This document shows, piece after piece, positions 1 through 64,000 of a stretch of DNA of 64,000 nucleotides. A model generated the notes under the pieces. The model saw nothing but the letters and a program-made list of their open reading frames with translations, ran no database searches and was not told where the DNA came from. Each line of letters opens with the position of its first letter. Within the stretch, counting starts at the first letter, position 1. A program made the position numbers and the translations under genes. The stretch is from Candidatus Sungiibacteriota bacterium (GTDB lineage: Bacteria > Patescibacteriota > Minisyncoccia > Sungbacterales > HO2-52-23): positions 250,702 through 314,701 of the forward strand of contig CP066690.1 of the NCBI GenBank assembly GCA_016432465.1, read 5' to 3'.

Positions 1-5
1 ATGCG

Positions 6-296
6 GTGGACAGCGTCTTTGCTTATCTTGAAAAAATGGGAGAGCTTGCCAAAAATCTTTTCTGGTGGGGAATAAGTATTGCTGCCGCCATAGTCCCGGT
101 AATTTCTCTTCACCTTTTTCTTGAAATACGAGGTTGGGAACGGGAGTGGATAACTTACGTCCTGGTAGCGCTGGCGCTTGCTACAGGATATTTTACCGGA
201 AAGTACTTGGCAGTACGTCTCTGGCAATGCACTTGTATCTGTCACAGTTTCGGATTTAATCGTTTCTCCTGTGCCCACTGCAAGGCAGAGGTCTAA
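6..296 (+). CDS. hypothetical small membrane protein
   Basis: 96-aa ORF with two hydrophobic segments; no recognisable motif; followed by terminator hairpin at 553-598. Confidence 0.3.
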   Translation: MDSVFAYLEKMGELAKNLFWWGISIAAAIVPVISLHLFLEIRGWEREWITYVLVALALATGYFTGKYLAVRLWQCTCICHSFGFNRFSCAHCKAEV

Positions 297-552
297 GATA
301 TGAACTACTCGGCAGCAAGCTGCCGAGATTATATTTGTAGAACCCCGTCACCAATTTTGCGGGATGACGGATGGCGAAGCGCTTCGCCCGTCAAGGGATG
401 TGCCTATTCGGCACGCGCGCTTCGCGGTCAACATCCATGGCCGTCTATTTCCGGCCCTTTTCAGTATACAGAGGCAAAATTGGTGAGGGGTTATCTTTCG
501 TTTCCGCCATTCATCGCGGCAGCTTGCTAGCGCGTTTTCTGGCGGACGAAAG

Positions 553-598
553 ATAAAAAAACAGCTCTGGAAATTTCCGAGCTGCTTTTGTTTTAACG
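553..598. terminator. bidirectional rho-independent terminator-like hairpin
   Basis: CAGCTC..GAGCTG stem flanked by A-run upstream and T-run downstream; sits between the 3' end of the + ORF and the 3' end of serA (-). Confidence 0.45.
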
Positions 599-611
599 CA
601 ATCCTGTTTCC

Positions 612-2174
612 CTAGGGAAGGGAAATTTTTCTTACTAATTTTATCTCCGGAAGTGAGCCAATTTGGGCAATAACTTCGGGACTTAGCTCACCACGATTTA
701 TACTCACCACGGCACAGGCCTGATTAGTCGTCGGATTGTTTCCGCTCTGCATCCGGGAGATATTTAAATTCTGCCCCGCCAAAACCCCAAGGACTTTGGC
801 AAAAACTCCGGGGACATCTTCATTTATAAAAACCAGGAGCTGACCACCAAGAGGCGTACCGCCGACAACATAACCATTTACGCTGACCAAAAGCGGCACC
901 CCTTCGTCAACTCGTCCCACAGCTTCAACCGCATGGGAACCCCGAATAAACCGAAGACCTATTTTCTTTTGCTTCTCTTCTTTTACAAAACTGTGGCAAA
1001 AAAATCCTCGCTCTTCGGCCGCCAAGGCCGCATTCACATAGCCTACTTCAAGAGTGTCCCTAAGAACTATACGCTCCAGCACTCCCCGTTCTTCAGCCGT
1101 AAAATCTCCTTCAAAATAATTCTCAATCCCATCGCCCACTCCACAAAATTGTCTAAGAAATCCGGTCAGGCGCTTGGCGAGCAACCGGTATGGGTCAAGG
1201 TGTCTGAAACGTTCGGTTTCAACATACGGAGCATTGACGGCATCACGGATAATACCCTCTTTAAGATAAAGAATAAGGGTCTGGACGATATTTTCTCCAA
1301 TTCGTTCTTCCGCCTCCTCGGTCTGACCGGCAACATGGGGCGTAACAATAATGTTGACCCCGCGATCTTGTAAGATCTTAATTGTGTCGCATCTTGTCTT
1401 ACACAATGGTTCTTCTTCAAAAACATCCAGTGCCGCACCCGCCAACCTTCCATCGGCAAGATGGCGCAACAGCGCCTCTTCGTCCACCACGCCGCCACGA
1501 GAAGTGTTTATCAAAAAGGCCGATGGCCGCATTTTCTGGATCGTCTCGGCATTGATCAATCTGGCGGTTACGGCCGTAAGCGAAACATGAACGGTTATAA
1601 CGTCGCTTTCCTGAAAAAGGGTGTCAAGATCAACCCGACGTATTCCACCCTCAAGCACCGGCACCACGTCATAACCCAAAAGGTCAACCCCAAAATTTTT
1701 CAGCCTTTGCGCCACCAAACGGCCAATTCTTCCGCAACCAATAATACCAACCTTTTTTCCGCAAAGTTCTCTCCCGACAAGTGAGCTTTTTAGCCAGTGC
1801 CCATTTTTCAGTTTACTGTCAGCAAACGGAATACGCCGCAGGAGAGCAAACATTAGTCCGATGGTGTGCTCGGCAACCGCATTTTCGTTCCCGCGGGGAG
1901 CGTTGCAGACCAGAATATTTTTCTTGGTTGCAGCTTCAACGTCAATATTATCTACCCCAACCCCCGCGCGTCCGATAATCTTTAAACGCTCGGCTAATTT
2001 CAGCACCATGGCGTCAATCTTGGTCCGACTCCGGATAATCATCCCGTCGTATCTGGAAATTTTTTGACAAAGATCATTTGGGGAAATTGTCGGCAACTCA
2101 TCCACTTCCAATCCTGCTTCGCGTAAAACGGCTGCGGCATTGGCCGAAACCGCATCAGCAATGAGAATACGCAC
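612..2174 (-). CDS. serA: D-3-phosphoglycerate dehydrogenase with C-terminal ACT domain
   Basis: 520 aa; 2-hydroxyacid dehydrogenase fold with NAD-binding GxGxxG (GIIGCGRIGRLVAQRL), catalytic R/H region, C-terminal ACT-like regulatory domain. Confidence 0.88.
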   Translation of the reverse strand: MRILIADAVSANAAAVLREAGLEVDELPTISPNDLCQKISRYDGMIIRSRTKIDAMVLKLAERLKIIGRAGVGVDNIDVEAATKKNILVCNAPRGNENAVAEHTIGLMFALLRRIPFADSKLKNGHWLKSSLVGRELCGKKVGIIGCGRIGRLVAQRLKNFGVDLLGYDVVPVLEGGIRRVDLDTLFQESDVITVHVSLTAVTARLINAETIQKMRPSAFLINTSRGGVVDEEALLRHLADGRLAGAALDVFEEEPLCKTRCDTIKILQDRGVNIIVTPHVAGQTEEAEERIGENIVQTLILYLKEGIIRDAVNAPYVETERFRHLDPYRLLAKRLTGFLRQFCGVGDGIENYFEGDFTAEERGVLERIVLRDTLEVGYVNAALAAEERGFFCHSFVKEEKQKKIGLRFIRGSHAVEAVGRVDEGVPLLVSVNGYVVGGTPLGGQLLVFINEDVPGVFAKVLGVLAGQNLNISRMQSGNNPTTNQACAVVSINRGELSPEVIAQIGSLPEIKLVRKISLP

Positions 2175-2304
2175 GTTGCCTTACCCCTACTTGTCAAGAA
2201 TTTTATTTAGCATAGCGGACTGCGGACTGCCGCGCAAGGGAACGATTGACACCCCCTTCCTTATATAGTAAGCTCCCCCACAGCACGATTAAACTACAGG
2301 TACA

Positions 2305-3219
2305 TTGGTGGAAGAGGTCCCGAAATTCATACAACAAGGGTTTCCGGTCCAGTTTGCGCGAAGCCGTGGGCGTAAAAAAGAGTGGTCTCCTTTTCCCTTT
2401 AGGCTTGAGTGGCAAACCGGGCTTTGGTTTGAACTTTTTGAAAAACATATTGAATTTATTGTGGGCGACATAGAACGCGCGAAGGCCGCAGAAAAACTAG
2501 TTGTTTATCTAAGTTGTCCCATTTCCAGCCGCGGCGGAGGATGGAGCCGGACCAACATAGAAGTTGCACACCATACCGCCCAACGCCTGACTCAACAGTG
2601 GGGCAACAGATTCTGGATTTTGAACCCTACGCTTTATCAGCTGGAGTCACGTGAAGGCCGGGGCCTTTTGAAAAGGCATGCCCATCTTCTTTCTTTGGAA
2701 AAAGGACTGAAGCACGAAATAGACATAGACTCGTTAAATAAGCTCTCGCCCCCGCGCGGTGGTGACTATCTCCGAATGTGGCTCCGCATACTTACGGAAG
2801 ACGGAGAAAGTAATTTAGGCGGCCGCTTTGACGCTTTTTACTTCCTAGGATCATCCGATGTCTGGAATTTTTTTACTCATTCTGGAAAAGTAAATGTTAC
2901 TGACGGTGTAGAGGACTACTTTGCGCGACAATTTGCGCGCGATCCAGAATTTCGCGAACGCTTTGGCGAGTCTCCGCATGCTCCAACTTTAGCAACGGAT
3001 TTCTTCCGTTACTATACAATAAAGGCAAGCTCACATTTTAGTCTCGGCTCACACGACGAGTACAACATTTGGCGAATCTTAAACGAACTTCGCTGTGAGG
3101 AACTGGGCCTCGCCGCTCAAATTCCTGGGTATTTTGACGGAAGACAACTTGGTCTGGGCGCCGCAGAAGTTCCGGTAACCCGCGGTTATGAAAAAACAAA
3201 ATCGGAAAAACTCGCTTAA
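2305..3219 (+). CDS. hypothetical protein
   Basis: 304-aa ORF, non-repetitive composition; TTGACA-N17-TAAGCT promoter-like sequence about 60 bp upstream; no recognisable family. Confidence 0.45.
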   Translation: MVEEVPKFIQQGFPVQFARSRGRKKEWSPFPFRLEWQTGLWFELFEKHIEFIVGDIERAKAAEKLVVYLSCPISSRGGGWSRTNIEVAHHTAQRLTQQWGNRFWILNPTLYQLESREGRGLLKRHAHLLSLEKGLKHEIDIDSLNKLSPPRGGDYLRMWLRILTEDGESNLGGRFDAFYFLGSSDVWNFFTHSGKVNVTDGVEDYFARQFARDPEFRERFGESPHAPTLATDFFRYYTIKASSHFSLGSHDEYNIWRILNELRCEELGLAAQIPGYFDGRQLGLGAAEVPVTRGYEKTKSEKLA

Positions 3220-3286
3220 AGCGAGTTTTAAATTGCAACTGATAAATTTTCATGATACGTTATTAATACTCGCAGAAGGCGCAGGG

Positions 3287-3333
3287 GGGCGTTTAGCCCC
3301 GACGCCTCGACTTTACGTCGGGGGTCGGGGCCT
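3287..3333. repeat. REP-like palindromic element (family GCCCCGACGCC..CGACTTTAC..CGGGGGTCGGGGC), copy 1
   Basis: near-identical copies at 4650-4725 and 28941-29000; two adjacent GC hairpins. Confidence 0.6.
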
Positions 3334-3394
3334 GCCTTCCCATCTTTGGACATACACCCACCCCCCCAAGTTAAAACAAATTCGTTTGATACAG

Positions 3395-3465
3395 GGGCGT
3401 ATAGCTCAATGGCAGAGCGTCTCTTTGACGTAGAGAAGGTTCAAGGTTCAAATCCTTGTACGCCC
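3395..3465 (+). tRNA. tRNA-Val (anticodon GAC)
   Basis: cloverleaf read by hand: acceptor GGGCGTA/TACGCCC, D-arm TAGCTCAATGGCAGAGC, anticodon stem TCTCT/AGAGA with loop TTGACGT, T-arm CAAGG-TTCAAAT-CCTTG. Confidence 0.75.
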
Positions 3466-3487
3466 ATTTCAAAGGTAGGAGGGTGAA

Positions 3488-3542
3488 GCAGAGCGTTACA
3501 TTGACATTGTAAGGGTCGCAGGTTCAATCCTTGCAACGCCCA
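3488..3542 (+). pseudogene. tRNA-Val(GAC) 3' fragment (half D-arm, anticodon arm, T-arm, 3' acceptor; no 5' acceptor strand)
   Basis: GCAGAGCG-TTACA-TTGACAT-TGTAA-GGGTCGCAGGTTCAATCCTTGCAACGCCCA parallels the adjacent tRNA-Val, but no complementary 5' acceptor strand exists upstream. Confidence 0.5.
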
Positions 3543-3583
3543 CTACGCAGTGCTTAATCGAACAAAAAGAAAATCACAATTAT

Positions 3584-4156
3584 TCATCGTGATTTTTGTT
3601 TTCTTTTTTTGAATAAAAATTCTTTTCTCAAAATCCACCGCCCATCTCTTCTTTGAACACAAAGATTAACCCCGTCAACAGTAAAAGTTCTTGTATATCG
3701 AAAACCTTTTAATTCTTTTTTATATCGTTGGATGTTTCGTTCCGTATCTTTGGAGAGGGTTATGTGCGGGTTGTATTTTGAAAAAGCCCAATATGTGCTT
3801 CGAGCCCCCATCCGATGTTTTTTCTGGACAAGCTTTTTAAGTAAGCTGTGAAGCCTTTGTAATTTTGCGGGACAACTTGATTTTGCGAAAAGAACTCTGT
3901 TATCAAACCAGCCCAGTCCATCAATTCGCATTCGAAATGGTCCGAACTCCTCAAGGCAGAGCGTGATATCTTTTATCAGCGGTATCAAGCCTGCTCGTAA
4001 AACAAATGGCGGAACAAGAGTAATATGTGCGGATGAATGCGAAATTCCACTCGGATTATATTTTTTGCGGTAACCATCAAGTTCAAGAACTATGTTTTTG
4101 GGGATTCTCACGGTAATTAGTAAACGCATTTTGTTTTCCTTTTTTAGCCTTTTCAA
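3584..4156 (-). CDS. 2H phosphoesterase superfamily protein (LigT/ThpR-like RNA 2',3'-cyclic phosphodiesterase)
   Basis: two H-x-T-x motifs (HITLVPPF and HITLSKD) spaced as in the LigT family; about 180 aa. Confidence 0.7.
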   Translation of the reverse strand: MKRLKKENKMRLLITVRIPKNIVLELDGYRKKYNPSGISHSSAHITLVPPFVLRAGLIPLIKDITLCLEEFGPFRMRIDGLGWFDNRVLFAKSSCPAKLQRLHSLLKKLVQKKHRMGARSTYWAFSKYNPHITLSKDTERNIQRYKKELKGFRYTRTFTVDGVNLCVQRRDGRWILRKEFLFKKRKQKSR

Positions 4157-4301
4157 ATAAGATATGTTAATATAAACATATTAATACAGCGGTGGCAAGT
4201 TTAATACATGGGAGGATTTATAGCAATTTCCCCACATAATTATTTGGTAATTTTTGTGACAAGGTGCGTATATATTCGGTTAATGACCCATTAAGTCCAC
4301 T

Positions 4302-4658
4302 ATGCAAAAATCCGAACATGTACCATCTGAAGAAAACAGAGAAGAACCGACGCTCGAGAAACTTGATCGCGCGCTGGAAGAAGAAGAAGAACATCTTAAA
4401 GAATTCCCAAACCACGGAATCCATTTGGGAACTATGGAATTGCTGCATATCTCCAAACACTCCCCCGAACTTAGTAAATTTTTTGCCGATGCCGAAGAGA
4501 TATTAGAGCTTGACACTACGACAGCAGCACGGCTTAGAGATCTTGAAGAAAAATATTTAGCCTGTGTCATTACAGGGAAAGAAATTAAGGAGCTGGAAGA
4601 AAGATTTTTACATCCCTACTATCAAAAACTACAAAGGGAGAAAAGTGGGGGTGTTTAG
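4302..4658 (+). CDS. hypothetical acidic protein
   Basis: 118-aa ORF rich in E/K (LEEEEEHLKEF); the 3' end and stop codon lie inside REP-like copy 2. Confidence 0.35.
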   Translation: MQKSEHVPSEENREEPTLEKLDRALEEEEEHLKEFPNHGIHLGTMELLHISKHSPELSKFFADAEEILELDTTTAARLRDLEEKYLACVITGKEIKELEERFLHPYYQKLQREKSGGV

Positions 4659-4725
4659 CCCCGACGCCCCGACTTTACTCGGGGGTCGGGGCCCCGACCG
4701 CAAGGCGCGTCGGGGTTTAACCCTC
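4650..4725. repeat. REP-like palindromic element, copy 2
   Basis: GTTTAGCCCCGACGCCCCGACTTTACTCGGGGGTCGGGGCCCCGACC; same family as 3287 and 28941. Confidence 0.6.
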
Positions 4726-4809
4726 CCATCAATGAACAGGTTCGCTACGAAACAGAGTTTTTAGACGACCTCTTGGTAAAACGTCATTTATTCACTCCGT
4801 TAGATTTAT

Positions 4810-4839
4810 GGGTGCTTAGCTCAGTGGTAGAGTGTCTCG
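4810..4839 (+). pseudogene. tRNA 5' fragment (acceptor 5' strand, D-arm and 5' half of anticodon stem only)
   Basis: GGGTGCTTAGCTCAGTGGTAGAGTGTCTCG has no matching 3' half; flanked by direct repeats of CGT(CA)TTTATTCAC(C/T)CCGTTAGA. Confidence 0.45.
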
Positions 4840-4866
4840 TTTATTCACCCCGTTAGAAATCAAGCT

Positions 4867-4938
4867 GGGCAGTTAGTTCAATGGCAGAACGTCTGTTTTA
4901 CACACAGAAGGTTGTAGGTTCGATTCCTACACTGCCCA
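4867..4938 (+). tRNA. tRNA-Val (anticodon TAC)
   Basis: acceptor GGGCAGT/ACTGCCC, anticodon stem TCTGT/ACAGA with loop TTTACAC, T-arm GTAGG-TTCGATT-CCTAC; flanked by complementary CCCCGTTAGAAAT / ATTTCTAACGGGG. Confidence 0.75.
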
Positions 4939-4984
4939 AATTTCTAACGGGGCAGGCCGAGAAGAGCGGGGGTTCGAATCCCAT

Positions 4985-5040
4985 CATCTTCTTAGACAGA
5001 ACAAAATTCTCCCTTGCGGGGAATTTTGTTCTGTCTTAAA
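4985..5040. repeat. long perfect hairpin (16-bp stem AGACAGAACAAAATTC / GAATTTTGTTCTGTCT)
   Basis: read directly; lies in the 700-bp non-coding tRNA/repeat region. Confidence 0.5.
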
Positions 5041-5235
5041 TGCGTGGGGAATCGAACGGGGAGCAAAGAGTGAATGTCTTCACTCTTTGCGAACCCAGGA
5101 TTTTGCCGAGGGTAAAAAGCAAAAGATTTTGCTTTTTACGGGCTCGCTACATTCACAGCGCGAGTTTACGAGCGTATTGTGAAAGCGAACCCCGGGTTTG
5201 CTGAAGAAGCAAACAAAATCGATTCCCTCAACGCC
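5040..5235 (+). ncRNA. conserved structured element, copy D (family also at 12100-12310, 41905-42115, 43455-43590)
   Basis: shares the 5' motif GTGGGGAATCGAACGGGG, the GTGAATGTCTTCAC hairpin, a GTTTGCT-GAAGAA-GCAAAC hairpin and a 3' CGATTCCC that pairs with the 5' GGGAATCG; helices covary between copies. Confidence 0.4.
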
Positions 5236-5274
5236 CATCCCTGATTGTCGGCGCGAATTTTTCCGAAGCGAGGG

Positions 5275-5366
5275 CGGCGGCGGGCATTCCGCCCCCCAAC
5301 CCCCTCCTGCCGCGCCGTCCTCGCTCTGTCTCTTGACTCAATCGCTTTAGTTTGCTAAAGTGGCGG
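5275..5366. repeat. left copy of a ~90-bp inverted repeat carrying a promoter-like TTGACT-N17-TAAAGT
   Basis: reverse complement of 7311-7400 with 1-2 mismatches over about 85 bp; the inner edge abuts the GTG start at 5368. Confidence 0.7.
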
Positions 5367-5367
5367 T

Positions 5368-5682
5368 GTGGACTGGAAAAGCAAAGAAAACAAGAGGTTA
5401 ATTCAAGCAGTCCTGGCTCTCAAAACAGACGACGAGGCCAGACGATTTTTGCGTGATTTGATGACCGAAAAAGAAATTGAGGAGTTTGCTAAACGATTGA
5501 AAGCCGCCGAAATGCTGACGGAAAAAGTACCATATTCGGTAATCGAAAGTGAAACCGGCTTGAGTTCTACTACCGTTGCTCGTGTTGCAAAGTGGTTGAA
5601 CGGAAAAGAAGGCGGCTACAGAACAATTATCAGCAAACTTCATCATCACAACTCTATCCAAACACGGAGAGGGTTGTCTTAA
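5368..5682 (+). CDS. TrpR-related YerC/YecD-family DNA-binding protein
   Basis: 104 aa; LKTxDEAxxFxxDLxTxxEIExxAxRL...GLSxTTxxRVxxxLxxGxGGY pattern typical of the YerC/YecD family. Confidence 0.7.
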   Translation: MDWKSKENKRLIQAVLALKTDDEARRFLRDLMTEKEIEEFAKRLKAAEMLTEKVPYSVIESETGLSSTTVARVAKWLNGKEGGYRTIISKLHHHNSIQTRRGLS

Positions 5683-5791
5683 TGTATTTTTTTTTTCGCA
5701 TGAAGCTAACCCCCTCCGTAATTGGAGGGGGTTTACGTTTGCCTACCCATGACAAAACGGCAAACATAGTTCCTTAAAAAAGGAGGAAGCA

Positions 5792-6460
5792 ATGGAAAAC
5801 ATCTCGCTGGTTCGGTACTCACCTAATGGTGGCGAGCACGAACTCACGGCACAACTCGTGGAGTGCTACCGTGATGTGTTCGCAGATGGGCCGTGGCACG
5901 AATGGCTCAAGTGTCCGCAGTGTCAAAAATATTGGGGTACGAGAGATAGAAGTTTTCTTGCCTCAAACAGGTTTCGCCACTGCAATACGCCACTCGTGGA
6001 CTTCTGGCCACGCGAACAAGTAGTTTGCGATCTTCATCACGAGATTACACTAGAAGCTTCATGTTGGCTTGCCATAAGCAATCTCTCGGTCATCGGTTTT
6101 TGTTGGGGTTACCCAATAACCATCATCGACCTAGAAGCAAAGCTTGGCGTTTCTTTCGGCGCCGAACTTGCATACGAACCCACGGAGCTGGTCGCATATC
6201 AGGATGAAGTAGGCGTCCTTTCTGCCTATCGTGGGCGCAAAATAGCAAAAGCGATGGTCACGCGCCGTCTCGAGGACTTTCTTGCACAAGACTTGAAAGT
6301 TGGAATAGTCAGAACGAGGCAGAGCCCGGAGTCTTCCGAAACCTTCTTGTGGTACACCAACAAGTTGGGCTATCGTATTCTTGCAAACTATCCTGGCGAA
6401 GACGGTAGAGTAGTTCTGGGTCGCAACCTCGATGGCCTCAAAGAATTGCTCGCTCCCTAA
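5792..6460 (+). CDS. putative GNAT-family acetyltransferase with N-terminal Cys4 zinc-ribbon
   Basis: CPQC...HC cluster near the N-terminus; VGVLSAYRGRKIAKAMV resembles GNAT motif A (Q/RxxGxG/A). Confidence 0.45.
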   Translation: MENISLVRYSPNGGEHELTAQLVECYRDVFADGPWHEWLKCPQCQKYWGTRDRSFLASNRFRHCNTPLVDFWPREQVVCDLHHEITLEASCWLAISNLSVIGFCWGYPITIIDLEAKLGVSFGAELAYEPTELVAYQDEVGVLSAYRGRKIAKAMVTRRLEDFLAQDLKVGIVRTRQSPESSETFLWYTNKLGYRILANYPGEDGRVVLGRNLDGLKELLAP

Positions 6461-6480
6461 CGCAACAGCCTTGCGTGATT

Positions 6481-7317
6481 TCACGCAAGGCTGTTTTTCT
6501 TTTCTCCAAACAAAAAGGCTTCTTCACCAACTTTTTCTCGGTTTCGGGCAAAAAGAATAACGGCGGCTTTCTCGGCTCTTATTTCTTGGGTTCCATCTAC
6601 TCCGATAACTTGTCCTTTCGACATTTCTTCAAAATCATCAAACGATTTTGTAAGAATAAATTTGTTGGTTTTTGTTTTGTACAAATCGTACATTCGTATA
6701 TACGATTGTTTTTGTGGCATTAGATCATTTGCAATGTGGTCACGAGCCTTAAGAAATGCGAAAATACTTTTTTCTGCAATCTGTTCTGATTGAGGATTGC
6801 CGAGAAAGCCGCACTCAATGCAAATCCCTATTTTGCCGATACTATTCATGTAGTAGTCGGTGCCGCCAGGCTCTATTTGATCAAAGCCGGACGCAATGCG
6901 TTCAACTGGCAAATACTTAATAATCCCTGTTGCATTTGCTTCGCAAATAACAAAAGGTTTGCTCGTCGACGTGCGACTCGCGTGTATATCCAAAAGTGCT
7001 TCGGCTTTATTCAAATAGGTTTTTAGAAATTGAGCGCGACTATATTCATAACTCTCTTTTTCCTTTTCTGAAAATTGTTCATTGCGATTGAACATTCTAT
7101 TTAGATTGGCCCCTACATATCGCTTATTAGCTTCAACCGCTCGTGGGTTTCCATAGCCAAATAAAACTACCCCGCGCTCAATTTCGAGGGTTGGTAAAAT
7201 TTTTTCCAATGCTTCCAGTCCACATTTTTCATCACCATGCACGCCAACCAGAACGATACTTGTCGTTCCTTTTTCTCGGCCAGTGATTTTAATAATTTCT
7301 TCAAACATTACCGCCAC
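6481..7317 (-). CDS. succinylglutamate desuccinylase / aspartoacylase (AstE/AspA) family zinc hydrolase
   Basis: VHGDEKCG (HGxE zinc-binding motif) near the N-terminus; 278 aa. Confidence 0.7.
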   Translation of the reverse strand: MAVMFEEIIKITGREKGTTSIVLVGVHGDEKCGLEALEKILPTLEIERGVVLFGYGNPRAVEANKRYVGANLNRMFNRNEQFSEKEKESYEYSRAQFLKTYLNKAEALLDIHASRTSTSKPFVICEANATGIIKYLPVERIASGFDQIEPGGTDYYMNSIGKIGICIECGFLGNPQSEQIAEKSIFAFLKARDHIANDLMPQKQSYIRMYDLYKTKTNKFILTKSFDDFEEMSKGQVIGVDGTQEIRAEKAAVILFARNREKVGEEAFLFGEKKNSLA

Positions 7318-7400
7318 TTTAGCAAACTAAAGCGATTGAGTCAAGAGGCAGAGCGAGGACGGCGCGGCAGGAGGGGGTTGGGGGGCGGAATGCCGCGCCG
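7311..7400. repeat. right copy of the ~90-bp inverted repeat (same promoter-like sequence, reading leftwards into the AstE-like gene)
   Basis: ACCGCCACTTTAGCAAACTAAAGCGATTGAGTCAAGAGGCAGAGCGAGGACGGCGCGGCAGGAGGGGGTTGGGGGGCGGAATGCC is the reverse complement of 5275-5366. Confidence 0.7.
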
Positions 7401-7639
7401 TCCGAGCAGGACATTGGCACGAGCCTCCGCCTGCCCGTTAGGGCAGAACGCCGAAACAAAATTTTCTTTCTCTTTTAGAAGAAAAAAATCTGGCGCGCGC
7501 GAAAAATCAAAAATGTAAAGAAAATTTTGTTGGGGCGTAGCCCCGCCTTTGGCGGGACGCGGAGGCGTTGAGTAGCTAGAATTTTTTAGGAATTTTTGAC
7601 AAAGTAGGTTCGAGCGGACTCATAAAGATACATTCCCAT

Positions 7640-7678
7640 AAAAACCATCCCTCTGCCATTGGCAGAGGGATGGTTTTT
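7640..7678. terminator. bidirectional terminator-like hairpin
   Basis: AAAAACCATCCCTCTGCCA-TTGG-CAGAGGGATGGTTTTTAT: 15-bp stem with A-run and T-run on either side. Confidence 0.45.
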
Positions 7679-7718
7679 ATATTAGTCTTCAAGCAGTAGT
7701 CTTTGAAAAAGGTTATTC

Positions 7719-8324
7719 ATGGAACCCGTGGAGTCGGATGAACGCACGCCCAACCTAAAACGCTATCTTGAAAAATTAGGAATCGCGCTTGGGGAGCTAT
7801 ACGGAAAAAGGATTTTAGACATCGGCGCCGGTGGTCTTTATTTTGCCAAAGAAGCATGGTTGGCGCATGAAATAAAAGTATTCTCTGTTGAGCCGGACTT
7901 AACCGAGTCTATTTCACGCTATTACGGACTATTCGCTTATGCTACGGCCTGTTGTCAAACCAGTCCCGAACTTGAGGCCTTTCAAATAACCCTAAGACGC
8001 ACCGTAAGGGCCTTCGGACAGGCGCTTCCGTTTAAAGATGAATCATTTGATTATGTGGTTTCTATTTTTGGAGTTCCTTTTATGATTAAGAACTACTTTG
8101 AAGGGTTACTTGCTATCAATGAAGGATTGCGGGTGCTTAGACACAAAGGAACACTTATTTTTTATCCCCTGGAGTCACAGTTTTTTGACATTAAAGAAAA
8201 TACGGCCCTGAAGGCAGAGATGCTTGTCTTGCGAAAATTCCCTGATTTTAGGATAGTGCTCTCGCCCTATGATGATCCCGAAGCCATGAGAACCCTAACT
8301 CGGGTTATTATCAAAAAAGGATAA
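7719..8324 (+). CDS. class I SAM-dependent methyltransferase
   Basis: motif I ILDIGAGGL followed by an acidic residue at the end of beta-2 (FSVEPD); 201 aa. Confidence 0.65.
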   Translation: MEPVESDERTPNLKRYLEKLGIALGELYGKRILDIGAGGLYFAKEAWLAHEIKVFSVEPDLTESISRYYGLFAYATACCQTSPELEAFQITLRRTVRAFGQALPFKDESFDYVVSIFGVPFMIKNYFEGLLAINEGLRVLRHKGTLIFYPLESQFFDIKENTALKAEMLVLRKFPDFRIVLSPYDDPEAMRTLTRVIIKKG

Positions 8325-8457
8325 ATCACGCCCTTTGACCCCGCTCTTGCACGCAAGGGCGGGGTAAACGTGCTCAAACTGCCATCCGACAACCTCTTAG
8401 CTTGCGCTAAAGATAGTTTACTGCTACAATTCTTGAAACTCTGTTAAGGGGCATGAC

Positions 8458-9357
8458 GTGATAAAACGCATTCTAGCCCTTGTTCTTTTACTTTTTGCGG
8501 CCGGAGCCGGTCCCAGCTTCGCACTTCCGGATATTTTATATACCTATGCCGCTGGTCAGGGTGATAAGTCTGAAAAAAATCCTTCTCTAGCCGGCTTTGG
8601 CGGGCGAGCGTTAACGCTTTGTGTGGAAAAAACGGATCAGAAACTTAATGACATGTCGGTGCGAGATATATCTGACTTGTATAATGAGCGGAGAGTAACC
8701 CTGCCTGACCAGAAAATGCCCGGTTTTGTACGAAACGCCTGCCAACGGGGTCTTCAAGATTTTTTTGGTGAGCTTGAATTTGTAAAAGATATTGCCCGGT
8801 GGCTTGATAGAAACCTTAAATATCTTGTACGAGACCAGCTGGTTATCAGAAAAGATGACGGGAGAACAGATGTGCTTCTGGCGCCGAGCTCTAAAGAACT
8901 TCGGCAACCAACCAGATTTCAGGCAAGATTTAAATTCGGCGTTGACACTGACGGACACAAAATACAAGAGAATAGTTTGGACGGAATAATCACCCCGTCC
9001 TTCAAGTTGAATCTGAACTATGAGAAAGTGGAGTTTAAGCTTCGGCTAAATCCCGTACGACAAACGCTAAACGCCACCTTCGGCCTTGACCATTATCTCT
9101 TTGGGGCTTTGCGTCCTAACCTTGAATACAAAATACGACCCCATGAAGATAATCGCCAAATTTTTGAGATTGGATTTCTGGTTAAACCTGTCCTACCGGA
9201 AGTTGATGTCAGAATGATTACCCAAATTGTTCCCGAAAGACCATCGCATAATCACTTCTCCGGAGTTGGTTTGGTTTGGAAGCTTGACCACTGGGAGTGT
9301 TGGATTGCTCCCTCCTCCTGTCCAAATAAATCCCCCCACCTTCCCACGGGGTTTTGA
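8458..9357 (+). CDS. secreted hypothetical protein (signal peptide); C-terminal ~10 codons and stop supplied by a MITE copy
   Basis: N-terminal MIKRILALVLLLFAAGAGPSFA signal-like segment; the ORF reads into the repeat at 9327. Confidence 0.5.
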   Translation: MIKRILALVLLLFAAGAGPSFALPDILYTYAAGQGDKSEKNPSLAGFGGRALTLCVEKTDQKLNDMSVRDISDLYNERRVTLPDQKMPGFVRNACQRGLQDFFGELEFVKDIARWLDRNLKYLVRDQLVIRKDDGRTDVLLAPSSKELRQPTRFQARFKFGVDTDGHKIQENSLDGIITPSFKLNLNYEKVEFKLRLNPVRQTLNATFGLDHYLFGALRPNLEYKIRPHEDNRQIFEIGFLVKPVLPEVDVRMITQIVPERPSHNHFSGVGLVWKLDHWECWIAPSSCPNKSPHLPTGF

Positions 9358-9436
9358 ACCCTGCGGGAAGGATTTATACGGCACCCATTCATCCCCGCAG
9401 CAAACTGCGGGGTCTTCTAGGAGGGTGGGGGGATAA
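9327..9436. mobile_element. MITE-like palindromic element with TIR ATCCCCCCACCTTCCCA, copy 1
   Basis: terminal inverted repeats AAATCCCCCCACCTTCCC ... GGAGGGTGGGGGGAT; homologous to 38199-38326, 49238-49366, 51536-51643 and 62838-62892. Confidence 0.7.
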
Positions 9437-9525
9437 ATAGTCATCATGATAACATCCGTGCCTCTGGCGCGGATTTAAGTTGAAATAAATTAAAAATCAT
9501 GATATTCTGTCAGACATAACCTTGG

Positions 9526-9616
9526 GGTGGGATGCCAGAGTCCGGTTGAATGGGCCGCACTCGAAATGCGGTATCCCGCTTTAGCGGGATCGGGGGTTCA
9601 AATCCCTCTCCCACCG
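9526..9616 (+). tRNA. tRNA-Ser (anticodon CGA), type II
   Basis: acceptor GGTGGGA/TCCCACC, anticodon stem CCGCA/TGCGG with loop CTCGAAA, long variable arm TATCCCGCTTTAGCGGGATC, T-arm GGGGG-TTCAAAT-CCCTC; terminator-like hairpin follows at 9622-9660. Confidence 0.75.
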
Positions 9617-9672
9617 ACTGTGGAAACTTTGAGACAGTTTTTTGAACTTGTCTCAAGGTTTTCACTAAACCT

Positions 9673-10125
9673 ATGAATATATTTTTTGTTATAGCTATTT
9701 TTGCGCTTACCGGAGTGATTGTACTGGGCTGGTTTTTTTACGACTTAAGAAAAAAGGTGCTGTTGCTTTTTGGGGGTAAAGAAACCAAGAGCGGGACGGA
9801 AACACTACAGGAGCTTGTGCGACGGGTAACCAAAACCGAGATAAAAATAGAAGAGCTTGAACCGCGACTAAAATTGACAGAAGAAATCTCGCAAATCAGC
9901 GTGCAGAAAGTCGGATTTTTGCGATTTAATCCCTTTCAGGATACGGGCGGAGATAACAGTTTTGTGGTGGTTATGCTTGATCGTGAAAATAACGGCATCG
10001 TAATCTCCTCACTTTATATGCGCGAAGGGGTACGGATTTATGCCAAAAAAGTTGAGAGAGGAAAAACCCAACAACCCTTGTCGGGAGAGGAGAAAAGGGT
10101 TCTCGAGGAAGCGATCAAAAAATAA
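9673..10125 (+). CDS. membrane-anchored hypothetical protein (resembles DUF4446 family)
   Basis: N-terminal TM helix; central RFNPFQDTGGDNSF motif that I recall from DUF4446; sits immediately upstream of infB. Confidence 0.45.
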   Translation: MNIFFVIAIFALTGVIVLGWFFYDLRKKVLLLFGGKETKSGTETLQELVRRVTKTEIKIEELEPRLKLTEEISQISVQKVGFLRFNPFQDTGGDNSFVVVMLDRENNGIVISSLYMREGVRIYAKKVERGKTQQPLSGEEKRVLEEAIKK

Positions 10126-10127
10126 CC

Positions 10128-11636
10128 ATGAAGAAAAACGAAACCGAAAACCAAAATAGACGACCGCCCGTGGTCGTAGTAATGGGTCATATTGATCATG
10201 GAAAAACAAAGATTCTGGATTGGTACCGACAAACAAAAGTAGTTGAGGAGGAATCCGGCGGAATAACCCAGCATATCGGCGCCTATGAAGTTGAGCACAA
10301 CGGCAAAAGGGTCACCTTTATTGACACGCCAGGACACGAGGCATTTTCCAAAATGCGCTCGCGTGGCGCCCGGGTCGCTGATCTTGCAATTCTGGTCGTG
10401 GCGGCGGAGGAAGGAGTGAAACCGCAAACCAAAGAAGCCATAGAAATCATAAAAGAAAATAAACTTCCTTTTGTTGTTGCCCTAAACAAAATTGATAGGC
10501 CGGAAGCAAATCCTGAACGGGTAAAACAGGACCTTGCCAAAGAAGAAGTATTGGTTGAGTCTTACGGCGGTAAGATTCCTGCGGTTGAGGTGAGCGCCAA
10601 AACCGGACAGGGCATGGAGGAGCTTCTGGAGGTTTTACTTCTTGCTTCGGAACTTGAAGAGTTATCAGCCAATCCGGAAAAATTAGCCGAGGGAGTTGTA
10701 ATTGAAGCGCACCGCGACCCCAAACGAGGCGTCACCTCCACCCTTCTTGTACGGGACGGAACCTTAAAAAAACAAAACGTGCTTGTTGTCGGACGGTCAG
10801 TGGAAACAATTAAAATTCTGGAAGATTTTCGCGGTCAACCCGCCAGCGAAGTTTTACCCTCCTCACCGGTTTTAGTTTCCGGACTTTCCCAAATGCCTGC
10901 CGTGGGTGATTCTTTCCGGGCATTTGGAAACCGGGGCGCAGCAGAGAAATACGTCCAAGCGCTGCCCGAAGAAGAAATAAAAGCAAAACCAATTTACTTA
11001 CACGTGGAAGGCGAGGAAAAACCCATCTTTAACATTATCCTTAAGGCTGATGTAGCAGGGTCAAAAGAAGTGCTGGAGGAAGAACTTAAAAAAATTCAAT
11101 CCGATGCGGTGGGAATCAATATTATCCGGAGTGAAGTCGGCGACGTAAACGAGTCGGATGCCAAGCTGGCGATCGCCACCAAACTTGTAACCATCATAGG
11201 ATTTAAGGTTAAAATTGACGCCTCCGCCCGGGATCTTATCAAAGACGCCAATATTCACACGGTGATGGGCGAAATAATTTATGAGGTTTTGGACGAGGTG
11301 AAAAAACGGATTACAGAAATAATACCGCCCGAAATAAAACGCGTGGATATTGGACGAGCCAAGATTTTGAAATTATTCAAGAAAGATGGAAATAAACAGA
11401 TCGTGGGCGGACGGATTGAAGAGGGCGCTATACGCAAGGAAACACCGGTTGAAATTCAAAGAGACAAAAACATTGTTGGCGGGGGCCGTATACTTCAGCT
11501 GCAGCATAACAAAGTAGACGTGGCCGAGGTGGAAAAAGGGTCGGAGTTCGGCGCGCTTATTGACTCCCCTCTTACTATTCAGGAAGGAGACGTACTAATT
11601 ATTTATACCGAGGAAACAACGCAACGTGCCGTCTGA
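10128..11636 (+). CDS. infB: translation initiation factor IF-2 (short form lacking the long N-terminal region)
   Basis: GTPase motifs VVVVMGHIDHGKT, DTPGHEAF and NKID; C-terminal beta-barrel domains; followed by rbfA. Confidence 0.95.
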   Translation: MKKNETENQNRRPPVVVVMGHIDHGKTKILDWYRQTKVVEEESGGITQHIGAYEVEHNGKRVTFIDTPGHEAFSKMRSRGARVADLAILVVAAEEGVKPQTKEAIEIIKENKLPFVVALNKIDRPEANPERVKQDLAKEEVLVESYGGKIPAVEVSAKTGQGMEELLEVLLLASELEELSANPEKLAEGVVIEAHRDPKRGVTSTLLVRDGTLKKQNVLVVGRSVETIKILEDFRGQPASEVLPSSPVLVSGLSQMPAVGDSFRAFGNRGAAEKYVQALPEEEIKAKPIYLHVEGEEKPIFNIILKADVAGSKEVLEEELKKIQSDAVGINIIRSEVGDVNESDAKLAIATKLVTIIGFKVKIDASARDLIKDANIHTVMGEIIYEVLDEVKKRITEIIPPEIKRVDIGRAKILKLFKKDGNKQIVGGRIEEGAIRKETPVEIQRDKNIVGGGRILQLQHNKVDVAEVEKGSEFGALIDSPLTIQEGDVLIIYTEETTQRAV

Positions 11637-11976
11637 AAGAAAGGTAGAAAAACTAAATGACCTTCTGCAGGAAGAACTTTCCCAAATTTTGGAACGCGAA
11701 GTTGAGTTTCCGGAAAATACTTTTGTGACAATTACGCGCGTGGCGGTATCTCCGGACCGCCAGTACGCAACAATATTTATTTCTGTATATGGCGGCGCTG
11801 AACAAAGCATACTCGAAATTTTAGCTAAAAACATTTATAATATACAACAGAGAATAAACCGGACTCTACGTCAGCGGCCAATTCCAAAAATCAATTTTGA
11901 AATTGATAGGGAAGAAATACGGCGCGAGATAGTAGAAAAATCGCTGGCGGAACTGAAGCGGAAAAAAGAACTATAA
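11626..11976 (+). CDS. rbfA: ribosome-binding factor A
   Basis: 116 aa, KH-like RbfA pattern (RVxxLLQEELSxIL...VTITRVxxSxD); conserved infB-rbfA gene order. Confidence 0.8.
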   Translation: MPSERKVEKLNDLLQEELSQILEREVEFPENTFVTITRVAVSPDRQYATIFISVYGGAEQSILEILAKNIYNIQQRINRTLRQRPIPKINFEIDREEIRREIVEKSLAELKRKKEL

Positions 11977-12020
11977 CGGCGTTGTGGCTGACACGGGAGT
12001 CTGTCCCGCTGGTAGACGGC

Positions 12021-12093
12021 GGCGCGATGGCGAAGTAGCTAACGCAGCGGTCTGCAAAACCGCTATTCAGGGGTGCAAATCCCCTTCGCGCCT
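12021..12093 (+). tRNA. tRNA-Cys (anticodon GCA)
   Basis: acceptor GGCGCGA/TCGCGCC, anticodon stem GCGGT/ACCGC with loop CTGCAAA, T-arm AGGGG-TGCAAAT-CCCCT; flanked by complementary GGTAGACGGC / GCCGCCGTCTACC. Confidence 0.7.
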
Positions 12094-12099
12094 TTAGCC

Positions 12100-12310
12100 G
12101 CCGTCTACCTACGGGATTGCGATTTGTTGCCAAAATTTCTTCTCCCGACTGGTCGGGATCGAAATTTTGGACAAATCGGGAACAAAACTCCTATACGCGG
12201 GCTGACGCCAATTGCTTGGCGTCAGCGGGAAATTTAGCGAGCCGGGCGGGCCAGTGCGAGCGTTAAGAATTTCCCAGGGGTTTCGCTGACGAAAGCGAAA
12301 CCAATTCCCG
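12100..12310 (+). ncRNA. conserved structured element, copy A
   Basis: GGGAAATTTAGCGAGCCGGGCGGGCCAGTGCGAGCGTTAAGAATTTCCC hairpin followed by GTTTCGCT-GACGAA-AGCGAAAC hairpin; same architecture as copies B, C and D. Confidence 0.4.
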
Positions 12311-12361
12311 CCCATGCCTCAAAATTTTAGCTGTACCAATCTAAGACAGATACAGAACCTT

Positions 12362-12446
12362 GCCCGGGTGGTGGAATCGGTAGACACTAGGGACTTAAAA
12401 TCCCTTGGAGGCAAACTCCGTGCGAGTTCGAGTCTCGCCCCGGGCA
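12362..12446 (+). tRNA. tRNA-Leu (anticodon TAA), type II
   Basis: acceptor GCCCGGG/CCCGGGC, anticodon stem AGGGA/TCCCT with loop CTTAAAA, variable arm TGGAGGCAAACTCCG, T-arm GCGAG-TTCGAGT-CTCGC. Confidence 0.8.
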
Positions 12447-12509
12447 TAACGAGACTTACCCTGCACCACGTAGGGTGCAGGGTACCCAGCACTCAACGTA
12501 GTGCTGGGT

Positions 12510-12559
12510 AAAATCCCTTGGAGGCAAACTCCGTGCGAGTTCGAGTCTCGCCCCGGGCA
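12510..12559 (+). pseudogene. partial duplicate of the tRNA-Leu(TAA) 3' 50 nt, preceded by two 9-bp-stem hairpins
   Basis: AAAATCCCTTGGAGGCAAACTCCGTGCGAGTTCGAGTCTCGCCCCGGGCA is identical to the 3' portion of the upstream tRNA; no 5' half. Confidence 0.65.
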
Positions 12560-12707
12560 AAACCGCAAAAGAACCCAGAGAAAAACATCCGCCTTCGTTC
12601 CGCCGTCGCTAAAGCTGTGACGGACAAGAAAAACGAATTGGCGATTTCGAAAGAAGAAAAGAAAAAACTTAGATAACAAAAAGCCAACGGGAGTTGGCGA
12701 TAAAAAA

Positions 12708-13151
12708 TTATGCCCTAGCGACACTTGCAAGAGATTCGGTTACACCATACTTACGACATGTTTCTTGAATAGATACGGTATAATCGTTGATCTCTTTTTC
12801 TACGAATTCAACAGAAAAAGATGTGCCCCTAAAAGTTACATTGAAACCAGAAGCCAATAATCTCTTGTATGTTTCGAGGGCTTCTTTCACTGCTTCTCTT
12901 TCAGCTTTTGCTTTACCTACAACGGTCGTGTAAAGGTCTCCAGATCTAGCGTGGACAAATTCTGCTAATTTTAGTTTCATCTCACCCGCCTCAATAAAAA
13001 CCATGGCATGGTAGTTTGGAAGCCCAAACATATTGTCGTCGTCATATGATTCATAGCAAATTTGGACATCTTTCAGTCCTTGTTTTTGACATTTTGAGAT
13101 AAACTCACCCAACGTAGTAGGTCTGCCAAGTAGCTTGTCAAATAGCGACAT
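12708..13151 (-). CDS. hypothetical protein (147 aa) inside a tRNA-Leu-bounded mini-island
   Basis: clean ORF between tRNA-Leu 3'-end direct repeats at 12510-12559 and 13301-13326. Confidence 0.45.
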   Translation of the reverse strand: MSLFDKLLGRPTTLGEFISKCQKQGLKDVQICYESYDDDNMFGLPNYHAMVFIEAGEMKLKLAEFVHARSGDLYTTVVGKAKAEREAVKEALETYKRLLASGFNVTFRGTSFSVEFVEKEINDYTVSIQETCRKYGVTESLASVARA

Positions 13152-13300
13152 TTTCCGCCTCCTTTGTTAAACTGCACAGTCCTTGAGACTGCTCTGCTAT
13201 TATATTAGTTTATTAAAAGTCTGTCAAGTTTTGCAAAAATTTGCCAAAAGATTTAAGAGAAGAGGATACTTAAGAAAAACACCAGAAACAAAACAGACTT

Positions 13301-13326
13301 CCGTGCGAGTTCGGGTCTCGCCCCGG
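13301..13326 (+). pseudogene. second degenerate copy of the tRNA-Leu 3' end (att-like direct repeat)
   Basis: CCGTGCGAGTTCGGGTCTCGCCCCGG, one mismatch against the tRNA-Leu T-arm/acceptor. Confidence 0.5.
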
Positions 13327-13468
13327 ACACCAACATCGACTCGAAGCATATTTTAATTTTTGGGGGGAAGAAAATTTTTTCATAAAGATTTTTCGACGAT
13401 GATGGTTGTTTTATTCTCAATAGTTTGTAATACTCTTTTTTAGAACACTCAAAACGAGGAAGTGAACC

Positions 13469-13936
13469 ATGAAATTATCTACACTTTGCTTTTGCTTACG
13501 CGATGATTCAGTTCTTCTGGCCATGAAGAAGCGGGGCTTCGGAGCAGGAAAGTGGAATGGCTATGGTGGTAAAGTTGCCGAAAAGGAATCACCGCGAACC
13601 GCCGCTGTAAGAGAGCTGAGAGAAGAATCGGGTTTATCAGTCGTTGAGGACGCTCTCGAGCAGGTAGCTTTAGTGAGATTCTACTTCGACAGCAGTCAGC
13701 TCTTTGAATGCCATGTCTTCTTGGCAAGAAATTGGGAAGGTGAACCTTGTGAATCAGAAGAAATGAAGCCGAGCTGGTTTTCAGTTTCGCGACTTCCGTT
13801 TGAAGGAATGTGGGTCGCGGACAGTAAGTGGATTCCTCTGGTTCTTGCGGGGAAGAAACTGGAAGCTGAAGTGAACTTCAACACCGATGGTAGCGAGGTG
13901 AAAAACTTCTCCTACCAAGAAAGACAATTTGTCTAA
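13469..13936 (+). CDS. NUDIX hydrolase (MutT-like)
   Basis: Nudix box GKVAEKESPRTAAVRELREESGL (GX5EX7REUXEEXGU); 155 aa. Confidence 0.8.
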   Translation: MKLSTLCFCLRDDSVLLAMKKRGFGAGKWNGYGGKVAEKESPRTAAVRELREESGLSVVEDALEQVALVRFYFDSSQLFECHVFLARNWEGEPCESEEMKPSWFSVSRLPFEGMWVADSKWIPLVLAGKKLEAEVNFNTDGSEVKNFSYQERQFV

Positions 13937-13989
13937 ATCGGGTCTCGTAATAAACTTTCATTGGGACCCGATTTCTTTTTTAAAAGAGC

Positions 13990-14335
13990 TGGAATTTAAC
14001 CATCAAAGAAAAACTTGCTTGTCCGTCGTAGCTCGTGAGAGCGGAGGCGGAAAATTGTCATCCCCCTTCGCTCCTCCTCCGTCTACGACTTCGGCAGGAC
14101 ACAGTAAAACTTCGGACGGACAAGTCGGTGCGGCTCCCCGCCTGCGCCGAGGCTTCCACCGACGCTGAAGCTTTGACGGACAGGTCGGCGGGCAGACGCC
14201 GCCTTTCCGAATTTTCGCGGGCCTCCGCCTCGCCGAAGTGGCTTCGGCCACGCAGGCGGGGGGACTTCCTCGCCGCCGCAGGCGGCTCGCCTCATCCCCG
14301 ACGAGTCGGAGCGGGCGAAAGCGGTTAGGACTAAT
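13990..14335. repeat. GC-rich structured non-coding insert containing a 60-bp repeat (also at 15147-15207) and the shared 17-mer GCCGCAGGCGGCTCGC
   Basis: visibly far GC-richer than its surroundings; AAAGAAAAACTTGCTTGTCCG(T/C)CGTAGCTCGTGAGAGCGG(A/G)GGCGGAAAATTGTCAT is repeated at 15147; the six-frame ORFs here are low-complexity R/A/G/P strings. Confidence 0.5.
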
Positions 14336-14392
14336 TCAAGAATACTGCACCACAATCTGACTTTTGGGAATTTGACCGACCGATATTACTAA

Positions 14393-14436
14393 ACCACTTA
14401 CGATCGTAAGTGGTTTAGTAATATCTGGTGTGGCGG
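14393..14436. repeat. perfect 44-bp palindrome GATATTACTAAACCACTTACGATCGTAAGTGGTTTAGTAATATC
   Basis: read directly; exact dyad symmetry. Confidence 0.7.
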
Positions 14437-14704
14437 GACAAAAATGAGTGGCTCCGCCACGCCGATAAAAACTACCAAAAAATCTATTAAAAACATCGGC
14501 TCGAACTGCATTTTAATTTGGGGAAAAGAAACTTTTTAATCATACGAATTAGGAAACAACTAGCACCGGAAACGTTAATTTTTTGTTAAGATTGACATAG
14601 CGTGCCATATATGCTATCCTTGTGTATATGCTATCCTTGTGATAGCATGGTAATCGAGCCATGTCGGCTTGATAGCACATTCCAAACAGAAAGGAGCGGA
14701 GTTT

Positions 14705-15004
14705 ATGCAGATGAGAAAGTTTCACCTCGGAGATGTTCTGAGCGTAATCACGCGAATCAACGTTTCTCCTCGCCTCATGAAGGGTGTTTTTGACATCACA
14801 AGCTTCATGGTGGGACACGAAATTGAACCCGCCGAGAACATTGTGCTCTATGCTGATCAGTGTAGGGCCAGTTTGCTCGAACAACACCCGAATCTCAAAA
14901 AGGTGAGCGTCGCTGGTGTAAACACGAAAAATTGGAAACAATGGCTCTCCACACAAGTGAAAAAGTATGGAGAGAAACTCTCGGTAAAGCCAATTTCCGC
15001 GTGA
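14705..15004 (+). CDS. hypothetical protein (about 99 aa)
   Basis: GAAAGGAGCGG ribosome-binding site 8 nt upstream of the ATG at 14705; tandem 17-bp direct repeats and TTGACA upstream; the fully overlapping 182-aa minus-strand ORF is judged an antisense artefact. Confidence 0.4.
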   Translation: MQMRKFHLGDVLSVITRINVSPRLMKGVFDITSFMVGHEIEPAENIVLYADQCRASLLEQHPNLKKVSVAGVNTKNWKQWLSTQVKKYGEKLSVKPISA

Positions 15005-15331
15005 TTTTTCATCAACCTCGCACATGGGCCCCTTGCGAAACACGTTTCTGCTAGGGGCTCTTTCTTTTTCTAAAATTGAAATTTTTGTCATACTCATTTA
15101 TTCCCTAGGTATTCGCCCCGCGAATTCTTGGATTGAATGCCGCCAAAGAAAAACTTGCTTGTCCGCCGTAGCTCGTGAGAGCGGGGGCGGAAAATTGTCA
15201 TTCGTGCGGCTCCGTTGGCTTGACTTTTTGCTGTGATTATGTTAGGATTAAGTATTGGCGAAAGTGGTGGTAGAAAACCCCTACCACGAGGGAATCGTGG
15301 AAACTTGAACATTGAAAGGGGGGTTGAGAAC

Positions 15332-15587
15332 TATGACGCAAAAAACCTGCCACGATTGCGGTGTTGAGGTCGGTAAATTTCATGAGCCTGGATGCGACAC
15401 GGAAGAGTGCCCGTTCTGCCACGGCCAACTCATCTCTTGCGACTGCTGTTACGAGCACCTCCATCTCGACCCGGAACAGGAACCAACCTATTCCGAGGGG
15501 CTGAACGAAGAGCAGCAGGAGAAGTGGAATAAAATCCTCCTAGAAAAGGGATTGATCCCTTATGGCAGGGAGACTCATTTCGGATGA
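15332..15587 (+). CDS. small Cys-rich (zinc-ribbon-like) protein
   Basis: CHDCG..CPFCHG..CDCC pattern; GAAAGGGGGG ribosome-binding site before the ATG. Confidence 0.45.
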
Positions 15588-15842
15588 AAAACCGAAACAA
15601 ATCCATTCAGGCGCACGACCTTCGGGTACGGCGCCTTTCTTTTTTTCTAAATTTTGATAATGGATTTTCATAAAAGAATTTGCCGCCAACTTTCGACAAG
15701 CTCAAGTCAAGAAGAAAAACTTGAAATTGTCCGGTTCGCGGCGAAGCCGCTCCAAATAAAAAAGCGCCATAAACAAAGTGATGACGCAAACATTGAAAAT
15801 AAAAAGCGGGTTGATATTATCTCACCGCACCTTACAATTACT

Positions 15843-16118
15843 TTAGTATATGCTCCAATAATCCGTGCCGTCTTGCACATAAATAGCTGGTCCTGCAGGC
15901 ATTTTTAGCGCCCACCCGGGACCGTACGAGACTTTATAGTTTGGATTTATTTGGGTTACTGTTTCCTGTAATAGTTTTCTAAATTTTGGGGTTAAAACCT
16001 TCTTTCTATCGCTCGAATTAAAAAAGTCTCTGCAGGGAAAACCGTAATTACCACCATTCTTACTAACAGTCTTTACCACATTCAATAGTCTTTTCTGCAT
16101 TTTGTTAAGCCTGGGCAT
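15843..16118 (-). CDS. hypothetical protein
   Basis: 91-aa ORF, basic N-terminus; no motif recognised. Confidence 0.35.
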   Translation of the reverse strand: MPRLNKMQKRLLNVVKTVSKNGGNYGFPCRDFFNSSDRKKVLTPKFRKLLQETVTQINPNYKVSYGPGWALKMPAGPAIYVQDGTDYWSIY

Positions 16119-16256
16119 TGGTTCTCACCCCCATTTGTACCCTATTAAAGTATAACTCCTTTATACATTGTTGTCAATAGCCCGTAATAGGGTATTGACT
16201 TACGGTATTTTTATACTTAAGATGGGTAAAATCCGGCTTACGAAGGTGAAGACTAG

Positions 16257-16811
16257 GTGTGGTTCTTTGAAATATTTATTGTTGGCATATTGGTCTACAT
16301 CTTTGTTGTTTTTGGACTTGCCCAGTTTGTAGTTCCAAACTTGCGAAGAGTGAAAACACCAAAAGAGGTGGGTGAGGAACTCAAACAAATCATTGAAGAA
16401 ACAAATCGTACAGCAGCCAGTGATCTGGAATTTGTTAAAACCGTACTCTTTCTCCTACGGCAGCGGTTTTTTGTAAAACCCGGGCAGATATTCATCACTC
16501 CGTGGATCTTGTTTCGTAAAGATGTGGATAGAATTTGGACGATGACGGACACAAATCAATGCTGTACAGTACTTAATCTCCTGTTAAGAACTTTTTTAGT
16601 AAAAAGCGGAAGATTTAAGGAGGAAGACCTTGAAGATCGCAGATGTATTCTGGGGGTTTGCATCCATCAGTATCTATTAGTGCGTATGAAAAGCGGGGCT
16701 AGTATGCCGCTTGACCCTTGGGGTTATCTTGCAAAGAGGATACCTCCGGGAGAGCATGCACACGGCTTTTTCCTGCCGTTTTTTAAAAGACCAAAAAACC
16801 ACCCATACTAA
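16257..16811 (+). CDS. hypothetical membrane protein
   Basis: N-terminal TM helix; followed by terminator CCACCC-ATACTAA-GCGGGTGG-TTTTTT at 16793-16828. Confidence 0.45.
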   Translation: MWFFEIFIVGILVYIFVVFGLAQFVVPNLRRVKTPKEVGEELKQIIEETNRTAASDLEFVKTVLFLLRQRFFVKPGQIFITPWILFRKDVDRIWTMTDTNQCCTVLNLLLRTFLVKSGRFKEEDLEDRRCILGVCIHQYLLVRMKSGASMPLDPWGYLAKRIPPGEHAHGFFLPFFKRPKNHPY

Positions 16812-16828
16812 GCGGGTGGTTTTTTACG
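16793..16828 (+). terminator. rho-independent terminator
   Basis: GC stem of 7 bp plus a T6 run directly after the stop codon. Confidence 0.6.
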
Positions 16829-16927
16829 AACGACGCTCCACGCAGCAGAGCTGCCGCGGAACTATCAAGTGAACATAGCTTAAATAAATTTAAAGCCGCA
16901 GAACAAGTCATGCGGCTATAGTGATGG

Positions 16928-17389
16928 TTATCTTCTTCTTTTATATTCTTTTCTTGCTTCTAGCCAATCTGTAGCAACCGTGTCAGTATCCGGCATGCGT
17001 GCACCTAAAGGAGCCAAAAAAGTTGCTACTGTCGTTACAAACCCTGGAAGATTCAGCATCCAAGCAAGTTGTCCTGCAAATCTACATTTTTGGTCCGGGG
17101 TAAGAAAAGTGATGCCTCCCGAAAGGGACGGAACAAGCAGATAATGTAAGAACTTACGCAATAGGTTGATATCTATATGTTCTCTGAAATATTCACAAGC
17201 AATTTCTACTAATCTGATGTAGCTCCATTTTACTGTTGGTTGTCTATTCCACTGCCCATTGCAAGGACCAACACCAGACATGGCCTCAAATATGCAATCC
17301 AGCAAATCTTCTCCACTAGTCCATCTACCATCTACCTTGAGTCGTCTTAACCTCCATTCGTTAATTTGCTCAACAGTCATTCCCATCAA
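16928..17389 (-). CDS. hypothetical protein
   Basis: 153-aa ORF; no motif recognised. Confidence 0.4.
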   Translation of the reverse strand: MMGMTVEQINEWRLRRLKVDGRWTSGEDLLDCIFEAMSGVGPCNGQWNRQPTVKWSYIRLVEIACEYFREHIDINLLRKFLHYLLVPSLSGGITFLTPDQKCRFAGQLAWMLNLPGFVTTVATFLAPLGARMPDTDTVATDWLEARKEYKRRR

Positions 17390-17652
17390 AGACTCCTTAG
17401 CGTGTGAAGCGAACCCAAAGTTAATTCAACAAGTCCACAATTAATCCAGCTATAGTTACCGGGATAAGGAGTACCAGCCACCAGCCCCCAAAAAACCAAC
17501 AAGCTATTAATCCAAGGATAAACCGCGGAAGGAAAAACCCGAAAATGCCAAGGAAACAATATCCCAAAAACTCAAGCATGACTTCCCCTCCCAAAACGAA
17601 CCAAAACAAGGATAGCACAAACGTGCTATTTTGTAAACCTCAAGGGGTTGGA

Positions 17653-19131
17653 TTATTGAAGCTCGTTTAGTTTTGCGCGTGTTTTCGGACCTACTGTTCC
17701 GTATCCTGTAGTAACCGGAGTGCCGCTGCTGACAATGCCGTATTTTTTCTGGAACCGCTGTACAGCTCGCTCCGTAGCTGGACCGAAAAAACCGGTCACA
17801 AGTCCTTCCGGATACAAAACCGGGTCTTTTTTCAAAAATTCCTGAAGCGCGCTAACCCGCGGCCCACGCGAGCCCCTCCGCAGAACTTGCGTAAAAATAA
17901 CCTTGGCTGCCGCACCGGAAGAGAGGGGCGCTGGCGTGGATACGCCCACCGTTGGGGTCGGCGCCGGAGGAGGTACGGATAGTGCCGTAGAAATCACAGT
18001 GCCTTCGGGAAGCACTGTCAAAGCAACACTTTTTGCGAGTATGGAGTAATACTCACCCGGTTTTTTAGCAGGAATCAGAGTAAGTATTACATTCTGTGAA
18101 GTCTTATTTTGGTTCCGGAAAAATAGTTTTAGCGTGCCCGAAGAGTTTAAATCGTTCGTGAAAACATAAAAGTCGCCGCAGAGAAGAAAGAGTGCGCTGG
18201 TCTGACTACTAGTCGCAGTAATATTGTTTACGCAGGATATTTTAAGATTCGCGCCCTTAGCATTAACAGTGGACCAGCTGATATTTAACGGCTTGTAAGA
18301 TTCAACAACCGTGGTTGATGCCAAAAAATAATCAATTGAAGGATCGGGAATAACATCAGAGGCTATGGTTAAAGTAAGATCAAGCGCATGGAGAGCATCA
18401 TAAGTGGGGGTGGGAGTCAGGGTAATAGCCGGAAGCAGGGTTAATTTATAAGACAGGGGGACTTTAGAGGAATTGGTAAAATTAAGACTTAAGGACGACG
18501 AGGGCCCGAGTGGTGTTGTAAAAATAGGGGTGTTGCAAGGAATATTGTAAGCGGCGGTGTAGCTTGGAGAGTTGACTTTGATATCGGATTGGCACTCAAT
18601 CTGAAGGTTGACTCCTTCAATCTCCTGCGAGGTCCAATTAATAGTTACCGGGACTACGGGCAGGGTTGTGGTGGCCGAAGCCCAAAAACTGGTAAGGGTT
18701 TGGGGAGCCGTAGAAACGTTTATACTAATATCCCGCGCCAAAGCATCACGATCATCTCCTGACGCATTTTTAGGAATCAGCCGCGCAGTTATGGTTTTAG
18801 TGCCTCCGCTTACGTTCGAAATTATTACCCGTATGAGATCGTTTACAACAAGAGTAGTAGAAACCTTGGTATCGCAAGGAAAAACACTGCCATTTATATA
18901 TTTTAGTTTAATTCCGGCTTGACATGTAATTAAAAAGGAATAGCCGCCCGCATTCTGCATGGTCCAGGAGAAATCAACCAAGCCTCCGGAAAGAGTGGTA
19001 GTGGGGCTGGCCACAAAAGCGGAGATGGATGGTTCAACCGGTACCAAGGCGGCATACTCCTGAGCAAATACAGCTGGCGCAGAAACAAGGAGGATGCTGG
19101 GAAATAGTAACCCAAGAAATAGTGGTCTCAT
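17653..19131 (-). CDS. secreted cell-surface protein with C-terminal putative peptidoglycan-binding domain
   Basis: signal peptide MRPLFLGLLFPSILLVSAPAVFA; S/T-rich repetitive body; C-terminal segment RVSALQEFLKK...GFFGPATERAVQRFQKKYGI matches the PG_binding_1 pattern. Confidence 0.6.
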   Translation of the reverse strand: MRPLFLGLLFPSILLVSAPAVFAQEYAALVPVEPSISAFVASPTTTLSGGLVDFSWTMQNAGGYSFLITCQAGIKLKYINGSVFPCDTKVSTTLVVNDLIRVIISNVSGGTKTITARLIPKNASGDDRDALARDISINVSTAPQTLTSFWASATTTLPVVPVTINWTSQEIEGVNLQIECQSDIKVNSPSYTAAYNIPCNTPIFTTPLGPSSSLSLNFTNSSKVPLSYKLTLLPAITLTPTPTYDALHALDLTLTIASDVIPDPSIDYFLASTTVVESYKPLNISWSTVNAKGANLKISCVNNITATSSQTSALFLLCGDFYVFTNDLNSSGTLKLFFRNQNKTSQNVILTLIPAKKPGEYYSILAKSVALTVLPEGTVISTALSVPPPAPTPTVGVSTPAPLSSGAAAKVIFTQVLRRGSRGPRVSALQEFLKKDPVLYPEGLVTGFFGPATERAVQRFQKKYGIVSSGTPVTTGYGTVGPKTRAKLNELQ

Positions 19132-19269
19132 GGCATGAAGTATACCACGACCATAGCCACCTCAAAATCCACAGGCCCGGAGCCTGTGGATTTAAAGTGC
19201 ACTTTTATAGACGATGTGAGAACCTGTCTTGCATGAAAAAAGAGCCCTCAGGTGGGGCTCTGTATTTAT

Positions 19270-19749
19270 TTAATACTTGCTGATTTCTATCCCTAAGTCT
19301 ATTGGCCCAAATGCCAAGGGAAGCAGTTCTCCGATCGTGGCAACGACTATTTTATCTTTTTTCGTTGTCGAAAGAACTACTTGCAAGTCGTATCCAGAGA
19401 TTTGCGAGATTTCATATAGGACCTGCCGGCAACTACCACACGGCCCCGTAACTTCTGTCGTCTCAAAATTTTCACCTCGGGTAATGATGGCAATACTGCG
19501 GAATCGTCTTACTCCCATTGCATTCGCACGCAACACGGCAGATCGTTCAGCGCAGATCGTTGAACCGTAGGCGGCGTTTTCAAAATTTGCCCCAGAAATC
19601 AGTTGTCCGTCTGCAGAAACAAGACAAGCTCCAACATAGAAATGCGAATACGGATTATAGGCATTTTTCGAGACCTGGTCAGCTTCATCCAGCGCTCTTC
19701 GTTGTAAGTCGGTCAAATGCTCATATTTAACGTTCTGCATTTTTTTCAT
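19270..19749 (-). CDS. cdd: cytidine deaminase
   Basis: zinc-binding CAERSAV and PCGSCRQVL motifs; 159 aa. Confidence 0.8.
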   Translation of the reverse strand: MKKMQNVKYEHLTDLQRRALDEADQVSKNAYNPYSHFYVGACLVSADGQLISGANFENAAYGSTICAERSAVLRANAMGVRRFRSIAIITRGENFETTEVTGPCGSCRQVLYEISQISGYDLQVVLSTTKKDKIVVATIGELLPLAFGPIDLGIEISKY

Positions 19750-20127
19750 CCTCCTGTGGACTATATTTGATCTAAAAACATCCTACCACAATAAGCCGCA
19801 ATAAGTAAACGGACGTTGGAACCTCCGCCGAATCACCAAAAAACCGTTTCTTTTTCAGAAGATTTTATTTCTCTGCACTAAAAAGCTCCACTTCCCTATA
19901 CCCGCCTTCGCATAAAGCTACGGCAGGGCAAGCGGGGAATAGAACGATGTTACTGTGTCCTTCCGAAGTCCCGCCATTGACGGGACGAAGGAGGAGAACC
20001 CGCAACCCGCCTCCGCTAAAGCTACGGATGGGCAGGGATTTCTGAAATAGAAACGGCGATTGATGCGCGAAGGTGTAAAAAGTCTAATATTGTACGGGTT
20101 AGTTAATGGTGTTTGTAACCTGGTTTC

Positions 20128-20505
20128 TTAACGCTTCCTTTCCATCTCTCCCCAGGGATGGGGACGTTCCTTCGCATCAATGAGTTCTCTAAAGTGTTCG
20201 TGTCCTAGGCCAAAGTAATGCTCTAAACTTTTTCTCCCTTCAGGATTGGCAGAATGCACTCGTAACTCTGGATTTTCAGCAAATATTTCAGGGTGTGTTT
20301 CTGTTAACCATTTTGCTATCTCCCATCCTTCCATTTCTCCTTCGCCTAAGTCATTATCAAAACTCAAACCCTCAATTTTTTCTCCCTCTGCCAATGCCTT
20401 TTCTAGTACCCCCTGAAACTCTGTGAAATTCTTAACGCCAACCCAACCTTCGGGTTTCCAGTCTTTCCTTTCGGTTTCAACAAGATCATCTAAAAATATT
20501 TTCAT
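20128..20505 (-). CDS. hypothetical acidic protein
   Basis: most plausible start is MKIFLDD (ATG at 20505); the upstream extension of the ORF overlaps a tRNA-Phe fragment. Confidence 0.4.
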   Translation of the reverse strand: MKIFLDDLVETERKDWKPEGWVGVKNFTEFQGVLEKALAEGEKIEGLSFDNDLGEGEMEGWEIAKWLTETHPEIFAENPELRVHSANPEGRKSLEHYFGLGHEHFRELIDAKERPHPWGEMERKR

Positions 20506-20737
20506 AGTTAAAATGCTTAACGAAGTTAAAGAGTTGCGGCCAGCGGTAATCGAAACCGCGTCTGTTCCTTGGCAAGGAACCGTTCTACCACTAAACCATG
20601 GCCGCAAATAATAATGTATGCCGGAGGTCGGAATCGTCCCGCACAAATTGCTGCGCAATTTAACGGGGTTGCTGTTTGTTGCCAAAATTTTATCGCAGGT
20701 GCTCAAAATTTTGGACAAACAGGGAAAACTCCCGACG

Positions 20738-20775
20738 CCAGCCTCTTCGGGGCAGCACTCTACTTCACCCCGCCA
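20738..20775 (-). pseudogene. partial duplicate of the tRNA-Phe anticodon-arm/D-arm region
   Basis: GCCTCTTCGGGGCAGCACTCTAC versus GCCTCTTCAGGGCAGCGCTCTAC in the adjacent gene. Confidence 0.5.
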
Positions 20776-20787
20776 AAATTTTTCTTG

Positions 20788-20859
20788 TGCCGGGTCCCAG
20801 AGTCGAACTGGGCACGCCTGCCTCTTCAGGGCAGCGCTCTACCGCTGAGCTAACCCGGC
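20788..20859 (-). tRNA. tRNA-Phe (anticodon GAA)
   Basis: reverse complement gives acceptor GCCGGGT/ACCCGGC, D-arm TAGCTCAGCGGTAGAGC, anticodon stem CTGCC/GGCAG with loop CTGAAGA, T-arm CCCAG-TTCGACT-CTGGG. Confidence 0.8.
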
Positions 20860-20973
20860 AAACAAAAACAACTTTAGTCTATACTAATTTTTTAATTACT
20901 TCAAACTTATGAAATAGTCTTGTATTAGCTACGGATACCTAAAAGAACATCCCATATTTACAAGAGTTAACTG

Positions 20974-21840
20974 TTGTGGTATATTATAATCAGCCGGACG
21001 GCACCAAGGAGGTGTTCTTTGAATAAGTTTTCTAGTCTTTCGCCGAACATAATATGGGTTGGAGAAGAGGTAGGAGATAGGGAAAAATGGAAAATGCCAG
21101 CAGATTGTTTTGAGAAAGAGCTTGGACCGCTCTTTACTCAAATCTATCCCCAACAACCAATTGGTTTTCTACGAGATAGCGGGTATGACCCAATTATCAT
21201 TGGCTACGTTCATGAAGACGCTAAGGCCCTAAACCTTGTCAAAAAGACCCTTGAGAAATTAAAAGCAGATCAGCCGCAGGGTACTGCAGCTGTAGAGATA
21301 CTTCCCGTGGAAGGGTTGGACTGTATCATGGCTTTTCATGGTGCCGCTAAAGAGTTCAGAGAGCGCGGAACAATTGAGGGGAAAATACCCAAAGAAGAAG
21401 TGATAGCGAGGTTAGAAACCTTCAGAGACCAGCTACTTCAAACCTGGGGCGCAGTGACGCTATGGCTTTTGGAAAACGGATTTCGGGTAATAAATATTGA
21501 GCACCCAAATGCGCTGGAATGGGTGCTTAAAAACAAAAATAATCCAAGATTGGTTACCAAAGAATTTGTAGGAATACCTTGGAGCGAGTTCCATCAGTTC
21601 TATACCACCATTCGGAGAGATATCTTCGGTTTGAGTATACTAAGAAGAGAAAGACCAGAAATTATATTTGTAGGTTTATCTCACGCCATTAAATACGATC
21701 TGCTGCTGGGGAGAAACGGCGAGAGAAGTTACTATTTTCTTGATTACCAATTCCTCCAACACTTACTACCCTCGGGAATGGAAACAATTCTTTTGTGGTT
21801 GAAGGCAGCCCATGAACTATATCTCAGAGAAGGTTGGTAA
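20974..21840 (+). CDS. hypothetical protein
   Basis: 288-aa ORF; the true start may be the internal MPADCFEK; no motif recognised. Confidence 0.45.
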   Translation: MWYIIISRTAPRRCSLNKFSSLSPNIIWVGEEVGDREKWKMPADCFEKELGPLFTQIYPQQPIGFLRDSGYDPIIIGYVHEDAKALNLVKKTLEKLKADQPQGTAAVEILPVEGLDCIMAFHGAAKEFRERGTIEGKIPKEEVIARLETFRDQLLQTWGAVTLWLLENGFRVINIEHPNALEWVLKNKNNPRLVTKEFVGIPWSEFHQFYTTIRRDIFGLSILRRERPEIIFVGLSHAIKYDLLLGRNGERSYYFLDYQFLQHLLPSGMETILLWLKAAHELYLREGW

Positions 21841-22080
21841 TTCAAAAATTAACCGCGTGGTTCGCCACTGCGGTTTTTTGATTTAGTGATTTTTGGGATG
21901 ATTGTTTCTCCGAGTTCTTTGGCGGTATTCAATCCAAAAATCCAAAAAACTAATATCTAAAGAATAACTAATTTTTATGAAAATTGCAACGATTTCATTT
22001 ATATAAAAAGTACGAGCCCCGTGCAGAAACGTGTTCCGCAAAGGGCTCGTGATGGTGAAATGACGGGAACGCAGTCCCTA

Positions 22081-22383
22081 TCACATGAATAGATGGACAA
22101 CCCATCCGACAGCGATGGCGAGCACGGGCTTGATGACTTCGTAAATGAGAAGTTCCTTTGCTTCATCCTTGTCCCGGGGAATGTGCTGTTGCGTCAGGAA
22201 ACTGATGACGATCCCGACGCCAATGGCCTGCACCAATGAGATCACTGGAAGGCCGAGTGTAGGAACCATGAACCATCCCCACAACAGCTTCAGCGCCACA
22301 CCGCTCAGCAGGTACGCCACGATGGCGTTAAGGGCAATCACCATCTTGCACCTCCTCAAGGTACTGTATTCTCTACGGCACAA
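22081..22383 (-). CDS. small membrane protein (two TM helices)
   Basis: 100-aa hydrophobic ORF. Confidence 0.35.
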   Translation of the reverse strand: MCRREYSTLRRCKMVIALNAIVAYLLSGVALKLLWGWFMVPTLGLPVISLVQAIGVGIVISFLTQQHIPRDKDEAKELLIYEVIKPVLAIAVGWVVHLFM

Positions 22384-22602
22384 TTACCGCAGAGATTACC
22401 GGTTTTTCAGGAGTCCGATAATGCTTTTAGTATAGCATATTAGGAGCTATAAGTCAAGCAAACAAAAAAATCAGCATTTCTGCTGTTTCTTGGCCTAAAT
22501 CTTATAAATTCTATGATTAAAAGTTTTTCTTTTCTTCTTTCAAAATCGCCAATTCGTTTTTCTTGTCCGCCAAAGGCGGATCTGCCTTTGGCATGAGGCG
22601 GC

Positions 22603-23574
22603 TTAATTAGTTCTTTGCCAACTTTCGCCAGCGTTTGAACTTCGATAGATTATACCATCTTCACTAGAAACAGTAAGTTCTTCAGAATTTTTAGAATTGA
22701 TGGCAATAGCAGTAATCTTGATACCATTAAGACCGTCGAGTTTTTTCCAGTTTTGTCCAGCATCAGTTGTTTTCCAAGCCCCAGCTTGCGTGCCCGCATA
22801 CATAATAGTTAAATCTTTATGAAGAGTGGCGAGCGTATAAACTGTTGTGTTGTCAAAAACATTCGTTGTTTTTGTCCAGCCGCAAAAACAACTAAAAGAT
22901 TGGGAAACGCCGTCAGCCGTTCCCGCCAAGAGGAGACCCCAATTATCCCAGCCCATAGATTTATCCATCGAAGTTTGTACCGCCATGTATACAAACGACC
23001 TTACCCCGGGATTCTCTGGTCCGTCATCCATACGCTTCCACGAAACGCCGCCGTCTTTACTTTTGAACACCCCATTATCAACAGAGTAGGCAAAAAGTAA
23101 ATCGGGATTACGTTGATTAACCGTCAAGCCATGAATATCCGTACCCTTTATTCCCTCATCAGAACGCATCCAGGTAATACCATCGTCAATACTTTTTATG
23201 ACACCTAAATCATGCCCACCGGCAAAAATTGTTTTCTGGTTTCGGGGGTCAACCACAATACTCATCCAATCATCAGCGTTGATACTTCCTTTTACCGAAA
23301 CCTTTTGCCAAGTTTTGCCGTCATTGTTGCTCTTGAATAGTCCGCCATGTGTTCCTAAAAGTAGATTTCCCCTTGAGTCATAGGTAATGGCATGGATATG
23401 TTGAGCCACGGGTATTACAGAATTACTAGAACCACTTTTATCACTATGAGACATTACGGTTTTCTTGGCCGAAATATCCCCTAGAGTATTGGTAGACTTA
23501 TTACTTATTCCCAAAAAATAACCAACGGCTATGGCACCAATAATAAAAACCGGAATTAATAGTTTATTATTCAT
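22603..23574 (-). CDS. BNR/Asp-box repeat protein (sialidase-fold, Ycf48-like), membrane-anchored
   Basis: five S-x-D-x-G-x-T/S-W motifs (SNNDGKTWQ, SIDDGITWM, SKDGGVSWK, TTDAGQNWK, SSNAGESWQ); start taken at MNNKLLIPVF, ATG at 23574. Confidence 0.65.
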   Translation of the reverse strand: MNNKLLIPVFIIGAIAVGYFLGISNKSTNTLGDISAKKTVMSHSDKSGSSNSVIPVAQHIHAITYDSRGNLLLGTHGGLFKSNNDGKTWQKVSVKGSINADDWMSIVVDPRNQKTIFAGGHDLGVIKSIDDGITWMRSDEGIKGTDIHGLTVNQRNPDLLFAYSVDNGVFKSKDGGVSWKRMDDGPENPGVRSFVYMAVQTSMDKSMGWDNWGLLLAGTADGVSQSFSCFCGWTKTTNVFDNTTVYTLATLHKDLTIMYAGTQAGAWKTTDAGQNWKKLDGLNGIKITAIAINSKNSEELTVSSEDGIIYRSSNAGESWQRTN

Positions 23575-23589
23575 AAAATTGCGATTAGG

Positions 23590-23880
23590 GGTTTTTCTTT
23601 TATTCTTTCCGTACTGGTGCGCGGGAGAGGACTTGCCTACAATTCTCGCCGGCTTCCGCCGGCTCGGTCGCAGGCCGCCCCTCGCGGTTTTGCTCGCCAA
23701 CTGCTCGCAAAACATCCCTGCGGTCTTCAAATTCTCACGCAACGCACGCAGGTGCGTTGCTTCCCTGCTCATTCGCTTCGCTCATTGCGCGGGAGAGGAT
23801 TTGAACCCCGCACTAAAATTTGCACCGGCTCCACCGAAAACAAAAGTGCAAATTTAGTGGCGGGGCATACCTCCACGCCT
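23590..23880. repeat. GC-rich region with two direct copies of a tRNA 3'-end-like sequence (GCGCGGGAGAGGA(C/T)TTG..)
   Basis: minus-strand GGTTCAAATCCTCTCCCGCGCA and GGCAAGTCCTCTCCCGCGCA; no complete cloverleaf could be built. Confidence 0.4.
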
Positions 23881-23883
23881 TAA

Positions 23884-23968
23884 TGCCCAGGGCGGGATTT
23901 GAACCCGCACGGCCTTACGGCCACTAGGCCCTCAACCTAGATCGTCTACCAAGTTCCGACACCTGGGC
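23884..23968 (-). tRNA. tRNA-Leu (anticodon GAG), type II
   Basis: acceptor GCCCAGG/CCTGGGC, anticodon stem CTAGG/CCTAG with loop TTGAGGG, variable arm TGGCCGTAAGGCCGT, T-arm GCGGG-TTCAAAT-CCCGC. Confidence 0.8.
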
Positions 23969-23972
23969 AAAA

Positions 23973-24389
23973 TTATTGAGGCCCAACCTCCGTGGACGAT
24001 GCCGCTTCTTCCGGGGTCGCCACGGCCTCTGTTTCTTTTTCCTTCCAAATCTGGCCCATTTTCCTGCGCACCTCGCGCGCTGCTTTCTCGCGGATATAAT
24101 ATAGTTTTGCCCGCCGCACTTTGGAACGACGCAAAACTTCAATCTTAGAGATGGTTGGCGCATGAACCGGGAAAACCCTCTCCACGCCAATGCCGTCCAC
24201 CACCTTGCGGACGGTAAAAGTTGCCGTAATTCCGCGGCCATGTTTTTTAGCGATCACCAAACCCTCAAAAGACGTCAGACGCTCTTTATCTCCTTCTTTG
24301 ATTTTTTGAACCACACGCACGGTATCGCCCGAGCGGATTTCGGGAAGATCAGAACGAAGATAAGTTTTTTCAATTGCAGTCGTGCTCAT
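23973..24389 (-). CDS. rplS: 50S ribosomal protein L19 with basic C-terminal extension
   Basis: MSTTAIEK...GDTVRV...[27 protein letters not shown] matches L19; start ATG at 24389. Confidence 0.9.
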
Positions 24390-24402
24390 ACGGCACATGA
24401 TA

Positions 24403-25140
24403 TCAAAAAACCCGGCGCAACGCAACGGTAAAATCTTGCGGTACGTCTGCTTCAAAATGTAATCTTCGCCCTTCGGGAAAACTAAAGGAGAGAGATCGCG
24501 CATGCAGCATCTGGCGATCCGCCCCATCCGGACAACAAACATTTTTACCCCCGTAAATTTTATCGCAGACCACAGGATGACCAATGGCTTTTAAATGCAC
24601 TCGCAACTGGTGCATACGGCCGGTCTTGGGACTCAACTCCACTAACGAATAATGCTTTCCAAATTTTAAAACCTTATACTCTGTAACCGCCTCTCGCGCC
24701 CCACGTATTTTTCTTTTATTCTCCTCTACTCCACGCTTCAGGGGATTTTTTATTACACGGCCAATAGGCAAAGAAATTACTCCCCGTCTTTCTTTGGGTC
24801 GTCCGCAAACAATGGCCCAATAAAGCTTTTCAACCAGTCGCTTCTGAAAAAGTTCCTTAAGTTTTTCAAAACTTTTCTGATTTCGCGAAACGACCATAAC
24901 GCCGGAAGTATCCTTATCCAAACGGTGCACGATACCGGGACGCATTTTGGGATCGTCGCCTACTGCTTTAACTTCGGGGAATTTCTCCAACAAAAAATCG
25001 ACCACCGTAGGGCCGGATACAGAACTACCGGGGTGAACTGAAATTCCCGGTGGCTTATTTAAGACGATGACGTCCTTATCCAAATAAATTGTCTGTATCT
25101 GCACATTACTTAGTCCTGCTGAAGTAATTTTCTTTGACAA
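24403..25140 (-). CDS. RluA-family pseudouridine synthase
   Basis: catalytic motif [13 protein letters not shown]; 245 aa. Confidence 0.85.
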
Positions 25141-25477
25141 GGATAAACCGAAGTACTCCTTGGGTTAACTGACGTATAACAAGCGCCAATAATACAACCA
25201 CCCCAACACCCAAAACTTTGGCCGCCACTGTTGCATGCGTAAAGGCGGAGGTTAAAAAGACGAAGATCTCAGTGGGATTGGTAAAAAATACCCTAAGTGC
25301 GTTCTCTAAAATTCTCTGTACAAAGACAAACCGGCCCAGATAGTAAAGCAGGAGGGAAAAGACGACAATCTCAGCGACGAGCACTGGTAAAAACTTTCGC
25401 AGCAGCCAGACGCGATAAATTTTTTGTACGACCTGTCCCCGAAAATTAGGCGGGGCCGCAAATGGTGTTCCGTTCAT
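25106..25477 (-). CDS. hypothetical membrane protein
   Basis: three predicted TM segments; 123 aa. Confidence 0.4.
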   Translation of the reverse strand: MNGTPFAAPPNFRGQVVQKIYRVWLLRKFLPVLVAEIVVFSLLLYYLGRFVFVQRILENALRVFFTNPTEIFVFLTSAFTHATVAAKVLGVGVVVLLALVIRQLTQGVLRFILVKENYFSRTK

Positions 25478-25480
25478 GGT

Positions 25481-26074
25481 TTAGTTTGGATTATCTTTTA
25501 ATCTTTTAAAAAGTTTTTTGGCCCTGAAAAGCCGCATTTTCAAGGTTGGTATAGAAATCTTTTCCTCTTGGGCTATGGTTTTATAAGATTTATCCTGCAG
25601 ATAGTAACTTGCCAGAACCGTGCGAAGGTGCTCGGGCATTTTATTTAGAACGCTCGCAACCACGGCCTTGGCATCAACGGCAAAAGATAATCGCGTATCA
25701 GCCGGTTCCGTATCTCCAATATCCTGAAAAAGAGCCGGATCTTCAACCAAAAATTCTCCCCGTTTAAGCTTCCGATAATGGGTAATGGCGGTATTGATCG
25801 TCACCTTGTAAGCCCAGGACTTAAACTCAATTCCCTCCAGTTTCTCAAATTTATCCGCGTTTTTATACATTTTTACAAATGCCTCCTGCACGATATCTTC
25901 AGCCTCTTCCCGGCCCCTTACCACACGCCAAGCCGCTCGCATCAACGGCTCCTGATATTTCTCTACAAGTATTTCAAAAACAGCCGGCTCTTTCTGCGCC
26001 ATCCGCAAAATTTCTTCATCCTTCAGCTCCTCAATCCCCTCGCCGGAATCTTCTTGGAGATACGATTTTGCCAT
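25481..26074 (-). CDS. ECF-type RNA polymerase sigma factor (sigma-70 family)
   Basis: region-2 residues (DIVQEAFVKMYKNADKF) and a region-4 HTH (SYKTIAQEEKISIPTLKMRLFRAKKLFK). Confidence 0.8.
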   Translation of the reverse strand: MAKSYLQEDSGEGIEELKDEEILRMAQKEPAVFEILVEKYQEPLMRAAWRVVRGREEAEDIVQEAFVKMYKNADKFEKLEGIEFKSWAYKVTINTAITHYRKLKRGEFLVEDPALFQDIGDTEPADTRLSFAVDAKAVVASVLNKMPEHLRTVLASYYLQDKSYKTIAQEEKISIPTLKMRLFRAKKLFKRLKDNPN

Positions 26075-26216
26075 GCACTAAAAAAGACCTCCTACATATA
26101 TTAATAACCCCTGTCATAACATAGAAAGTCTCATCAGCCACCGTACAACATACAAAAAAAATACGCAATATTGACAAAATCTAATTAAATTGCGGAACAA
26201 AACACTTCCTATTCTT

Positions 26217-27395
26217 TTAACTGTATCTCTTAGCGACAATATTGTAGGCCTCCCTAAAGGGGACCCCTTTTCTGACTAACCCATACACTTCTTTTGTGGC
26301 AAAAACATCTTGCGTCAAAGCTTTTTCACAATTTTCTCTGCTAACTTTCAGCTCTTTAAATAACAAAGCCATTACGCTTAAGCTTTCAGTTACCGCTTCT
26401 AACCCCTCCATTACCGGCTTTTTGGTTAGCTGCAAATCTCGGTGGTAACCCGAAATTAAATTTCCTATTATGCTTTTAACCTGAAACTCATAGGACGTCA
26501 CAACATGATATTTGGCCCGCAAAAGCTCCAAAAGGTCAGGATTTTTCTTCTGCGGCATAATGGAGCTGCCGGTACAAAATTCTTTCGGCAGTTCAAAATA
26601 ACCAAACTCGGGCATACTAAAGATTATCAGGTCGGAAGCGATTTTATTAAGGTCAAGCATAACTTGGCCAAGCGCGTGAAGAAATGTTGCCTCAAATTTC
26701 CCCCTACTGTTCTGGGTATAAATAGGGTTTTTCTGGACTGTTTCAAAACCCAAAAGTTCCGCAGAATATTTTCTGTCAATTCTTAACGGCACGCCATAGC
26801 CCGCGCCCGTCCCAAGCGGCGACTGATCAATCAACCGTAACGCCAAATCAACTAACTTGATATTGTCTCCCATGGAATCAATAAAGGCATTTCCCCAAAG
26901 ACTTATGGAAGACGGCATGGCTTTTCTGGTATGCGTATACCCCGGCAATTTTATTTTGCCGTACTTTTTAGTAAATTTTTTTACGGCAGTAACTAATTCG
27001 TTCGTTAACCCCTTACAATTATTTAACCTGTCTTTGTAATATAACCGCAGAGTAGTAAGTATCTGGTCATTTCTTGAACGAGCGGTGTGGATTTTCTTTC
27101 CCAAGTCGCCCAATTTATGAACTAAGCGGTTTTCAATCGCGGTATGACAGTCCTCCTGTTCTTTCAAAATTTTAAACCTTCCTCTTTGGTCTAACTTTAT
27201 AATACTCTTTAGTTCCTCAACCAACTTCTGCACTTCTTTGGTTTTTAAAAGACCGACTTTCCCAAGCATTTTTGCGTGAGCAATAGAAACCAAACAGTCG
27301 TAGTAAACTAATTTTTGGTCCAGCAGATAATCGTCGCCAACGGTAAAATTTTCTATTTGCTTGTTCAATTTGTATCCCTTTTCCCAAAGTTTCAT
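26217..27395 (-). CDS. argH: argininosuccinate lyase (fumarate-lyase family), short form
   Basis: signature GSSIMPQKKNPD; N-terminal W..GY..TVGDD..LD pattern; 392 aa, about 60 aa shorter than typical ArgH. Confidence 0.75.
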   Translation of the reverse strand: MKLWEKGYKLNKQIENFTVGDDYLLDQKLVYYDCLVSIAHAKMLGKVGLLKTKEVQKLVEELKSIIKLDQRGRFKILKEQEDCHTAIENRLVHKLGDLGKKIHTARSRNDQILTTLRLYYKDRLNNCKGLTNELVTAVKKFTKKYGKIKLPGYTHTRKAMPSSISLWGNAFIDSMGDNIKLVDLALRLIDQSPLGTGAGYGVPLRIDRKYSAELLGFETVQKNPIYTQNSRGKFEATFLHALGQVMLDLNKIASDLIIFSMPEFGYFELPKEFCTGSSIMPQKKNPDLLELLRAKYHVVTSYEFQVKSIIGNLISGYHRDLQLTKKPVMEGLEAVTESLSVMALLFKELKVSRENCEKALTQDVFATKEVYGLVRKGVPFREAYNIVAKRYS

Positions 27396-27534
27396 AAATT
27401 TATGATATTAAGCCGTGGGGCAATACAGTTACTTTGACTCGATGGAGAATGTCTGGACAGGTGGCAAACTTTTATGAGGGGGTTGTATGAAGTGATGTTG
27501 ATTCTTAATCTTTCTTCAGCAGAAACCTTCTTCT

Positions 27535-28716
27535 CTAGATCAACCATTCCCACTGGATTCTCCAATCCTTTCTAGGAAACATATTGAGATTGGAGGCTAT
27601 TTTGGTATCCCTTGGGGAATCAAATTTGATACTCATTGAGAACCGATTGGCTTTCTTATACTTCTGATTTTTTCCGAGAGATAGTCTCATAATGAATGCA
27701 AATGCAATGTCTTCGAGCAAGGGCAATTTATTTCGAATCTGGTGTAACTCGTCACGATCAATAAGATTGAAGTTTCCATGTGCCAAATCATTTCGGAGAC
27801 GATAAATTGACTTTCCCTCACTACTGTCGAAAAAGCCTTTGGTAAATTCATGATCTTCACCAAAGACTTTCGCTAACGCCAGCTCCGTTTTAGCCCGTAG
27901 ACTTCTAATGCATTGAGAATAGGAGCCAGTTACAAAACCAGATGGATCAGCTTGATATAGCGCATCGTGCAACCTTCGAATGCATTCAGCGGTACATTGT
28001 TTTCTCTCACTTGCACTCGGAACCTCAATACCGAATTCCTTGCTAGCGTCCAACATTCCGTCAACGAAGACAATGGCGAGGCTCTCAACCGCAATGTAGT
28101 AATTCATGAATTGCGTAGATTCATTCGTAGCGCTTCTTCCTGTTGTGTACCAGCTTATTGCTGTATCAATAAAAGCAGCGTCAGCAGTTTTGAGCCCAAG
28201 CATGTATTGTCTAAGCTCTTCAAAGTCTTCATCAGATAAATCGCTTTTTCCGTGTCCAGCACCATACACGTCATATTTCTGAAACCAAATAGCTTTTGCC
28301 CTTATGCGAAAGGCCATTCGATTCACCAGTACACCAATCACATCCAGAGCATCTCTTATTGTTTCAATCTCATGGTCTAGCAGGTATGCAGTACCATCAT
28401 ATACTACAGTATTGTAACCATGACTATTTGGTGGAACGGGCATCGCGATCTTGTGAAGTTCGATTTTCAGCTTTCCGACGGTTGTAGTGATGAAGTCGTT
28501 TGGGATTTCAAAATTAGTTACGACGACAAATTCTATAACTTGATGAGATGTAATGGCTATATAAAAGAGGCATCCATCAATACGCTTATCCTTTTCGTTC
28601 TTACATAGCTCTCTTACCTCTCTTTGTATGGGACTTGAATCCCCAACGTAAATAAGCGGCTTCCATTCACCAATGGTATTATACCTGCCGTCTATCGGCT
28701 TAAAATTAAGTAACAT
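27535..28716 (-). CDS. hypothetical protein with C-terminal HEPN-like R-x4-H motif (possible defence/abortive-infection RNase)
   Basis: YRLRNDLAHGNF fits the HEPN Rx4-6H catalytic motif; otherwise no recognisable family; adjacent to the tRNA-Ala/tRNA-Arg pair. Confidence 0.45.
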   Translation of the reverse strand: MLLNFKPIDGRYNTIGEWKPLIYVGDSSPIQREVRELCKNEKDKRIDGCLFYIAITSHQVIEFVVVTNFEIPNDFITTTVGKLKIELHKIAMPVPPNSHGYNTVVYDGTAYLLDHEIETIRDALDVIGVLVNRMAFRIRAKAIWFQKYDVYGAGHGKSDLSDEDFEELRQYMLGLKTADAAFIDTAISWYTTGRSATNESTQFMNYYIAVESLAIVFVDGMLDASKEFGIEVPSASERKQCTAECIRRLHDALYQADPSGFVTGSYSQCIRSLRAKTELALAKVFGEDHEFTKGFFDSSEGKSIYRLRNDLAHGNFNLIDRDELHQIRNKLPLLEDIAFAFIMRLSLGKNQKYKKANRFSMSIKFDSPRDTKIASNLNMFPRKDWRIQWEWLI

Positions 28717-28762
28717 AGCTAAAAACGAAACAAGTTAATATACGATGGCACAAGTTGATATA

Positions 28763-28833
28763 TGGACCTAGCGAGAATCGAACTCGCGACTAGTCGATGC
28801 CATCGACTTATTTTACCACTAAACTATAGGCCC
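28763..28833 (-). tRNA. tRNA-Ala (anticodon GGC)
   Basis: acceptor GGGCCTA/TAGGTCC with G3:U70 identity pair, anticodon stem AGTCG/CGACT with loop ATGGCAT, T-arm GCGAG-TTCGATT-CTCGC. Confidence 0.8.
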
Positions 28834-28862
28834 TTTAATTTTTTGATTATATTTTTAATTTT

Positions 28863-28934
28863 TGCCCCCACCAGGAATCGGACCTGGATCTAGAGCTTAG
28901 GAGTCTCTCGTTCTTTCCATTGAACTATGGGGGC
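28863..28934 (-). tRNA. tRNA-Arg (anticodon CCT)
   Basis: acceptor GCCCCCA/TGGGGGC, D-arm TAGTTCAATGGAAAGAAC, anticodon loop CTCCTAA with a 4/5 stem, T-arm CCAGG-TCCGATT-CCTGG. Confidence 0.65.
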
Positions 28935-28940
28935 ATGTTC

Positions 28941-29009
28941 TGTCCGCTCCGACGCCCTGCGGGGTCGGAGCCCCGACCTCCGACGTAAAACCGGAGCGTC
29001 GGGGTTGAA
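28941..29009. repeat. REP-like element copy 3 plus a 13-nt duplicate of the tRNA-Arg 5' end (GAACTATGGGGGC)
   Basis: GCTCCGACGCCCTGCGGGGTCGGAGCCCCGACCTCCGACGTAAAACCGGAGCGTCGGGG, then TTGAACTATGGGGGC repeated from 28920. Confidence 0.55.
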
Positions 29010-29021
29010 CTATGGGGGCTC

Positions 29022-30131
29022 TTGCTTATACTTTCTCAAGCATGTTACCATAATTTTATGGCTTCCTCAAACTACGAAGAACAAATTATAGGAACAACTA
29101 AAAAAGTAATGCCGGCGGTGGTGAGTATTATGGTGGGAAAGGATTACGAAGAACTGCTAAAAGAGCATCCGTATGAACTTATGGTGCCGCACGGCGACCA
29201 CCTTGACCTTCCTCCTCCCGAGGAAGAACTGCCCCACACCCAAGGCGGCAAAATACGGATAGGCGGAGGTTCAGGATTTCTTGTTGACTCTTCCGGCCTT
29301 ATTGTTACCAACAAACACGTTGTTCAGGACAAAAACGCGGAATATCTCATAACTGTTGACCGTGAAGGAGACGAGGATGAAACATTCACGGCCAAGGTTC
29401 TCGCGCGCGACCCCTTAAATGATGTTGCCATTTTAAAAATTGAAGGCAAGAATCTTCCAACTATTCCCTTGGGGGATTCCGGAAAAATCCAACTGGGACA
29501 GACAGTACTCGCGGTGGGAACTGCCTTGGGAGAATTCCAAAACACAGTTTCGGCGGGGATTGTTTCCGGTCTTTCGCGATTTATCACTGCCATCACAGAC
29601 ATGGAAGGACACTCACAGCGTCTCGGCGGTCTAATACAGACCGATGCGGCCATTAACCCCGGAAACTCGGGAGGGCCGCTCGTAAATCTTCAGAGCGAAG
29701 CAATAGGTATTAACGCCGCCGTAGTTTTTGGCGCGCAAAATATCGGCTTTGCAATACCTATAAACAAGGCCCGACGCGACTTAGAAGAATTAAAAAAATA
29801 CGGCAGGATACGCCGACCGTTTCTTGGTATACGTTATATCTTATTAAACCCTGCTATACAAAAACGCTTCCGCCTTCCGGTAGCGCAGGGCGCGCTGGTT
29901 CTGCGGGAAGGTATGCCGGGTAAACCGGCTGTTGTCCTCGGCTCCTCGGCCCACAAAGCCGGCATTCAGGAAAAAGACGTTTTATTGGAAATAAACGAAA
30001 CCGCTATAGGAGAAAAGAAGGGGGTGGAAGAAATACTGGAAAATCTTGAGCTTGGTAAAAAAATTCCCGTAAAAATACTGCGGGATGGGAAAGAAGAACT
30101 ACTTACGCTTGTTACGGAAGAAAATCTTTAA
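29022..30131 (+). CDS. htrA: HtrA/DegP-family trypsin-like serine protease with C-terminal PDZ domain
   Basis: catalytic triad context VTNKHVV (His), ..NDVAILKI (Asp), GNSGGPLVN (Ser); PDZ-like C-terminus. Confidence 0.85.
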   Translation: MLILSQACYHNFMASSNYEEQIIGTTKKVMPAVVSIMVGKDYEELLKEHPYELMVPHGDHLDLPPPEEELPHTQGGKIRIGGGSGFLVDSSGLIVTNKHVVQDKNAEYLITVDREGDEDETFTAKVLARDPLNDVAILKIEGKNLPTIPLGDSGKIQLGQTVLAVGTALGEFQNTVSAGIVSGLSRFITAITDMEGHSQRLGGLIQTDAAINPGNSGGPLVNLQSEAIGINAAVVFGAQNIGFAIPINKARRDLEELKKYGRIRRPFLGIRYILLNPAIQKRFRLPVAQGALVLREGMPGKPAVVLGSSAHKAGIQEKDVLLEINETAIGEKKGVEEILENLELGKKIPVKILRDGKEELLTLVTEENL

Positions 30132-30137
30132 TACCGG

Positions 30138-30515
30138 CTATCTGCCAAGAGCGCTCTGTATTTTTTCTACAATCTCTTCAAGCGAAAAGTTGGTCTTCAC
30201 GAGATAATCAAGAGCTCCGAGGCGTTTTGCCTCTTCAACATCTGACCATTCCGCCAAGTTGGAAAGCACAATAACTTTTGTTCCCGGCCCACCCGGCTGG
30301 CGGCGAATAGTCCGCAGGGTATCAAAACCGTTTTGATCAGGAAGGAGAATATCCAAAAGTATCAAATCCGGTTTCACCTCCGGAAATTTTTTAATTCCTT
30401 CAACTCCTGTCTTGGCCGTAACAACCTCAAAACCGGCTTCCTGCAATTCATGAACCAAAAGACCCACCATAAAGACATCATCTTCTATTAATAGGATTTT
30501 TTTATTTTCAGTCAT
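30138..30515 (-). CDS. stand-alone response-regulator receiver (CheY-like) domain protein
   Basis: KILLIEDD...D..ILLDILLPDQNG...KVIVLSNL...LGALDYLVK covers the conserved D-D-T/S-K receiver positions; 125 aa. Confidence 0.8.
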   Translation of the reverse strand: MTENKKILLIEDDVFMVGLLVHELQEAGFEVVTAKTGVEGIKKFPEVKPDLILLDILLPDQNGFDTLRTIRRQPGGPGTKVIVLSNLAEWSDVEEAKRLGALDYLVKTNFSLEEIVEKIQSALGR

Positions 30516-30577
30516 AACCTGATAATACCAGTAAAAATAGTTGACGGTCTATAGTCTACAAAGATTTTCTATAGCTG

Positions 30578-30649
30578 GGTGTCCAGAGGGAATCGAACCC
30601 TCGTAGCCGCCTCCACAGGGCGGAGCTCTACCACTAAGCTATGGACACC
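30578..30649 (-). tRNA. tRNA-His (anticodon GTG) with encoded G-1
   Basis: G-1 followed by acceptor GTGTCCA/TGGACAC and C73, anticodon stem CCGCC/GGCGG with loop CTGTGGA, T-arm GAGGG-TTCGATT-CCCTC. Confidence 0.8.
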
Positions 30650-31128
30650 GTAAGTCTTTCCTTCTCCGTATTGTAATGATGAACCAGAAAATGGCAATTG
30701 TGGCACAACCAACACAAGTTTTTCAGCTTATTATTTTTACGGTTTTGGTCAAAGTGATGAACTACTAGGACCTGTAAATCTCTTTGACAACATAATCTAC
30801 AAACCGGCGGAATCCTACTGCGCAGCAGCATATTTTTATACGCATTTTCTCCGTGCCGCCAGTTGGCATGACTTGATCCGGTAAAAGTTGAGTGTCTCCA
30901 CTTCAGTTGACAAGCCCTACTGCAAAAATACTTTTTACTTTTAGACCTATTAAGAAATCTCTTTTGCCTATAAATCTTTTTTCGGCACAGAAAACAGGCC
31001 ACAATTCTTCCATTCTTTCTGCTCCGACGCTCGCATACCAATGAGCAGTATTTACCCCATCCCTTCTTAAGCCAGTGCGGTTTGGCATAAAAAGGCTTTT
31101 TACACAGCCTACAATTTACTTGCGGCAC
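30634..31128 (-). CDS. HNH endonuclease with N-terminal zinc-ribbons (paralog 1)
   Basis: HNH motif LVVHHFDQNRKNNKLKNLCWLCHNCH; CxxC pairs N-terminal. Confidence 0.7.
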   Translation of the reverse strand: MPQVNCRLCKKPFYAKPHWLKKGWGKYCSLVCERRSRKNGRIVACFLCRKKIYRQKRFLNRSKSKKYFCSRACQLKWRHSTFTGSSHANWRHGENAYKNMLLRSRIPPVCRLCCQRDLQVLVVHHFDQNRKNNKLKNLCWLCHNCHFLVHHYNTEKERLTVSIA

Positions 31129-31693
31129 GATTGATTACGTTTAGTATTGTATTACGATGAAGCACAGTGTGACAATTATGGCAGAGCCACATTAAATTAC
31201 TTATCCTATTATTCAGGTGATTACGGTCTTTATGGTGCACGACCAGTACACGTTTGTCAGTAATCTTGCAGAAACTGCATACTTCTTCTTTTGATGCTCG
31301 TCTCAAAAAGGCGCGGTAGGAGCCGCTAGAAAAACCGCCCCTCCAGTTTAAATGCCTTGGTCCGATGTACTGCAGCGTATTACGCCAGATTGTTTGACAC
31401 GATTTGTTACAAAAATATTTCTTGCTTTTTGATTTTTGTAAATCCGCCCTTGATCTATAAATTGATTTTCCGCACAAAAAGCACGCAAGTATTTTTCCTG
31501 TTTTCTGCCCCTCGTTTTTACACTTCAGTGAACAGTACTTGCCCCAGCCGGCCCTTCTAAAGGAGGGTCGCACATAGAATCTGGATTTACAAACCCTACA
31601 CCGAGTAGCCTGCATGTAACTATAGTATAGACGCAAAGAATGAAAATGGCAAACAGGGGGCTTCAGGTTATCCACAACCTCTCGTGATAACAA
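31109..31693 (-). CDS. HNH endonuclease with N-terminal zinc-ribbons (paralog 2)
   Basis: HNH motif LVVHHKDRNHLNNRISNLMWLCHNCH; same architecture as 30634-31128; the start is probably the internal MQATRC. Confidence 0.7.
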   Translation of the reverse strand: MLSREVVDNLKPPVCHFHSLRLYYSYMQATRCRVCKSRFYVRPSFRRAGWGKYCSLKCKNEGQKTGKILACFLCGKSIYRSRADLQKSKSKKYFCNKSCQTIWRNTLQYIGPRHLNWRGGFSSGSYRAFLRRASKEEVCSFCKITDKRVLVVHHKDRNHLNNRISNLMWLCHNCHTVLHRNTILNVINRAASKL

Positions 31694-31724
31694 AGGGGAT
31701 TACGGGAATTTGTAAAATATAGCT

Positions 31725-33098
31725 TTGGGTGGTATCATCTCCTATATGGCAAAACCAAAAACTGATAAAAATAAAGAGGCGTCAAAAGCGAAAAAAATCA
31801 AACCGGAACTGCCGGGCGGATTTCGCGACTTCGGACCGGCCGAGGCCATAATCAAACAGCGGTTGATTGAGCGTCTGCGAAAAACTTTTGAGGACTTTGG
31901 TTTTGACCCCATAGAAACTCCGGCGGTGGAACGAACAGAAATACTTACCGGCGGCGAAAAAGAATCGCAGAAAATTATCTTTAACGTAAAAGGGTCAAAG
32001 GAGAAAAAATCGGATATGTCGCTTCGGTTTGACCTTACTGTTCCTTTGGCGCGCTTTTTGGCGGCCAATCCGGAAACCCCCAAACCCTTTCGCCGTTACC
32101 AAATTGGTCGCGCGTGGCGCGGCGAATCGCCCCAAGCCGGCCGTTACCGCGAATTTACCCAAGCCGATATTGATATTGTCGGCTCCTCTTCTATGGAAGC
32201 GGATTCAGAAATTACTGCCCTTGTTTATCAGATTTTTAAAAATCTTGGTATTAAACGATTCGTTATCAAAATCAACAACCGCAAAATTTTAAACGGCCTT
32301 CCGCAACTTGCCGGCTTTCCCGAAAAAAAACTCCTGGAGACCCTGCGTATTATAGACAAAAAAGATAAAATCGGCGAGGCGGCGGTCAAAAAAGAACTGA
32401 CAAAACTATTAAAAAAGAAAGCCGCCGAAAAAGTGGAAGAGTTCATCGGGCTTTCCGGCGACACCAAAAATAAACTTATGCGCGCTCGCGAACTTTTTCG
32501 TGAAAATAAAGAAGCTGCGGAGGGGGTGGACGAACTCGTGGAGATAGCAAGAAATCTTAATGCTTCCGGCGTTGACCCCAACAACTGGAAAATTGATTTT
32601 TCCACTGTCCGGGGACTGGATTATTACACCGGCCCTGTTTTTGAGACAGTGCTTCTTGCGACTCCGGAATACGGAAGCGTAGCCTCGGGCGGACGATATG
32701 ACAACCTTATGATCCCTTTCACTGGTCAGAAAATTCCAGCCGTAGGGATTTCTATAGGAGTAGATCGCTTTCTTGCGGCCTTGGATAAATTGGGGCTCCT
32801 GAAAAAGAGGCCAACCAGGGTGAAAATATTGATCCTGAATCTTGGCCCTGAATTTAGACCCGAATACTTCTCGTTTGCCAAAAATCTGCGTGGAGCAAAC
32901 TTAAATACGGAACTTTATGTGGGAGACGACCGCTCTTTTCAAGCCCAACTGGCTTACGCTGTAAAAAAAGAAATCCCGTATGTTTTGATCTACGGAGATC
33001 AGGACAGAAAAAAAGGCGTGGTGACCATCAGGAATCTCGTTACGCGCGAGCAAAAAGAAATCCCCAAAGGAAATATCCTGCTGTATTTCAAAAAATAA
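31725..33098 (+). CDS. hisS: histidyl-tRNA synthetase
   Basis: class II motif 2 FRRYQIGRAWRGESPQAGRYREFTQADIDIVG; C-terminal anticodon-binding domain. Confidence 0.9.
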   Translation: MGGIISYMAKPKTDKNKEASKAKKIKPELPGGFRDFGPAEAIIKQRLIERLRKTFEDFGFDPIETPAVERTEILTGGEKESQKIIFNVKGSKEKKSDMSLRFDLTVPLARFLAANPETPKPFRRYQIGRAWRGESPQAGRYREFTQADIDIVGSSSMEADSEITALVYQIFKNLGIKRFVIKINNRKILNGLPQLAGFPEKKLLETLRIIDKKDKIGEAAVKKELTKLLKKKAAEKVEEFIGLSGDTKNKLMRARELFRENKEAAEGVDELVEIARNLNASGVDPNNWKIDFSTVRGLDYYTGPVFETVLLATPEYGSVASGGRYDNLMIPFTGQKIPAVGISIGVDRFLAALDKLGLLKKRPTRVKILILNLGPEFRPEYFSFAKNLRGANLNTELYVGDDRSFQAQLAYAVKKEIPYVLIYGDQDRKKGVVTIRNLVTREQKEIPKGNILLYFKK

Positions 33099-33396
33099 CC
33101 GCTTCCCGCAAATTCTCAGCCAGAGGCTGATTCGCCTTTGACGGAAAATAGGGTTCGAGTCCCGATGGCAAGCCACCGAGGATCCTCGACAAAGTCGGGA
33201 TCGGTGTTTTTCTCTGGGTTTTTCTATTGTTCCTATACTTTAACTTCTGCGGCGATAGTCGCCTCTTTCCTTTTTCATAAAAATATCGGCGATCTCGGAC
33301 GCAACGAGATACGTCTCATGGGAGACGAAACATCTTTTTAACTCGCGATATGGACAGTAATTTTTGATTCTTCGGGTCAGCCAGCGCTTCGGCCAA

Positions 33397-33675
33397 TCAT
33401 GCCGTATCTTTTAGGTACTCATCCATTTCCTCTGCCGTGGAAAAAGCCGGGGAGATATTTTTCCAATTACGAAAGTCTTTACTGGCCCGACGGAGAAGCT
33501 CTGCGGTTTTTTTATTGGGTCGCAGCGGTACGAAAAAATTTACCCGCGGTTCGCGGCCTAACTGTTTGAGGTACACGTTAACTATGGTGCTAAGCGGTAT
33601 ACCGAGCTCTTTGGCCACTTTCTGCGCCCGCTTCTTCACGTCTACGTCGGCCTTTATACTGATTAGGGTTTTCAT
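33397..33675 (-). CDS. RelB/DinJ-like ribbon-helix-helix antitoxin (orphan; no toxin ORF detected)
   Basis: N-terminal ISIKADVDVKKRAQKVAKELGIPLSTIVNVYLKQL resembles the DinJ/RelB RHH fold; 92 aa. Confidence 0.45.
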   Translation of the reverse strand: MKTLISIKADVDVKKRAQKVAKELGIPLSTIVNVYLKQLGREPRVNFFVPLRPNKKTAELLRRASKDFRNWKNISPAFSTAEEMDEYLKDTA

Positions 33676-33743
33676 ACATCTATAGTATATACAACGGTCG
33701 TTATGTGTTAAGCCGCAAGCGGCCGCATTGTTTTTCTAAAACT

Positions 33744-33816
33744 TCCGCCCAGAGGGACTTGGACCCCCAACCTTCTCCTTAGAACGGAGTTGCTCTGTCC
33801 ATTGAGCTATGGGCGG
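33744..33816 (-). tRNA. tRNA-Arg (anticodon TCT), with non-canonical T-loop (TCCAAGT) and an A:A mismatch in the anticodon stem
   Basis: acceptor CCGCCCA/TGGGCGG, D-arm TAGCTCAATGGACAGAGC, anticodon loop GTTCTAA; the deviations may indicate a weakly functional gene or pseudogene. Confidence 0.5.
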
Positions 33817-33833
33817 ACTTTCAAAATTATAAT

Positions 33834-34127
33834 CTATTTTTTAGTATTTGTCACCTTTAAAAGCTCATTAAATTTTTTATCGCGCTCATCCAGAATATTA
33901 ATAACTTCTTCCAGCCCGTCCTTGGTCAATATTTGAGTGGCCGCGGTAACTTCTTCCGGTACCTGCGGAACAAAAACCGTGCGATAAAAAATATAGCCGT
34001 CCAAAAGTACTAAAATCAAAGAGAGAGCCATAAGTATCAAAACCCACGCAAAAATAACGTTGTCTTCGCTTAAATTACGTGGTCCCAACAAGGGTATTTT
34101 ATTTTTAAAACTTGGGAGAACTCTCAT
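33834..34127 (-). CDS. small membrane protein at the end of the pilus-assembly operon
   Basis: 97 aa, one TM helix; contiguous with the pilMNO-like genes. Confidence 0.35.
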   Translation of the reverse strand: MRVLPSFKNKIPLLGPRNLSEDNVIFAWVLILMALSLILVLLDGYIFYRTVFVPQVPEEVTAATQILTKDGLEEVINILDERDKKFNELLKVTNTKK

Positions 34128-34131
34128 AAAT

Positions 34132-34737
34132 CTATAGCGCCCTTACGCTTATTAACAAAATAATACGGCTTGCGGGTCCAATCGTTTTACTTGATGCTGT
34201 TGTTTCGCGGCCCAGTTTTTGAAATATAAGTTCCTCTGGACGAATTTCAAACGGCGCAAGCTCAAGCAGTCTCAAGTATTGACGCGTGCTACTTTCGCTC
34301 CCATCAATAGTAACGCGGAAAAATAGAGCTTTCCCCTTGCTTTTTATCTCATCAAAATCAAGGGCCATGAGATTATTGGTCTTTTTGGCCATGCCCTCCA
34401 GAAATTCTATAAAAGCAACCGGCCGTTCGCGATCAACCGTAAAAGCTTCAATCCGGGAAAAATCTTTGACGCGGTCCTCAAGGAATTTTGTGGAAACACG
34501 GGCCGACTTTCGTTCTTCCTCCAGTAAAACAATGCCCGCTTTTGTTTTTTTAATATTTTCTGACGCCTCGCGCACCGAATTCCCCAACCACAAGAAAAAC
34601 AGCAAAAAACCAACCGCAAGAAATACAACAACCGAGGTGTAAATTATTATTTTTTTGTATTCGTGGGAATTCATAAAATCACAGGGAGTGAAGAACTTTA
34701 AGTTTTCCTTGCAGAGTAAAATCAATGTTTTCTTCAC
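34132..34737 (-). CDS. PilO-like type IV pilus assembly protein
   Basis: bitopic membrane protein of about 200 aa directly downstream of pilN; coiled-coil then periplasmic domain. Confidence 0.5.
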   Translation of the reverse strand: MKKTLILLCKENLKFFTPCDFMNSHEYKKIIIYTSVVVFLAVGFLLFFLWLGNSVREASENIKKTKAGIVLLEEERKSARVSTKFLEDRVKDFSRIEAFTVDRERPVAFIEFLEGMAKKTNNLMALDFDEIKSKGKALFFRVTIDGSESSTRQYLRLLELAPFEIRPEELIFQKLGRETTASSKTIGPASRIILLISVRAL

Positions 34738-35227
34738 GTAGAATGTCGCTCAGACGAAGAGTAATCTCCTGAAACCGGCCCGAGTCGCGCAGGCGTTTCT
34801 CATAACTCAACAGGTCGCTTCTGGTTCTGGACCTTCCTACTAATGCCACTAAACCATCTTTTTTAACGGTAACGGCTTCCAGCTTAATCCCGCCCCCGGC
34901 TTCTCCAAATAAAAAATCCAAAAAGGACGAGGCGCGAGGCGGAGTTTGGGTAAAACTTTTAATAGCGTCTGCGCTCGTACGCATCTTATGAATACGCGCT
35001 AAGGTTATATCAATTCCTAGTTTGCGCGAGGCCTGTTCTTCCAAAATAAGAGACCTCTCAACCTCTTTTTGCTCCAAATACAAAGGCAAAAAAGAAGGTA
35101 TAAGAAGCACCGAACCAACGCCAAAAGCCGCTGCAGCGCCCAACGCGAAAAGCCGCAGGAGACGTCCTTTTTCTTCCAGCCTTACAGCTCTCTTTTTTTC
35201 AGGTGGTAAAAGATTTATAGTAAGCAT
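34679..35227 (-). CDS. pilN: type IV pilus assembly protein PilN
   Basis: N-terminal INLLPPEKK motif, single TM helix; follows pilM. Confidence 0.65.
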   Translation of the reverse strand: MLTINLLPPEKKRAVRLEEKGRLLRLFALGAAAAFGVGSVLLIPSFLPLYLEQKEVERSLILEEQASRKLGIDITLARIHKMRTSADAIKSFTQTPPRASSFLDFLFGEAGGGIKLEAVTVKKDGLVALVGRSRTRSDLLSYEKRLRDSGRFQEITLRLSDILREENIDFTLQGKLKVLHSL

Positions 35228-36313
35228 TTATCTTGCGCCTCGCAGGGCCAAACCAATAGCCGTGGCGTAGGCGAGTGATTGATTTTTGGGTATAGGCGGG
35301 ACAACAGGACCGCCCATTTTTCTAAGTACGATAAAAGGGTCCGTATGGTGCACCGGAATTTTAAGGGCACTCGCAAGATATGTATCAAGCCCGTAAAGAT
35401 TGGCGTCGCCGCCGGAAAGAAGAATAGAAGCGACGCCGGGACTTGCGCCATGCAAATGCGCCGCGTGACTTTCGTAGTAAGCAACCGCGTGTTTCAGCTC
35501 TTCGGCAAGCGTGGAGACCAGCGGCGAAAGGGCCGTAAAAATTTTTCCCTCAAAAGCTTTTTTGTTAAGCCCAAACTCTTTCTTCAGCGCCGTAGCTTTT
35601 TCTTCGCTCACGGCAAGGGCCTTCACAATATTTTCTTCAATAACGCGCCCCCCTAAATCAACCGTGCGCGTAAATACGATGGCGCCCCCAGAAACTATAA
35701 TAAAACTTGTGCGGTTGCGCCCCATATCTACTATTATTTTAGCCTCGTGCGTCCTGACTTCAGGGACCACGGCGCGAATAACCGCCTGTAGCTCCAGCTC
35801 AAGCGCAACTGGCCTAAATCCCACTCGGGAAAGCACTCGCACATAAGAATCTACGGTGGTTTTGGGATAAGCCGTAATCACTACGTCAAAATGGTCCAAG
35901 TGATCTTCCAACGGCTCAACTATTTCGTAATCAAAAACCAAGTCCTCAACCGGCATAGGAACATTGGCCTCAATCTCCCAACGGACAGCTCCGGCGACTT
36001 CATCCCTTTTCACGCGGGGAAGCTGTATAAGACGAAGGAAACTTTTTTCTTCCGGCAGAGAAGCAACCACAAATGACGAGCGAAGCTCGCGCCCCTCCTT
36101 ACCAAGCCATGAGGATAAAATTTTAACCAGCGCTTCTTCGTCTTTCACTTCCCCACCAACAATCAGGTTTGCTGGAATCGTAAATTCCCCGAATAAACTA
36201 AGAAGGCCCCCCGAGCGCAGTTTTATATATTTTATAGAGGTGTCGGAAATATCCAGCCCAACCACGGGAAACTTTATGAGCGAGCGCACCAGATTTACAA
36301 TTTTTTCCTTCAT
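35228..36313 (-). CDS. pilM: type IV pilus assembly ATPase-fold protein PilM
   Basis: actin-like fold: VVGLDISDTSIKYIKL N-terminus; 361 aa. Confidence 0.8.
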   Translation of the reverse strand: MKEKIVNLVRSLIKFPVVGLDISDTSIKYIKLRSGGLLSLFGEFTIPANLIVGGEVKDEEALVKILSSWLGKEGRELRSSFVVASLPEEKSFLRLIQLPRVKRDEVAGAVRWEIEANVPMPVEDLVFDYEIVEPLEDHLDHFDVVITAYPKTTVDSYVRVLSRVGFRPVALELELQAVIRAVVPEVRTHEAKIIVDMGRNRTSFIIVSGGAIVFTRTVDLGGRVIEENIVKALAVSEEKATALKKEFGLNKKAFEGKIFTALSPLVSTLAEELKHAVAYYESHAAHLHGASPGVASILLSGGDANLYGLDTYLASALKIPVHHTDPFIVLRKMGGPVVPPIPKNQSLAYATAIGLALRGAR

Positions 36314-36327
36314 AAGTATATTATACC

Positions 36328-37707
36328 CTACTCTACCTCTTTCCAGTATTTTAAGTCGGCACCGCCTACGGAACCGGAAGAAAACTTGGTATTAACAAGG
36401 TTGCCGTTATATTCAACCGTGGCGCCGTTTTCAAGATGAACCTTGTACCCGACAAGGCTCGTGGCCGTCACGTTATTGTGAAGATAAATCATACCGGAAG
36501 AAGCATAAAATATGGCGCCGGTTGCGTTATTATGAAGATCAATCACAGAGTCGTGATGGCCTCCGCCGGAAGCGGTGGTAAGAAGCATAAGAAAACTGCC
36601 TGCCGTGCCCGATCCTTGAAAAAGTCCATTATTTTTAATATGCATCCAGCCGTCAGACATAAGCACGCCGGACTTATCTCCAAAAGAGGAATCAAGACGC
36701 ACGGTTGATCCATTATCAATAGTCACGTTGCATTTTACCCATACTATCCCTTTGAGAACCAGCACTTGGTTGTTGTCTAAAAGAAGATTGGTTTCTATTA
36801 CTCCGCCGTTCAGGGTATAGGGATTAGTTGGAGGACTCCAGTCCTGACTGCAGGAGCCTGAAGCAACCGTACCAATGACTTGTGCCTCCTGTTTCCACTG
36901 AGTAACCGTAGCGTCAGACACAGAAAGAGGAACCGGGGCGGGATTGGAAGGGGGTGGTGTATTTGGAAATTGCTGGCCAAGAATCAAGGTATCGGGATCA
37001 ATTATTTGGTAATAGCCGTCTCCGTTAATTAACGAGGCTTTTAATTCGTTGGCGTGCGCTCCCAACCCAATTACCGAAGCGTCTATCAGGGTGGTGGAAG
37101 AGGCATAACCATCTACTACGCTTGCCGTTATTAAGTTGGCCTGTGCGTTTCCATTTACAACCCCTTTATCAATTTTGGAAGTTCCTGCGGCCACGGCATT
37201 GCCGGTAATGGTGGAGTTCGTTGTTCCAATAATATGTCCGTTGGAATAAACACTTCCTTTAACAGTGGAGTTAGACATCATCTCCAATCCTCCTGCTCCA
37301 ACCTGCGCTCCATAAAGAAGTGGAACATCGGCAGACGAGGCAATTTCAATAAGGGCTTCCAGATTTTTCTGTGATCTGCCAAGTTTTCCTTCGGAGCGTA
37401 TAGTGCGCTGACTGCCCAGCGTAGTAACTGTCGTTGTGCTTGTGCCATTGCCTACGATAAGGGTTTCGCTTCCGCCAACTTGTTTTCCACTCACCAAACG
37501 ATAGATCACGTCCTCAAGGCCGCCCTCGGCAATGTACTTCGCCCCAAGAGAGCGGTTGAAAACACGACTGGTATTTACTTCCTGAAAAGAAAAAAAGGCA
37601 AACCCGCCTATTATGGTGAGTGAGACAATCACCGTGATCATGGTTACAGTGAGGGCCGCCCAACCGCGTTGTGATCTTAAAATAAACATAAAATCAATAA
37701 TTACCAC
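36328..37707 (-). CDS. large pilus-associated protein (PilX/minor-pilin-like) with beta-helical repeat region
   Basis: N-terminal hydrophobic helix after a basic stretch; G/N/A/V-rich repeats (GNAVAAGTSKIDKGVVNGNAQANL...). Confidence 0.45.
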   Translation of the reverse strand: MVIIDFMFILRSQRGWAALTVTMITVIVSLTIIGGFAFFSFQEVNTSRVFNRSLGAKYIAEGGLEDVIYRLVSGKQVGGSETLIVGNGTSTTTVTTLGSQRTIRSEGKLGRSQKNLEALIEIASSADVPLLYGAQVGAGGLEMMSNSTVKGSVYSNGHIIGTTNSTITGNAVAAGTSKIDKGVVNGNAQANLITASVVDGYASSTTLIDASVIGLGAHANELKASLINGDGYYQIIDPDTLILGQQFPNTPPPSNPAPVPLSVSDATVTQWKQEAQVIGTVASGSCSQDWSPPTNPYTLNGGVIETNLLLDNNQVLVLKGIVWVKCNVTIDNGSTVRLDSSFGDKSGVLMSDGWMHIKNNGLFQGSGTAGSFLMLLTTASGGGHHDSVIDLHNNATGAIFYASSGMIYLHNNVTATSLVGYKVHLENGATVEYNGNLVNTKFSSGSVGGADLKYWKEVE

Positions 37708-38422
37708 GAAGCGCCGTAGTTGAGGTTAAACTAATAGAGCTTGTAAATTTGGGGCGGGCATAACTTACTTCAACGGTCATACGGACTGCTTCCCGCCCCA
37801 ACCCCTGCGACAAACGTTCCAACCGGAATTTATTAATTTTTACGGAGGCGGCAGAAATGGGAATGGCGGACTGCCCCTCTTGACGCAGCCAAAGCCTGCC
37901 GTTATCAACATAATAATCAACGTAGGCCGCGGCGTGCCCAGCCTGAACCCCAACAACCGTTATCAAAGAAAGCTGGCCGGAATCAATGTTAAAACGGCTC
38001 GTGGGAGAATAAATCTCTCCTGATTGGGCCAGTGACTTGGTTATCGTTTCCAGTAGCAGGCGGCCGTTGGAAAGAACTTCCCGTTCGGCCCGCGCCCGAT
38101 AATAAGCGTTAACCGTATTTATGAAAGAATTCACCACAAAAACAAGAAGCAGGCCCAAAAGCGCCACATAGATTATTATCTCAATAAGGGTAAGCCCTTT
38201 ATCCCCCCACCTTCCCAGAATACCCGCAGCTTGGGAAGTCAGACTTCCCTTGCTGCGGGGATGAATGGGCGCCGTAGAAATCCTTCCCGCGGGGTCCAAT
38301 ACCCCGCTGGGAAGGTGGGGGGATTTATTTTGGCGGTTAATCCTGATCATAGATTTTAAATCCAAAGTCATATTGATCCAGAAGCTGTCCGGAATCACTG
38401 GGGTTAGAAAGCCGACCAACAT
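37694..38422 (-). CDS. type IV pseudopilin (prepilin-type N-terminus KG|LTLIEIIIYVALLGLL) with MITE-derived 5' extension
   Basis: class III signal motif G-LTLIE with E at +5; the roughly 55 codons upstream of the motif lie within MITE copy 2. Confidence 0.6.
   Translation of the reverse strand: MLVGFLTPVIPDSFWINMTLDLKSMIRINRQNKSPHLPSGVLDPAGRISTAPIHPRSKGSLTSQAAGILGRWGDKGLTLIEIIIYVALLGLLLVFVVNSFINTVNAYYRARAEREVLSNGRLLLETITKSLAQSGEIYSPTSRFNIDSGQLSLITVVGVQAGHAAAYVDYYVDNGRLWLRQEGQSAIPISAASVKINKFRLERLSQGLGREAVRMTVEVSYARPKFTSSISLTSTTALRGNY
38199..38326. mobile_element. MITE-like palindromic element, copy 2 (full length, about 128 bp)
   Basis: ATCCCCCCACCTTCCCAGAATACCCGCAGC...GCTGGGAAGGTGGGGGGAT. 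Confidence 0.7.
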
Positions 38423-39368
38423 ATCTACGAGCTACTCCGCCCGGATAGGGACTTGACGCTGTTTGCTTGTAACCCCAGTAAATCGTTCCTGTTGATCCGG
38501 AAAGCGCATCGGTTGAAGATGGAATGCTGCGCAGCCTTATAAAATAGGTGGTTGAGGGGTTAAGAGAAACCAGATCCGGAAAACGGAAAGGCACCCAAGA
38601 CAAGGTACTACTGGCAATCGTTGGTGAAGTTACGATATTGGAAGTTCCGAGCACCACACCAGTAGGACTTGGCCGCAGTTCCGCATAAATATCGGACGGG
38701 GACGCAGTTACCCTCCGTAAAAAAAGCTCAACTTTGGTTACCTGCAGAGATGAACTCAAGGTGGTAAAAGATTGCGCCGGATCTCCGTTGCCTGAATTAC
38801 CCGACGGAAAATTTGGCAGATCCCCATCCGTAGTCGCATCCTCAAAAGACATCACCTTGCTCTCCTGCGGCGGAGACAAAGATGCCTGAAAATTGGCAAT
38901 ATAGGTTACGAGTTCCACCGTAGATGTGGCCGATGCTTTTTTCCACTCCACGCGCGCAATTGCCTTACGCGTGGACGCGTCAGAAGTTCCGGACGAAGAT
39001 ATACGATCTTGCGCATCACGAAATACTTCTGACAATACTACATACCGATAGTACCTATTGTTAATAAGGGCAGCGGGCGGAGTGGAGCTAAACGTCCACT
39101 TGCCGTTGGTAATTGAGGGATAATAAGACGTGGAGTTGGCCAGTACGGCGATGTTGGAACTCCACGACTCATCACGCACGGAACGAACCGCTTCCAGCGC
39201 CTCTTCGGCAAGCAATGTTGCTTCCAGATTTTCTTTTTCATTGCGCAATAAACGCACGGCCATAATCCCGACCTGTGCAAATCCAAAAAGCGCTACCGTG
39301 ATTACCGCGGTTACAACTATAATCTCAATCACGCCAAATCCTTGTTTTAAACGGCGAACATATTTCAT
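38337..39368 (-). CDS. type IV pseudopilin (MKYVRRLKQGFGVIEIIVV)
   Basis: prepilin motif G-FGVIE followed by a hydrophobic helix; start taken at MKYV. Confidence 0.6.
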   Translation of the reverse strand: MKYVRRLKQGFGVIEIIVVTAVITVALFGFAQVGIMAVRLLRNEKENLEATLLAEEALEAVRSVRDESWSSNIAVLANSTSYYPSITNGKWTFSSTPPAALINNRYYRYVVLSEVFRDAQDRISSSGTSDASTRKAIARVEWKKASATSTVELVTYIANFQASLSPPQESKVMSFEDATTDGDLPNFPSGNSGNGDPAQSFTTLSSSLQVTKVELFLRRVTASPSDIYAELRPSPTGVVLGTSNIVTSPTIASSTLSWVPFRFPDLVSLNPSTTYFIRLRSIPSSTDALSGSTGTIYWGYKQTASSPYPGGVARRYVGRLSNPSDSGQLLDQYDFGFKIYDQD

Positions 39369-40210
39369 GGTTCGCTCATCACGCCTCCAAAAGCGCCGAC
39401 CGTGACTGTTTGACAATCCGCCCCATAGGTCGCGATCTCGCGCGTGTCAATTGATAACTTTAGTTTTTTATTGTTTTTGCGGCAGTCCCTATCAATATGA
39501 AGAGTCGTATTGGTGTCGCTAATTGAAACTGCATGTATACGTAGCGTCTGATTTTGTCCGCCAACCACAATCGTACCTGTCCAATCAAAAATAGTGCGGG
39601 GCGGTGCGGGAGTCATAGTTATGGTAGAAACCGTATCTGGATTGGGCGGATCAAAAAACACAAGAGTCGCCGCCACTGAATTCTTAATGCTCCACCCGAG
39701 CCCAAAAGAACGATGCCGCGCATCCGCAATACGACTTCCCAGCGCCGCCGGAACACTGCCTGTCTGGTAGGTCTTGCCCGACCCCTCAACAGTAACTGAA
39801 AAAGTATTGGCAGAAACAGATGCTGTACGCAAGTCAAAACCGCCGCTCTGGTCGGTAGCTCCGCTTATTTTTTTAAAAACAATTTCCTGTCCGCCTCCGG
39901 CAAGGACAATGTTGGCAACTTCAATGCCAGAAGGCAGAGCGTGAACTTCGGTCAAGGTTGATCCGGAAAAAGATGCCCCGCGAAAAAGAGTAAATTGATT
40001 TTGTTCTAGTTTAACTCCCCATGGCGAATTATCCTCGCCGCCCAAGGCCCTTGCTTGAGCAAAACGAAGTATGGATAAAACATTTCCTCCGGCAGTGGTA
40101 AGGTCGCGCACTCGGCGCGAGTTTGTAAAAGACACCAAACTCACCGCGCCTAAAAGAGCGAGGATGGCAACGGATACAACAACTTCCAATAAGGTAATGC
40201 CGCGGCGCAT
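39365..40210 (-). CDS. type IV pseudopilin (MRRGITLLEVVVSVAILALL)
   Basis: canonical prepilin N-terminus G-ITLLE. Confidence 0.7.
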   Translation of the reverse strand: MRRGITLLEVVVSVAILALLGAVSLVSFTNSRRVRDLTTAGGNVLSILRFAQARALGGEDNSPWGVKLEQNQFTLFRGASFSGSTLTEVHALPSGIEVANIVLAGGGQEIVFKKISGATDQSGGFDLRTASVSANTFSVTVEGSGKTYQTGSVPAALGSRIADARHRSFGLGWSIKNSVAATLVFFDPPNPDTVSTITMTPAPPRTIFDWTGTIVVGGQNQTLRIHAVSISDTNTTLHIDRDCRKNNKKLKLSIDTREIATYGADCQTVTVGAFGGVMSEP

Positions 40211-40511
40211 GACTAAATATTACCAAGTGAAGAATAAATCGGCTGCAGCATGGAAATTGCGAAAAAGCCAACTGCTCGTAGCTCGCTCGCCGCAGGCGGC
40301 TCGCTCGTACTCTTCAGAAACCCACGGTTTCCGACGCTCCGCTTCAACAAGCTCAGCGTCGCTGCTTTCCTACTCGGGGAAAACCTTCCGCTTTTCCCCG
40401 ACCCCTTTTTGTGCAGTTGGCTTTTGATCGTCTCTCGCAACATGTTTTAATTAAATATTACCAAGTGAAGAATAAATCGGCTGCAGCATGGAAATTGCGA
40501 AAAAGCCAACT
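40206..40511. repeat. 62-bp direct duplication of the pilC 3' end flanking a 182-bp GC-rich insert
   Basis: AAATATTACCAAGTGAAGAATAAATCGGCTGCAGCATGGAAATTGCGAAAAAGCCAACTGC occurs at 40206-40267 and 40450-40511; the insert contains GCCGCAGGCGGCTCGC. Confidence 0.65.
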
Positions 40512-41686
40512 GCCGCCCCAATGACAATCATAAGAATCGGTTCAATAATTGTAGAGAGATTTTTGGTGGTATTGGTTACGTCCTCCTCAAAAAAAAGGGC
40601 AAGACGCAGCAGCATCTCGGAGACTTTTCCCGTTTCCTCCCCCACTTGTATCATCTGCAGTACAACTGGCTGAAAAATAAGCGGGTGAGCAGCCAGTATC
40701 TTGTTTAGTTGTTTCCCTTTTTGAATTTCCGAAGATGCCTCTCGCACCGCATCTTTATAAATAGTGTTCCCCAAGACCGAAGACGTAATCTCAAGCGACC
40801 TGACGACGGGAACTCCGGAGGTAAGTAAGTAGGCCAGCGTCCGGCAGAAACGCGCAATGTTGAATTTTTTAATAAGCGCTCCGAAAATGGGAAGCTTTAG
40901 ACTTATACGATCAAAGATTTCCTTACCTTTTTGGGTTTTCAATATACGTATAAAAATAAAGACCAGCGCCGCCAAGGCGATTAAAAACCAAATAGCATAG
41001 TTGAGAATCAGGTCGCTAACAGTAACAATGATTTTGGTGGTAAAAGGAAGTTCCACCCCCAACTCTTTGATGGTTGAAGTCAGCGTCGGCACCACATAAA
41101 TCATCATAAGAGTTCCCACGCCGAGCAGAACCATAATAATTATGGCCGGATAAAACATTGCGCCCTTCACCCGTTTTTTAAGGTTGTAATCTTTTTTCAT
41201 CTGGTTGGCAATGAGTTTCAGGACTAATGTAAGTTTTCCTGTTGTTTCGCCCACTTCAACCATGTTTATAAAAAGCGGGCCAAAAACTTTCTCATGCAGA
41301 CGAAGAGAGTCGGCAAAAGATTTGCCTTTTATAACTGAATTGTTTACCTCGGTTAGTATTTTTTTAAACTTGGGGTTGGCTGACTCTTGGGCCAAAGCGT
41401 CTAGAGCGCGTGTCAAAGAAAGTCCGGCCGCGACCATAACCGCAAGATTCCGGGCAAAAAACATTTTGTCCACCACCCCCACGGGCCTAAGACGAGAGAG
41501 AAGATCTGAAATATTAATACTAATATTCCACGAAGCCAGCCCAGTTTTTCCTTTTTCTTTGGCTTCCAGCAGAAAAAGCCCTTCGGTTTTGAGGGTCTGC
41601 GCAAGGACTTTTTGGTTTTCCGCCTCGCGTTCCCCTTTTACTATTTTCCCATCTTTTGCCGCGGCGGAATATACATAAATAGGCAT
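40451..41686 (-). CDS. pilC: type IV pilus assembly platform protein PilC (GspF family)
   Basis: 411 aa, two GspF-like repeats with 3 TM segments; N-terminal MPIYVYSAAAKDGKIVKGE typical. Confidence 0.85.
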   Translation of the reverse strand: MPIYVYSAAAKDGKIVKGEREAENQKVLAQTLKTEGLFLLEAKEKGKTGLASWNISINISDLLSRLRPVGVVDKMFFARNLAVMVAAGLSLTRALDALAQESANPKFKKILTEVNNSVIKGKSFADSLRLHEKVFGPLFINMVEVGETTGKLTLVLKLIANQMKKDYNLKKRVKGAMFYPAIIIMVLLGVGTLMMIYVVPTLTSTIKELGVELPFTTKIIVTVSDLILNYAIWFLIALAALVFIFIRILKTQKGKEIFDRISLKLPIFGALIKKFNIARFCRTLAYLLTSGVPVVRSLEITSSVLGNTIYKDAVREASSEIQKGKQLNKILAAHPLIFQPVVLQMIQVGEETGKVSEMLLRLALFFEEDVTNTTKNLSTIIEPILMIVIGAAVGFFAISMLQPIYSSLGNI

Positions 41687-41748
41687 GAAGTAATTATATC
41701 ACTTTTCCTTGAGTTTGGCCGAAAAAGATGTTAACATAAGGCGACATG

Positions 41749-41835
41749 GGTGGGGTCGCATAGTGGTCTAGTGCGGCACGGTGCTAACGTGCTGACCCTT
41801 CACGGGGTCCGTGGGTTCGAATCCCACCCCCACCG
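41749..41835 (+). tRNA. tRNA-Ser (anticodon GCT), type II
   Basis: acceptor GGTGGGG/CCCCACC, anticodon stem GCACG/CGTGC with loop GTGCTAA, variable arm TGACCCTTCACGGGGTC, T-arm GTGGG-TTCGAAT-CCCAC. Confidence 0.8.
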
Positions 41836-41849
41836 ATTTTGTGGAAATT

Positions 41850-41896
41850 TTGAGGTGGTTCTTTAGAATTATCTCAAAATTTCCACTGATTAGATG
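41850..41896 (+). terminator. terminator-like perfect hairpin (14-bp stem GTGGAAATTTTGAG..CTCAAAATTTCCAC)
   Basis: read directly downstream of tRNA-Ser. Confidence 0.5.
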
Positions 41897-41904
41897 ATGG
41901 TGGG

Positions 41905-42115
41905 ATTCGAAGGGGCGAAAGCTAAAGGCTTTCGCGGGAAATTTAGCGAGCCAGTGAAACTGTGCGAGCGTTAAAAATTTCCCGGGGTTTGCCGAGGAGG
42001 CAAACTGAAAAACGTGAATGTCTTCACGTTTTGAAAACCCGGGCTCCGAAGGAGCGTGTAGCCGTGCGAAGCACGTGCGCAACGCGGGTGAGGAGGAATC
42101 CCACCCCCACCGCCA
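41905..42115 (+). ncRNA. conserved structured element, copy B; its 3' end duplicates the last 16 nt of tRNA-Ser(GCT)
   Basis: 5' GGTGGGATTCGAAGGGG; GGGAAATTT...AAATTTCCC hairpin; GTTTGCC-GAGGAG-GGCAAAC hairpin; CGTGAATGTCTTCACG hairpin; 3' GGAATCCCACCCCCACCGCCA. Confidence 0.45.
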
Positions 42116-42243
42116 GTTGTTTTATCCATATTTTATGAGGATACTTTAAGCCCGACAGGTGAGACATTCGAACCTATCGCTATTGACACACTAAATCAAA
42201 AATGCTATCTTGTGGGATAGAACCAGCGTAGGGAGGTAAGATA

Positions 42244-42438
42244 ATGTGGATGACCGACTACATCAGAGAAATCAAGCGTCAGTTCGTTGAAGTTTATGGG
42301 TTTAAGCCCCTGCCAAACAGCACAAAACACGAATACAATGTTGAAGTTCCAGATGGCGAATATCCGATGACCATCGATGGCAAGCTCGACAAAGTGCGCA
42401 TCGAGAATGGTGGAATCTCTTGTTGTAACTTTGAGTAA
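42244..42438 (+). CDS. small hypothetical protein
   Basis: GGGAGGTAAGATA ribosome-binding site directly before the ATG; 64 aa. Confidence 0.45.
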   Translation: MWMTDYIREIKRQFVEVYGFKPLPNSTKHEYNVEVPDGEYPMTIDGKLDKVRIENGGISCCNFE

Positions 42439-42628
42439 GCGGGGATACGTAGCGGTGCGATAACATCAAACCGCTTTTTCATTTGATAATAGCGGCCTTA
42501 AGTGATAACTTTGGAATAAAGAAACATTCAGTAGTGGTCTGCCATGCGAACATCGTCCACTACCCTCCGCAGGATTGAGCGCCCGTTCGAGAGACTGGGC
42601 GGCCTAAAATTTTTAGTATAATAAGTTT

Positions 42629-43009
42629 ATGTTCAAAGGTTTTATTTTATCCGAATCACTCAAAAACCCTGAAGTTCTCAATCGGCTTGACCACATCTAT
42701 GTGAAAGTTGAGCATCATCCAGAATTTCTAGAAGAACCGAAAATTTGGCATGATTTTAAGGTACGGGTAGCCGATAAAGATATTAAGAAAGTCTCTAATT
42801 TGCTTGCAAAACAGATGAAGCAGACTTGGTATGCTCACTTTTGGGATAAAAAGTCGGTTTATGTAATACTACCCAAAAAGGTTTTTAAAATTCCACTTGA
42901 GAAGAAATGGACATCGAAAGAATATCTCAGACTTAAAAGATATGCAGTGCGAAACGGTGTTGAAGAACAATATCTTAATTTCTGGATTCAGAAAGAGGAT
43001 AAAATTTAA
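42629..43009 (+). CDS. hypothetical protein
   Basis: 126-aa ORF, basic/aromatic-rich; no motif recognised. Confidence 0.4.
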   Translation: MFKGFILSESLKNPEVLNRLDHIYVKVEHHPEFLEEPKIWHDFKVRVADKDIKKVSNLLAKQMKQTWYAHFWDKKSVYVILPKKVFKIPLEKKWTSKEYLRLKRYAVRNGVEEQYLNFWIQKEDKI

Positions 43010-43094
43010 GCGACCGATTCCCCTCAAATCGCCAGTTTTCAAAAACATTGCAATTGCTTGCTGGGACTTGGTTCTAGACCGACTCACACCGCCA

Positions 43095-43454
43095 ATGAAA
43101 CCAACTATTAATTATTCCTGGAAACAGTTTGACAGCGACGTGAAGAAAATCGCTAAATTATTGCGGGCAAGAAAAAAAGTATTTAATGGTGTGTGGGGGC
43201 CGATACGCGGGGGCTTACCTCTTGCTGTATGTCTTTCTCACGCTTTAGGCATACCTTTTCTCCAAAAACCCAACGGAAAGAAAACCCTGATTGTGGATGA
43301 TATTGCCGACACCGGAAAAACTCTTAAAAAATTTGCCGACAAAAATTATTTTATCGTAACGCTTTTTTACCGTCGGGGATCTGTGTTTAAACCAAATATC
43401 TGGCTCCGGGAGAAAAAAGATAAATGGGTAAAGTTCCCTTGGGAGAAAAAATAA
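43095..43454 (+). CDS. small type-I phosphoribosyltransferase-domain protein
   Basis: PRPP-binding motif KKTLIVDDIADTGKTL; start taken at MKPTINY, ATG at 43095. Confidence 0.6.
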   Translation: MKPTINYSWKQFDSDVKKIAKLLRARKKVFNGVWGPIRGGLPLAVCLSHALGIPFLQKPNGKKTLIVDDIADTGKTLKKFADKNYFIVTLFYRRGSVFKPNIWLREKKDKWVKFPWEKK

Positions 43455-43590
43455 GGTGGGTTCGCCTAATGGGTTGAAGCCAACTGCTTGGCTTCAACGG
43501 GCGATTTAGGCGAGCGTCCTCGCGAGCCGTTAAAAATCGCCCCGGGTTTCGCCGAGGAGGCGAAACGACACCAGTCTTCCCCGCACTACA
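43455..43590 (+). ncRNA. conserved structured element, copy C
   Basis: GGGCGATTT...AAATCGCCC hairpin (compensatory changes relative to GGGAAATTT/AAATTTCCC in copies A and B) and GTTTCGCC-GAGGAG-GGCGAAAC hairpin. Confidence 0.45.
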
Positions 43591-43596
43591 ATTTTG

Positions 43597-43671
43597 GAAG
43601 CGTGGCCGAGCGGTTTATGGCGCTGGTCTTGCCCGCCAGAGGCGGGTCCGCCTTTGGCGGAAAAACTACTT
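43597..43671 (+). pseudogene. tRNA-Ser-like 5' half fused to the 40-nt double-hairpin repeat (copy 1)
   Basis: GGAAGCGTGGCCGAGCGGTTTATGGCGCTGGTCTTGCCCGCCAGAGGCGGGTCCGCCTTTGGCGGAAAAACT has no T-arm or 3' acceptor. Confidence 0.5.
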
Positions 43672-43929
43672 ATGGCTATAACATACATTTTATTTAGTTC
43701 CAGTTGCGGTAAATTTTATGTTGGTTCTTCACGAAATGATAATATACGGGTTCGCCTTTCTGCCCACAATGCCGGACGAGTAAAATCTACTAAATCCTAT
43801 AGACCGTGGACTATTGTTACAACAGAAAAACTTCAGAGCTATTCTGATGCCAGAAAAAGAGAACTGTTTCTCAAGTCAGGTGTTGGGCGAAAATTGATAG
43901 CAGAGAAATTTGGATTTTTGAAAAGTTAA
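43672..43929 (+). CDS. GIY-YIG nuclease-domain protein (UPF0213/YhbQ-like), copy 1
   Basis: YILFSS..GKFYVGSSRN...RLSAHNAG....T....PW.IV..E......A..RE..LKS..GR pattern; real start at MAITYIL. Confidence 0.65.
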   Translation: MAITYILFSSSCGKFYVGSSRNDNIRVRLSAHNAGRVKSTKSYRPWTIVTTEKLQSYSDARKRELFLKSGVGRKLIAEKFGFLKS

Positions 43930-43950
43930 TATGTGTGGCGGGCTTGGTAG

Positions 43951-44023
43951 GGTGGCCGAGTGGTTTAAGGCGGCGGTCTTGCCCGCCAGAGGCGGGTCCG
44001 CCTTTGGCGGAAAAACTCAATAG
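43951..44023 (+). pseudogene. tRNA-Ser-like 5' half fused to the 40-nt double-hairpin repeat (copy 2)
   Basis: GGTAGGGTGGCCGAGTGGTTTAAGGCGGCGGTCTTGCCCGCCAGAGGCGGGTCCGCCTTTGGCGGAAAAACT. Confidence 0.5.
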
Positions 44024-44024
44024 T

Positions 44025-44315
44025 ATGCCCTGTATTTATATCTTATATAGCAGAAGTAAAAATAGGTTTTATGTCGGATCAACTAGAGACGATAGGCCTT
44101 TTGTGCGTTTAGACTCACACAACCATGGAAAGGTTCGCTCTACAAAAGCCGGACGGCCGTGGGCACTGACATACCAAGAGTACTACTCCAATTACCATCA
44201 AGCGAGGAAAAGAGAAATCTTCTTAAAATCCGGTGTTGGTAGGACTTGGATTAAAGAAAAATTTCCAAATCTAAAGAACGACGGCGCCGGAGCGGAGACG
44301 TGGGTGAGTGGCTGA
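44025..44315 (+). CDS. GIY-YIG nuclease-domain protein (UPF0213/YhbQ-like), copy 2
   Basis: MPCIYILYSRSKNRFYVGSTRDD...RLDSHNHGKVRSTKAGRPWALTYQEYY..YHQARKREIFLKSGVGR; its 3' end overlaps tRNA-Ser(TGA). Confidence 0.6.
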   Translation: MPCIYILYSRSKNRFYVGSTRDDRPFVRLDSHNHGKVRSTKAGRPWALTYQEYYSNYHQARKREIFLKSGVGRTWIKEKFPNLKNDGAGAETWVSG

Positions 44316-44380
44316 AACCGGCAGTCTTGAAAACTGCTATACCTGTAAGGGTATCGGAGGTTCGAATCCTCCCGTCTCCG
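44294..44380 (+). tRNA. tRNA-Ser (anticodon TGA), type II
   Basis: acceptor GGAGACG/CGTCTCC, anticodon stem GCAGT/ACTGC with loop CTTGAAA, variable arm ATACCTGTAAGGGTATC, T-arm GGAGG-TTCGAAT-CCTCC; flanked by complementary GCCGGAGC / GCTCCGGC. Confidence 0.8.
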
Positions 44381-44390
44381 CTCCGGCTCT

Positions 44391-44470
44391 GTCTTGCCCG
44401 CCAGAGGCGGGTCCGCCTTTGGCGGAAAAACTGGCGGGAGAAATCCCTTGCAGGTTCGACTCCTGCACCC
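44391..44470 (+). repeat. 40-nt double-hairpin repeat (copy 3) followed by a tRNA T-arm/acceptor 3' fragment
   Basis: TCTTGCCCGCCAGAGGCGGGTCCGCCTTTGGCGGAAAAACT then CTTGCAGGTTCGACTCCTGCACCCACCG. Confidence 0.5.
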
Positions 44471-44518
44471 ACCGTCGGTTAGGAAAAGGTCGATTTTTCA
44501 TAAATTTCATTTTATATT

Positions 44519-45158
44519 TATGCCCAAGAAAAACGTCGCACAAATTAAAAAAGAACTTCTACGGGGCCTCAAGGTTTCTCGACGCAGGACAAAAAAGCCA
44601 GAGATTTTGGCTCTCGTGGGGATTACCGGTGCCGGCAATAGCACCATTGCACGAGAATTTAGTCGGATGCTCGGATGGACAGTGATTGAAAAAAACAAGA
44701 TACGCGTAAAACTTCGCGAAGAGGGTCCAGGATTTACGGTGGCCAATACCAACGCTCTACATGAAGCGATGGTAAAAGAAGTTATCATGCGGCTCGGAAA
44801 CGTAATCCTTGATTCTGACATGGTTGAGAAACCAAAAAGAAAGCGGCTCGAGCGACTGGCGAGAAAATACGGAGCGCGGGTAGCGTATCTGCACTTAACC
44901 TGTAACCGTGATGTCATGCTTGAACGAATGATACGAGCAAAATATAATCCCAAAACAAACATTTTTAAGAGCGCCGCGATTGCCGTCAGGGAACATTGCC
45001 GACGCTACCCATGGCACTATCGCTGGTCTCCTGCCAACGGCGGACAATATGTTTTGCGAAAACTGCCCATAAAATTCTTTGCCGAGATAGATACCACCGA
45101 TCCTGCCAAGTGGCGCAAGAAATTACGAAACATTGTAAAGCGCCTCAAAAAGTTATAA
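44519..45158 (+). CDS. P-loop NTPase / small-molecule kinase-like protein (AAA_33/zeta-toxin-like fold)
   Basis: Walker A GITGAGNST at the N-terminus of a roughly 213-aa protein; start taken at MPKKNVAQ. Confidence 0.55.
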
Positions 45159-45276
45159 ATTGCCTTGATTTTACGCAACATTTTTTACCCCCGACAGGTG
45201 GGACGTTAGAACCTTTACATAAAATATCGAAGCTGATACTCTGATATTAGAACCTTCGACAAGGAGGAAGAAACAA

Positions 45277-45543
45277 ATGAGTCTTGCGTTTCAGGAAGTA
45301 GAACGGATTAAGAAGCAATTTGAACAAGAATACTTCTTTGCGCAGCCATATTCGGAATACGTGAATATGTGTGGCATCGCCAAGATTGGGGTAAGAGACA
45401 AAATTGTTCCGATTGATGTAGCTGGTGATTTCTGTATTTTGGTTGGGCTTCGCAAACCGCTACCGCAAAATCTTTCTTTACCCACTGAATACCAAGGAGT
45501 AAAAGTAGTTGTTGGGGTCATCGGAGAAATCCGTCCTCTCTAG
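45277..45543 (+). CDS. hypothetical protein
   Basis: strong ribosome-binding site ACAAGGAGGAAGAAACAA immediately before the ATG; 88 aa. Confidence 0.5.
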   Translation: MSLAFQEVERIKKQFEQEYFFAQPYSEYVNMCGIAKIGVRDKIVPIDVAGDFCILVGLRKPLPQNLSLPTEYQGVKVVVGVIGEIRPL

Positions 45544-45688
45544 CCGACCAAGTCGGCTATTTATTTACAATCGCATTTTCAAGTGGTGGTTTGGGTATAT
45601 AAAAACGTTTAGCGTTAATCATCCAAGGGGTTCAAACATCATCCACTACCCTCCGCCAAAAAAAGAAACCCCGAGTGGGGTTTTGTGG

Positions 45689-46198
45689 TTACTCATATAT
45701 TGGTTCAAAAAGTAGTAGCAGCGGATAAACAACGCCGTCACGATCATACACCCCCTGCCAATTACCACGGAATGCCGGATGAACGCAAAGAATTTTTACA
45801 GTGGCATAAACCCTTATGACAAAGGGCTGTTTGGGCGGAGACTGATCATCGGGGTCGTGGAAAGGAATAAGATATCTTTCATACACGAGTTCGTTCTGCA
45901 GATAAAAAAGCTCATCTCTCAAATCGGCGCTTAACTCTTTTTCAAGGAAAATGAGCGTTGCTTTTTCCGCAATCACCATAAAAGTCCCCGTACCCGCATC
46001 GTAGCGAATCTCTCTTACCGGACTTTCTATGCTGCAGTTATAAACTCCCTGTTTTTCGTTTTCTGACAGTGGAAAATCGCCCGAAGAGATCTCCTTGCGA
46101 ACCCAATGATGATCTTCGTGAAAAGCAGCATAACCAAAAGATACTGTAACAAAAAGGAGAACCAGAATCGGCAAACCAAAAATCTTTTGCCTAACCAA
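45689..46198 (-). CDS. hypothetical secreted/membrane-anchored protein
   Basis: N-terminal hydrophobic segment; 169 aa. Confidence 0.4.
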   Translation of the reverse strand: MVRQKIFGLPILVLLFVTVSFGYAAFHEDHHWVRKEISSGDFPLSENEKQGVYNCSIESPVREIRYDAGTGTFMVIAEKATLIFLEKELSADLRDELFYLQNELVYERYLIPFHDPDDQSPPKQPFVIRVYATVKILCVHPAFRGNWQGVYDRDGVVYPLLLLFEPIYE

Positions 46199-46295
46199 TT
46201 TCCTACCCTCTGGACTTTTAATCTAAAACTACCACAAATATGTTGTAAATGCAAACTAATTTGCTGGCTATACAAATTTTTGCTATACTTAATCC

Positions 46296-46832
46296 ATGCC
46301 CAACCAAATTATTGACCTTAGACAATCCACCCGCGTAAAAGCCGCCGAATCAGACTACCACCCGCGAGAAATAGTGCCAACCTCCATAGAGTGGACTGCA
46401 TACGAGTATAGACCCAAAGAACATGGTCAGGTTTGGTTTTTGACGCTTGGCGCTGTAACTCTTTTTTTAGTCATATTGGGTTTCGTCATACGCAATTATT
46501 TTTTTGTGGTTTTTATTGTGCTCGCCTACGCCGTTATTATACTTTACACCAAACGCGGCCCCCAAAAATTTTCTGCGGCTCTGGCTAAAGAGGGCGTACG
46601 GTTTGGTAAAATGCTGTATAAATTCTCTGACTTAAAATCGTTTTGGATATTTAATTACGGGGATCAAGCGGAGTTATCGCTCGAAACAACTAAAACCATC
46701 TCTCAATTTATCCGTCTGCCCCTTGGTAGTATCAGGGCCGAAACAGTGAGAAACTTTATGATAAAATATCTTCCCGAAGAGGAACACCAAGAGTTAATTA
46801 CAGACAAGATTACCCGAGGTTTGGGGTTTTAG
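46296..46832 (+). CDS. hypothetical membrane protein
   Basis: two adjacent TM helices after a roughly 40-aa N-terminus; 178 aa. Confidence 0.4.
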   Translation: MPNQIIDLRQSTRVKAAESDYHPREIVPTSIEWTAYEYRPKEHGQVWFLTLGAVTLFLVILGFVIRNYFFVVFIVLAYAVIILYTKRGPQKFSAALAKEGVRFGKMLYKFSDLKSFWIFNYGDQAELSLETTKTISQFIRLPLGSIRAETVRNFMIKYLPEEEHQELITDKITRGLGF

Positions 46833-46912
46833 TTTTAAACTTGCGCTCGTCGTTCAACGGACAGGACAGAAGCTTGCGGAGCTTCAGATAGGGGCCCGCC
46901 CCCCACCTATGT

Positions 46913-46985
46913 GTCCCCGTAGTTCAGCGGATAGAATGCCAGCTTGCGGAGCTGGAGGTCGCAGGTTCGAATCCTGCCGGGGACG
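46913..46985 (+). tRNA. tRNA-Arg (anticodon GCG)
   Basis: acceptor GTCCCCG/CGGGGAC, anticodon stem CCAGC/GCTGG with loop TTGCGGA, T-arm GCAGG-TTCGAAT-CCTGC; flanked by complementary CCCCCACCTAT / ATAGGTGGGGGG; a duplicate of the anticodon arm lies at 46868-46886. Confidence 0.7.
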
Positions 46986-47025
46986 TATAGGTGGGGGGTG
47001 AAATTCCTCTCGAGCACGTCACATA

Positions 47026-47766
47026 ATGGAACTGGAGACAGAATTAAAAAAAATTGGACTTTCCGAAAAAGAAGCCAAGGTCTATTTGGCGGCTTTACGC
47101 TTGGGCCCGGCAACGGCGGCGGACCTAGCAAGACACGCCGGCGTAAACCGCGCCACGACCTACGTGGTCATTGAAAAACTGAAAAAAGAAGGCCTCGCGA
47201 GCTCTTACGGCCGTGGGAAGAAAACATACTTTTCACCCGAACCACCGGAACAACTTAAAAATCTATTCGCTCTGCAGGAACAGCGCCTTAGGGCGGGATT
47301 TAAAGATGTACAAAAAATCTTCCCGGAACTGAAAAAAATTTACGAGTCTGCCGGGGAGAGGCCGCTGGTACGATTCTTTGAGGGAAAGGAGGGGTCAGCG
47401 GCCGTACGCGCTGATATTCTTAGATCCAAACCAAAAGTGCTGGATGAAATTATACCGCTGATAGAAGAGGTAAAACTTTCAGAAAAAGATAAAACGGCCC
47501 TAAAAAAACTTAGGGTCCCCAGACGCGCTATTTATACCAGCCGTAAAAGTAGCCCCGCTTTGCCGCCCGAAGAAAAATTTTTTAAACGCAAGTTAATAAA
47601 CCACGGGGATTTTCCGGTGGAAACGGAAATAGTGCTTTATGGCAACAAGGCAGCGCTGCTGGCCCTAAAGAAACGGTTTACGGGCATTATTATTGAAGAC
47701 GAGGTAATCGTAAAAACGCTCAAGCTTATATTTGAAATGCTGTGGAATCACCCCAAACTAAAATAG
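47026..47766 (+). CDS. TrmB-family transcriptional regulator
   Basis: N-terminal winged-HTH LSEKEAKVYLAALRLGPATAADLARHAGVNRATTYVVIEKL plus a C-terminal sensing domain; 246 aa. Confidence 0.7.
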   Translation: MELETELKKIGLSEKEAKVYLAALRLGPATAADLARHAGVNRATTYVVIEKLKKEGLASSYGRGKKTYFSPEPPEQLKNLFALQEQRLRAGFKDVQKIFPELKKIYESAGERPLVRFFEGKEGSAAVRADILRSKPKVLDEIIPLIEEVKLSEKDKTALKKLRVPRRAIYTSRKSSPALPPEEKFFKRKLINHGDFPVETEIVLYGNKAALLALKKRFTGIIIEDEVIVKTLKLIFEMLWNHPKLK

Positions 47767-48074
47767 GCACGCCGGAAAATCCCGGATGCCCATGTGATGG
47801 AGAGGTTGTGGGTGATGGGTGATGACGCGGTTTTTTGTTTTTGTGGTGGTCTTAACGTCCGCCGCCGCAGTGGGCCACCGGCCTTAGAAAGTACAATTTT
47901 CTTCGGGGATCCGGTGGAAACAGCTCCATACCAGAATAGCCTCCTTTCTGGCCCCCTGACCTCTATTTGGGGGGTCATCTTAATTATACACCGAGATGTC
48001 ATTTTTTGTCAAGTATTGACCCGTACTAATTTATATGGTAAGTTATACTAAACCGCACGTGGAGGACACACCTA

Positions 48075-48710
48075 ATGGCGCTCTTCGGGGCTTCACAGGA
48101 CACAATAGAAAAAGAAAGAAAAGAATCTTTTCGTAAAGGATTTAATGAGGGCATTTATGCCCTATTCTACCAACTTGGGTACGTAAACAAGGGATCCGGG
48201 AAGGCTGTAGAAGATGCCGTATCTCAATTTGGTATAGCTGACGGGGATTTAGAAGAAAACCTTGTCCCTTTTCTTACGGCAGCGTACGTGGACGGCTGCA
48301 AGGATGCGGAAGATGAGATGCCCAGTAGAGCAGAACTCAAATTAGGGTTAAACTTTCTGGTGAGAAGGGTAATTGAGCCCGAACCCAAAAAAGATCAAAA
48401 AAGCAAGAAAGAAGAGCTGGAAGAAAAAAGAGCAACAGTAAAACGAGAGTTGCTAAAACGTCTTGAACCGCATGGTTTTATAGAGTACACACTTCCTTAT
48501 ATCGGTGATTCAAGCCAAGAGGGGTATTTAAGCAGTATCCCTGTACACGCAACGGTCCACCAATTGATTAGTCATGCTGGAACGGTTGCCCAAGAGCTTA
48601 ACGTGAAGATTACATGCCGGTTTTGCTGCTATACGAACATAAAAACCGTTTGTCTTGTGTTTGAGTTTCTTGATACGAGGTTCGCCGTGGGGCCAAAAGT
48701 GCCAGAATAG
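48075..48710 (+). CDS. hypothetical protein
   Basis: 211-aa ORF; TTGACC-N17-TAAGTT promoter-like sequence upstream. Confidence 0.4.
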   Translation: MALFGASQDTIEKERKESFRKGFNEGIYALFYQLGYVNKGSGKAVEDAVSQFGIADGDLEENLVPFLTAAYVDGCKDAEDEMPSRAELKLGLNFLVRRVIEPEPKKDQKSKKEELEEKRATVKRELLKRLEPHGFIEYTLPYIGDSSQEGYLSSIPVHATVHQLISHAGTVAQELNVKITCRFCCYTNIKTVCLVFEFLDTRFAVGPKVPE

Positions 48711-48854
48711 TTGTTAAGGTAAAATCCGTCCCGACTAGTCGGGACTGATTTTGATTTCCAAAAAAGTTAGACAAAAATAACAAATTTTAAATGGATAAAA
48801 ATGGCTTATATAAAGAGAGAAACTGCTAAACGCTGTTCGGTATTGTTAATGGCT

Positions 48855-48890
48855 CTTGACAAATTTTCTGGGATCGTGTATACTCCTATC
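48855..48890 (+). promoter_or_regulatory. near-consensus sigma-70 promoter TTGACA-N17-TATACT with no ORF for about 540 bp downstream
   Basis: TTGACAAATTTTCTGGGATCGTGTATACT read directly. Confidence 0.5.
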
Positions 48891-49165
48891 TAGACACGTT
48901 GGTGTACGGTTTGGGAACACAGAGCACTTTCCTATCAAGAACTGTGTAAATAAAGGGTTGCCGGGGGAATCTAATATAGATTTACGGCAATAAATAACAT
49001 TTTGTGCCCCGGAAGGAACAGGGGTTGGTGCCGTAGTCTTTTTCCATGTGATCCTTTATTTGCACCACTCTTGATAGGAAATCAAGAAGTTTAAGGGGGT
49101 GACGACTTAAGGCTCTTGCATAATAATTTTCGTTACGATTCGTTACGAAAGGTTACTGTGCAAGA

Positions 49166-49225
49166 GATCTTAAGTCGCCCTCCTGCCAAAGTTTGCTTTA
49201 AGTTGGGTTAACTTTGGCAGGAGGG
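49166..49225 (+). repeat. 18-bp-stem hairpin (CGCCCTCCTGCCAAAGTT..AACTTTGGCAGGAGGGGA)
   Basis: read directly; adjacent to MITE copy 3. Confidence 0.5.
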
Positions 49226-49237
49226 GATTATCCGTAT

Positions 49238-49366
49238 TTATCCCCCCACCTTCCCAGAATACCCTACAGCTTGGGAAGTCAGACTTCCCTTGCTGCGGGG
49301 ATGAATGGGTGCCGTAGAAATCCTTCCCGAGGGGTCCAACACCCGCTGGGAAGGTGGGGGGATTTA
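49238..49366. mobile_element. MITE-like palindromic element, copy 3
   Basis: about 95% identical to copy 2, same orientation. Confidence 0.7.
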
Positions 49367-49370
49367 TTTT

Positions 49371-49412
49371 AATAAAGAAAAACAGCGCTTGCGCTGTTTT
49401 TCTTTTTCTTAA
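49371..49412. terminator. bidirectional terminator-like hairpin AAAAACAGCGC-TTGC-GCGCTGTTTTT
   Basis: palindrome with flanking A-run and T-run. Confidence 0.5.
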
Positions 49413-49431
49413 AAAATTATAAAGTAACCAC

Positions 49432-51537
49432 ATGGCTGACATCCGTATCCACACCCCCATAGAGCAAGTCCCGGCCATCAGGAAAAGGATCATTCCGTCC
49501 CTGAAGCGTCTGGGTATAAAAACCATACGCGATCTTTTGTTTCATTTTCCTTCGCGCTACGAAGATTTTTCAAATTTAAAAACAGTCCAAACCCTTGAGG
49601 CCGGCGAAACGGTCACTATCCAAGGATACGTGAAAAGAGTAACCAATCGCCGGACTCCCCGAAAAAGAATGTTTTTAACCGAAGCCGTAATAAATGACGG
49701 AACGGGAAATATAAAAGCCCTGTGGTTCAACCAGCCCTTTCTCGTAAGAAACATAAAATCCGGAAACATAGTGAGTTTGTCGGGCAAAGTAGCGTGGGGG
49801 CAGGGCGGATTGTATCTTCAGAATCCTGCCTACGAGAGAATTCATAATTCAGAGTTTAAAACAACTAGTTCACAAGGAACACATACCGGAGGACTGGTGG
49901 CTATGTATCCGGAAACGGAAGGTATTTCTTCCCGCTGGTTAAGATATCTTATAAAGTCGTTCCTGAGCTTTAGGAAGGAACTTGCTGATCCCCTTCCTTC
50001 GGAGACTAGAAAAAGACACATGCTGTCCGATATTTATACGGCCTTGCAAAACATTCATTTCCCCCAAAACACACAAGAGGCGGAGGGGGCACGCCGCAGG
50101 TTTAGTTTTGAACAGATGCTTTTTATACAGCTTCGGGCCCTGAAAGAACGTATGCGCCTCAAAAAATTCAGCGCACCAGCTATTTCCTTGAATCTCCCGC
50201 TCCTGAAAAAATTTGTAAACTCTCTTCCCTATGAGCTAACCGACGCCCAACGCCGTTCCGTCTGGGAAATTGTGCAGGATATTTCCAAACCCCGCCCTAT
50301 GAACCGCCTGCTGGAAGGAGACGTAGGGTCCGGCAAAACAGTAGTTGCGGCTGCGGCTTCACTCCTTGCTATTCAGGAGGGGTACGAAGTCGCCTTTATG
50401 GCGCCGACAGAGATTCTTGCCAAGCAGCACTACTCAACGCTTGAAAAAATATTACACCCTTTTGGGGTTCGGGTTGGACTTCTTACCGGATCCGAAAAAA
50501 ACAAACGTAGTAACACCCTGCTCTGTGTAGGAACTCACGCCTTAATACAAAAAAACGCCCACTTTAAAAATCTGGGGTTGGTGATTGTTGATGAACAGCA
50601 TCGTTTTGGCGTGGAGCAACGCGCCCAGCTTGCCAAAAACAGTTCCGGTTCCCTTCCCCATTTCTTGTCTATGAGCGCCACACCCATCCCCCGGACATTG
50701 GCTCTCACCGTATATGGAGATCTTGACCTTTCTATACTGGACGAGCTGCCTAAAAACCGCAGGGAAATTATTACTAAAATTATCGGGCCCGGGAAACGGG
50801 AAGAAACATATCAATTCATCCGGGAAGGGGTGAAGCGGGGGGGACAGGCGTTTGTGATTTGCCCGAGAATAGAAGTCGGGGGTCAGGGATTGAAAATCGG
50901 AAAAATATCCCAACAGAAACTGCTTCTGGCCGACACCAAGACCGTGAAAGAGGAATATAAAAAACTATCCGAGAAAATTTTCCCGGATTTAAATGTGGGC
51001 ATACTCCACGGAAAGATGCCCGCCAAAGGCGGGTCCGCCTCCGGCGGAAAATCAAAAGAGCAAACTATGAAAGAATTCAAAGAAGGTAAGATAGATATTC
51101 TCGTCTCCACGTCGGTGGTGGAAGTAGGGGTGGACATACCCAACGCCACCATCATGGTGATTGAGGGAGCGGAAAAGTTTGGGCTGGCCCAACTTCATCA
51201 ATTTCGCGGTCGTGTGGGCAGAGGCGAACATCAATCTTACTGCTTCCTTTTTCCCACCGAGAATGGACTTGTAACCAAGCGGCTTAGGGCAGTGGTGGAG
51301 GCCAAGAACGGGTTTGAACTGGCAGAAAAAGATCTGGAAATCCGGGGGCCGGGAGACTTATTTGGCATACGCCAATGGGGAGTTCCGGACGTTGTATTGG
51401 CTGACATAAACAATGCCCGCCTGGTACGGGAAGTACGCGTTGCGGCCTTGGAGCTTATTAAAAAAGACCCTTCTTTGACCGGCTACCCCTTACTTTTGGA
51501 AGAACTCAAGCGCAGCCACACCCTTCATCTTGAATAA
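49432..51537 (+). CDS. recG: ATP-dependent DNA helicase RecG (carries an in-frame 12-aa repeat-derived insertion)
   Basis: wedge domain N-terminus; helicase motif I GDVGSGKT, motif II DEQHRFG; 701 aa; residues PAKGGSASGGKS are encoded by the double-hairpin repeat at 51017-51056. Confidence 0.9.
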   Translation: MADIRIHTPIEQVPAIRKRIIPSLKRLGIKTIRDLLFHFPSRYEDFSNLKTVQTLEAGETVTIQGYVKRVTNRRTPRKRMFLTEAVINDGTGNIKALWFNQPFLVRNIKSGNIVSLSGKVAWGQGGLYLQNPAYERIHNSEFKTTSSQGTHTGGLVAMYPETEGISSRWLRYLIKSFLSFRKELADPLPSETRKRHMLSDIYTALQNIHFPQNTQEAEGARRRFSFEQMLFIQLRALKERMRLKKFSAPAISLNLPLLKKFVNSLPYELTDAQRRSVWEIVQDISKPRPMNRLLEGDVGSGKTVVAAAASLLAIQEGYEVAFMAPTEILAKQHYSTLEKILHPFGVRVGLLTGSEKNKRSNTLLCVGTHALIQKNAHFKNLGLVIVDEQHRFGVEQRAQLAKNSSGSLPHFLSMSATPIPRTLALTVYGDLDLSILDELPKNRREIITKIIGPGKREETYQFIREGVKRGGQAFVICPRIEVGGQGLKIGKISQQKLLLADTKTVKEEYKKLSEKIFPDLNVGILHGKMPAKGGSASGGKSKEQTMKEFKEGKIDILVSTSVVEVGVDIPNATIMVIEGAEKFGLAQLHQFRGRVGRGEHQSYCFLFPTENGLVTKRLRAVVEAKNGFELAEKDLEIRGPGDLFGIRQWGVPDVVLADINNARLVREVRVAALELIKKDPSLTGYPLLLEELKRSHTLHLE
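51017..51056 (+). repeat. 40-nt double-hairpin repeat, copy 4, inserted in frame inside recG
   Basis: GATGCCCGCCAAAGGCGGGTCCGCCTCCGGCGGAAAATC versus the consensus CTTGCCCGCCAGAGGCGGGTCCGCCTTTGGCGGAAAAACT. Confidence 0.65.
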
Positions 51538-51643
51538 ATCCCCCCACCTTCCCAGCGGGGTATTGGACCCCGCGGGAAGGATTTCTACGGCGCCCATTCA
51601 CCCCCACAGCTTGCTGCGGGGTATTCTGGGAAGGTGAGGGGAT
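51536..51643. mobile_element. MITE-like palindromic element, copy 4 (opposite orientation, internal deletion)
   Basis: AAATCCCCCCACCTTCCCAGCGGGGTATTGGACCCCGCGGGAAGG...GGGAAGGTGAGGGGAT directly after the recG stop. Confidence 0.7.
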
Positions 51644-51684
51644 AAAATTAAAACACGGCTCTGTGACAGCCGTGCTTCGGAAAC

Positions 51685-52920
51685 TCAAAGTGTCCTAAAC
51701 ACTTTAGCAATACGGATAAGTGCCAGTTTAAGCACGTCTTTTTCAATGATAAGGGGCGGTGAAAAACGAATTACGTTCTCGTGCGCATCCTTGCAGAGAA
51801 TCCGCTCCCCGCGCAAGGCGTCAACAAATCTGGCAGCTCCTCCTGCCTCGGGCCGCAATTCAATTCCCACCAAAAGACCCCTTCCACGCACCTCTTTTAT
51901 GTAAGGACTATAGATATTTTTAAGCTCGGATATAAAAAATTCTCCAAGTTCGGCAGCGCGCTGCGGCAGGTTTTCCCGCACAAGCAAATGCATCTCTTCA
52001 CGCGCCACGGCACAAGCCAGCGGATTTCCGCCAAAAGTGCTTCCGTGATCTCCGGGTTCAAAAACATCCATAAGTTCATTTATCCCTACTACTGCAGAAA
52101 TTCCCAAGCCGCCACCCAAGCCCTTACCCAGAAGCATTGCGTCCGGAAAAGACCCGTCATGCATATAAGCAAACATCTTACCTGTTCTGCCCAAACCAGT
52201 TTGAACCTCGTCCAGAATCATCAAAACGTGGTGAGCATCGCATATTTGACGAACATCGTTTAAGTAGCCGTCCGGAGGAACCAAAATTCCACCCTCGCCC
52301 TGAATAGGCTCAACAATAATGGCTGCGGTGTTGGGGTTGATCGCTTCTTCAAAAGCTCTGGCATCACCAAATGGTATTTTTTTAAACCCGGGAACCGGCG
52401 GACCAAAAAGATCATAGTACTGGGGAACGGTTGAAGCGCTTATAGCCCCGATGGTCCGGCCATGGAAATTGTTTTTACAAACAACGATCTCGGCCTGATC
52501 TTTGGGAACTACTTTTTCTGTATAAACATCTTTTCTGGTGTAAGCCCATTTGCGCGCGAGCTTGACGGCGCTATCAAAGACCTCTGCCCCGCTGGTCATA
52601 AAAAGAACCTTGTCCATGCCCGTAAACTCGGCCAGTTCCTTAGCACAAAGAATTTTCTGCTCTTCCCAAAGACAATTCGCATTGGCCGTAAGTTTACCCG
52701 CCTGACGAATGATGGCTTTTAGGATTTGGGGATGAACATGCCCGGGTGCAAGAGCGGAGTAACAAGAAAGCAGATCAACAAAAACCCGATCTTCAACATC
52801 ATAAAGCAGTACGCCTTGCCCCCGACTGACTACTAAGTCATCGGGCGGATCATAATTTCTGGGCAAATATTTATACGCTAACTCCACCAACTCTCTGATG
52901 GTTAAAGTGCGTTCACTCAT
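51685..52920 (-). CDS. class-III PLP-dependent aminotransferase (ornithine/acetylornithine aminotransferase-like)
   Basis: about 410 aa; GxGxxG-rich PLP fold; ILDEVQTGLGRTGKMFA carries the PLP-lysine context. Confidence 0.8.
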   Translation of the reverse strand: MSERTLTIRELVELAYKYLPRNYDPPDDLVVSRGQGVLLYDVEDRVFVDLLSCYSALAPGHVHPQILKAIIRQAGKLTANANCLWEEQKILCAKELAEFTGMDKVLFMTSGAEVFDSAVKLARKWAYTRKDVYTEKVVPKDQAEIVVCKNNFHGRTIGAISASTVPQYYDLFGPPVPGFKKIPFGDARAFEEAINPNTAAIIVEPIQGEGGILVPPDGYLNDVRQICDAHHVLMILDEVQTGLGRTGKMFAYMHDGSFPDAMLLGKGLGGGLGISAVVGINELMDVFEPGDHGSTFGGNPLACAVAREEMHLLVRENLPQRAAELGEFFISELKNIYSPYIKEVRGRGLLVGIELRPEAGGAARFVDALRGERILCKDAHENVIRFSPPLIIEKDVLKLALIRIAKVFRTL

Positions 52921-53015
52921 GGGCCCGTACCATTGTTGTCAACAAACCGTAAAAAGCGTATCACAGGCTACAAAAAATTACAAATTTAAAAGGCGGTTGG
53001 ACCGCCTTTTATGAA

Positions 53016-54566
53016 CTAAACAATGAGCCGTTCCTTAAGAATTTTTTTAATTAGTTCTTCGGCCCTACGAAGCGCTTGTGTATTACTCCTGCCCGTGGGA
53101 TCGTTATTAACTGCGGCAGGATCAAACGACATCAGTATTATGTGTGACCACGAATGTCCAAGGGGCGCAAGCAGACGATTGCGGCGCGCCTGCCTTAATA
53201 CTTCCACCCGCCAAGCAGCACGAGTGGCCGGAGGATGTTTACGTGCTTCTGCAACTTCCTCGTCGGAAAAAAGCGTTTCCACGCGGCCCGAACGTACAAG
53301 CTGCGGCCAAATTCCCCAGTCGTCCAAAGCGGTTAATTGATGGTGCAGCATTAGTAAATACTCACTAAGTGAAATTTGCTTGCCGTGATGTTCTATCCTT
53401 ACTTCATGGCAAGCATCCCACGAAGTGTTGTACTGGGCGAGCTTTTTTTCAAAAAGCAAGTATTTAAACCAGCATTCGGAAACACCGGCAAGGAGGGTTG
53501 GGTCCTGCCCCAAAAGCCGGAGAATTTCTTCAAACCGATACAGCACGTCCTGGTCTTCAGCAGTAAGAGAGAGTTTATCTGCGTTTTCCCAAATTAATTC
53601 CAGATACCGCCTTTGAACTTCAAGGGCCGTGAGGGTTATGGCCGAAGCAAAATGTATGGGGGTTTTAAGTGTCGGATCACACGCTAAAATATGAAAGTCG
53701 TTAAGAATTTCTCTGTACTGATATGTCTCAAACCTAGGAAAACAGCGCGGAAAGCAGTTGTTGGCTAGGAGCCGTAGAACCAAGCTGGTCATGCCAGCTT
53801 CTACGTAAGTAATGGTGTCAGAAAGCAAGGGATCGCCCTCAATAAGCTGCAGACGCTTCCATTGGGGTAAATCGTATGATTTGTAATCTGAAAAACGGCC
53901 TGTACAGATAAGTGGACGGCGAACCGTGGTTTCACTTGAAATAGTCCCCTGAATTGCCAGCGCCCGCGGAGAAAGAGTAAAAATAATTTCCTTATCGGAG
54001 TTTGGCCAAGAGTCCAAATTTTTAGGTCCGTACAAACGAGGAGCAATGCCGCCCTGTCCTGCCCAAACAACCTTGGTCACCAGAAACGGGCCAAGATAAC
54101 TAAGCAAAAATTCGTTGGGAATACGTTGCGGTATGCGGAAATTACGGTGCAAACCCCACCAATTACCACGCCAATCGGTGCTAGCCTTTAAAAGGTGGTA
54201 CGAACCCTGCGGCAGGGAAAATCGTTTGGGGTTTTGGCAAACTCTTAAAAATCGGCCTAGAATTTCAGCATCAGCGGCGCGGCTGTAAAGTGCGGCCTCA
54301 CGCGCCCCACGGCATTCCGGCGTAGCTGCCTCCAAATGGTGATAAAAACCACGCCTCAACTCTTGAGATACACGCAGCGGATGATCAATATAAATGCGGC
54401 CGCCCATGGAATTTTCATAATCAAGAACGCGATGGTCTATTAAACATTCAGTGGCTTGTTTTAAAACAGTGCGGTAAGTCAGTTCGGGTAAGGACGTGCC
54501 GTCTTCGGGGGTAAAACTTATAGCAAATTCCTGCTCAAAACCAATAATAACGTCTTCGGGCAACAT
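53016..54566 (-). CDS. Pup-ligase/deamidase (PafA/Dop) family protein, paralog 3
   Basis: N-terminal IIGFEQEFAI (compare PafA IMGIETEFG), ATPECRG (compare PafA ATAECDS), C-terminal SDEEVAEARKHPPATRAAWR (compare PafA [22 protein letters not shown]). Confidence 0.7.
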   Translation of the reverse strand: MLPEDVIIGFEQEFAISFTPEDGTSLPELTYRTVLKQATECLIDHRVLDYENSMGGRIYIDHPLRVSQELRRGFYHHLEAATPECRGAREAALYSRAADAEILGRFLRVCQNPKRFSLPQGSYHLLKASTDWRGNWWGLHRNFRIPQRIPNEFLLSYLGPFLVTKVVWAGQGGIAPRLYGPKNLDSWPNSDKEIIFTLSPRALAIQGTISSETTVRRPLICTGRFSDYKSYDLPQWKRLQLIEGDPLLSDTITYVEAGMTSLVLRLLANNCFPRCFPRFETYQYREILNDFHILACDPTLKTPIHFASAITLTALEVQRRYLELIWENADKLSLTAEDQDVLYRFEEILRLLGQDPTLLAGVSECWFKYLLFEKKLAQYNTSWDACHEVRIEHHGKQISLSEYLLMLHHQLTALDDWGIWPQLVRSGRVETLFSDEEVAEARKHPPATRAAWRVEVLRQARRNRLLAPLGHSWSHIILMSFDPAAVNNDPTGRSNTQALRRAEELIKKILKERLIV

Positions 54567-54618
54567 AAAACCACCCGGTTTTCAGGAACTAGTTATAGCA
54601 TAGGAGTGTTTAGAAATT

Positions 54619-56268
54619 TTACAAGCTTTGGTGCTGATTACTCCGGGGATTGCGTAATTTTGGCGTCACCCAAAAACTCATGTATTTCCCCAGCATTAAA
54701 CGAGTTTGCGCGTCAATCCCCGGAACAGAACCAAAAGTAATAATAGTCAGGGGAAGAAACGCCCACTGCAATATCATAGAAAGCCAAAGATACTTTTTTT
54801 TATGGGGCGGGCGGGGCGGAAGAAGAGAAGAAGAAATAATAGCAGAGGTTATAATACCAGCCATGGAAAGCGTCATTAAAAGTCTGGTAATACGCGGGAG
54901 ATTATAAGAAAGAACTGTCACGTTAAATTTGGCGCCGCCAAGAATCAGGGGCAGCCAACCCAGAAGAAAAATAATCAGGGCGTTGGTCGCCCAAGACCAA
55001 AAACCCTCAAGTTGTACAAAAGACCAGTAAAGCTTTGGACGAAAAGAGATTTTTTTATTTTTTAGAAAACCAAACACAAGATACGGAAAATTTTCCACTC
55101 CCCAGCCCCAACGCCGCTGTTGTTTATATACATTTTTAACGGTCTCCCCCAATGTACGTCCGACGTTGGCATCCATGGAAACCGGATAAAAAAGCGGGAC
55201 CGTCCTCCAGTCTCCGTCATAAAAAAGAAGCGACTGCCAAAAAATACGGGAGTCTTCGGATACAATGTTGGTTTGCCAATAGTTCATTTCAACCAAGGGC
55301 TTGAGCGGTATGGAATGCGAAGAAAACGTGGAAAGACGCTCGGCTCGCGCCTGCTGCATCATCTGCCAAAAAGTGCCGGAGGAGGCCACCACTCGCGAAA
55401 AAAAAGGCGCATCCCAAATGTTGTTATTATAAATAGGAATCGGCTGATAAGAGGAGCGAAGCGGATGCGCGGTTGTCAGATAATGATATGTTATTACCCC
55501 GAAATAATGCGGATAAATGCGTGTATCAATGTCAAAAGATGAAACTAAAACCTGCTCGTATTGAATTCCCAGACTATCAATAATTTTTTCTTTGGCCTCT
55601 CTTGCGGCCCATGTTTCGTTGGCCCCCTTCCCCGGAATTTCGCCCGCAATATCAGTCGGGTGCTCGCTTATTATAAATTTAAAAAAGGACCTGCTAAATT
55701 CCTGTCCAAGGCGACTGGCTATGAATCTTGCTTCCTCTCCGGCCCGCTCCTCTACGCCCAAGACTAAAATAATTTTATCTTTAGGGTAATGCGCCTGTTG
55801 GATCGCTTCCAGAGATCCGCGCACCACCCCATACGGCTCTTTATAAAAGGGTAAAATAACCAGATGGTAGATATCGCGCCAGTTTTCTACTTTAAGTTGC
55901 GGGTTGTAAGCCCTAATCTCCTCAAGTTTCGCCAACCAGTCCAATTTTAAATGCTGCTTCATCTTTTTGTAGCTGGCGCGGAGATGCCAAGATAGAAATA
56001 TGGTTTTGAGAAGCCAGTAAGCGTCAAAAATAACAATAAAAAGGCTCGCCGCAGCCGGTGCGCGCCAGGAAATAAAAATAATACCGGCCAGGGTGGCCCA
56101 GAGCATTATGCCGGGAACTGTTTCCAAAAATCTAAAAAGGTAGTATCCGCGTGCTAACGAAACATCAGCGGCCCGTCCCAATCTAAAGTAATTTTTTTTC
56201 TCCATGGTACGTTTAGCGTTACATATTGAGTTATAAAAATCAAAAATGTCGGGAGTAAAACCCGACAA
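54619..56268 (-). CDS. membrane-integrated family-2 glycosyltransferase (processive, cellulose-synthase-like)
   Basis: QxxRW motif (YKQQRRWGWG); D,D-type GT-A core between N- and C-terminal TM bundles; 549 aa. Confidence 0.65.
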   Translation of the reverse strand: MSGFTPDIFDFYNSICNAKRTMEKKNYFRLGRAADVSLARGYYLFRFLETVPGIMLWATLAGIIFISWRAPAAASLFIVIFDAYWLLKTIFLSWHLRASYKKMKQHLKLDWLAKLEEIRAYNPQLKVENWRDIYHLVILPFYKEPYGVVRGSLEAIQQAHYPKDKIILVLGVEERAGEEARFIASRLGQEFSRSFFKFIISEHPTDIAGEIPGKGANETWAAREAKEKIIDSLGIQYEQVLVSSFDIDTRIYPHYFGVITYHYLTTAHPLRSSYQPIPIYNNNIWDAPFFSRVVASSGTFWQMMQQARAERLSTFSSHSIPLKPLVEMNYWQTNIVSEDSRIFWQSLLFYDGDWRTVPLFYPVSMDANVGRTLGETVKNVYKQQRRWGWGVENFPYLVFGFLKNKKISFRPKLYWSFVQLEGFWSWATNALIIFLLGWLPLILGGAKFNVTVLSYNLPRITRLLMTLSMAGIITSAIISSSLLPPRPPHKKKYLWLSMILQWAFLPLTIITFGSVPGIDAQTRLMLGKYMSFWVTPKLRNPRSNQHQSL

Positions 56269-56293
56269 GATTGCGATTAAACGGCGGATAAAC

Positions 56294-57985
56294 TCACCAA
56301 GCAGATCCTATCTCTCTCAAAAGGTCCTGCGGCCTTCCTTTTTCCAGCTCCCGTACCCGAAAAAGATAGGGGTTGGGATTTTGAATCGTCCTGAAAATCT
56401 TATAAGAGCCCGGCAATGAGACTTCGGCCTGACGAATAGTTATACCTTCCCAGCCGCACCCCTGCAGTGCTAAATTCTGTTTAACCCCCTCTGTCTCTAT
56501 CCAGCGGAAAATTTTTTCACGCCAGGCGGCTCTGGTATAGGGCGGAGGGTTATCAGCAGCGCGCTCTATTTCCTCCTTTTTAAACAACCGCTTAACTTTT
56601 TCCTGCTCCAGCAAAATACCGTAAGAACTTTTGTCAGTCTCTACATTGGCATACTCCACTAAAAGGTGTAAAAGATAATCTATAAGTTTAGCGCGGCCCC
56701 TACGGGTTTCCAAAGGAATATCGCGGGGTATATTTTTTTCTCCGGCGTTACGATAATAAGACGGCAGAGGGGCAATAAGTTGCTCAACTTCAAGGCCGAG
56801 TCGGGCCAAAAGCGGAGTTATACAATAGTAAAGTATGGCTGCCCAATCAAGGATCTGGGCAAGATAGGCAAGATCCCAACGGTCTAGAGCGTCAATCACT
56901 TTTTCCCAAAGCTCAAGCGCCATGCGTCGCTCCGGAGTAAGTTCCCCCCGTCCCTCATCTATATAGCGGTGCACCTCACCTATATAGAAGCGCTGAAAAT
57001 CAAGGGCGTTCCATTTTTCCCCACCAGCCAAAAAAACGACTTTTTTTGACTTTATGTCAGCGTTGAAAAAGGTCGCCCTTTCTGCAACACTATTCAATCT
57101 TCCATCTCTAATTAAAGGGAGAATCGGCAGAAATTCGTTCTCTTCAAGCAGCATAAGCATTAGATCAAAGGTGCCATATTTTAAAAAGAGCTGCCATTCA
57201 GACATATTGGAGTTTCCGGAAATGTCATGGAGTCTCCGCCAGCAGTCTTTATCCGCATGGGGCTCGTCTCTGGTATTAATAAAAGCCCTGTCTATCCCGG
57301 TAGTATCCGGGCCGTCATATTTAGTCATTAGGTTAGCGCGCTGCGAAAGGTAAAACCGTACCCATCCTCCGGCAAGTGGTTCAACCCACCCATTGCCAAT
57401 AATACAGGGGCGGGTCATAAGAAACGGTACGAGGTGTCTTCGTAAAACTTCGTAGCCAATACGCCGCGGGATCAAATAATTAGCGTGGTGACCCCATGTT
57501 TCCAGAAACCCAGACGCATTGAAGTACTCACAGTTGCGGTTACCCTTGTAAAAATGCACTTTCGGATATTGCGGTTTAAGCGTGCGGAAAAGACGCACGC
57601 CGTCAGCCACCATCTCCATGCCGGCAACTTCGTGCAGAACCGCTTCTCTGGTGCCTCTACACTCCGGGCTTGCATACTCAAGGTGGTTATTACGTTCACT
57701 ATAGCATTGTCCCTGATTGGGAAGCACAAAACGACCGCAGGTAAAACTGCGAACCGATTCAATATCCAGGGCTCCTCTTATGATACAGGCATGGATTATA
57801 CGCGATAGAACTTCACGAAGAAAAGCATTGGTGTAATATCCCGATGGCCCGATGACGCGTGTCCCGAGTTCCAGCTCCAGGCCGATGATACGGTGCTTTA
57901 TACGTTTGGGTCCGCCTCTATTGTTGACCTGACCCATAGGACCGCACTCCGCCTTGCTTATCAAAGTACATAACCATAGTAACAA
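56294..57985 (-). CDS. Pup-ligase/deamidase (PafA/Dop) family protein, paralog 2
   Basis: [12 protein letters not shown] N-terminus, [15 protein letters not shown], and [26 protein letters not shown] (compare PafA [26 protein letters not shown]); C-terminal [19 protein letters not shown]. Confidence 0.75.
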   Translation of the reverse strand: [563 protein letters not shown]

Positions 57986-58084
57986 AATATAAATAAAGCG
58001 CCAGAGCTCTGCTCTGGCTTTTGGGGCTTACTAAGACCTCTTGTACAATAACCCTTCGTAACGAAAGTTATTATGCAAAAGTCT

Positions 58085-58321
58085 TTACTCGCCACCTCTT
58101 TGTACGTAACTTCTTACAAACTCCTCCGCGTTTCCTTCCAACGTTGCATCAATATCTTCCAGAAGTTTATCCATATCTTCTTTTAGCTTCTTGCTTTTTT
58201 TCTCAGCGGCCTGACTGACTTTTTCTTCTTCGCTTTCTGGCTTGTCCTTTACTTTTTCTGCGTTCTTTTGCTCTTCCGCCACTTCTGCCTCCCTTTGGTG
58301 GCCCTTATTGAAGTTTAACAC
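58085..58321 (-). CDS. pup: Pup-like prokaryotic ubiquitin-like protein ending in GGE
   Basis: 78 aa, disordered acidic/lysine-rich body; C-terminus MDKLLEDIDATLEGNAEEFVRSYVQRGGE parallels the Pup consensus ...DDLLDEIDGVLE.NAEEFVRAYVQKGGQ/E. Confidence 0.75.
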   Translation of the reverse strand: MLNFNKGHQREAEVAEEQKNAEKVKDKPESEEEKVSQAAEKKSKKLKEDMDKLLEDIDATLEGNAEEFVRSYVQRGGE

Positions 58322-58357
58322 AGCGCCGTAAATAATGCAATCCGATATCCAATAGAT

Positions 58358-60220
58358 TTAGGACCCAAACCAATCATCATCTTCGTCAAATGGCTGCTGC
58401 GGGACAAAATCGCCGGAGTATACTGGTTGTTCCGGTGGACGAGGAGGATGACGAACCAGCTTCTCGTAGAGAGCCTTGCTCCATTTTTTATGGGTGTCCT
58501 CCCTCTCCTCATCGGTCTCAACCCTAAGACCGTGGTCCGGATACGGCTTGACGTCTTCACCCTTACCAAGAGTTTTTCTTGTACTCCACATGTCCTCGCA
58601 ACGCACCACCTCAACAAAGGGGTGGACTCTTACGACATCAACAAATTCCACAAAAGGCAGGGAAAGAGATCTAGTCCAAAATTCTTCGTTCCAGAGCTCG
58701 GTTGGGTCGCCCAGAGACAGGGAATAAATTTTCTTCTCATGCCTAAACGTAATCCTATGCCAGAAGTCCGAAGAAATGACTAACTCCGGATACCCTTTAA
58801 TAATTTCCAAAACAATCTTGGAGCGGGTGGGCGGAGGTCCGTCCATGGCCTGCTTAATCTCTTCGTCCGTAGTGATACGATAACTGTTTGGGTAAATTTT
58901 GGTGTAAAAAATTCCGCTTTCGTGATTGTTATCGTGGTATTCACAATCCAGCCTCATGGCCAAATCGTCCTGCCACGTTTTTCCTTTTTTCACCAGAGCA
59001 GCTTCAATAAAATTCAGCTTGGTTACCCAGTCCAGCTTACCGTGAAGGCTAACCCGCCAATCTGACCTACCAAAGGCGTCCAAAACAGAGGCAAATTCTG
59101 CCACCACCCGCTTTAATATCTGATTTTCGGGGTGATATGCCTCTACGTAGTTGCCAAAAAGGTCGCAGTAGTCACGCAAACAGTCCAGCGCCAGACGCGA
59201 ACCCTTATGGTTAATAAGCCAGACACGTTTTTTAAGGCTGGTATCCCAGGAGATTTCGTGGAAGGCACCAACCGGATGGCCGATTTCAAAACGATGGTCC
59301 AAAACTCCGTCCTCCATCATCATGTAAAGAATGGCTGTCAGTCCTGCTTTCATGAATTCCGGAAGCTCCAACATATTGGAGTCGCCCGGGATTACGTGTC
59401 CACGTCGGAAGTTTTTTTCTTCGCCGTAAACAACGTTGCGGGTGTTATGAATAGGCCGGTTGTAGGAGGTTTCTATGTTGGCAACTGCGCTGAAAAAATC
59501 GGCCCGCTGGGAAATCTGAAAATCCACATCTACAATATCACTTCCCCGATGGGACCCGGCCCCTAAACAGTCGCCTCCCACCTTTCCGGCGCCTATTACA
59601 ATAGTCCGCATGACAAACCAAGGAACGTCCTTGCGTATTAAATCATCCTCGCTAACACGGCGCGAAATTGTATAATTTTCATGGCAGGCCCAAGAGCTTC
59701 TTGGAACCCTCTCCCCCCTTTTTCTACTTCTGGCACGATGCCAATCATCGTCTCCGGCGGTATTGTTTCTAAACACCCTGAAATTCCGCCCTGCCGCCTC
59801 ATGTAATTTGCGCAATCTGTCGATCCAGCGGTAACAGGCCCTGTTCCAAATAACCAGCATGCGCGGATCGCTACAGATAGCTGTAGAAATTTCAGTATGG
59901 GGACCGATGTCTACATAAAGACGCGCGCCATTGGGAAGCAGTATGTTCAAAAATTTCTGCCACATTTGTCTTTGAAAGAAGCTGTGGGGGTTGAGGGTCG
60001 AAACCTCTACTTTGCGCAATCTCTCAGTCGGATCCCAAGAAAATATTCCTTGGGCTCCCAAAACCCATTCCGGCTCAATGCTTTCTACAAAAGCAAAACC
60101 ACCCGAGTAGGCAGCGGGGGAACCAGCATGCATTACTCCAAGTTCTGTTTCTATCCCGCACATCTTGGGAGTGGCTCTAGATTCGGGCATCATCTTATCC
60201 TTTTCAAGGCGCTTTCCCAA
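58358..60220 (-). CDS. Pup-ligase/deamidase (PafA/Dop) family protein, paralog 1 (Dop-like by position), with acidic proline-rich C-terminal extension
   Basis: KMCGIETELGV N-terminus; TDEEIKQAMDGPPPTRSKIV near the C-terminus; lies between the mpa-like gene and pup as dop does in actinobacteria; 620 aa. Confidence 0.7.
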   Translation of the reverse strand: MGKRLEKDKMMPESRATPKMCGIETELGVMHAGSPAAYSGGFAFVESIEPEWVLGAQGIFSWDPTERLRKVEVSTLNPHSFFQRQMWQKFLNILLPNGARLYVDIGPHTEISTAICSDPRMLVIWNRACYRWIDRLRKLHEAAGRNFRVFRNNTAGDDDWHRARSRKRGERVPRSSWACHENYTISRRVSEDDLIRKDVPWFVMRTIVIGAGKVGGDCLGAGSHRGSDIVDVDFQISQRADFFSAVANIETSYNRPIHNTRNVVYGEEKNFRRGHVIPGDSNMLELPEFMKAGLTAILYMMMEDGVLDHRFEIGHPVGAFHEISWDTSLKKRVWLINHKGSRLALDCLRDYCDLFGNYVEAYHPENQILKRVVAEFASVLDAFGRSDWRVSLHGKLDWVTKLNFIEAALVKKGKTWQDDLAMRLDCEYHDNNHESGIFYTKIYPNSYRITTDEEIKQAMDGPPPTRSKIVLEIIKGYPELVISSDFWHRITFRHEKKIYSLSLGDPTELWNEEFWTRSLSLPFVEFVDVVRVHPFVEVVRCEDMWSTRKTLGKGEDVKPYPDHGLRVETDEEREDTHKKWSKALYEKLVRHPPRPPEQPVYSGDFVPQQPFDEDDDWFGS

Positions 60221-60272
60221 GTGTAACCACAGCCGAAAGAAAAATCCACCCTAGGGGGTGGATCAATTGATT

Positions 60273-62201
60273 TTACAGATACTGACCGCCGCTAATGGTT
60301 TCGGTCGTACGGCTCGCTTCTTTCTTTTTCTTCCGCCCAAGGTTGGGGGTGACCCCAACAATACGCTCCCGTCTACCCTGCATAGCAAGCCACATTTGGG
60401 CATCGTCCAGAGTATTGGGTAACTCTTCATTCTCATCCATTTCATCAGATACGGCCACGCAGAAATCTAAGGCCGTGAGACCAAACTCCCCGCCGCTGAC
60501 AGCACGCTTAACAACATGTTTCTTGGCGCGCTCCACTATACTTTTAATCATCGCGCCAGACACCAAGTCTTTAAGGTAAATAGGAAGCTTTGCCCCATCA
60601 TGCAAAACTACATCCATAAGTTTATTGTCTGCTTTAATTAGCGCTCCTGACGCATCCCGATATTGATAAGGCTCTTCGTTGGTGGCCCAGAGCCGCTTCA
60701 CGGCCTCGGTAATAATATGTTCAATTATCAACTCTGGCTTGCCGCCCCACTCCTGATAGCTGGGAGAAAACTTGGGGTGTTTGGGATTTTGATATTTAGG
60801 ATGAAGAGGAAGATTTTTTGTGACGTAAATGGAAAAAATTTCCTTGGCGCCATCCTGATCCGGGCGATCAATCCTTATCTTGATGTCAACGCGTCCCGGA
60901 CGAAGCACGGCTGGGTCAATCAAGTCATGACGGTTGGAGGCAAGAATAATAATAACATTAGCAAGCGTTTCTATACCGTCCAGCATCACTAAAAATTGCG
61001 GCACAATTGTAGTTTCAATGTCTGAAGAAATCCCCCTACCTCGGGTGCGCAGTACCGACTCTGCCTCATCCAAAAAAATAATAACCGGGTGGTCCTCGCT
61101 TGCCTTTTCTTTGGCCCGCTGGAAGATCTCACGAATTTTGCGCTCAGTCTCGCCAACGTACTTATTTAGAATTTCCGGGCCCTTGATGTTTATAAAATAT
61201 CCCTTGATGCTCTTTCCCAGTTTATTAGCAAGGCGGCTAGCCAGCCCATTGGCCACGGCCTTGGCAATTAGGGTTTTCCCGCAACCCGGAGGGCCATAAA
61301 GCATAATTCCCTTGGAAAGCTCCATTTCAAGTCTCCGGAAAAGGTCCGGGTAAAGATACGGAAGCTCAATAGCGTCGCGGATCTTACTAATCTGTGTTCC
61401 CAGTCCTCCGATCTTTTCATAAGTAACGCCCGGGACTTCTTCCAACAGCAGTTCGCTGATTTCATGCTTGGGCAGAGCCGCGATGCCGCCCAGAAACATA
61501 CCACTGCCCGCCTGCGGCAGAAGCCATTTATCCCCCACGCGCATACTCTGCATTATTTCTGCGGGCCAAGTCTTGGGAATCAGGGCAATGTGTTTTTCAT
61601 CAAGCCTGGTTACGAATCTAACCCGGTGCTCGTCCAAAATCTCATCAATAGTAACTTCTTCTCCGGCCATAGTCAGTACGTCCTGAAGCTCGTCAGAGGC
61701 AACGGCTACAATATTGGAATGCTCATTCATCATTACAAATCTGCCGCGCACCAGTTTTTCTTTTTCCTGATTAAAAACTTTGTCGGTTATATGCACCCGC
61801 AAAAGACGCGCACCCACATAAACCCAGAAGGTTTCTTTTTCTTCCCTGTGTAGATGTCCCTCATCGTCTCTTTGTTCGGACACCTCTTTACCGCCATAAA
61901 TTAGTACTGCGGCAATGCCATGAGGCGGAGAGGTCAGGGCATTTAATTCTCTGCTCATCTCTATAGCTTCCTGACGAAGCTCCGTCAGGGCCCGCACTAG
62001 ACCGCTATTCATCTCCCGCACTCGTTCCGCAAATGCCTCCAAATCATAAATTACGCTGTCCACGCGAGCCCTAAGCTCTTCAACCCTTGGACGACTCAGG
62101 ACAGTATTATCTTCAAGCACCCTACGAACTCCAAAAAGATTAGAGCGAGCTTTTTCAAAAAGGGATTCAAAATTGCGAGACGGATCGCGATCCTTGTTCA
62201 T
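60273..62201 (-). CDS. proteasome-associated ATPase-like AAA+ protein (Mpa/ARC family) with C-terminal GQYL
   Basis: N-terminal coiled coil, OB-like middle region, Walker A GPPGCGKT and Walker B DE; the protein ends ...ISGGQYL, the Mpa proteasome-docking motif. Confidence 0.8.
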   Translation of the reverse strand: MNKDRDPSRNFESLFEKARSNLFGVRRVLEDNTVLSRPRVEELRARVDSVIYDLEAFAERVREMNSGLVRALTELRQEAIEMSRELNALTSPPHGIAAVLIYGGKEVSEQRDDEGHLHREEKETFWVYVGARLLRVHITDKVFNQEKEKLVRGRFVMMNEHSNIVAVASDELQDVLTMAGEEVTIDEILDEHRVRFVTRLDEKHIALIPKTWPAEIMQSMRVGDKWLLPQAGSGMFLGGIAALPKHEISELLLEEVPGVTYEKIGGLGTQISKIRDAIELPYLYPDLFRRLEMELSKGIMLYGPPGCGKTLIAKAVANGLASRLANKLGKSIKGYFINIKGPEILNKYVGETERKIREIFQRAKEKASEDHPVIIFLDEAESVLRTRGRGISSDIETTIVPQFLVMLDGIETLANVIIILASNRHDLIDPAVLRPGRVDIKIRIDRPDQDGAKEIFSIYVTKNLPLHPKYQNPKHPKFSPSYQEWGGKPELIIEHIITEAVKRLWATNEEPYQYRDASGALIKADNKLMDVVLHDGAKLPIYLKDLVSGAMIKSIVERAKKHVVKRAVSGGEFGLTALDFCVAVSDEMDENEELPNTLDDAQMWLAMQGRRERIVGVTPNLGRKKKKEASRTTETISGGQYL

Positions 62202-62270
62202 ATAATCCCCTTTTCAAGGTACCTTATCTATCCTATACCACCCTGAAGAAATAGCGTCAAGCTAAAAAAC

Positions 62271-62747
62271 TTGACTTTGTTGCAGAAAAATGATATTATA
62301 ATAATATGCGACTTGCGTTTTGTCTTATCAAAAGGGGGGCGTTCGGTGGGGCGGACGTATCGAGGGCCCAATCGGGAGCTTAAACTTTCAAAAAAAGGAA
62401 GACGTCGGTGGCAACCACTGACGGGTGGAAGAAAACAAGTAGTAATCGGACGGGCGCTGGAAGCCGACGTAACTTCTGTACTTGAAACTCTTCGTGTTTC
62501 CGGGGCCATTGACTCGTATCTATACCACGAACCACACAGTGAAAAGGACCAACAGGGTATTGATTTTACGGTTGTTCGTGGACAAAGTACCATTGAGTTC
62601 AATGTAACCTGTTCTTACCGAGCTTGGCGGAAAAGAGTTGTTAAGACAGGATGCCCTACAATACTTTATTTCTCTGACGAAGTGACGGCTGACCAAATCG
62701 CCGAACGTATTCTGGAACTTTTTATTCCTCCGAACGTCTGTACATAA
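62271..62747 (+). CDS. hypothetical protein (coding uncertain)
   Basis: protein-like composition in the C-terminal 100 aa; a 9-bp-stem hairpin plus T-run follows at 62763-62812; it overlaps a 124-aa minus-strand ORF of equal plausibility. Confidence 0.3.
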   Translation: MTLLQKNDIIIICDLRFVLSKGGRSVGRTYRGPNRELKLSKKGRRRWQPLTGGRKQVVIGRALEADVTSVLETLRVSGAIDSYLYHEPHSEKDQQGIDFTVVRGQSTIEFNVTCSYRAWRKRVVKTGCPTILYFSDEVTADQIAERILELFIPPNVCT

Positions 62748-62837
62748 AACCAGCCGCATTCAAAAGCCCAGCGGGCTTTCCCATGTAGGAAAGCCCGCTC
62801 ACTATTTTAAACTATTTTGAGTCCTAACTCTTGCGAA

Positions 62838-62892
62838 TAAATCCCCCTCCTTCCCAGCAGGGTATTGGACCCCGCGGTAAGGTGGGGGGATA
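62838..62892. mobile_element. MITE-like element, copy 5 (55-bp deletion derivative retaining both TIRs)
   Basis: AAATCCCCCTCCTTCCCAGCAGGGTATTGGACCCCGCGGTAAGGTGGGGGGATAAA. Confidence 0.6.
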
Positions 62893-62895
62893 AAA

Positions 62896-62935
62896 ATGGG
62901 TGCGCTTGGATTTGAACCAAGGACCTACGGATTAT
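62896..62935 (-). pseudogene. tRNA 3' fragment (T-arm CTTGG-TTCAAAT-CCAAG plus acceptor 3' strand) without a detectable 5' half
   Basis: minus-strand ...GGTCCTTGGTTCAAATCCAAGCGCACCCA; no complementary acceptor 5' strand within 150 nt. Confidence 0.4.
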
Positions 62936-63065
62936 ATCTTCGCTTCGCTCGATATAAACGGTTCGCTCGGACAAAATGAAAGATTGCTTTCATTTTCTCC
63001 TCGCTGCCGTTTATAAGACGCAAGCTCTAACTTCATCCCCCACCTATTTTGGACAAGATAAAAAA

Positions 63066-63137
63066 TGCGTGTGCCAGGGATCGAACCTGGGACATCCACT
63101 TTATAAGAGTGGCGCTCTACCACTGAGCTACACACGC
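63066..63137 (-). tRNA. tRNA with anticodon TAT (Ile-type, AUA-decoding; unusual)
   Basis: acceptor GCGTGTG/CACACGC, D-arm TAGCTCAGTGGTAGAGC, anticodon stem CCACT/AGTGG with loop CTTATAA, T-arm CCAGG-TTCGATC-CCTGG; flanked by complementary CCCACCTATTTTGGAC / GTCCAAAATAGGTGGGG. Confidence 0.65.
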
Positions 63138-63243
63138 AAAGTCCAAAATAGGTGGGGGGACAAGCCGAGCTACGCACCCGAAATATTATCATTGATTACT
63201 TTTATACTCATCATAATTTTTTCGAACCAGCCGATATCTGCGG

Positions 63244-63996
63244 TTACCCTTTTATCAATTGCTCAAACTCTTCTCTTTCAATCGTTTCTTTCTCCATCAA
63301 AACCTTGGCAATTTCATCCAGCTTGTCCCGCCTGCTAGTCAAAATTTTCCCGGCAGAATCAAAAGCGCCATCCATCAACTTTTTAACTTCCCTATCAATC
63401 AATTGCGCTGTTTCTTCGGAATAATTTTTTTCGGTGGTAAGCTCGCGTCCCAAAAACACAAGTTCCTCCCGCTCGCCTAAAGCAATTGGTCCGATTTTCT
63501 CGGACATCCCAAAACGCGTAACCAAGTTTCTGGCCAAAGCCGTTGCTTTTTTTAAGTCATCCGCGGCGCCGGTGGTAATTTCGTTAAAAACAACTTTTTC
63601 CGAAGCATAACCCCCTAGAGACACGGCCAGCTCGTCCAGAAAGTGCGAGCGCGAAAAAATATGACGATCTTCTATGGGAAGTTTTAAGGTATAACCAGCA
63701 GCCCGACCCCGCGCCACAATGGAAACTTTGTGCACCGGATCGGCGTGCGGAAGCGAGGCTGCAACCAAAGCGTGTCCGGCCTCATGATAGGCCGAGATTT
63801 TTTTCTCCTCGGGTGTCAAGATGTGACTTTTTCGCTCCGGCCCAAGCATTACTTTTTCAATGGAATTTATTAAATCCGCCTGTATGACTTTTTTTCGGTT
63901 GTTGCGCGCAGCAAGTATTGCTCCCTCATTAACAAGATTGGCCAAGTCAGCGCCGGAAAACCCCGGAGTGCGCTCGGCAATTCTTCGCAGCGCCAC
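63244..63996 (-). CDS. ftsH: ATP-dependent zinc metalloprotease FtsH, C-terminal M41 peptidase domain (gene continues beyond the window)
   Basis: HEAGHALVA zinc-binding HEXXH plus GxSEK-type downstream context; the ORF is open at the window edge. Confidence 0.85.
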   Translation of the reverse strand: MALRRIAERTPGFSGADLANLVNEGAILAARNNRKKVIQADLINSIEKVMLGPERKSHILTPEEKKISAYHEAGHALVAASLPHADPVHKVSIVARGRAAGYTLKLPIEDRHIFSRSHFLDELAVSLGGYASEKVVFNEITTGAADDLKKATALARNLVTRFGMSEKIGPIALGEREELVFLGRELTTEKNYSEETAQLIDREVKKLMDGAFDSAGKILTSRRDKLDEIAKVLMEKETIEREEFEQLIKG

Positions 63997-64000
63997 ATCC

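Follow-up and report, generated by a model that had tools for sequence, protein, structure and literature searches.

An in-frame 30-bp double-hairpin insert in recG of a Sungbacteria genome as a probable member of an ultra-short mobile DNA family

Introduction

How did a short GC-rich palindromic repeat come to lie in frame in the gene of a conserved helicase, and does it belong to a mobile family? The question is raised by recG in a 64,000-nt stretch of DNA from Candidatus Sungiibacteriota bacterium (contig CP066690.1; the whole stretch is referred to here as the window), for which an original prediction held that a 40-nt double-hairpin repeat had been inserted as 12 codons, in the manner of Rickettsia palindromic elements (RPE). 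RPE are palindromic repeats of roughly 100–150 bp, occurring in frame in conserved protein genes of Rickettsia and related alphaproteobacteria, where they add a surface peptide without destroying the gene; we know of no report of a nuclease partner or tRNA-fragment context for them.

We find that the recG insert is best explained as a member of an ultra-short mobile DNA family, 30 bp long and composed of two GC-rich hairpins (element E), and we put the probability of this reading at roughly three in four. Beyond what had been predicted, the family extends over many phyla of uncultivated bacteria, has a setting of tRNA and GIY-YIG nuclease genes, and has probably spread between recG alleles together with flanking DNA.

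Results

The recG insert is a 30-nt addition of ten codons

49432..51537, + strand: recG, 701 aa, full length with all helicase motifs, the host gene of the insertion (ORF list)
51019..51048, + strand: element E, in frame in recG, 30 nt, two tandem 15-nt hairpins

The window RecG was 100% identical to a protein annotated as RecG from Candidatus Sungiibacteriota, contained the RecG_wedge, DEAD and Helicase_C domains, and matched T. maritima RecG (PDB 1gm5) at an E-value of 4e-138. The inserted unit proved shorter than the 12 codons originally proposed: it comprises 10 codons, encoding PAKGGSASGG (RecG residues 530–539), with no stop codons, and reading frames therefore stay intact, as had been claimed for recG. 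An AlphaFold model placed the peptide in helicase domain 2, within a coil (residues 526–541) between the motif-IV strand (522–525) and a helix (542–550), in line with the loop expected from the original prediction; pLDDT drops to ~70 at the E-encoded coil. Both T. maritima RecG (1gm5) and the E. coli-like RecG of 9wm0 (HGRMKP--------AEKQAVMASF) aligned with an 8-residue gap at this position, bearing out the statement that the E. coli protein is shorter here. The net gain is 8 residues and not 10 because E-bearing alleles are 2 residues shorter directly downstream. Very probably E is translated, and the flexible Pro/Ala/Gly/Ser loop that results is tolerated by RecG.

Alignment of orthologues confirmed that the loop is an extra one, the insert being absent altogether from 98 of the 118 scored close Sungbacteria RecG sequences and from 87 of the 103 scored sequences of Magasanikbacteria type. 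The empty site reads ...CACGGAAAAATG^AAATCAAAAGAA..., and filled and empty recG alleles differ by exactly 30 nt of DNA, with target duplication absent (window and L121 versus L124; L206 versus L207), as the proposed in-frame insertion of a mobile repeat implies. In L121, L025, L039, L067 and L206, the orthologues with a GGSASGG-type loop that were read as DNA, the loop is encoded by E, and none of them has it without the repeat. The recG comparison also contained another clean 30-nt insertion polymorphism, before motif II and with undisturbed flanks, an independent E insertion at a second recG site (L123) that is occupied in other lineages as well, and, in recG of other lineages, half elements encoding SAKGG. 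Third codon positions of the window recG and L121 are 38% identical upstream of E and identical in 8 of 8 cases in the E stems; such conservation at the nucleotide level inside a protein gene would be an unusual DNA-structure constraint overriding codon drift.

Element E folds into two hairpins and recurs in the window

43632..43661, + strand: E copy 1, in the anticodon loop of tRNA-Ser fragment 1 (CTTG^E^AAAACT)
43982..44011, + strand: E copy 2, in the anticodon loop of tRNA-Ser fragment 2
44397..44426, + strand: E copy 3, 15 nt 3' of the intact tRNA-Ser
33116..33145, + strand: variant double hairpin TCAGCCAGAGGCTGA-TTCGCCTTTGACGGA, after hisS
22566..22595, − strand: degenerate E copy with 5 mismatches, directly downstream of the ORF 22603..23772
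7542..7556, strand not assigned: single hairpin CCCGCCTTTGGCGGG, possibly a half element

The 30-nt consensus of E is [C-CCGCC-NNA-GGCGG-G][T-CCGCC-TNN-GGCGG-A], with conserved stems and variable loops. The 40-mer CTTGCCCGCCAGAGGCGGGTCCGCCTTTGGCGGAAAAACT, reported earlier as a double-hairpin repeat, occurred exactly three times (43628–43667, 43978–44017 and 44393–44432), with no occurrence expected by chance (100 shuffles), and its 29-nt core CCCGCCNNNGGCGGGTCCGCCNNNGGCGG, likewise not expected by chance, had a fourth copy at 51019–51047 in recG. This is the predicted close variant, which differs from the other three in its loops alone (AGA>AAA, TTT>TCC). The three further copies had been placed at 43632, 43984 and 44391; their number was right, while the positions were off by a few bases (43632, 43982 and 44397). 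Their description as intergenic did not hold: none is in plain spacer, and each belongs to a tRNA-Ser gene fragment, where it occupies the anticodon loop (CTTG^...^AAAAC). The first hairpin of the variant after hisS is a compensated form also seen upstream of GIY-YIG genes elsewhere, and a T-arm-like GGGTTCGAGTCCC comes after the variant.

Folded as DNA, both versions of E formed two 6-bp hairpins with 3-nt loops (−13.7 kcal/mol, z ~ −4), and folded as RNA they were very stable (−21 to −25 kcal/mol); in duplex DNA each hairpin is a 13-bp interrupted palindrome, CCGCC-N3-GGCGG. Across 38 distinct elements 97.8% of the pairs were paired, a figure that is not independent evidence because the elements came from a scan demanding pairing, and 10 of 12 pairs showed changes on both sides. 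Compensated variants at one genomic position do count as independent evidence for pairing; the compensatory stem variants of E were CAGCC/GGCTG, GAGCC/GGCTC and CCACC/GGTGG. The covariation score was 0.276 for two hairpins (0.092 when shuffled, and reached in 0 of 500 shuffles) against 0.115 for one long hairpin (0.084 when shuffled), which favours the two-hairpin reading given originally. We rejected the idea of E as one long palindrome, for which loop-to-loop complementarity was weakly above shuffle (97 vs 80±6.5) and covariation much weaker. The RNA of the AGA/TTT copy would nevertheless fold as a single long hairpin. An Rfam scan of E returned no match at the gathering threshold nor at E-values up to 1.

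Three copies flank a cluster of tRNA-Ser and GIY-YIG genes

43455..43578, + strand: probable 5' part of a split resident tRNA-Ser, with further hairpins (inferred)
43596..43631, + strand: tRNA-Ser-like 5' part (fragment 1), from acceptor strand to anticodon nt 35
43672..43929, + strand: GIY-YIG gene 1, 85 aa, starting 10 nt after E copy 1
43946..43981, + strand: tRNA-Ser-like 5' part (fragment 2)
44025..44315, + strand: GIY-YIG gene 2, whose ORF enters the intact tRNA-Ser and stops in its D-loop
44294..44381, + strand: intact tRNA-Ser(UGA) without E (ARAGORN; Rfam 59.7 bits)
44427..44474, + strand: tRNA-Ser-like 3' part, with ACTGG anticodon-stem strand, variable arm, T arm and ACCCACC acceptor strand

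In this cluster two 85-aa GIY-YIG genes and the intact tRNA-Ser are flanked by E-bearing tRNA-Ser fragments, the cassettes having identical 40-mers at both borders. Both genes matched Pfam PF01541 above the curated cut-off (E-values 4.7e-12 for gene 1 and 2.2e-11 for gene 2). Fragment 1 gave a sub-threshold Rfam tRNA match at 43596–43656 (20.9 bits), and the 3' part a weak Rfam match to the tRNA clan. In the region 43455..43578, GGTGGGT is complementary to ACCCACC at 44467–44473, and CCAGT (43571–43575), followed by CTT, to ACTGG at 44430–44434; this region is probably the 5' part of a resident tRNA-Ser that was split, and its pairing with the 3' fragment suggests one old tRNA split by insertions. 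Two other readings of the fragments were discarded. Split or trans-spliced tRNA halves do not fit the acceptor strands of both 5' fragments, which have no nearby partner, and a tRNA intron does not fit the outcome of excising E, which gives a complete tRNA in just 1 of 100 copies among the matches listed.

The family is found in many bacterial groups and has a short target motif

The family scan covered at least 120 E loci, and the at least 105 copies sampled came from many classes of Patescibacteria, from Omnitrophota, Planctomycetota, Kiritimatiellae, Chloroflexota and others. The taxon labels were taken from the titles of MAG records, in which mis-binning of some contigs is possible; that one Omnitrophota source is a single-cell genome lessens this worry. 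The host sequences, a 923-kb bacterial contig and many bacterial MAGs, are not mitochondrial. The identical 24 stem nucleotides occurred in non-coding DNA, tRNA fragments and unrelated genes, in both orientations. Identical stems were also seen to come from assemblies of many laboratories, and ORFs with UvrA-like and kinase-like sequence, as read by eye, carry E too. A phage or plasmid vector was rejected, with 1 E match in the 2.9 million viral contigs of IMG/VR, and none was found in INPHARED phages and PLSDB plasmids. A literature search by sequence, peptide and keywords gave no description of E.

The insertion site is T-N^A-A-A, at which E appears as an exact 30-bp addition in either orientation with no target duplication. 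Among the matches listed, T stood at −2 in 73 of 105 copies, and A at +1, +2 and +3 in 100, 80 and 90 of them. About half of the copies among these matches lay within long ORFs, with nearly equal orientations relative to the gene (27 vs 24). Phase 0 was found in 51 of the 72 listed long-ORF cases, where the target motif alone predicts 49% (z ~3.7); part of the frame bias is thus accounted for by that motif. Coding copies mostly used two frames yielding Gly/Ser/Ala-rich peptides. Several of the 'ORFs' in other frames around E may be spurious.

Nested copies occur, including E within hairpin loops. Flank stems of at least 9 bp surrounded 9 of 105 copies among the matches listed, as compared with 2 of 477 controls; the mean flank stem length resembled that of the control, and insertion at the tips of inverted repeats is a tendency and no obligatory rule. 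Most E copies are solo and distant from any GIY-YIG gene.

Mini GIY-YIG genes are associated with E and tRNA genes across loci

Among the matches listed for E-selected loci, GIY-YIG ORFs started 11–30 nt from E in 11–13 of 16. An independent sample consisted of 80 metagenomic loci chosen by GIY-YIG similarity alone, with a 5-sequence alignment as the query. Here canonical E lay upstream of GIY-YIG in 47 of 74 loci, and a double hairpin just upstream in 51 of 74, compared with 1 of 275 control stretches; the stems of these hairpins show compensatory changes. At 70 of the 80 loci the 3' end of the GIY-YIG gene was joined by an intact tRNA, whose start lay −15 to +46 nt from that end, and at 39 loci the left flank of the hairpins reproduced the 5' part of this tRNA exactly. 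In 25 loci the tRNA copy joined E at anticodon nt 35|36, and 8–9 loci had this junction in the D-loop; overall, the duplicated tRNA gene segments of nuclease loci carry E in one of three loops, anticodon, D or T. The GIY-YIG genes directly 3' of E encode 80–95 aa and are followed by the intact copy of the same tRNA, and arrays with E at both sides of the tRNA are present in other loci. The ~85-aa proteins consist of the catalytic domain only, with no obvious DNA-binding domain. The statistical link between E and GIY-YIG could reflect a shared liking for tRNA loops, or nuclease genes homing into existing E.

E-bearing recG alleles share a foreign flank

51049..51093, + strand: flank travelling with E, KSKEQTMKEFKEGKI, like E-bearing alleles and unlike the closest E-less relatives

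In a neighbour-joining tree, E-bearing recG alleles were interleaved with E-less sisters: P0002 is 87% identical to E-less P0026, P0005 83% to P0016, and P0132 90% to P0137. This pattern, at 83–90% identity, rules out a single ancestral insertion followed by vertical descent. The 15 aa after E in P0002, P0005 and P0132 resemble other E-bearing alleles and not their E-less sisters. Sliding windows over 51049..51093 gave the same picture for the window recG, with an identity of 0.40 to the closest E-less relative versus 0.68 to E-bearing alleles, and at the DNA level another allele pair (L206 versus L207) showed E plus a foreign patch of ~48 nt. Every allele conserves the motif-IV codons, which mask the upstream edge of the recG patch. 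The ~45–50 nt of foreign flank shared by scattered E-bearing alleles point to lateral gene conversion.

Discussion

A tentative model of spread by cutting and repair

These findings make it likely that E copies spread both by de novo insertion and by homologous replacement (gene conversion) after DNA transfer. More tentatively, and at odds that we would place somewhat below even, the genomic associations suggest that the co-distributed mini GIY-YIG nuclease starts both routes by cutting, with E-templated repair following. The enzyme's targets would be loop-like T-N^A-A-A sites, both inside and outside tRNA genes, and DNA carrying E would then serve as the template for mending the break, in the way of 'collaborative' or intronless homing. 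Repair that is short or ectopic would leave a solo copy, and several rounds of cutting and repair would build up the tandem arrays of tRNA part, E and nuclease gene. For the recG patch, the link to the enzyme is one that we infer only, because no nuclease gene adjoins it.

A bolder and more doubtful extension is that the ~400-bp unit of partial tRNA, E and 85-aa GIY-YIG gene is itself an autonomous mobile DNA and that solo E copies are its non-autonomous offspring. The unit would home into tRNA genes and regenerate an intact tRNA, while thousands of solo copies, in proteins, tRNAs and spacers of several phyla, would be written into nuclease-made breaks by repair synthesis. If so, it would rank among the smallest autonomous mobile DNAs known and reveal a route of transposition that uses a nuclease and host repair alone.

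Alternative explanations

We consider it rather unlikely that E moves by itself through an unspecified route, or is a fixed recognition site, and that the GIY-YIG genes are secondary, landing on E in redundant tRNA fragments, which would make E the target and not the cargo. The palindrome CCGCC-N3-GGCGG is the kind of site that a dimeric nuclease would use, GIY-YIG enzymes such as I-TevI cut at CNNNG, and the variable N3 of E is placed where I-TevI-like enzymes cut. However, a nuclease cutting E would destroy E-bearing alleles instead of spreading them, and intact E persists beside the nuclease gene in most loci. The stems are kept where flanks have diverged, as such a target would be, but their compensatory variants suit base pairing better than a protein reading fixed bases. 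Targeting would also agree with the identical 40-mers bordering the window cassettes on both sides and with the loci that have E on either side of the tRNA.

An origin of E as a miniature non-autonomous transposon of the REP/REPIN or IS200/IS605 kind, its hairpin being moved by a Y1/HUH transposase encoded elsewhere, appears less probable again. IS200/IS605-type transposition is marked by hairpin ends, the lack of target duplication and insertion beside a short fixed motif, all of which E shares; in addition to that, hairpin loops harbour nested E, and more copies than controls stand at the tips of long inverted repeats (9/105 vs 2/477). Nevertheless, no such transposase was seen beside E among the matches listed in ~1 Mb of sampled loci, the neighbour search having been aimed at the GIY-YIG family, which recurred, and E consists of hairpins only, with no room for guide sequences. 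REP and related BIME and REPIN sequences resemble E as short GC-rich palindromes in many copies, but REP lie outside genes, bear GTAG/CGTC tags and are linked with a Y1 transposase (PMC3733652), whereas E lacks the tags, lies inside genes in about half of cases, and, unlike REP/REPIN-RAYT, has just T at −2 and A at +1 to +3 in its flanks. An IS-derived MITE was also rejected: there is no target duplication, no longer element with the same ends, and the unit comprises two hairpins only.

There is little to recommend a role of E as RNA, whether as mini-intron, processing signal or structured regulator of recG translation. The RNA fold is very stable (−21 to −25 kcal/mol) and the anticodon loop is the classic place of tRNA introns, but among the matches listed only 1 of 100 copies sits in a tRNA that excision would leave complete, the E-bearing tRNA pieces being truncated with an intact E-free copy adjoining. 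Neither the frame preference nor the lack of strand preference (27 vs 24) would be expected of a spliced or strand-specific signal, Rfam gives no match, and transcripts are reported to keep the double-hairpin elements of fungi and the GC clusters of yeast (PMC2800124). The frame preference and the intact tRNA beside E fragments argue for E being retained in transcripts. A self-splicing intron or intein was discarded, 30 nt or 10 aa being too small, with no Rfam match and truncated E-bearing tRNA pieces. Finally, variable-length loops at the same RecG position (e.g. P0110, P0240) could suggest an ordinary lineage-specific expansion selected for its peptide, or an assembly artefact, with incidental likeness to E, but this is extremely improbable given the identical 24 stem nucleotides in non-coding DNA, tRNA fragments, unrelated genes and a single-cell genome, the invariant synonymous sites of the stems, and the expectation of no chance occurrence.

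Relation to known short elements

The preferred reading, an ultra-short mobile family, is best completed by regarding E as a bacterial counterpart of mitochondrial double-hairpin elements. Like the elements of Allomyces, the GC clusters of yeast and the hairpin repeats of sponge mitochondria, E is very short and GC-rich, is built of hairpins whose stems are conserved and whose loops vary (two in E, one or two in the mitochondrial units), and is dispersed in spacers and structural RNA genes, the mitochondrial ones occurring occasionally in protein genes. The Allomyces elements reportedly adjoin a mobile endonuclease ORF with a partial target-gene copy (work of Paquin, Laforest and Lang from 1994 and 2000), an arrangement paralleled by the partial tRNA copy and GIY-YIG gene at E. 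They lack flanking duplications and are not removed from transcripts (PMC2800124); E is inserted likewise without target duplication, as seen in filled and empty recG pairs and at tRNA junctions. Unlike the mitochondrial elements, E resides in bacterial chromosomes, is unrelated in sequence and fixed at 30 nt, has one stem sequence common to several phyla, and shows a quantified link to tRNA genes and an 85-aa GIY-YIG family. To our knowledge, the movement of mitochondrial double-hairpin and GC-cluster elements has gone unexplained for decades; if the proposed explanation is true, E provides a sequence-rich bacterial counterpart, with the 85-aa protein as candidate enzyme, and would supply their long-sought mechanism.

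Its consequences would reach further. A pervasive 30-bp mobile element would be present in many uncultivated bacteria, the streamlined Patescibacteria included, rewriting conserved proteins through added Gly/Ser/Ala loops. It would fragment and duplicate tRNA genes, leaving pseudo-tRNAs and spurious ORFs that mislead annotation, and would mark recent DNA exchange among lineages and even phyla.

The likeness to RPE drawn originally stands as far as in-frame insertion into an intact gene is concerned, recG being full length with all motifs. Membership in that family does not, because size and taxa differ: E is exactly 30 nt, and its hosts are Patescibacteria, Omnitrophota, Planctomycetota, Kiritimatiellae, Chloroflexota and others; these features, and not an RPE consensus, set it apart.

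A functional parallel is offered by T4 SegB, a free-standing homing endonuclease of the GIY-YIG type whose gene lies among tRNA genes. SegB acts on a stem-loop motif conserved in tRNA, which it recognises, and brings about its own inheritance together with flanking markers, as well as tandem amplification of tRNA segments (PMC2330249, PMC13096335). The E-linked proteins share its catalytic domain, and their genes adjoin tRNA genes (70/80 loci), duplicated tRNA segments and arrays. At the same time, they are cellular and not phage-borne (1 E match in 2.9 million viral contigs), and at ~85 aa are smaller than the two-domain SegB. A hairpin element marks the break in the duplicated tRNA at their genes, for which we know of no description in SegB.

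A further resemblance is to the very small dispersed repeats of cyanobacteria, of ~20–30 nt, which Elhai et al. are said to have found nested in one another in 2008, in work that PMC3116915 cites; E, at 30 nt, nests as well.

The double-hairpin element and its copies in the window

The exact 40-mer occurs three times in the window (43628, 43978 and 44393; 0 expected by chance), and its 29-nt core, with the loops left free, occurs a fourth time within recG (51019-51047; 0 expected by chance), on a 923-kb contig of the Candidatus Sungiibacteriota genome. The two 3-nt loops are the sole difference between the recG copy and the others; a close variant of the repeat within this gene is what the original prediction had named. 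The same prediction had counted the three further copies correctly and taken them to be intergenic, which needs qualifying, as all three lie in the anticodon loop of tRNA-Ser(UGA) (CTTG^…^AAAAC). The element proper is 30 nt long, and folding of either version as single-stranded DNA gives a pair of neighbouring 6-bp hairpins, each with a 3-nt loop (-13.7 kcal/mol, z ~ -4). The features concerned are the following:

43596, 5' part of tRNA-Ser, 36 nt, then the element
43946, second 5' part of tRNA-Ser, 36 nt, then the element
44294-44381, intact tRNA-Ser(UGA), after the GIY-YIG ORFs
49432..51537, recG, 701-aa ORF with all helicase motifs intact

Each tRNA-Ser 5' part with its element is followed, 10-13 nt further on, by an 85-aa ORF with a GIY-YIG nuclease domain, and the third element, joined to a tRNA-Ser 3' part, comes after the intact gene. 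This 3' part can pair with sequences further upstream (ACCCACC with GGTGGGT at 43455; the anticodon-stem strand ACTGG with CCAGT-CTT at 43571), which suggests that successive insertions broke up an older tRNA-Ser.

Just 5' of the tRNA fragments, the interval 43455-43590 holds three more strong hairpins (TTGAAGCC…GGCTTCAA, GGGCGATTT…AAATCGCCC and GTTTCGCC-GAGGA-GGCGAAAC), located between GGTGGGT and CCAGTCTT, both complementary to the tRNA 3' part at 44430-44473; the interval possibly represents the 5' half of a tRNA into which other hairpin elements have inserted. The GIY-YIG ORF at 44025-44315 has no stop codon of its own, its end being a TGA that belongs to the tRNA-Ser D loop. Those of loci L103, L104, L108 and L078 also lack one, run ~36 nt into a tRNA-Ser gene and end at the anticodon TGA; since these ORFs read into tRNA-Ser, their last ~10 residues (…WPSGLRRRS) are tRNA-encoded. 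Among the 16 tRNA genes of the 64-kb window, three intact ones are for tRNA-Ser (CGA at 9526, GCU at 41749, UGA at 44294), and no tRNA-Ser(GGA) was seen within it. Downstream of hisS, a variant element is followed at 33146-33200 by GGGTTCGAGTCCC, which resembles a T arm, with …GCCACC, and then by a terminator-like hairpin and a run of T; the stretch could be what is left of a tRNA 3' part.

Filled and empty recG alleles

At the insert region, 98 of the 118 scored close RecG homologues have the 26-residue stretch LHGKMKSKEKEAVMKKFKNREIDILV and no insert, while PA[KR]GGSASGG or longer variants after HGKM are found in a minority; a second place, after KF, carries SAKGESASGG or the half unit SAKGG in other homologues. 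Filled and empty alleles (recG with and without the element) differ at the DNA level by exactly +30 nt, with no target duplication. The filled site of the window reads ATG[CCCGCCAAAGGCGGGTCCGCCTCCGGCGGA]AAA, and that of contig L121 has the same arrangement with loops AGA/TCG; contig L123 shows an independent insertion at the second site, TTT[TCCGCC…GGCGGA]AAA, and the empty site of L124 reads TTA^AAG. In the recG copy of L122, an extra 21-nt CCTGCC…GGCAGG hairpin is nested between the two hairpins, and its stem recurs in L199, where a tRNA-Met fragment has it in the D loop. An ordinary loop expansion, or an artefact, is contradicted by the data.

Solved RecG structures show an 8-residue gap relative to the window protein at the insert, and an AlphaFold model (mean pLDDT 83, with lower confidence at this place) gives residues 526-541 as coil between strand 522-525 and helix 542-550. 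The orthologue alignment and the structure mapping suggested for checking the original prediction thus favour an inserted loop; the in-frame insertion in recG is real and its reading as a mobile repeat is supported, and we infer that its translation gives a flexible surface loop tolerated by the enzyme. At third codon positions, the window and L121 agree in 38% of the 16 codons upstream of the element and in 8/8 of the stem codons (~4e-4 by our own arithmetic); the stems are held at the nucleotide level.

In an Omnitrophota recG (L009), two units 7 nt apart occupy yet another site, the first in a different frame. Sungbacteria RecG proteins of 840-907 aa (P0054, P0055, P0062, P0066, P0073 and P0085) contain a 120-170-aa GxxExxY / PD-(D/E)XK-like domain (PF13366), in frame, in a loop between QRAQLAKN and LPHFLSMSATPIPR, the insertion point being equivalent to that after window RecG residues ~400-407 (window ~50630-50650); it looks like a second, far larger in-frame passenger of the same gene. 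Downstream of recG, the related Sungbacteria contigs L121, L122 and L124 have Pup and Pup-ligase domain genes (PF05639, PF03136), unlike the window, where the neighbour is a 411-aa ORF (51685..52920, minus strand) that we take, by eye, to be aminotransferase-like.

Distribution and insertion frames of the element family

A family scan with GCCNNNGGCGGGTCCGCCNNNGGCGG, using one genome per species, yielded at least 120 loci, and removal of chance matches in high-GC actinobacteria left ~105 copies among the matches listed. Hosts among these matches include many Patescibacteria classes, Omnitrophota (with a single-cell genome), Planctomycetota, Kiritimatiellae, Lentisphaerota, Chloroflexota/Dehalococcoidia, uncultured Gammaproteobacteria and others. 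The element was almost absent from viral contigs (1 match), and reference plasmid (PLSDB) and phage (INPHARED) collections as well as Rfam gave no match. The consensus is T-N^[C-CCGCC-NNA-GGCGG-G][T-CCGCC-TNN-GGCGG-A]^A-A(-A), with variable loops, purine-rich in the first hairpin and pyrimidine-rich in the second; among the matches listed, T stands at -2 in 73/105, and A at +1, +2 and +3 in 100/105, 80/105 and 90/105. Copies are found in spacers, at some long inverted-repeat tips, in tRNA loops and in genes, among them a gammaproteobacterial ORF that is presumably UvrA-like (flanking translation, read by eye). By the same reading, several appear to sit directly behind N-terminal ATG codons, and the identical recG site to be occupied in Magasanikbacteria and Paceibacterota too. 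The element is a 30-bp double hairpin inserted precisely at T-N^A-A-A, in either orientation and without duplication.

Within long ORFs, among the matches listed, 27 copies are in the PAxGGSAxGG frame, 24 in the opposite-strand SAxGGPAxGG frame and 21 in the other four; phase 0 accounts for 71% of such copies, versus 49% predicted by the target motif alone, and inside genes the element usually lies in a benign frame. An element acting at the RNA level is contradicted by the data, the lack of strand preference (27 vs 24) disfavouring a strand-specific RNA role.

At L024, L030, L035, L038 and L068 (Omnitrophota and Planctomycetia), the element is central in long arrays of 7-8-nt repeats (GGTTACA…, CGGTGTG…, TCGTATA…), mirror-inverted on either side to form long palindromes.

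Association with mini GIY-YIG genes at duplicated tRNA segments

The architecture of a tRNA 5' part with the element in its anticodon or D loop and a few further tRNA bases, a GIY-YIG gene, and an intact copy of the same tRNA recurs in other phyla, for tRNA-Ser, Pro, Glu, Leu and Val and in some cases as arrays. Excision of the element would restore a whole tRNA for only 1 of 100 copies among the matches listed. Because these loci had been selected for the element, a second sample of 80 metagenome loci was picked by GIY-YIG protein similarity alone. Where upstream DNA sufficed (74 loci), a canonical element ended 5-39 nt before the gene in 47, and a tandem 15-nt hairpin pair lay upstream in 51, versus 1 of 275 control stretches; an intact tRNA stood at the gene end in 70/80. 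At 39 loci the left flank of the hairpins repeated the 5' part of the downstream tRNA exactly, over up to 36-45 nt, and the junction fell between anticodon bases 35|36 (25 loci), within the D loop (8-9) or within the T loop (1); all of these are T-N^A/G-A-A sites.

GIY-YIG loci without a canonical element had variants at the same spot, either unchanged stems with 9-nt loops or compensated stems (CAGCC/GGCTG, also at window 33116; GAGCC/GGCTC; GCGCC/GGCGC; CCACC/GGTGG), and at L138 one element is nested in the second loop of another. Across 38 distinct elements, found by a scan that demanded pairing, the two-hairpin model showed compensatory changes in 10 of 12 pairs and had a score attained by no shuffle, and a single long hairpin covaried poorly. 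The element is conserved at the level of structure and goes together with mini GIY-YIG genes at duplicated tRNA segments, the single recG insertion being part of a cross-phylum 30-bp double-hairpin family linked to such cassettes.

Spread between recG alleles

The element-bearing proteins form no clade in a tree built from 83 RecG sequences after masking of the insert region: P0002 lies beside the element-less P0026 (87% identical), and P0005 beside the element-less P0016 (83%). The 15 residues directly after the element show 33-47% identity to element-less sisters and 65-73% among element-bearing proteins, which share KSKEQVMKDFRDGK and a 2-residue deletion; the divergence is confined to that stretch. 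A second set, of Magasanikbacteria type, repeats the pattern, with P0132 (filled) and P0137 (empty) 90% identical outside the region. Their DNA is 85% identical overall, 29/30 just upstream of the element and ~50% over ~48 nt after it, then normal, and these ~48 nt read as a replacement patch, whose upstream edge is not visible because the motif-IV codons are conserved in all alleles. The two alleles also differ by another, clean insertion of a 30-nt hairpin unit ahead of motif II, where the flanks are undisturbed. De novo insertion thus occurs as well as homologous replacement, and exchange of the element between alleles takes flanking DNA along.

Possible mechanism and relation to known elements

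We tentatively propose, with a probability of roughly 0.35-0.4, that the breaks are made by the GIY-YIG proteins. If a tRNA loop were cut and the break repaired from a donor with tRNA part, element, nuclease gene and tRNA, the cassette would be copied and an intact tRNA left in place; further rounds of cutting would account for the observed arrays, and short or ectopic repair for the solo copies. A cut near an empty recG site, with an element-bearing allele as repair template, would produce a conversion patch. The GIY-YIG enzyme T4 SegB, an experimental precedent for such action, recognises a stem-loop motif of tRNA and is the driver of homing as well as of the tandem amplification of tRNA regions (PMC2330249; PMC13096335), and gene exchange between Patescibacteria and Omnitrophota has been reported to include GIY-YIG genes (PMC12455944). 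Alternatively, the element could be a landing pad or target of the nuclease, or a transposon that a Y1/HUH enzyme mobilises as a hairpin.

Searches by sequence, peptide or keyword, incomplete in coverage, found no description of the element, and an earlier one is possible. As for known classes, the extragenic location and GTAG/CGTC tag that define REP/REPIN sequences are lacking, and the target duplication of IS-derived MITEs is absent. Nearest in behaviour are repeats of mitochondria, namely the double-hairpin elements known from Allomyces, and GC clusters and hairpin repeats in yeast and sponges; these are short GC-rich hairpins with variable loops that cause no target duplication, are kept in transcripts and now and then lie inside genes (PMC2800124). 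The likeness first drawn to Rickettsia palindromic elements holds for in-frame insertion and does not extend to family membership: the element stands outside both these and the mitochondrial family, differing in genome type, length, sequence and host range.

Follow-up and report, generated by a model that had tools for sequence, protein, structure and literature searches.

Along the minus strand of the 64-kb window (the whole stretch of DNA analyzed here) lies a Pup-type gene cluster (53016-62201) that we on balance interpret as a vertically maintained pupylation module of Candidatus Sungbacteria, with an output that is most likely proteasome-independent, because prcB and prcA are missing from their canonical position. 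The host is a groundwater bacterium of the candidate phyla radiation (CPR) with a tiny genome, the contig being its closed 923-kb genome; the NCBI source name, Candidatus Sungiibacteriota, agrees with the CPR-like character inferred in a preliminary description of this DNA. The cluster comprises six ORFs, every one intact and uninterrupted, with the strand, coordinates and order that had been proposed: Mpa/ARC ATPase, paralog A (Dop-like), Pup, paralog B, a membrane GT2-like synthase and paralog C. What the genes encode, how they are ordered, that catalytic motifs are conserved and that the architecture recurs among related CPR lineages are all direct observations. Furthermore, the GC content of the cluster equals that of the remaining window, the identical locus was recovered from several independent assemblies, and FtsH-Mpa-A-Pup-...-RecG synteny is preserved among related loci; hence the cluster is neither a recent insertion nor an artifact. 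In our best reading its products would form a functional module that tags proteins with Pup and unfolds them, as happens in Corynebacterium, here with a larger complement of enzymes.

The Mpa/ARC-type AAA+ unfoldase (60273..62201, minus strand; 642 aa) scores 511.4 bits against the TIGR03689 proteasome ATPase model (cutoff 504.75) and is named 'proteasome ATPase' by PGAP (QQG45602.1). Alignment to Mycobacterium tuberculosis Mpa (7px9) equates residues 49-468 with the coiled coil, OB domains and AAA domain, and residues 525-642 with the beta-grasp domain and GQYL tail; the C-terminus reads ...SGGQYL, as the earlier assignment to the Mpa/ARC family had it. GQYL is the motif that docks into the pockets of the 20S alpha-ring (PMC8755798), and GQYL or GHYL is terminal in 13/13 full-length CPR-clade Mpa proteins examined. 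Retention of this tail argues for a 20S or similar partner encoded elsewhere. The small protein (58085..58282, minus strand; 65 aa from a GTG start, or 78 aa from 58321) matches PF05639 Pup with 64.1 bits (cutoff 27) and TIGR03687 with 52.1 bits (cutoff 41.45). Its C-terminus reads ...FVRSYVQRGGE, and the proposed resemblance to Pup extends over the C-terminal 35 residues, which align with Arthrobacter Pup (LLEDIDATLEGNAEEFVRSYVQRGGE versus LLDEIDGVLESNAEEFVRGFVQKGGQ) and also with the Pups of related CPR loci. Since this Pup terminates in Glu, deamidation before ligation would be unnecessary (PMC7947786; family knowledge).

Three further proteins match PF03136 Pup_ligase (A, 266 bits; B, 242.6 bits; C, 195.8 bits), and together with the strong matches of Mpa and Pup they bear out the identification of a pupylation-type locus. 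Residue-by-residue alignments with solved structures of Dop and PafA, as of Mpa, back these identities. None of the three reaches the equivalog cutoffs for Dop (TIGR03688) or PafA (TIGR03686), and none contains a hydrophobic or membrane segment. The superfamily catalytic set (Iyer 2008, PMC2588565) consists of GhExE, acidic residues of strand 2, [HQ]x[NH], two arginines and [QH]x4D, and it is retained in paralog A (58358..60190, minus strand; 610 aa, the ORF extending to 60220). Paralog A scores 219 bits with the TIGR03688 Dop model versus 188 bits with that of PafA, each under its cutoff, and its top match among solved structures is Acidothermus Dop (178 bits). The spacing from GhExE to the catalytic Asp is 77 residues (74-109 in Dop, 45 in PafA), and a WDPTE motif within this insert lines up with RWDYE of the Dop-loop, the conserved Trp being kept. 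It retains GIETELG, YVD, SQRAD, NTR and RRGH, with NVVY in place of DEPH, the core of the 620-aa ORF reading NTRNVVYGE...GDSNMLE. In a neighbor-joining tree built with simple distances, clade A+ has 100% bootstrap support and the clade of Dop plus A 73%. Paralog A thus groups with Dop, and from its sequence we regard it as a putative depupylase.

Paralog B (P0001; 56294..57937, minus strand; 547 aa, ORF 56294-57985), a candidate ligase of the Pup-ligase fold, scores 199.5 bits with the PafA model versus 189.5 with Dop, each far under cutoff. It lacks a Dop-loop, with 57 residues from GhExE to the catalytic position, and has GLELELG, NTRDEPHAD and RRLH, while HENY has become HANY and GD has become GN. 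Of the superfamily catalytic set, B departs at two residues: the final motif carries D->N, and the catalytic Asp is replaced by Glu (D->E), while most B-clade members have Asp there. The preliminary description had assigned a TRDEPHAD...GDSNMSE core to all three enzymes; we find TRDEPHAD...G[DN]SNMSE intact in B alone (563-aa ORF), with TRNVVYGE in A and the motif lost from C. The B clade (99% bootstrap in the same tree) is rare, with 17 representatives at >=428 bits among 1.84 billion proteins and the next score at 263 bits. A PafA+B grouping appears in 1/100 bootstraps, and B lies outside the PafA clade. The phylogenetic comparison that had been called for therefore places A with Dop and B in a clade of its own.

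Paralog C (53016..54566, minus strand; 516 aa) is a divergent Pup-ligase-fold protein (Dop 144 versus PafA 111 bits) whose homologs form only 4 other clusters at 40-45% identity, and it belongs to another small clade, separate from that of B. Its AF2 model (pLDDT 88.7, pTM 0.92) has Dop (TM 0.85) and PafA (TM 0.79) as top fold matches. Retained are GFEQEF, YID, the HLE glutamate, HRN (H-x-N), SPRA and Q-x4-D; NTRDEPHAD is gone, the region reading CTGRFSDYKSYD...GDPLLSD, and a 13-residue insertion follows the catalytic Asp, with no Dop-loop. The catalytic set is complete save that the HMMER alignment puts a Ser at the Dop-R227 arginine, an Arg being present in the inserted GRF. B and C each make up a separate clade, distinct from PafA and Dop and marked by invariant residues of its own, and the catalytic columns are invariant in the clade alignments (24 sequences for B, 10 for C). 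The Pup-ligase fold attributed to these PafA-family paralogs is confirmed, while PafA orthology is rejected for both: each scores below the TIGR03686 cutoff, C scores nearer to Dop than to PafA, and B is placed outside the PafA clade. Given that there is no clear PafA ortholog, that B has Glu at the catalytic Asp and that A lacks DEPH, enzymatic activity of A, B and C is not guaranteed.

Between B and C is encoded a membrane GT2-like protein of the processive glycosyltransferase type (54619..56205, minus strand; 528 aa). Its earlier designation as a GT2 glycosyltransferase rests on motifs (PFYKEP at 119, DIDT at 225, SEDSR at 316 and QQRRW at 362) and on its PGAP name 'glycosyltransferase family 2 protein'; Pfam gave no match for the window protein, and its orthologs match Glyco_trans_2_3 at 6e-5 to 1e-4, under the cutoff. 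Two hydrophobic segments lie near its N-terminus and at least three near its C-terminus. Downstream and co-directional is an ornithine aminotransferase gene (51685..52920, minus strand; Aminotran_3, 7e-114; TIGR01885, 421.7 bits, cutoff 378.4), which is missing from the related loci examined and is separated from paralog C by 95 nt with an intervening terminator-like hairpin (53011-52987). Comparable hairpins follow Mpa (60264-60243) and B (56267-56247). The one directly after pup (58000..58018, minus strand), with 8 stem pairs, 6 of them G-C, and then a T-rich tail, is terminator-like by consensus match only and might act as an attenuator inside the cluster. Public-assembly gene calls use later starts (610, 65, 547 and 528 aa).

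No proteasome subunit gene is found in the entire 64-kb window, which extends the earlier remark that prcA and prcB are not in view within about 9 kb. Thirty mid-sized window ORFs gave no Pfam match to PF00227, and searches with the proteasome HMM and phmmer (--max) across 233 kb of CPR sequence (the window plus 14 related CPR loci) returned a best E of about 5, while the controls, with prcBA between pup and pafA, scored 1e-94 to 1e-130. The 20S genes are thus missing from the window and the related loci, and prcB/prcA are absent from the position that they hold in every canonical locus. The Pup module is unlinked from a proteasome, which is probably lacking, the search having covered 64 kb of the 923-kb genome; absence from the genome beyond the window is what we infer. 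It is possible, but in our view doubtful, that this is a canonical Pup-proteasome system with prcB/prcA elsewhere in the genome, in which Mpa would dock 20S by its GQYL and tagged proteins would be degraded. All full-length CPR Mpa proteins keep the GQYL/GHYL tail together with the beta-grasp domain, 20S docking is the sole documented role of GQYL (PMC8755798, PMC8223512), and the window Mpa lies above the 'proteasome ATPase' equivalog cutoff. Moreover, in L023, the closest relative outside the CPR, the locus is complete and, like that of the Arthrobacter control L011, includes prcBA; the L023 Pup C-terminus is nearly identical. However, 20S-bearing lineages place prcBA between pup and pafA (also Iyer 2008, PMC2588565), prcBA occurs within 10 kb in 0/7 distinct CPR loci, and Actinobacteria whose locus has no prcBA are said to possess none of the proteasomal subunit genes, a state put down to probable secondary loss (PMC8223512).

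Returning to proteasome-independent pupylation, which is established in Corynebacterium glutamicum (PMC8223512, PMC12288473), we infer that conjugation takes place and which paralog ligates. An ATP-dependent ligase with the glutamine-synthetase fold would couple the gamma-carboxylate at the C-terminus of the Glu-terminated Pup to target-protein lysines. Paralog B is the best candidate for this ligase, with C as a possible second or specialized one, and the Dop-loop-bearing A would remove Pup. The Mpa/ARC hexamer would grip Pup through its coiled coils, and tagged proteins or complexes might be unfolded or disassembled, then recycled by A or handed to other proteases, an outcome resembling ferritin disassembly in C. 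glutamicum. We think it unlikely that B and C have given up tagging soluble proteins and instead attach Pup, or some other glutamyl carboxylate, to an amine of another kind, such as the adjacent GT2 synthase or its product, or that one of the two serves as a regulator without catalytic activity. Their discrete clades would fit such a role, as would the GT2-like gene, which is 63% identical to orthologs adjoining Pup genes in L021 and L009 and adjoins a non-Dop paralog in 3 lineages; likewise, Plesiocystis and Rhodopirellula Pup ligases are linked to a membrane protein rather than a proteasome, and the superfamily relatives GCS2 and GS act on small amines (Iyer 2008, PMC2588565). Nevertheless, the GT2 gene was not found in the neighborhoods of L007, L010, L019 and L022, its adjacency is explainable as inherited synteny like that of FtsH and RecG, membrane segments are absent from all three paralogs, and any non-protein substrate would be hypothetical. 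Very improbable, finally, is a decaying, non-functional remnant of a horizontally acquired system, which the lack of DEPH in A, the Asp-to-Glu change in B and the high divergence of C might suggest. In the related L007/L014 lineage Mpa is truncated and Pup degenerate, so that the system there appears decayed; loss of function does happen within the group. Against this stand the six intact window ORFs, the full-length Mpa above its equivalog cutoff, a Pup C-terminus nearly identical to those of functional Pups and the invariant catalytic columns of clades B and C; a dead cluster of ~9 kb would also be unlikely to last in a 0.92-Mb genome.

The view that pupylation is new to CPR bacteria is weaker than first claimed, because PGAP labels ('proteasome ATPase' and 'PafA2 family') already stand in GenBank for these genes, the Sungbacteria genome RIFCSPLOWO2_01_FULL_47_10 already bears an annotated 'proteasome ATPase', and proteasome-free pupylation is known from Corynebacterium. 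What is unusual is the presence in a CPR bacterium of three divergent tagging or untagging enzymes with no proteasome protease genes nearby. The locus shares with the actinobacterial Pup-proteasome system (M. tuberculosis, Arthrobacter L011) the Mpa/ARC architecture of coiled coil, OB, AAA, beta-grasp and GQYL, a Pup that is intrinsically disordered and ends in ...EEFV..YVQ.GG[EQ], GS-fold Pup_ligase enzymes, one with a Dop-loop, and the mpa-dop-pup gene order. It differs in lacking prcB/prcA in the interval from pup to the following ligase gene, in having three Pup_ligase paralogs rather than two, all under the Dop/PafA equivalog cutoffs, in the absence of PafBC, FKBP and PAC2 among its neighbors, and in its CPR host with a 0.92-Mb genome.

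Candidate phyla of the Parcubacteria group are reportedly among the carriers of the Pup-like systems described as UBact by Lehmann et al. in 2017. In these systems, from Gram-negatives and candidate phyla, homologs of Mpa, Dop and PafA likewise accompany a tag resembling Pup outside Actinobacteria; however, the Sungbacteria tag scores as Pup itself (over the cutoffs of PF05639 and TIGR03687, terminal GGE), and the title of the UBact paper (BBRC 483:946) names proteasome homologs, of which none is seen in the window. In the Plesiocystis and Rhodopirellula loci (Iyer, Burroughs and Aravind 2008), Pup and ligase are also unlinked to a proteasome and linked to a membrane-protein gene, but their ligases contain a transmembrane insertion of four helices, which A, B and C lack, whereas the Sungbacteria locus has Mpa and its membrane neighbor is a GT2-like synthase. 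The single-copy PafA/Dop-like homolog of Planctomycetes (Hecht et al. 2020, PMC7947786) is similarly deep-branching and neither clearly PafA nor Dop, a case resembled by L019 and L022, with a single A-type paralog beside Mpa; the window, in contrast, has three paralogs, with clades B and C distinct from the A/Dop line. Like C. glutamicum, which has ARC, Dop, Pup and PafA, the Sungbacteria locus combines ARC, Pup and enzymes with no 20S genes, a likeness in favor of unfolding without degradation (PMC8223512, PMC12288473), although in Corynebacterium a single orthodox PafA and a single orthodox Dop stand in place of three divergent paralogs, and its 20S loss is established genome-wide, while for Sungbacteria the absence of 20S genes was observed in the 64-kb window and related loci. 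Together these comparisons point to a known kind of system in an unusual form rather than a new kind of system.

The pupylation-like locus proposed in the preliminary description between 53016 and 62201 is real; it comprises six co-directional minus-strand ORFs, with strong profile matches for the ATPase, Pup and the three Pup-ligase-fold proteins. Read along that strand, these encode an Mpa/ARC proteasome ATPase (60273-62201), the Pup-ligase-fold paralog A (58358-60220), Pup (58085-58321), a second such paralog, B (56294-57985), a GT2-like membrane protein (54619-56268) and a third paralog, C (53016-54566), after which comes an ornithine aminotransferase gene (51685-52920). The products are identical to GenBank QQG45596.1 to QQG45602.1, from a 923,469-bp contig of Candidatus Sungiibacteriota bacterium, and PGAP has already named them ornithine-oxo-acid transaminase, PafA2 family protein (three times), glycosyltransferase family 2 protein and proteasome ATPase. 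Public assemblies start several of the genes slightly later, giving products of 610 (A), 65 (Pup), 547 (B) and 528 aa (GT2-like). Given that the intergenic gaps measure 36-147 nt and that terminator-like hairpins lie 3' of the Mpa, Pup, B and C genes, the cluster may comprise more than one transcription unit. Directly upstream of Mpa, on the plus strand, is a small divergent ORF (133-158 aa; 62271-62747) with neither a Pfam nor a PADLOC match, and after it stands a terminator-like hairpin that is stronger than any other in the region (62770-62799; 12 pairs, including 8 G-C).

Elsewhere, the contents of the window are consistent with a CPR genome, comprising 16 tRNAs, N_methyl proteins of the pilin-like type and a large number of family-less ORFs. 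A recent horizontal insertion was rejected because GC content is uniform over the Pup locus and relatives keep the FtsH...RecG synteny. An anti-phage defence system was likewise rejected, as the only PADLOC matches were generic AAA ones to Mpa, with none for the remaining proteins. Two further features of the window merit mention. AUA is read in most bacteria by a lysidine-modified CAU tRNA; a tRNA-Ile with the anticodon TAT (UAU; 63065-63138, minus strand, 75 bits with Rfam) may thus bear on AUA decoding in this genome. Adjoining tRNA-His (30577-30648) are two adjacent overlapping minus-strand ORFs (164 and 194 aa; 30634-31693) with weak matches to HNH_3 endonucleases, which may be a mobile-element remnant.

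The identification of the small protein as Pup is upheld by scores above the cutoffs of both profiles (PF05639, 64.1 bits versus 27; TIGR03687, 52.1 bits versus 41.45), by the alignment of its last 35 residues with Arthrobacter Pup and by its ending, FVRSYVQRGGE. At 65 to 78 aa, with a GGE C-terminus and a gene lying between those of paralogs A and B, it agrees with the definition of Pup, by which the protein is 50-90 aa long, has G[EQ] at the C-terminus and is encoded beside a gene of the PafA family (Iyer 2008, PMC2588565). The ATPase matches the Mpa profile (TIGR03689, 511.4 bits versus a cutoff of 504.75) over its full domain architecture and aligns with residues 54-461 and 492-609 of Mtb Mpa. 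Its C-terminus, as described earlier, bears the GQYL motif for 20S docking, reading GGQYL; all 13 of the 13 full-length Mpa proteins of the CPR clade end in GQYL or GHYL, and the beta-grasp domain is conserved alongside this tail.

Paralogs A, B and C fall by score within the Pup_ligase superfamily (PF03136; carboxylate-amine ligases of the GS fold), with 266, 242.6 and 195.8 bits, respectively, versus a gathering cutoff of 25. None attains the Dop (492.3) or the PafA (551.3) cutoff: A scores 219 bits with the Dop profile (TIGR03688), and B and C score 199.5 and 111.3 bits with the PafA profile (TIGR03686). The motifs that define the superfamily, namely GhExE, the strand-2 acidic residues, [HQ]x[NH], two arginines and [QH]x4D (Iyer 2008, PMC2588565), are kept in all three, save that B has a D to N replacement in [QH]x4D and that, in the HMMER alignment, C has a Ser at the position of Dop R227. 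The G-h-E-x-E and C-terminal PP..TR motifs attributed to the three proteins are indeed present in each; the TRDEPHAD...SNMSE core, also attributed to all of them, is found in B and is altered in A and C. A candidate reading in which the Glu of HENY is the catalytic residue, so that B and C would be inactive, was rejected because the middle position of [HQ]x[NH] is free (Iyer 2008, PMC2588565).

Several features suggest that paralog A (620-aa ORF) is a Dop-like protein. Its best match among solved structures is Acidothermus Dop, and 77 residues separate its GhExE motif from the catalytic Asp, compared with 74-109 in Dop and 45 in PafA. The Dop-loop, which inserts 40-65 residues ahead of strand beta-2, contains a conserved Trp of functional importance (PMC8599861); A agrees with this in both length and Trp, its insert carrying a WDPTE that aligns with RWDYE of the Dop-loop. 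Residues equivalent to Dop E8, E10, D94, R205, R227 and H241 are all present. The core reads NTRNVVYGE...GDSNMLE, such that the window protein has NVVY for the DEPH of the RDEPH motif, where other members of its clade have D.PY. This clade, comprising proteins from the window and the related loci L007, L009, L010, L019 and L022, has 100% bootstrap support in a neighbor-joining tree; in the same tree, once L021_PL558 is added, it groups with Dop at 73%. Pairwise scores of A are also higher with Dop than with PafA.

Paralogs B (563-aa ORF) and C (516 aa) had been described as two further PafA-family members, and their Pup_ligase scores bear out the superfamily; membership of PafA proper does not hold, as both score below the PafA cutoff and lie outside the PafA clade. 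B has no Dop-loop, with 57 residues from GhExE to the catalytic position (45 in PafA), and is devoid of the residues specific to PafA, i.e. L-D-V-G-S at the catalytic Asp and H.WEG.SSATTRS in the alpha-loop (Hecht 2020, PMC7947786, Table 1), reading instead YSERNNH and NLMTKYDGPDTTGID. Its placement inside the PafA clade is unsupported (PafA and B unite in 1/100 bootstraps), and the B clade is discrete (99% bootstrap). Searched exhaustively with HMMER, a set of 1.84 billion representatives yielded 17 clade members scoring at least 428 bits, followed by a gap down to 263 bits. A profile scan of genome contigs with the clade-B alignment found a single locus, the same as L007, and a metagenome scan found 7 loci, mostly short. 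The clade retains GxExE, the strand-2 Glu, H-x-N, both arginines and RxH, with HAN in place of HEN and G-N in place of the G-D of other members; the window protein has Glu at the position of the catalytic Asp, which is Asp in most of the clade and in PafA and Dop.

Paralog C also has no Dop-loop (47 residues from GhExE to the catalytic position versus 45 in PafA). At the PafA-specific positions it has YIDH, then an insertion of 13 aa, and matches the alpha-loop only partly (ISSETTVRR); its core reads CTGRFSDYKSYD...GDPLLSD, with NTRDEPHAD absent. The [HQ]x[NH] and [QH]x4D motifs appear as HRN and QLIEGD; HMMER puts a Ser at the Dop-R227 arginine position, with an Arg present in an inserted GRF. 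C forms its own clade (100% bootstrap), scores higher with Dop than with PafA, and has homologues in only four other clusters, at 40-45% identity. Its AF2 model from a 41-sequence alignment (pLDDT 88.7, pTM 0.92) matches the fold of Dop (TM 0.85) and PafA (TM 0.79), and then YbdK/GCS2. The window is therefore without a clear PafA orthologue, and, judged from their sequences, clades A, B and C appear to be deep branches of the PafA/Dop family that mix ligase-diagnostic and depupylase-diagnostic residues.

The protein encoded between B and C has no Pfam family match in its window version, its orthologues score 22.7-23.4 bits with Glyco_trans_2_3 (below the cutoff of 27), and neither a PDB sequence search nor a profile search recovered anything for it. 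A single-sequence AF2 model (pLDDT 41.8) was too poor for a fold search. Processive GT2 enzymes are distinguished by D, DxD, ED and QxxRW motifs in a cytosolic domain between transmembrane helices. The window protein and two orthologues share invariant PFYKEP, DIDT, SEDSR and QQRRW, with hydrophobic segments at both ends. These three, from the window (54619-56205), L021 (16040-17617) and L009 (14049-15614), are 63% identical, the Pup enzymes being ~40-50% identical over the same lineages, which makes the GT2-like protein the most conserved of the neighbourhood; its gene is absent from the other related loci.

Comparison of these loci reveals a constant core of Mpa and A, with Pup detected in all but one and the remaining ligase-fold genes differing between lineages. 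L021, on a 1.03-Mb contig, has the order FtsH, Mpa, A-like, Pup(GGE), PafA-like, GT2-like and RecG. Among metagenomic loci, L010 has FtsH, Mpa(GQYL), B, A, Pup(GGE), a third paralog and RecG, and L009 has Pup(GGQ), PafA-like, A and Mpa(GHYL), then B, FtsH and the GT2-like gene. Two others are smaller: L019 (10001-14310) encodes Mpa, A and Pup(GGQ), and L022 (10001-13757) Mpa and A, with no Pup ORF detected and the contig ending ~3 kb downstream. In both, the sole Pup_ligase paralog next to Mpa is the Dop-like A type, with no second one within 10 kb; the ligase gene must then lie at another site, unless the A-type enzyme performs both functions. In L019 the Pup genes adjoin a block (3279-5890) that encodes, in succession, a DUF4446 protein, a short GTPase resembling IF-2, and RbfA. 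A DUF4446 gene is also present in the window, where ORFs of comparable lengths (502 and 116 aa) come after it (9673-11976), and the Pup locus has thus apparently moved relative to this block between related genomes.

The two Sungiibacteriota loci, L007 and L014, have the order FtsH, truncated Mpa, A, degenerate Pup, B, PrkA... RecG. Here Mpa is truncated or split (386 + 68 aa) and without the beta-grasp domain or GQYL (L007 6606-9889; L014 6504-9603), and Pup has lost the EENAEEFV..GG[EQ] motif, ending in RRHIQEKGE; paralogs A and B are still full length. The system in these genomes is either decaying or repurposed. Immediately downstream of the Pup genes of L007 is a PrkA-PrkA-DUF444(YeaH)-SpoVR cluster (12107-18915), in the position that the GT2-like gene, paralog C and the ornithine aminotransferase occupy in the window.

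The preliminary description had seen no 20S genes near the cluster, and this now extends to the whole 64-kb window and 14 related loci. Pfam found no PF00227 domain in 30 mid-sized window ORFs, and a search with a four-sequence HMM and phmmer, with filters off, returned nothing better than E ~5 for prcB or prcA in the 233 kb of CPR sequence (window and 14 loci). The same search recovered control PrcB and PrcA at 1e-94 to 1e-130, and prcBA lies between pup and pafA in both controls, namely Arthrobacter (L011) and L023, which carries the closest relative of the window Mpa outside the CPR. That a 20S particle is nonetheless encoded elsewhere in the genome is a credible if lesser possibility; the docking tail of Mpa is fully conserved, and we found no statement in the literature searched on whether ARC of 20S-lacking Actinobacteria keeps GQYL. 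L023 itself (10001-16816) is a canonical Mpa-Dop-Pup-PrcB-PrcA-PafA locus. Its Mpa (P0139; 735 aa, two AAA matches, GHYL end) is the best-scoring homologue on a non-CPR-like contig among the top matches. Thiamine and oligopeptide-transport genes around the locus give the scaffold a look that is not CPR-like, and as the C-terminus of its Pup is almost identical to those of the CPR Pups, L023 may resemble the donor lineage.

In the known pathway PafA phosphorylates Pup on its C-terminal Glu and then joins it to lysine, Dop reverses pupylation with ADP and phosphate, and Mpa, which binds Pup, unfolds the substrate (PMC7947786, PMC8599861, PMC8755798). By analogy, paralog A would be the eraser and B, perhaps also C, the writer; a Pup ending in GGE would make deamidation unnecessary, and the output would probably be proteasome-independent unfolding, as in C. 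glutamicum (PMC8223512, PMC12288473). We favor this reading, proteasome-independent output included, with a probability somewhat above even. B and C, which belong to discrete clades, might instead act on new substrates, which we regard as improbable. It is highly improbable that the locus is a dead remnant. A bolder and rather doubtful reading would have ultra-small CPR bacteria possess a self-contained, proteasome-free Pup system, in which clades B and C, as subfamilies of the Pup-ligase fold not recognized before, split the ligase role or serve new targets, such as the neighbouring conserved membrane GT2 synthase or its product, and the GQYL tail of ARC has a partner or a role other than at the 20S gate.

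The presence of a conserved Pup system in several Sungbacteria-related lineages means that bacteria with ~1 Mb of DNA still keep ubiquitin-like tagging. Clades A, B and C also provide natural test cases for the divergence of ligase and hydrolase from one ancestor, a question addressed through mutagenesis by Hecht et al. (PMC7947786). If the genomes are truly without 20S, the fully conserved GQYL tail would suggest a new role or partner; if 20S is encoded elsewhere, these would be proteasome-bearing CPR bacteria, of which we found no report in the literature searched. Pupylation has been described as essentially limited to Actinobacteria and Nitrospirae, apart from sporadic transfers to other groups (PMC7947786), and Pup-like systems outside Actinobacteria are already known (PMC7947786, PMC2588565). 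Full-text literature searches gave nothing relevant on pupylation or the proteasome in CPR, Parcubacteria or Patescibacteria. The UBact paper reportedly lists Parcubacteria-group phyla as bearing Pup-like systems. In the literature searched we found no description of an architecture with three paralogs, two of them from rare and discrete clades, of 20S genes being consistently missing from the locus in CPR lineages that nevertheless conserve GQYL, or of the recurrent GT2 neighbour. Pupylation without a proteasome is itself already known from C. glutamicum (PMC8223512, PMC12288473), and the CPR locus is likewise without 20S genes of its own.

Follow-up and report, generated by a model that had tools for sequence, protein, structure and literature searches.

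Gene content and order of the cluster

The window, by which we mean the whole 64,000-nucleotide stretch of Candidatus Sungiibacteriota (CPR/Patescibacteria) DNA analysed here, from a groundwater bacterium with a tiny genome, contains three PafA/Dop-family genes, all intact and all on the minus strand, in a run of genes ordered mpa/arc, paralog 1 (putatively Dop-type), pup, paralog 2 (group B), a GT2 membrane synthase and paralog 3 (group C). Counted from the first possible start, the maximal ORFs of paralogs 1, 2 and 3 lie at 58358-60220, 56294-57985 and 53016-54566 and encode 620, 563 and 516 residues. These lengths, given in the original prediction, are correct as open reading frames but overstate the likely products, which by independent gene calls and NCBI records are 610, 547 and 515 residues long, upstream TTG starts having inflated the first-stage figures. 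The likely coding regions are thus 58358-60190 for paralog 1 (extendable to 60220), 56294-57937 for paralog 2 (extendable to 57985) and 53016-54566 for paralog 3 (515/516 residues). All three matched the Pfam family Pup_ligase (PF03136), with scores of 266.2, 242.6 and 195.8 bits against a gathering threshold of 25 bits, and sequence searches of the PDB returned Dop and PafA only. Even at the shorter lengths all three exceed the actinobacterial references (494-545 residues for Dop, 452-464 for PafA), so the prediction of three oversized paralogs holds; the extra length consists of discrete insertions and, in paralog 1, a 77-residue C-terminal tail.

Adjoining paralog 1 is an Mpa/ARC-type AAA ATPase of 642 residues (60273-62201, minus strand) that scored 511.4 bits against the TIGR03689 pup_AAA cut-off of 504.75 and also matched the Pfam models AAA and Prot_ATP_ID_OB_N. 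It ends in GGQYL, and a G[QH]YL C-terminus is kept in eight of nine CPR orthologs. Three family members within 7.2 kb beside an ATPase above this cut-off exclude a chance association.

The three genes had been taken, implicitly, to be contiguous, but two overlooked genes lie between them. The Pup gene, between paralogs 1 and 2 (58085-58282, minus strand), has a GTG start after GGGAGG and encodes 65 residues ending in NAEEFVRSYVQRGGE; it scored 65.7 bits for PF05639 (Pfam cut-off 27), and its C-terminus is YVQRGGE. Pup orthologs in the related loci L010, L009, L012 and L037 end in GGE or GGQ, and the two loci with a Gln-ending Pup, L009 and L012, carry a group A gene like paralog 1. The other gene, between paralogs 2 and 3 (54619-56205, minus strand), encodes a putative processive GT2-like glycosyltransferase, a multi-pass membrane protein of 528 residues. 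The window copy had no Pfam match; the assignment comes from an ortholog that matched Glyco_trans_2_3 at 9.8e-5 and Chitin_synth_2 at 0.012, and from the conserved stretches VILPFYKEP, SxDxDT, SEDSRIFW and QQRRWGWG, which we take to be GT2 signature motifs. Proteins encoded next to the Pup clusters of L009 and L013 share 57-62% identity with it.

A terminator-like hairpin follows Pup (58000-58018, minus strand; 8-bp stem with six GC pairs, then a T-run), and a stronger one follows paralog 3 at the end of the cluster (52987-53011, minus strand; 11-bp stem, then a T-run). Between the GT2 gene and paralog 3, which are 52 nt apart, there is no terminator-like hairpin. Among the roughly 46 ORFs scanned in the window there was no match to PF00227 (20S proteasome alpha/beta), and this family was likewise absent from the gene tables of related loci. 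FtsH is a recurrent neighbour of the Pup clusters.

The cluster resembles the actinobacterial mpa-dop-pup-prcB-prcA...pafA arrangement of Mycobacterium, Acidothermus and Corynebacterium in having an Mpa/ARC ATPase that passes the equivalog cut-off, the same Pup C-terminus (...EEFV.SYVQRGG[EQ]), a Dop-type gene between mpa and pup, and enzymes with the same PF03136 fold, GhExE motif, catalytic acid and Mg ligands. In contrast to that system, there is no prcBA in the cluster or the 64-kb window, two putative ligase-side genes take the place of a single PafA, the enzymes are only about 30% identical to their actinobacterial counterparts, and a GT2 membrane synthase lies inside the cluster.

Signature residues and models of the three paralogs

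All three paralogs are intact two-domain PafA/Dop-family proteins of the carboxylate-amine-ligase fold. AF2 models of paralogs 1 and 3 reproduced the GS-like β-sheet cradle and the helical C-terminal domain, with TMt values of 0.75-0.91 to Dop and PafA. None of the three reached half of the NCBIfam equivalog cut-offs for Dop (TIGR03688, 492.3 bits) or PafA (TIGR03686, 551.3 bits). Below those cut-offs, paralog 1 scored higher for Dop (219 against 187.9 bits), paralog 2 for PafA (199.5 against 189.5 bits) and paralog 3 for Dop (144 against 111.3 bits), the last of which counts against a ligase reading. The nucleotide-binding GhExE motif is GIETE in paralog 1, GLELE in paralog 2 and GFEQE in paralog 3, and none of groups A, B and C shows any variation in the motif.

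The alignment of the Dop-loop (40-65 residues before strand β2, with a conserved Trp, W47) and catalytic residues separated the three proteins. The corresponding spacer is 83 residues long in a Dop reference and 44 in a PafA reference. In paralog 1 it is 76 residues long and contains a W-D pair that aligns with Dop W47-D48, and 14 of the 15 proteins in group A have this Trp. The spacers of paralogs 2 (56 residues) and 3 (46 residues, the PafA length) contain no Trp, so the Dop-loop occurs in paralog 1 alone. The catalytic Asp, D95, is kept in paralogs 1 and 3 and is Glu in paralog 2.

By this loop and by its grouping with Dop, paralog 1 is judged to be Dop-type, as its position beside mpa had suggested. 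Its closest relatives outside its own clade are actinobacterial Dop proteins, and its model (pLDDT 86.5) fitted Dop best (TMt 0.87-0.91, against 0.75-0.77 to PafA). It has D95 and the Mg ligands Y93, E100, H156 and H242, and shares with Dop (PDB 4B0R, 7OXV) the loop length, the Trp-Asp pair, S102, F209, the Mg ligands and the catalytic Asp. It differs from Dop in reading V-D-I-G-P-H where Dop reads V-D-H-A-H, in having Tyr for H232 and in carrying a 16-residue basic insertion before HENY and a disordered tail. Around the catalytic Asp, the sequence suggests a mosaic of Dop-type and PafA-type residues: a PafA-like extra residue and a Gly follow the Asp, S102 is Dop-like, and position 104, Pro in Dop, is Ala here and Pro in 13 of 15 group A members. 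Dop itself reads V94-D-H96-A97 with nothing inserted.

The tail of paralog 1 (residues 534-610; 58361-58591, minus strand) is about 77 residues long, ends in DEDDDWFGS and is without counterpart in the Dop or PafA references. It had been described as an acidic, proline-rich extension of 80 residues. The sequence is as quoted; its last 80 residues contain nine Pro, and with 19 Asp and Glu against 15 Lys, Arg and His the tail is only mildly acidic overall and becomes strongly acidic at its extreme end. Block-mean pLDDT was 34-67 over about residues 531-610, falling below 50 at 541-548, 550-557 and 580-610, with a single weak helix at 560-580. Among group A orthologs (proteins of 516-666 residues) the tails vary in length and are unalignable. 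The suggestion that the tail mimics the Pup C-terminus found no support: there was no alignment at E <= 100, the tail ends in WFGS and not GG[EQ], and orthologs do not conserve it. It is a real coding extension, predicted to be disordered, rather than read-through.

Paralog 2 belongs to clade B (13 members, 34-54% identity, 100% bootstrap), which keeps GxExE, Y93, E100, H156, R206, R228, R240 and H242. The D95 position is Asp in 11 of the 13 members and Glu in the window copy, which reads Y-S-E-R-N-N-H-L-E-Y-A-S-P around the catalytic acid. Relative to PafA (PDB 4B0T, 4BJR), paralog 2 shows D95E, E157A and D247N, a spacer 12 residues longer and a 33-residue insertion in the C-terminal domain; across clade B, E157 is replaced by Ala or Gly and D247 by Asn. 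D95E in this copy and the loss of E157 and D247 in the clade count against a ligase reading. Nothing of the PafA α-loop signature (H..W-E-G-x-S-S-A..R-S) is kept in paralog 2.

Paralog 3 is, on its sequence, the most derived of the three. Group C is rare, with nine representatives among 1.84 billion searched before the score falls from 259 to 119 bits. Paralog 3 keeps D95, Y93, E100 and H156, and shares with PafA the spacer length, the S-S pair of the α-loop and an A-T motif. It departs from PafA in H242Q, E157R and H232S, a shifted R228, loss of the NTRDEPHAD motif and a 16-residue insertion in the C-terminal domain. The H242 position is Gln or Glu in 10 of 11 group C members; in the α-loop of the group S215 occurs in 6 of 11 and S216 in 7 of 11, and H, W, E and R are absent. 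Directly 3' of the catalytic Asp, after Y-I-D and before H-L-E-A-A-T-P, lies a 12-residue insertion, PLRVSQELRRGF (54345-54380, minus strand), present in the window copy (W_P3), shorter or different in P0002-5 and P0251-2 and lacking in P0253-6; the model is less confident in this region (mean pLDDT 64-74 in blocks 61-80). The model as a whole had a pLDDT of 89.5, with TMt 0.84 to Dop and 0.80 to PafA, and the slight preference for Dop in Foldseek counts against a ligase reading. Without the His242 metal/phosphate ligand and NTRDEPHAD, paralog 3 may be inactive.

Like PafA, paralogs 2 and 3 lack the Dop-loop, have at least one additional residue behind the catalytic acid and carry A-T/S following E-Y; PafA itself reads L-D-V-G-S-H at its catalytic Asp, with A65-T66 following E-Y. 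A102 and T103 occur in most members of groups B and C; the PafA-specific Asp418 is in neither paralog. Taken together, these features favour the ligase side for paralogs 2 and 3, which we place with PafA as putative enzymes without a Dop-loop.

Relationships and recurrence in related loci

In a neighbour-joining tree of Kimura distances, in which branches were long, clades A, B, C, D and E each had 100% bootstrap support, and the bipartition separating A and Dop from PafA, B, C, D and E had 71%. An insertion in the C-terminal domain is common to B, C, D and E and absent from A, Dop and PafA. Because the four groups share this derived insertion, the sequences point to a duplication inside the lineage as the origin of paralogs 2 and 3. 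Core catalytic and metal residues are largely kept in all three paralogs, and the substitutions specific to each clade are conserved within it, which argues for selection rather than decay.

Three paralogs per cluster occur in at least two other diverged contigs: L010 has Mpa, B, A, Pup and E, and L009 has Mpa, A, D and Pup with B transcribed divergently. Two-enzyme clusters combine A with D (L014 and L037), with E (L013) or with B (L006), so either ligase-side type can accompany A alone; many of these loci are short contigs, and a paralog missing at a locus may still be in the genome. Paralog 3 adjoins recG, a position held in relatives by the PafA-like D and E types. As to which gene is the addition to the usual pair, paralog 1 appears to be the Dop-type member, paralog 3 occupies the PafA position, and clade B, which co-occurs with C, D or E, is best seen as the added, CPR-specific clade.

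A full-text literature search yielded no description of the three-enzyme layout and no paper linking pupylation to CPR/Patescibacteria. CPR are missing from the Pup-bearing phyla listed by Hecht et al. 2020 (PMC7947786), and the lineage appears unexplored for this pathway. Going by published descriptions (Hecht et al. 2020; Iyer et al. 2008), there is also a likeness to PafA/Dop-like proteins that occur as single copies in Planctomycetes and to the membrane-linked Pup ligases found in Plesiocystis and Rhodopirellula, which are likewise deep-branching, about 30% identical to PafA and Dop, without adjacent proteasome genes and linked to membrane proteins. By the same descriptions, those systems have one or two paralogs with transmembrane insertions in the ligase, whereas the present cluster has three paralogs, all soluble, and encodes its GT2 membrane protein separately.

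Proposed division of labour and alternatives

We think it probable that the locus is a pupylation gene cluster with one depupylase and two specialised ligase-side enzymes. Paralog 1 would remove Pup and, in relatives whose Pup ends in GGQ, would also deamidate it. The joining of Pup to lysines through its C-terminal glutamate would be shared by the two ligase-side enzymes, which would differ in active-site chemistry or substrate range, and Mpa would then handle the pupylated proteins. Paralog 2, with its full metal and phosphate site, would be the more likely general ligase; the remodelled site of paralog 3 and the new loop beside its catalytic Asp suggest a specialised ligase or a regulator.

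The regulatory role has a stronger form, which we consider unlikely, in which one ligase-side paralog, most likely paralog 3, is a dead pseudoenzyme acting as a Pup- or substrate-binding regulator, adaptor or ligase partner and leaving one working ligase. Besides the group C changes at H242 and the loss of NTRDEPHAD, H156 is Gln in 3 of 11 members and R228 is unconserved; the Dop-CoaX-Pup complex (9cku) was among the Foldseek matches of the paralog 3 model, and a 2024 PNAS paper reports a depupylation regulator (PMC11626117). Yet group C, at 36-46% identity, shows no variation in GxExE, Y93, D95, E100, N158, R206 or R240, which is unexpected for a dead site; Mg can still be coordinated by Gln or Glu, and the modelled fold is intact. 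That paralog 2 or 3 is a second depupylase or amidase, giving two hydrolases and one ligase, strikes us as very doubtful. PDB sequence searches rank Dop chains over PafA for both, NCBIfam prefers Dop for paralog 3, and a modest set of residues decides between ligase and hydrolase (Hecht et al. 2020, PMC7947786), but the missing Dop-loop and Trp, the PafA-type extra residues after the catalytic acid with A102/T103, the SS α-loop of paralog 3 and placement on the non-Dop side in 71% of bootstraps all speak against it. Decay, an assembly artefact or a read-through-inflated ORF is scarcely tenable and is refuted as far as sequence data allow: its sole point is the inflation of first-stage lengths by TTG starts, against which stand full-length ORFs with no frameshift, identical proteins in an NCBI MAG and in four independent assemblies, each from its own sequencing run, orthologous clades with conserved catalytic residues for each paralog, and high-confidence models (pLDDT 86-90) of paralogs 1 and 3.

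The GT2 gene raises a different idea, that one paralog now acts on a non-protein or envelope-associated amine acceptor, or on the GT2 synthase or its polymer, with a link to envelope biogenesis or, with FtsH, to membrane-protein quality control. The gap between the GT2 gene and paralog 3 is short and free of the terminators found 3' of other genes, the GT2 ortholog is retained next to the Pup clusters of L009 and L013 although these are rearranged, FtsH recurs as a neighbour, the group C active site is altered, and Iyer et al. 2008 linked Pup ligases to membrane proteins and not to proteasome genes in two other phyla (PMC2588565). We nevertheless hold it improbable: no GT2 gene adjoins the group C homologs of L005, L007 and L008, five of nine other cluster loci have none, and the linkage could be retained synteny among related small genomes. 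Slightly less remote, though still distinctly unlikely as a whole, is a proteasome-independent three-enzyme pupylation in Sungbacteria-type CPR, in which duplication gave two distinct Pup ligases and paralog 3, with its remodelled metal site and putative co-transcription with the GT2 synthase, was retargeted to envelope-associated or non-canonical acceptors or couples Pup tagging to membrane-protein turnover by FtsH.

In the textbook Pup system there is just one ligase. The two functionally distinct ligases of this last reading would, if true, be contrary to this 'sole ligase' rule. A natural system in which canonical Pup and Mpa are combined with a Dop-type enzyme and a pair of diverged ligase-side enzymes would offer a comparative test case for how the fold encodes substrate range and the ligase-versus-hydrolase direction, for the role of pupylation without a linked proteasome, and for the reason why about 7 kb of an ultra-small CPR genome is given over to pupylation.

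Gene content and integrity of the three paralogs

The Pup region of the window is a minus-strand cluster that begins, in transcription order, with a partial FtsH gene (63244-63996 and upward) and continues through tRNA-Ile(UAU) (63065-63138), a 642 aa Mpa/ARC-type AAA ATPase with the C-terminus GGQYL (60273-62201), paralog 1 (58358-60190/60220), a 65 aa Pup (58085-58282), paralog 2 (56294-57937/57985), a 528 aa family-2 glycosyltransferase-like (GT2) membrane protein (54619-56205), paralog 3 (53016-54566), and an ornithine aminotransferase by NCBIfam (OAT; 51685-52920), which lies between paralog 3 and a convergent recG (49432-51537). All three paralogs matched PF03136 (266, 243, and 196 bits, respectively), in agreement with the original prediction of three PafA/Dop-family genes in this interval, which had nevertheless overlooked the Pup gene between paralogs 1 and 2 (PF05639, 65.7 bits). 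The ATPase scored 511.4 bits against the Mpa/ARC NCBIfam equivalog cut-off of 504.75, and the Pup, with a GTG start six bases 3' of GGGAGG, ends in ...LLEDIDATLEGNAEEFVRSYVQRGGE (YVQRGGE). Dop and PafA were the only structure-solved relatives of the three paralogs in a PDB sequence search, and a Candidatus Sungiibacteriota MAG at NCBI encodes exact copies of paralogs 1 and 2, annotated as 'proteasome accessory factor PafA2 family protein'. The host lineage is a member of the Parcubacteria/Patescibacteria (CPR), and the base composition of the window (46% GC) and its tRNA gene count (16 over the 64 kb) are, in our reading, compatible with a small genome.

Terminator-like hairpins were found 3' of the Mpa, Pup, paralog 2, paralog 3, and OAT genes. 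The tRNA-Ile is flanked by an inverted repeat (CCCCCCACCTATTTTGGAC / GTCCAAAATAGGTGGGGG; window ~62900-63180, minus strand), outside of which lie sequences resembling the 5' and 3' halves of another tRNA; a split tRNA at this site was rejected, being called neither by ARAGORN with introns allowed nor by Rfam. Upstream of the Pup region, a type IV pilus-like block (34132-41686, minus strand) encodes PilM, a T2SS-F/PilC-like protein, and proteins with prepilin N-terminal methylation motifs.

The three paralogs are all intact. Each is one full-length ORF spanning the family model and each has its own ortholog clade within which the catalytic residues are conserved, and AlphaFold2 produced complete two-domain folds for paralog 1 (pLDDT 86.5) and paralog 3 (pLDDT 89.5, pTM 0.93), with structural-fit scores (TMt) of 0.75-0.91 against Dop and PafA crystal structures, so that the possibility of a frameshifted pseudogene can be set aside. 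The lengths first proposed (620, 563, and 516 aa) were those of maximal ORFs opening at upstream TTG codons, but the likely products of 610, 547, and 515 aa, based on independent gene calls and NCBI records, still exceed the references (Dop 494-545 aa; PafA 452-464 aa); the recorded paralog 3 protein begins one residue after the 516-aa ORF start. The extra length is due to discrete insertions: in paralog 1, a 16-aa basic insert before HENY and a 77-aa C-terminal tail; in paralog 2, 10 N-terminal residues, two 7-aa inserts, and a 33-aa C-terminal-domain insert; and in paralog 3, a 12-aa loop immediately following the catalytic Asp, two further inserts (8 and 9 aa), and a 16-aa C-terminal-domain insert.

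The tail of paralog 1 (residues 534-610) is without a counterpart in reference Dop or PafA, and its block-mean pLDDT was 34-67, falling below 50 at 541-548, 550-557, and 580-610, with one weak helix at 560-580. Among the orthologs of paralog 1 (group A, ~33 clusters), proteins are 516-666 aa long and their C-terminal tails are unalignable. Several of these tails terminate in a patch of acidic and aromatic residues (e.g. DPDDYEF... or DEDDDWFGS). The suggestion that the tail mimics the Pup C-terminus was not borne out, as BLASTP against the window Pup gave zero alignments even at E <= 100 and the tail is without a terminal GG[EQ]. Taken together, these features point to a lineage-specific extension that is predicted to be disordered, in place of the read-through that had been raised as an alternative, and it possibly carries a short docking motif. 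The group A tails of P0138, P0141, and P0146 contain a Cys/His-rich motif resembling a metal-binding site (e.g. HCSQCRLHHDASGR). Overall, group A tails appear to be modular add-ons.

Residue signatures and clades

The Dop-loop and catalytic residues were scored in all three paralogs, using the discriminating or catalytic positions identified by Hecht et al. 2020 (PMC7947786) and Cui et al. 2021 (PMC8599861), in M. smegmatis Dop numbering. Paralog 1 has a spacer of 76 aa, which is of Dop-loop length (83 in one Dop reference; 44 in one PafA reference), a Trp-Asp pair aligning with Dop W47-D48 (Trp in 14 of 15 group A members), S102, F209, and every Mg ligand. Its AlphaFold2 model fitted Dop, with a TMt of 0.87-0.91 (rmsd 3-4 Å), clearly better than it did PafA, with 0.75-0.77 (rmsd 7.6-13 Å). 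Beside the catalytic Asp the sequence is V-D-I-G-P-H, with the PafA-type extra residue and a Gly, and H232 is replaced by Tyr. Paralog 1 is thus Dop-type, but a mosaic with PafA-type features.

Paralog 2 is without the Dop-loop Trp, has, as in PafA, one additional residue following the catalytic acid, together with A102, and retains Y93, E100, H156, N158, R206, R228, R240, and H242. Its catalytic acid is Glu, the residue being Asp in 11 of 13 members of its clade (group B). Across group B, E157 is replaced by Ala or Gly in all 13 members and D247 by Asn in 12 of them, and no description of the roles of these two positions was found in the PafA/Dop literature examined. Paralog 3 has a spacer of PafA length (46 aa), A102/T103, and a PafA-like S-S in the alpha-loop; H242 is replaced by Gln (Q/E in 10 of 11 members of its clade, group C), E157 by Arg, and H232 by Ser, and the NTRDEPHAD motif is lost. 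The TMt values of its model (0.84 for Dop and 0.80 for PafA) differ too little to be informative. All three paralogs scored well below the NCBIfam equivalog cut-offs (111-219 bits, compared to 492 bits for Dop and 551 bits for PafA).

All-against-all BLAST and a neighbour-joining tree with 100 bootstraps resolved the CPR sequences into five clades, all of them supported at 100%: A, B, and C, containing paralogs 1, 2, and 3, respectively; D, with L009_505, L014_513, P0257, and L037_517; and E, with L010_569 and L013_510. The placement of L037_517 in clade D was made by BLAST alone, following tree construction. Groups B, C, D, and E share an insertion of ~15-45 residues at an identical site in the C-terminal domain, immediately ahead of the DLxYxD segment. 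The insertion is missing in group A and in actinobacterial Dop and PafA; the AlphaFold2 model of paralog 3 shows a confident beta-hairpin for this segment (strands 390-393 and 396-399). We read the insertion as a shared derived character, in support of a duplication among the ligase-side genes that is specific to this lineage.

Related loci and neighbouring genes

Gene orders at related loci indicated that clusters with three PF03136 genes occur repeatedly, in three lineages or more, between which the orthologs are only ~40% identical. L010 reads Mpa, B, A, Pup, E, and L009 reads Mpa, A, D, Pup(Q), with B, FtsH, and GT2 on the opposite strand. Two-enzyme clusters also exist in which group A is paired with either ligase-side type: L037 (Mpa, Pup, A, D, recG), L014 (FtsH, Mpa, A, D), L013 (FtsH, HtrA, Mpa, OAT, A, E, GT2, DUF2298), and L006 (A with B; gene order below). 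L012 carries Mpa, A, Pup(Q), and IMPDH. The Pup terminus is GGE or GGQ depending on the lineage, a variation that fits group A as a putative deamidase/depupylase. The genes of groups C (window), E (L010), and D (L037) each stand last in the cluster, close to a convergent recG, and the three groups never occur together at one locus, while B is found alongside C (window), D (L009), and E (L010). The simplest reading treats C, D, and E as orthologs, diverging fast, of the gene that holds the PafA position in this lineage, paralog 3 of the window as its most derived version, and B as an added paralog.

Group C is rare, with 9 representatives among 1.84 billion cluster representatives, after which the score drops from 259 to 119 bits. 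A group C profile recovered no true group C from JGI metagenome contigs, only generic family members at 23-30% identity. Since the group B profile yielded a single locus in GTDB genomes, L006, the phyletic survey rests on metagenome contigs. L006 itself reads FtsH, short Mpa, A, degenerate Pup-like ORF, B, and PrkA module: its Mpa (6588-7748) is shortened to 386 aa and is without GQYL, the ORF in the Pup position (9671-9871) is highly basic, ends in ...RRRHIQEKGE, and is without the canonical Pup helix motif, and a PrkA/DUF444/SpoVR module lies 3' of the cluster. A second Pup-like modifier was also sought beside stand-alone group C genes and rejected, as the small downstream ORFs of L005 and L007 are without a GG[EQ] end; they have a hydrophobic N-terminus followed by Cys and are read as lipoprotein-like.

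In mycobacteria, a G[QH]YL motif docks Mpa onto the 20S core. The motif is kept at the C-terminus of 8 of 9 CPR orthologs (window, 60273-60290; L009-L014; L037), and no match to PF00227 (20S alpha/beta) was found among ~46 scanned window ORFs or among the genes tabulated for the related loci. The 528-aa membrane protein is a divergent GT2-like protein with the conserved stretches VILPFYKEP, SxDxDT, SEDSRIFW, and QQRRWGWG, which we take to be the signature motifs (QQRRW, SED, DxD) of processive family-2 glycosyltransferases. One ortholog matched Glyco_trans_2_3 (9.8e-5) and Chitin_synth_2 (0.012), and a PDB sequence search with the protein gave no meaningful match. Genes next to rearranged Pup clusters in L009 (14049-15614) and L013 (13240-14811) share 57-62% identity with it, a higher conservation than that of the Pup enzymes themselves.

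Other genes also recur beside CPR Pup clusters. FtsH is found in the window (63244-63996), L006, L009, L011, L013, and L014, with an intein inside the gene in L011 and L014 (Intein_splicing and LAGLIDADG matches). A class-III aminotransferase adjoins the cluster both in the window (51685-52920) and in the distantly related L013 (8262-9575), where it is known from a Pfam Aminotran_3 match alone and differs in its orientation relative to the cluster.

Proposed roles and relation to known Pup systems

The cluster encodes intact genes for Pup(E) and Mpa, for one enzyme of Dop type, and for two on the ligase side. Paralog 1 would remove Pup, and paralog 2, paralog 3, or both would join the gamma-carboxylate of the Pup C-terminal Glu to lysines by the acyl-phosphate chemistry of the fold. 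The full metal and phosphate site retained in paralog 2 makes it the more likely general ligase, whereas the remodelled site and the new loop beside the catalytic Asp suggest that paralog 3 may be a specialised ligase or a regulator.

Several rival explanations bear on this assignment. An assembly artefact is ruled out, as the identical cluster was assembled from four separate Logan runs. A pseudoenzyme or regulator is another rival, and GxExE, Y93, D95, E100, N158, R206, and R240 are invariant in group C. A second hydrolase would also be an alternative to a second ligase-side enzyme; 71% of bootstrap replicates contained the bipartition that joins A to actinobacterial Dop and places B, C, D, and E with PafA. 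For retargeting to a non-protein or envelope substrate, we considered the gap of 52 nt between GT2 and paralog 3 in the window, which is terminator-free and suggests that the two are probably co-transcribed, and the fact that group C genes standing alone on other short contigs have no adjoining GT2 gene.

The system would work like the actinobacterial Pup system, with which it has Pup, Mpa, and the enzyme fold in common. It differs from the actinobacterial one in having two ligase-side enzymes, no linked 20S genes, and a GT2 synthase, in the deep divergence of all three enzymes, and in the host phylum, which is CPR. Hecht et al. (PMC7947786) give the Pup carriers as Actinobacteria, Nitrospirae, and sporadic other phyla, with CPR unlisted, and PafA is termed the sole Pup ligase in the abstracts of recent papers. 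Our literature search returned nothing linking pupylation with CPR, Patescibacteria, or Sungbacteria, and an earlier mention is possible; the UBact paper of Lehmann et al. from 2017 is said to mention some candidate phyla. To judge from gene content, the three-gene CPR Pup pattern is solid and recurrent at the genomic level, and we expect it to come as a moderate surprise to specialists.
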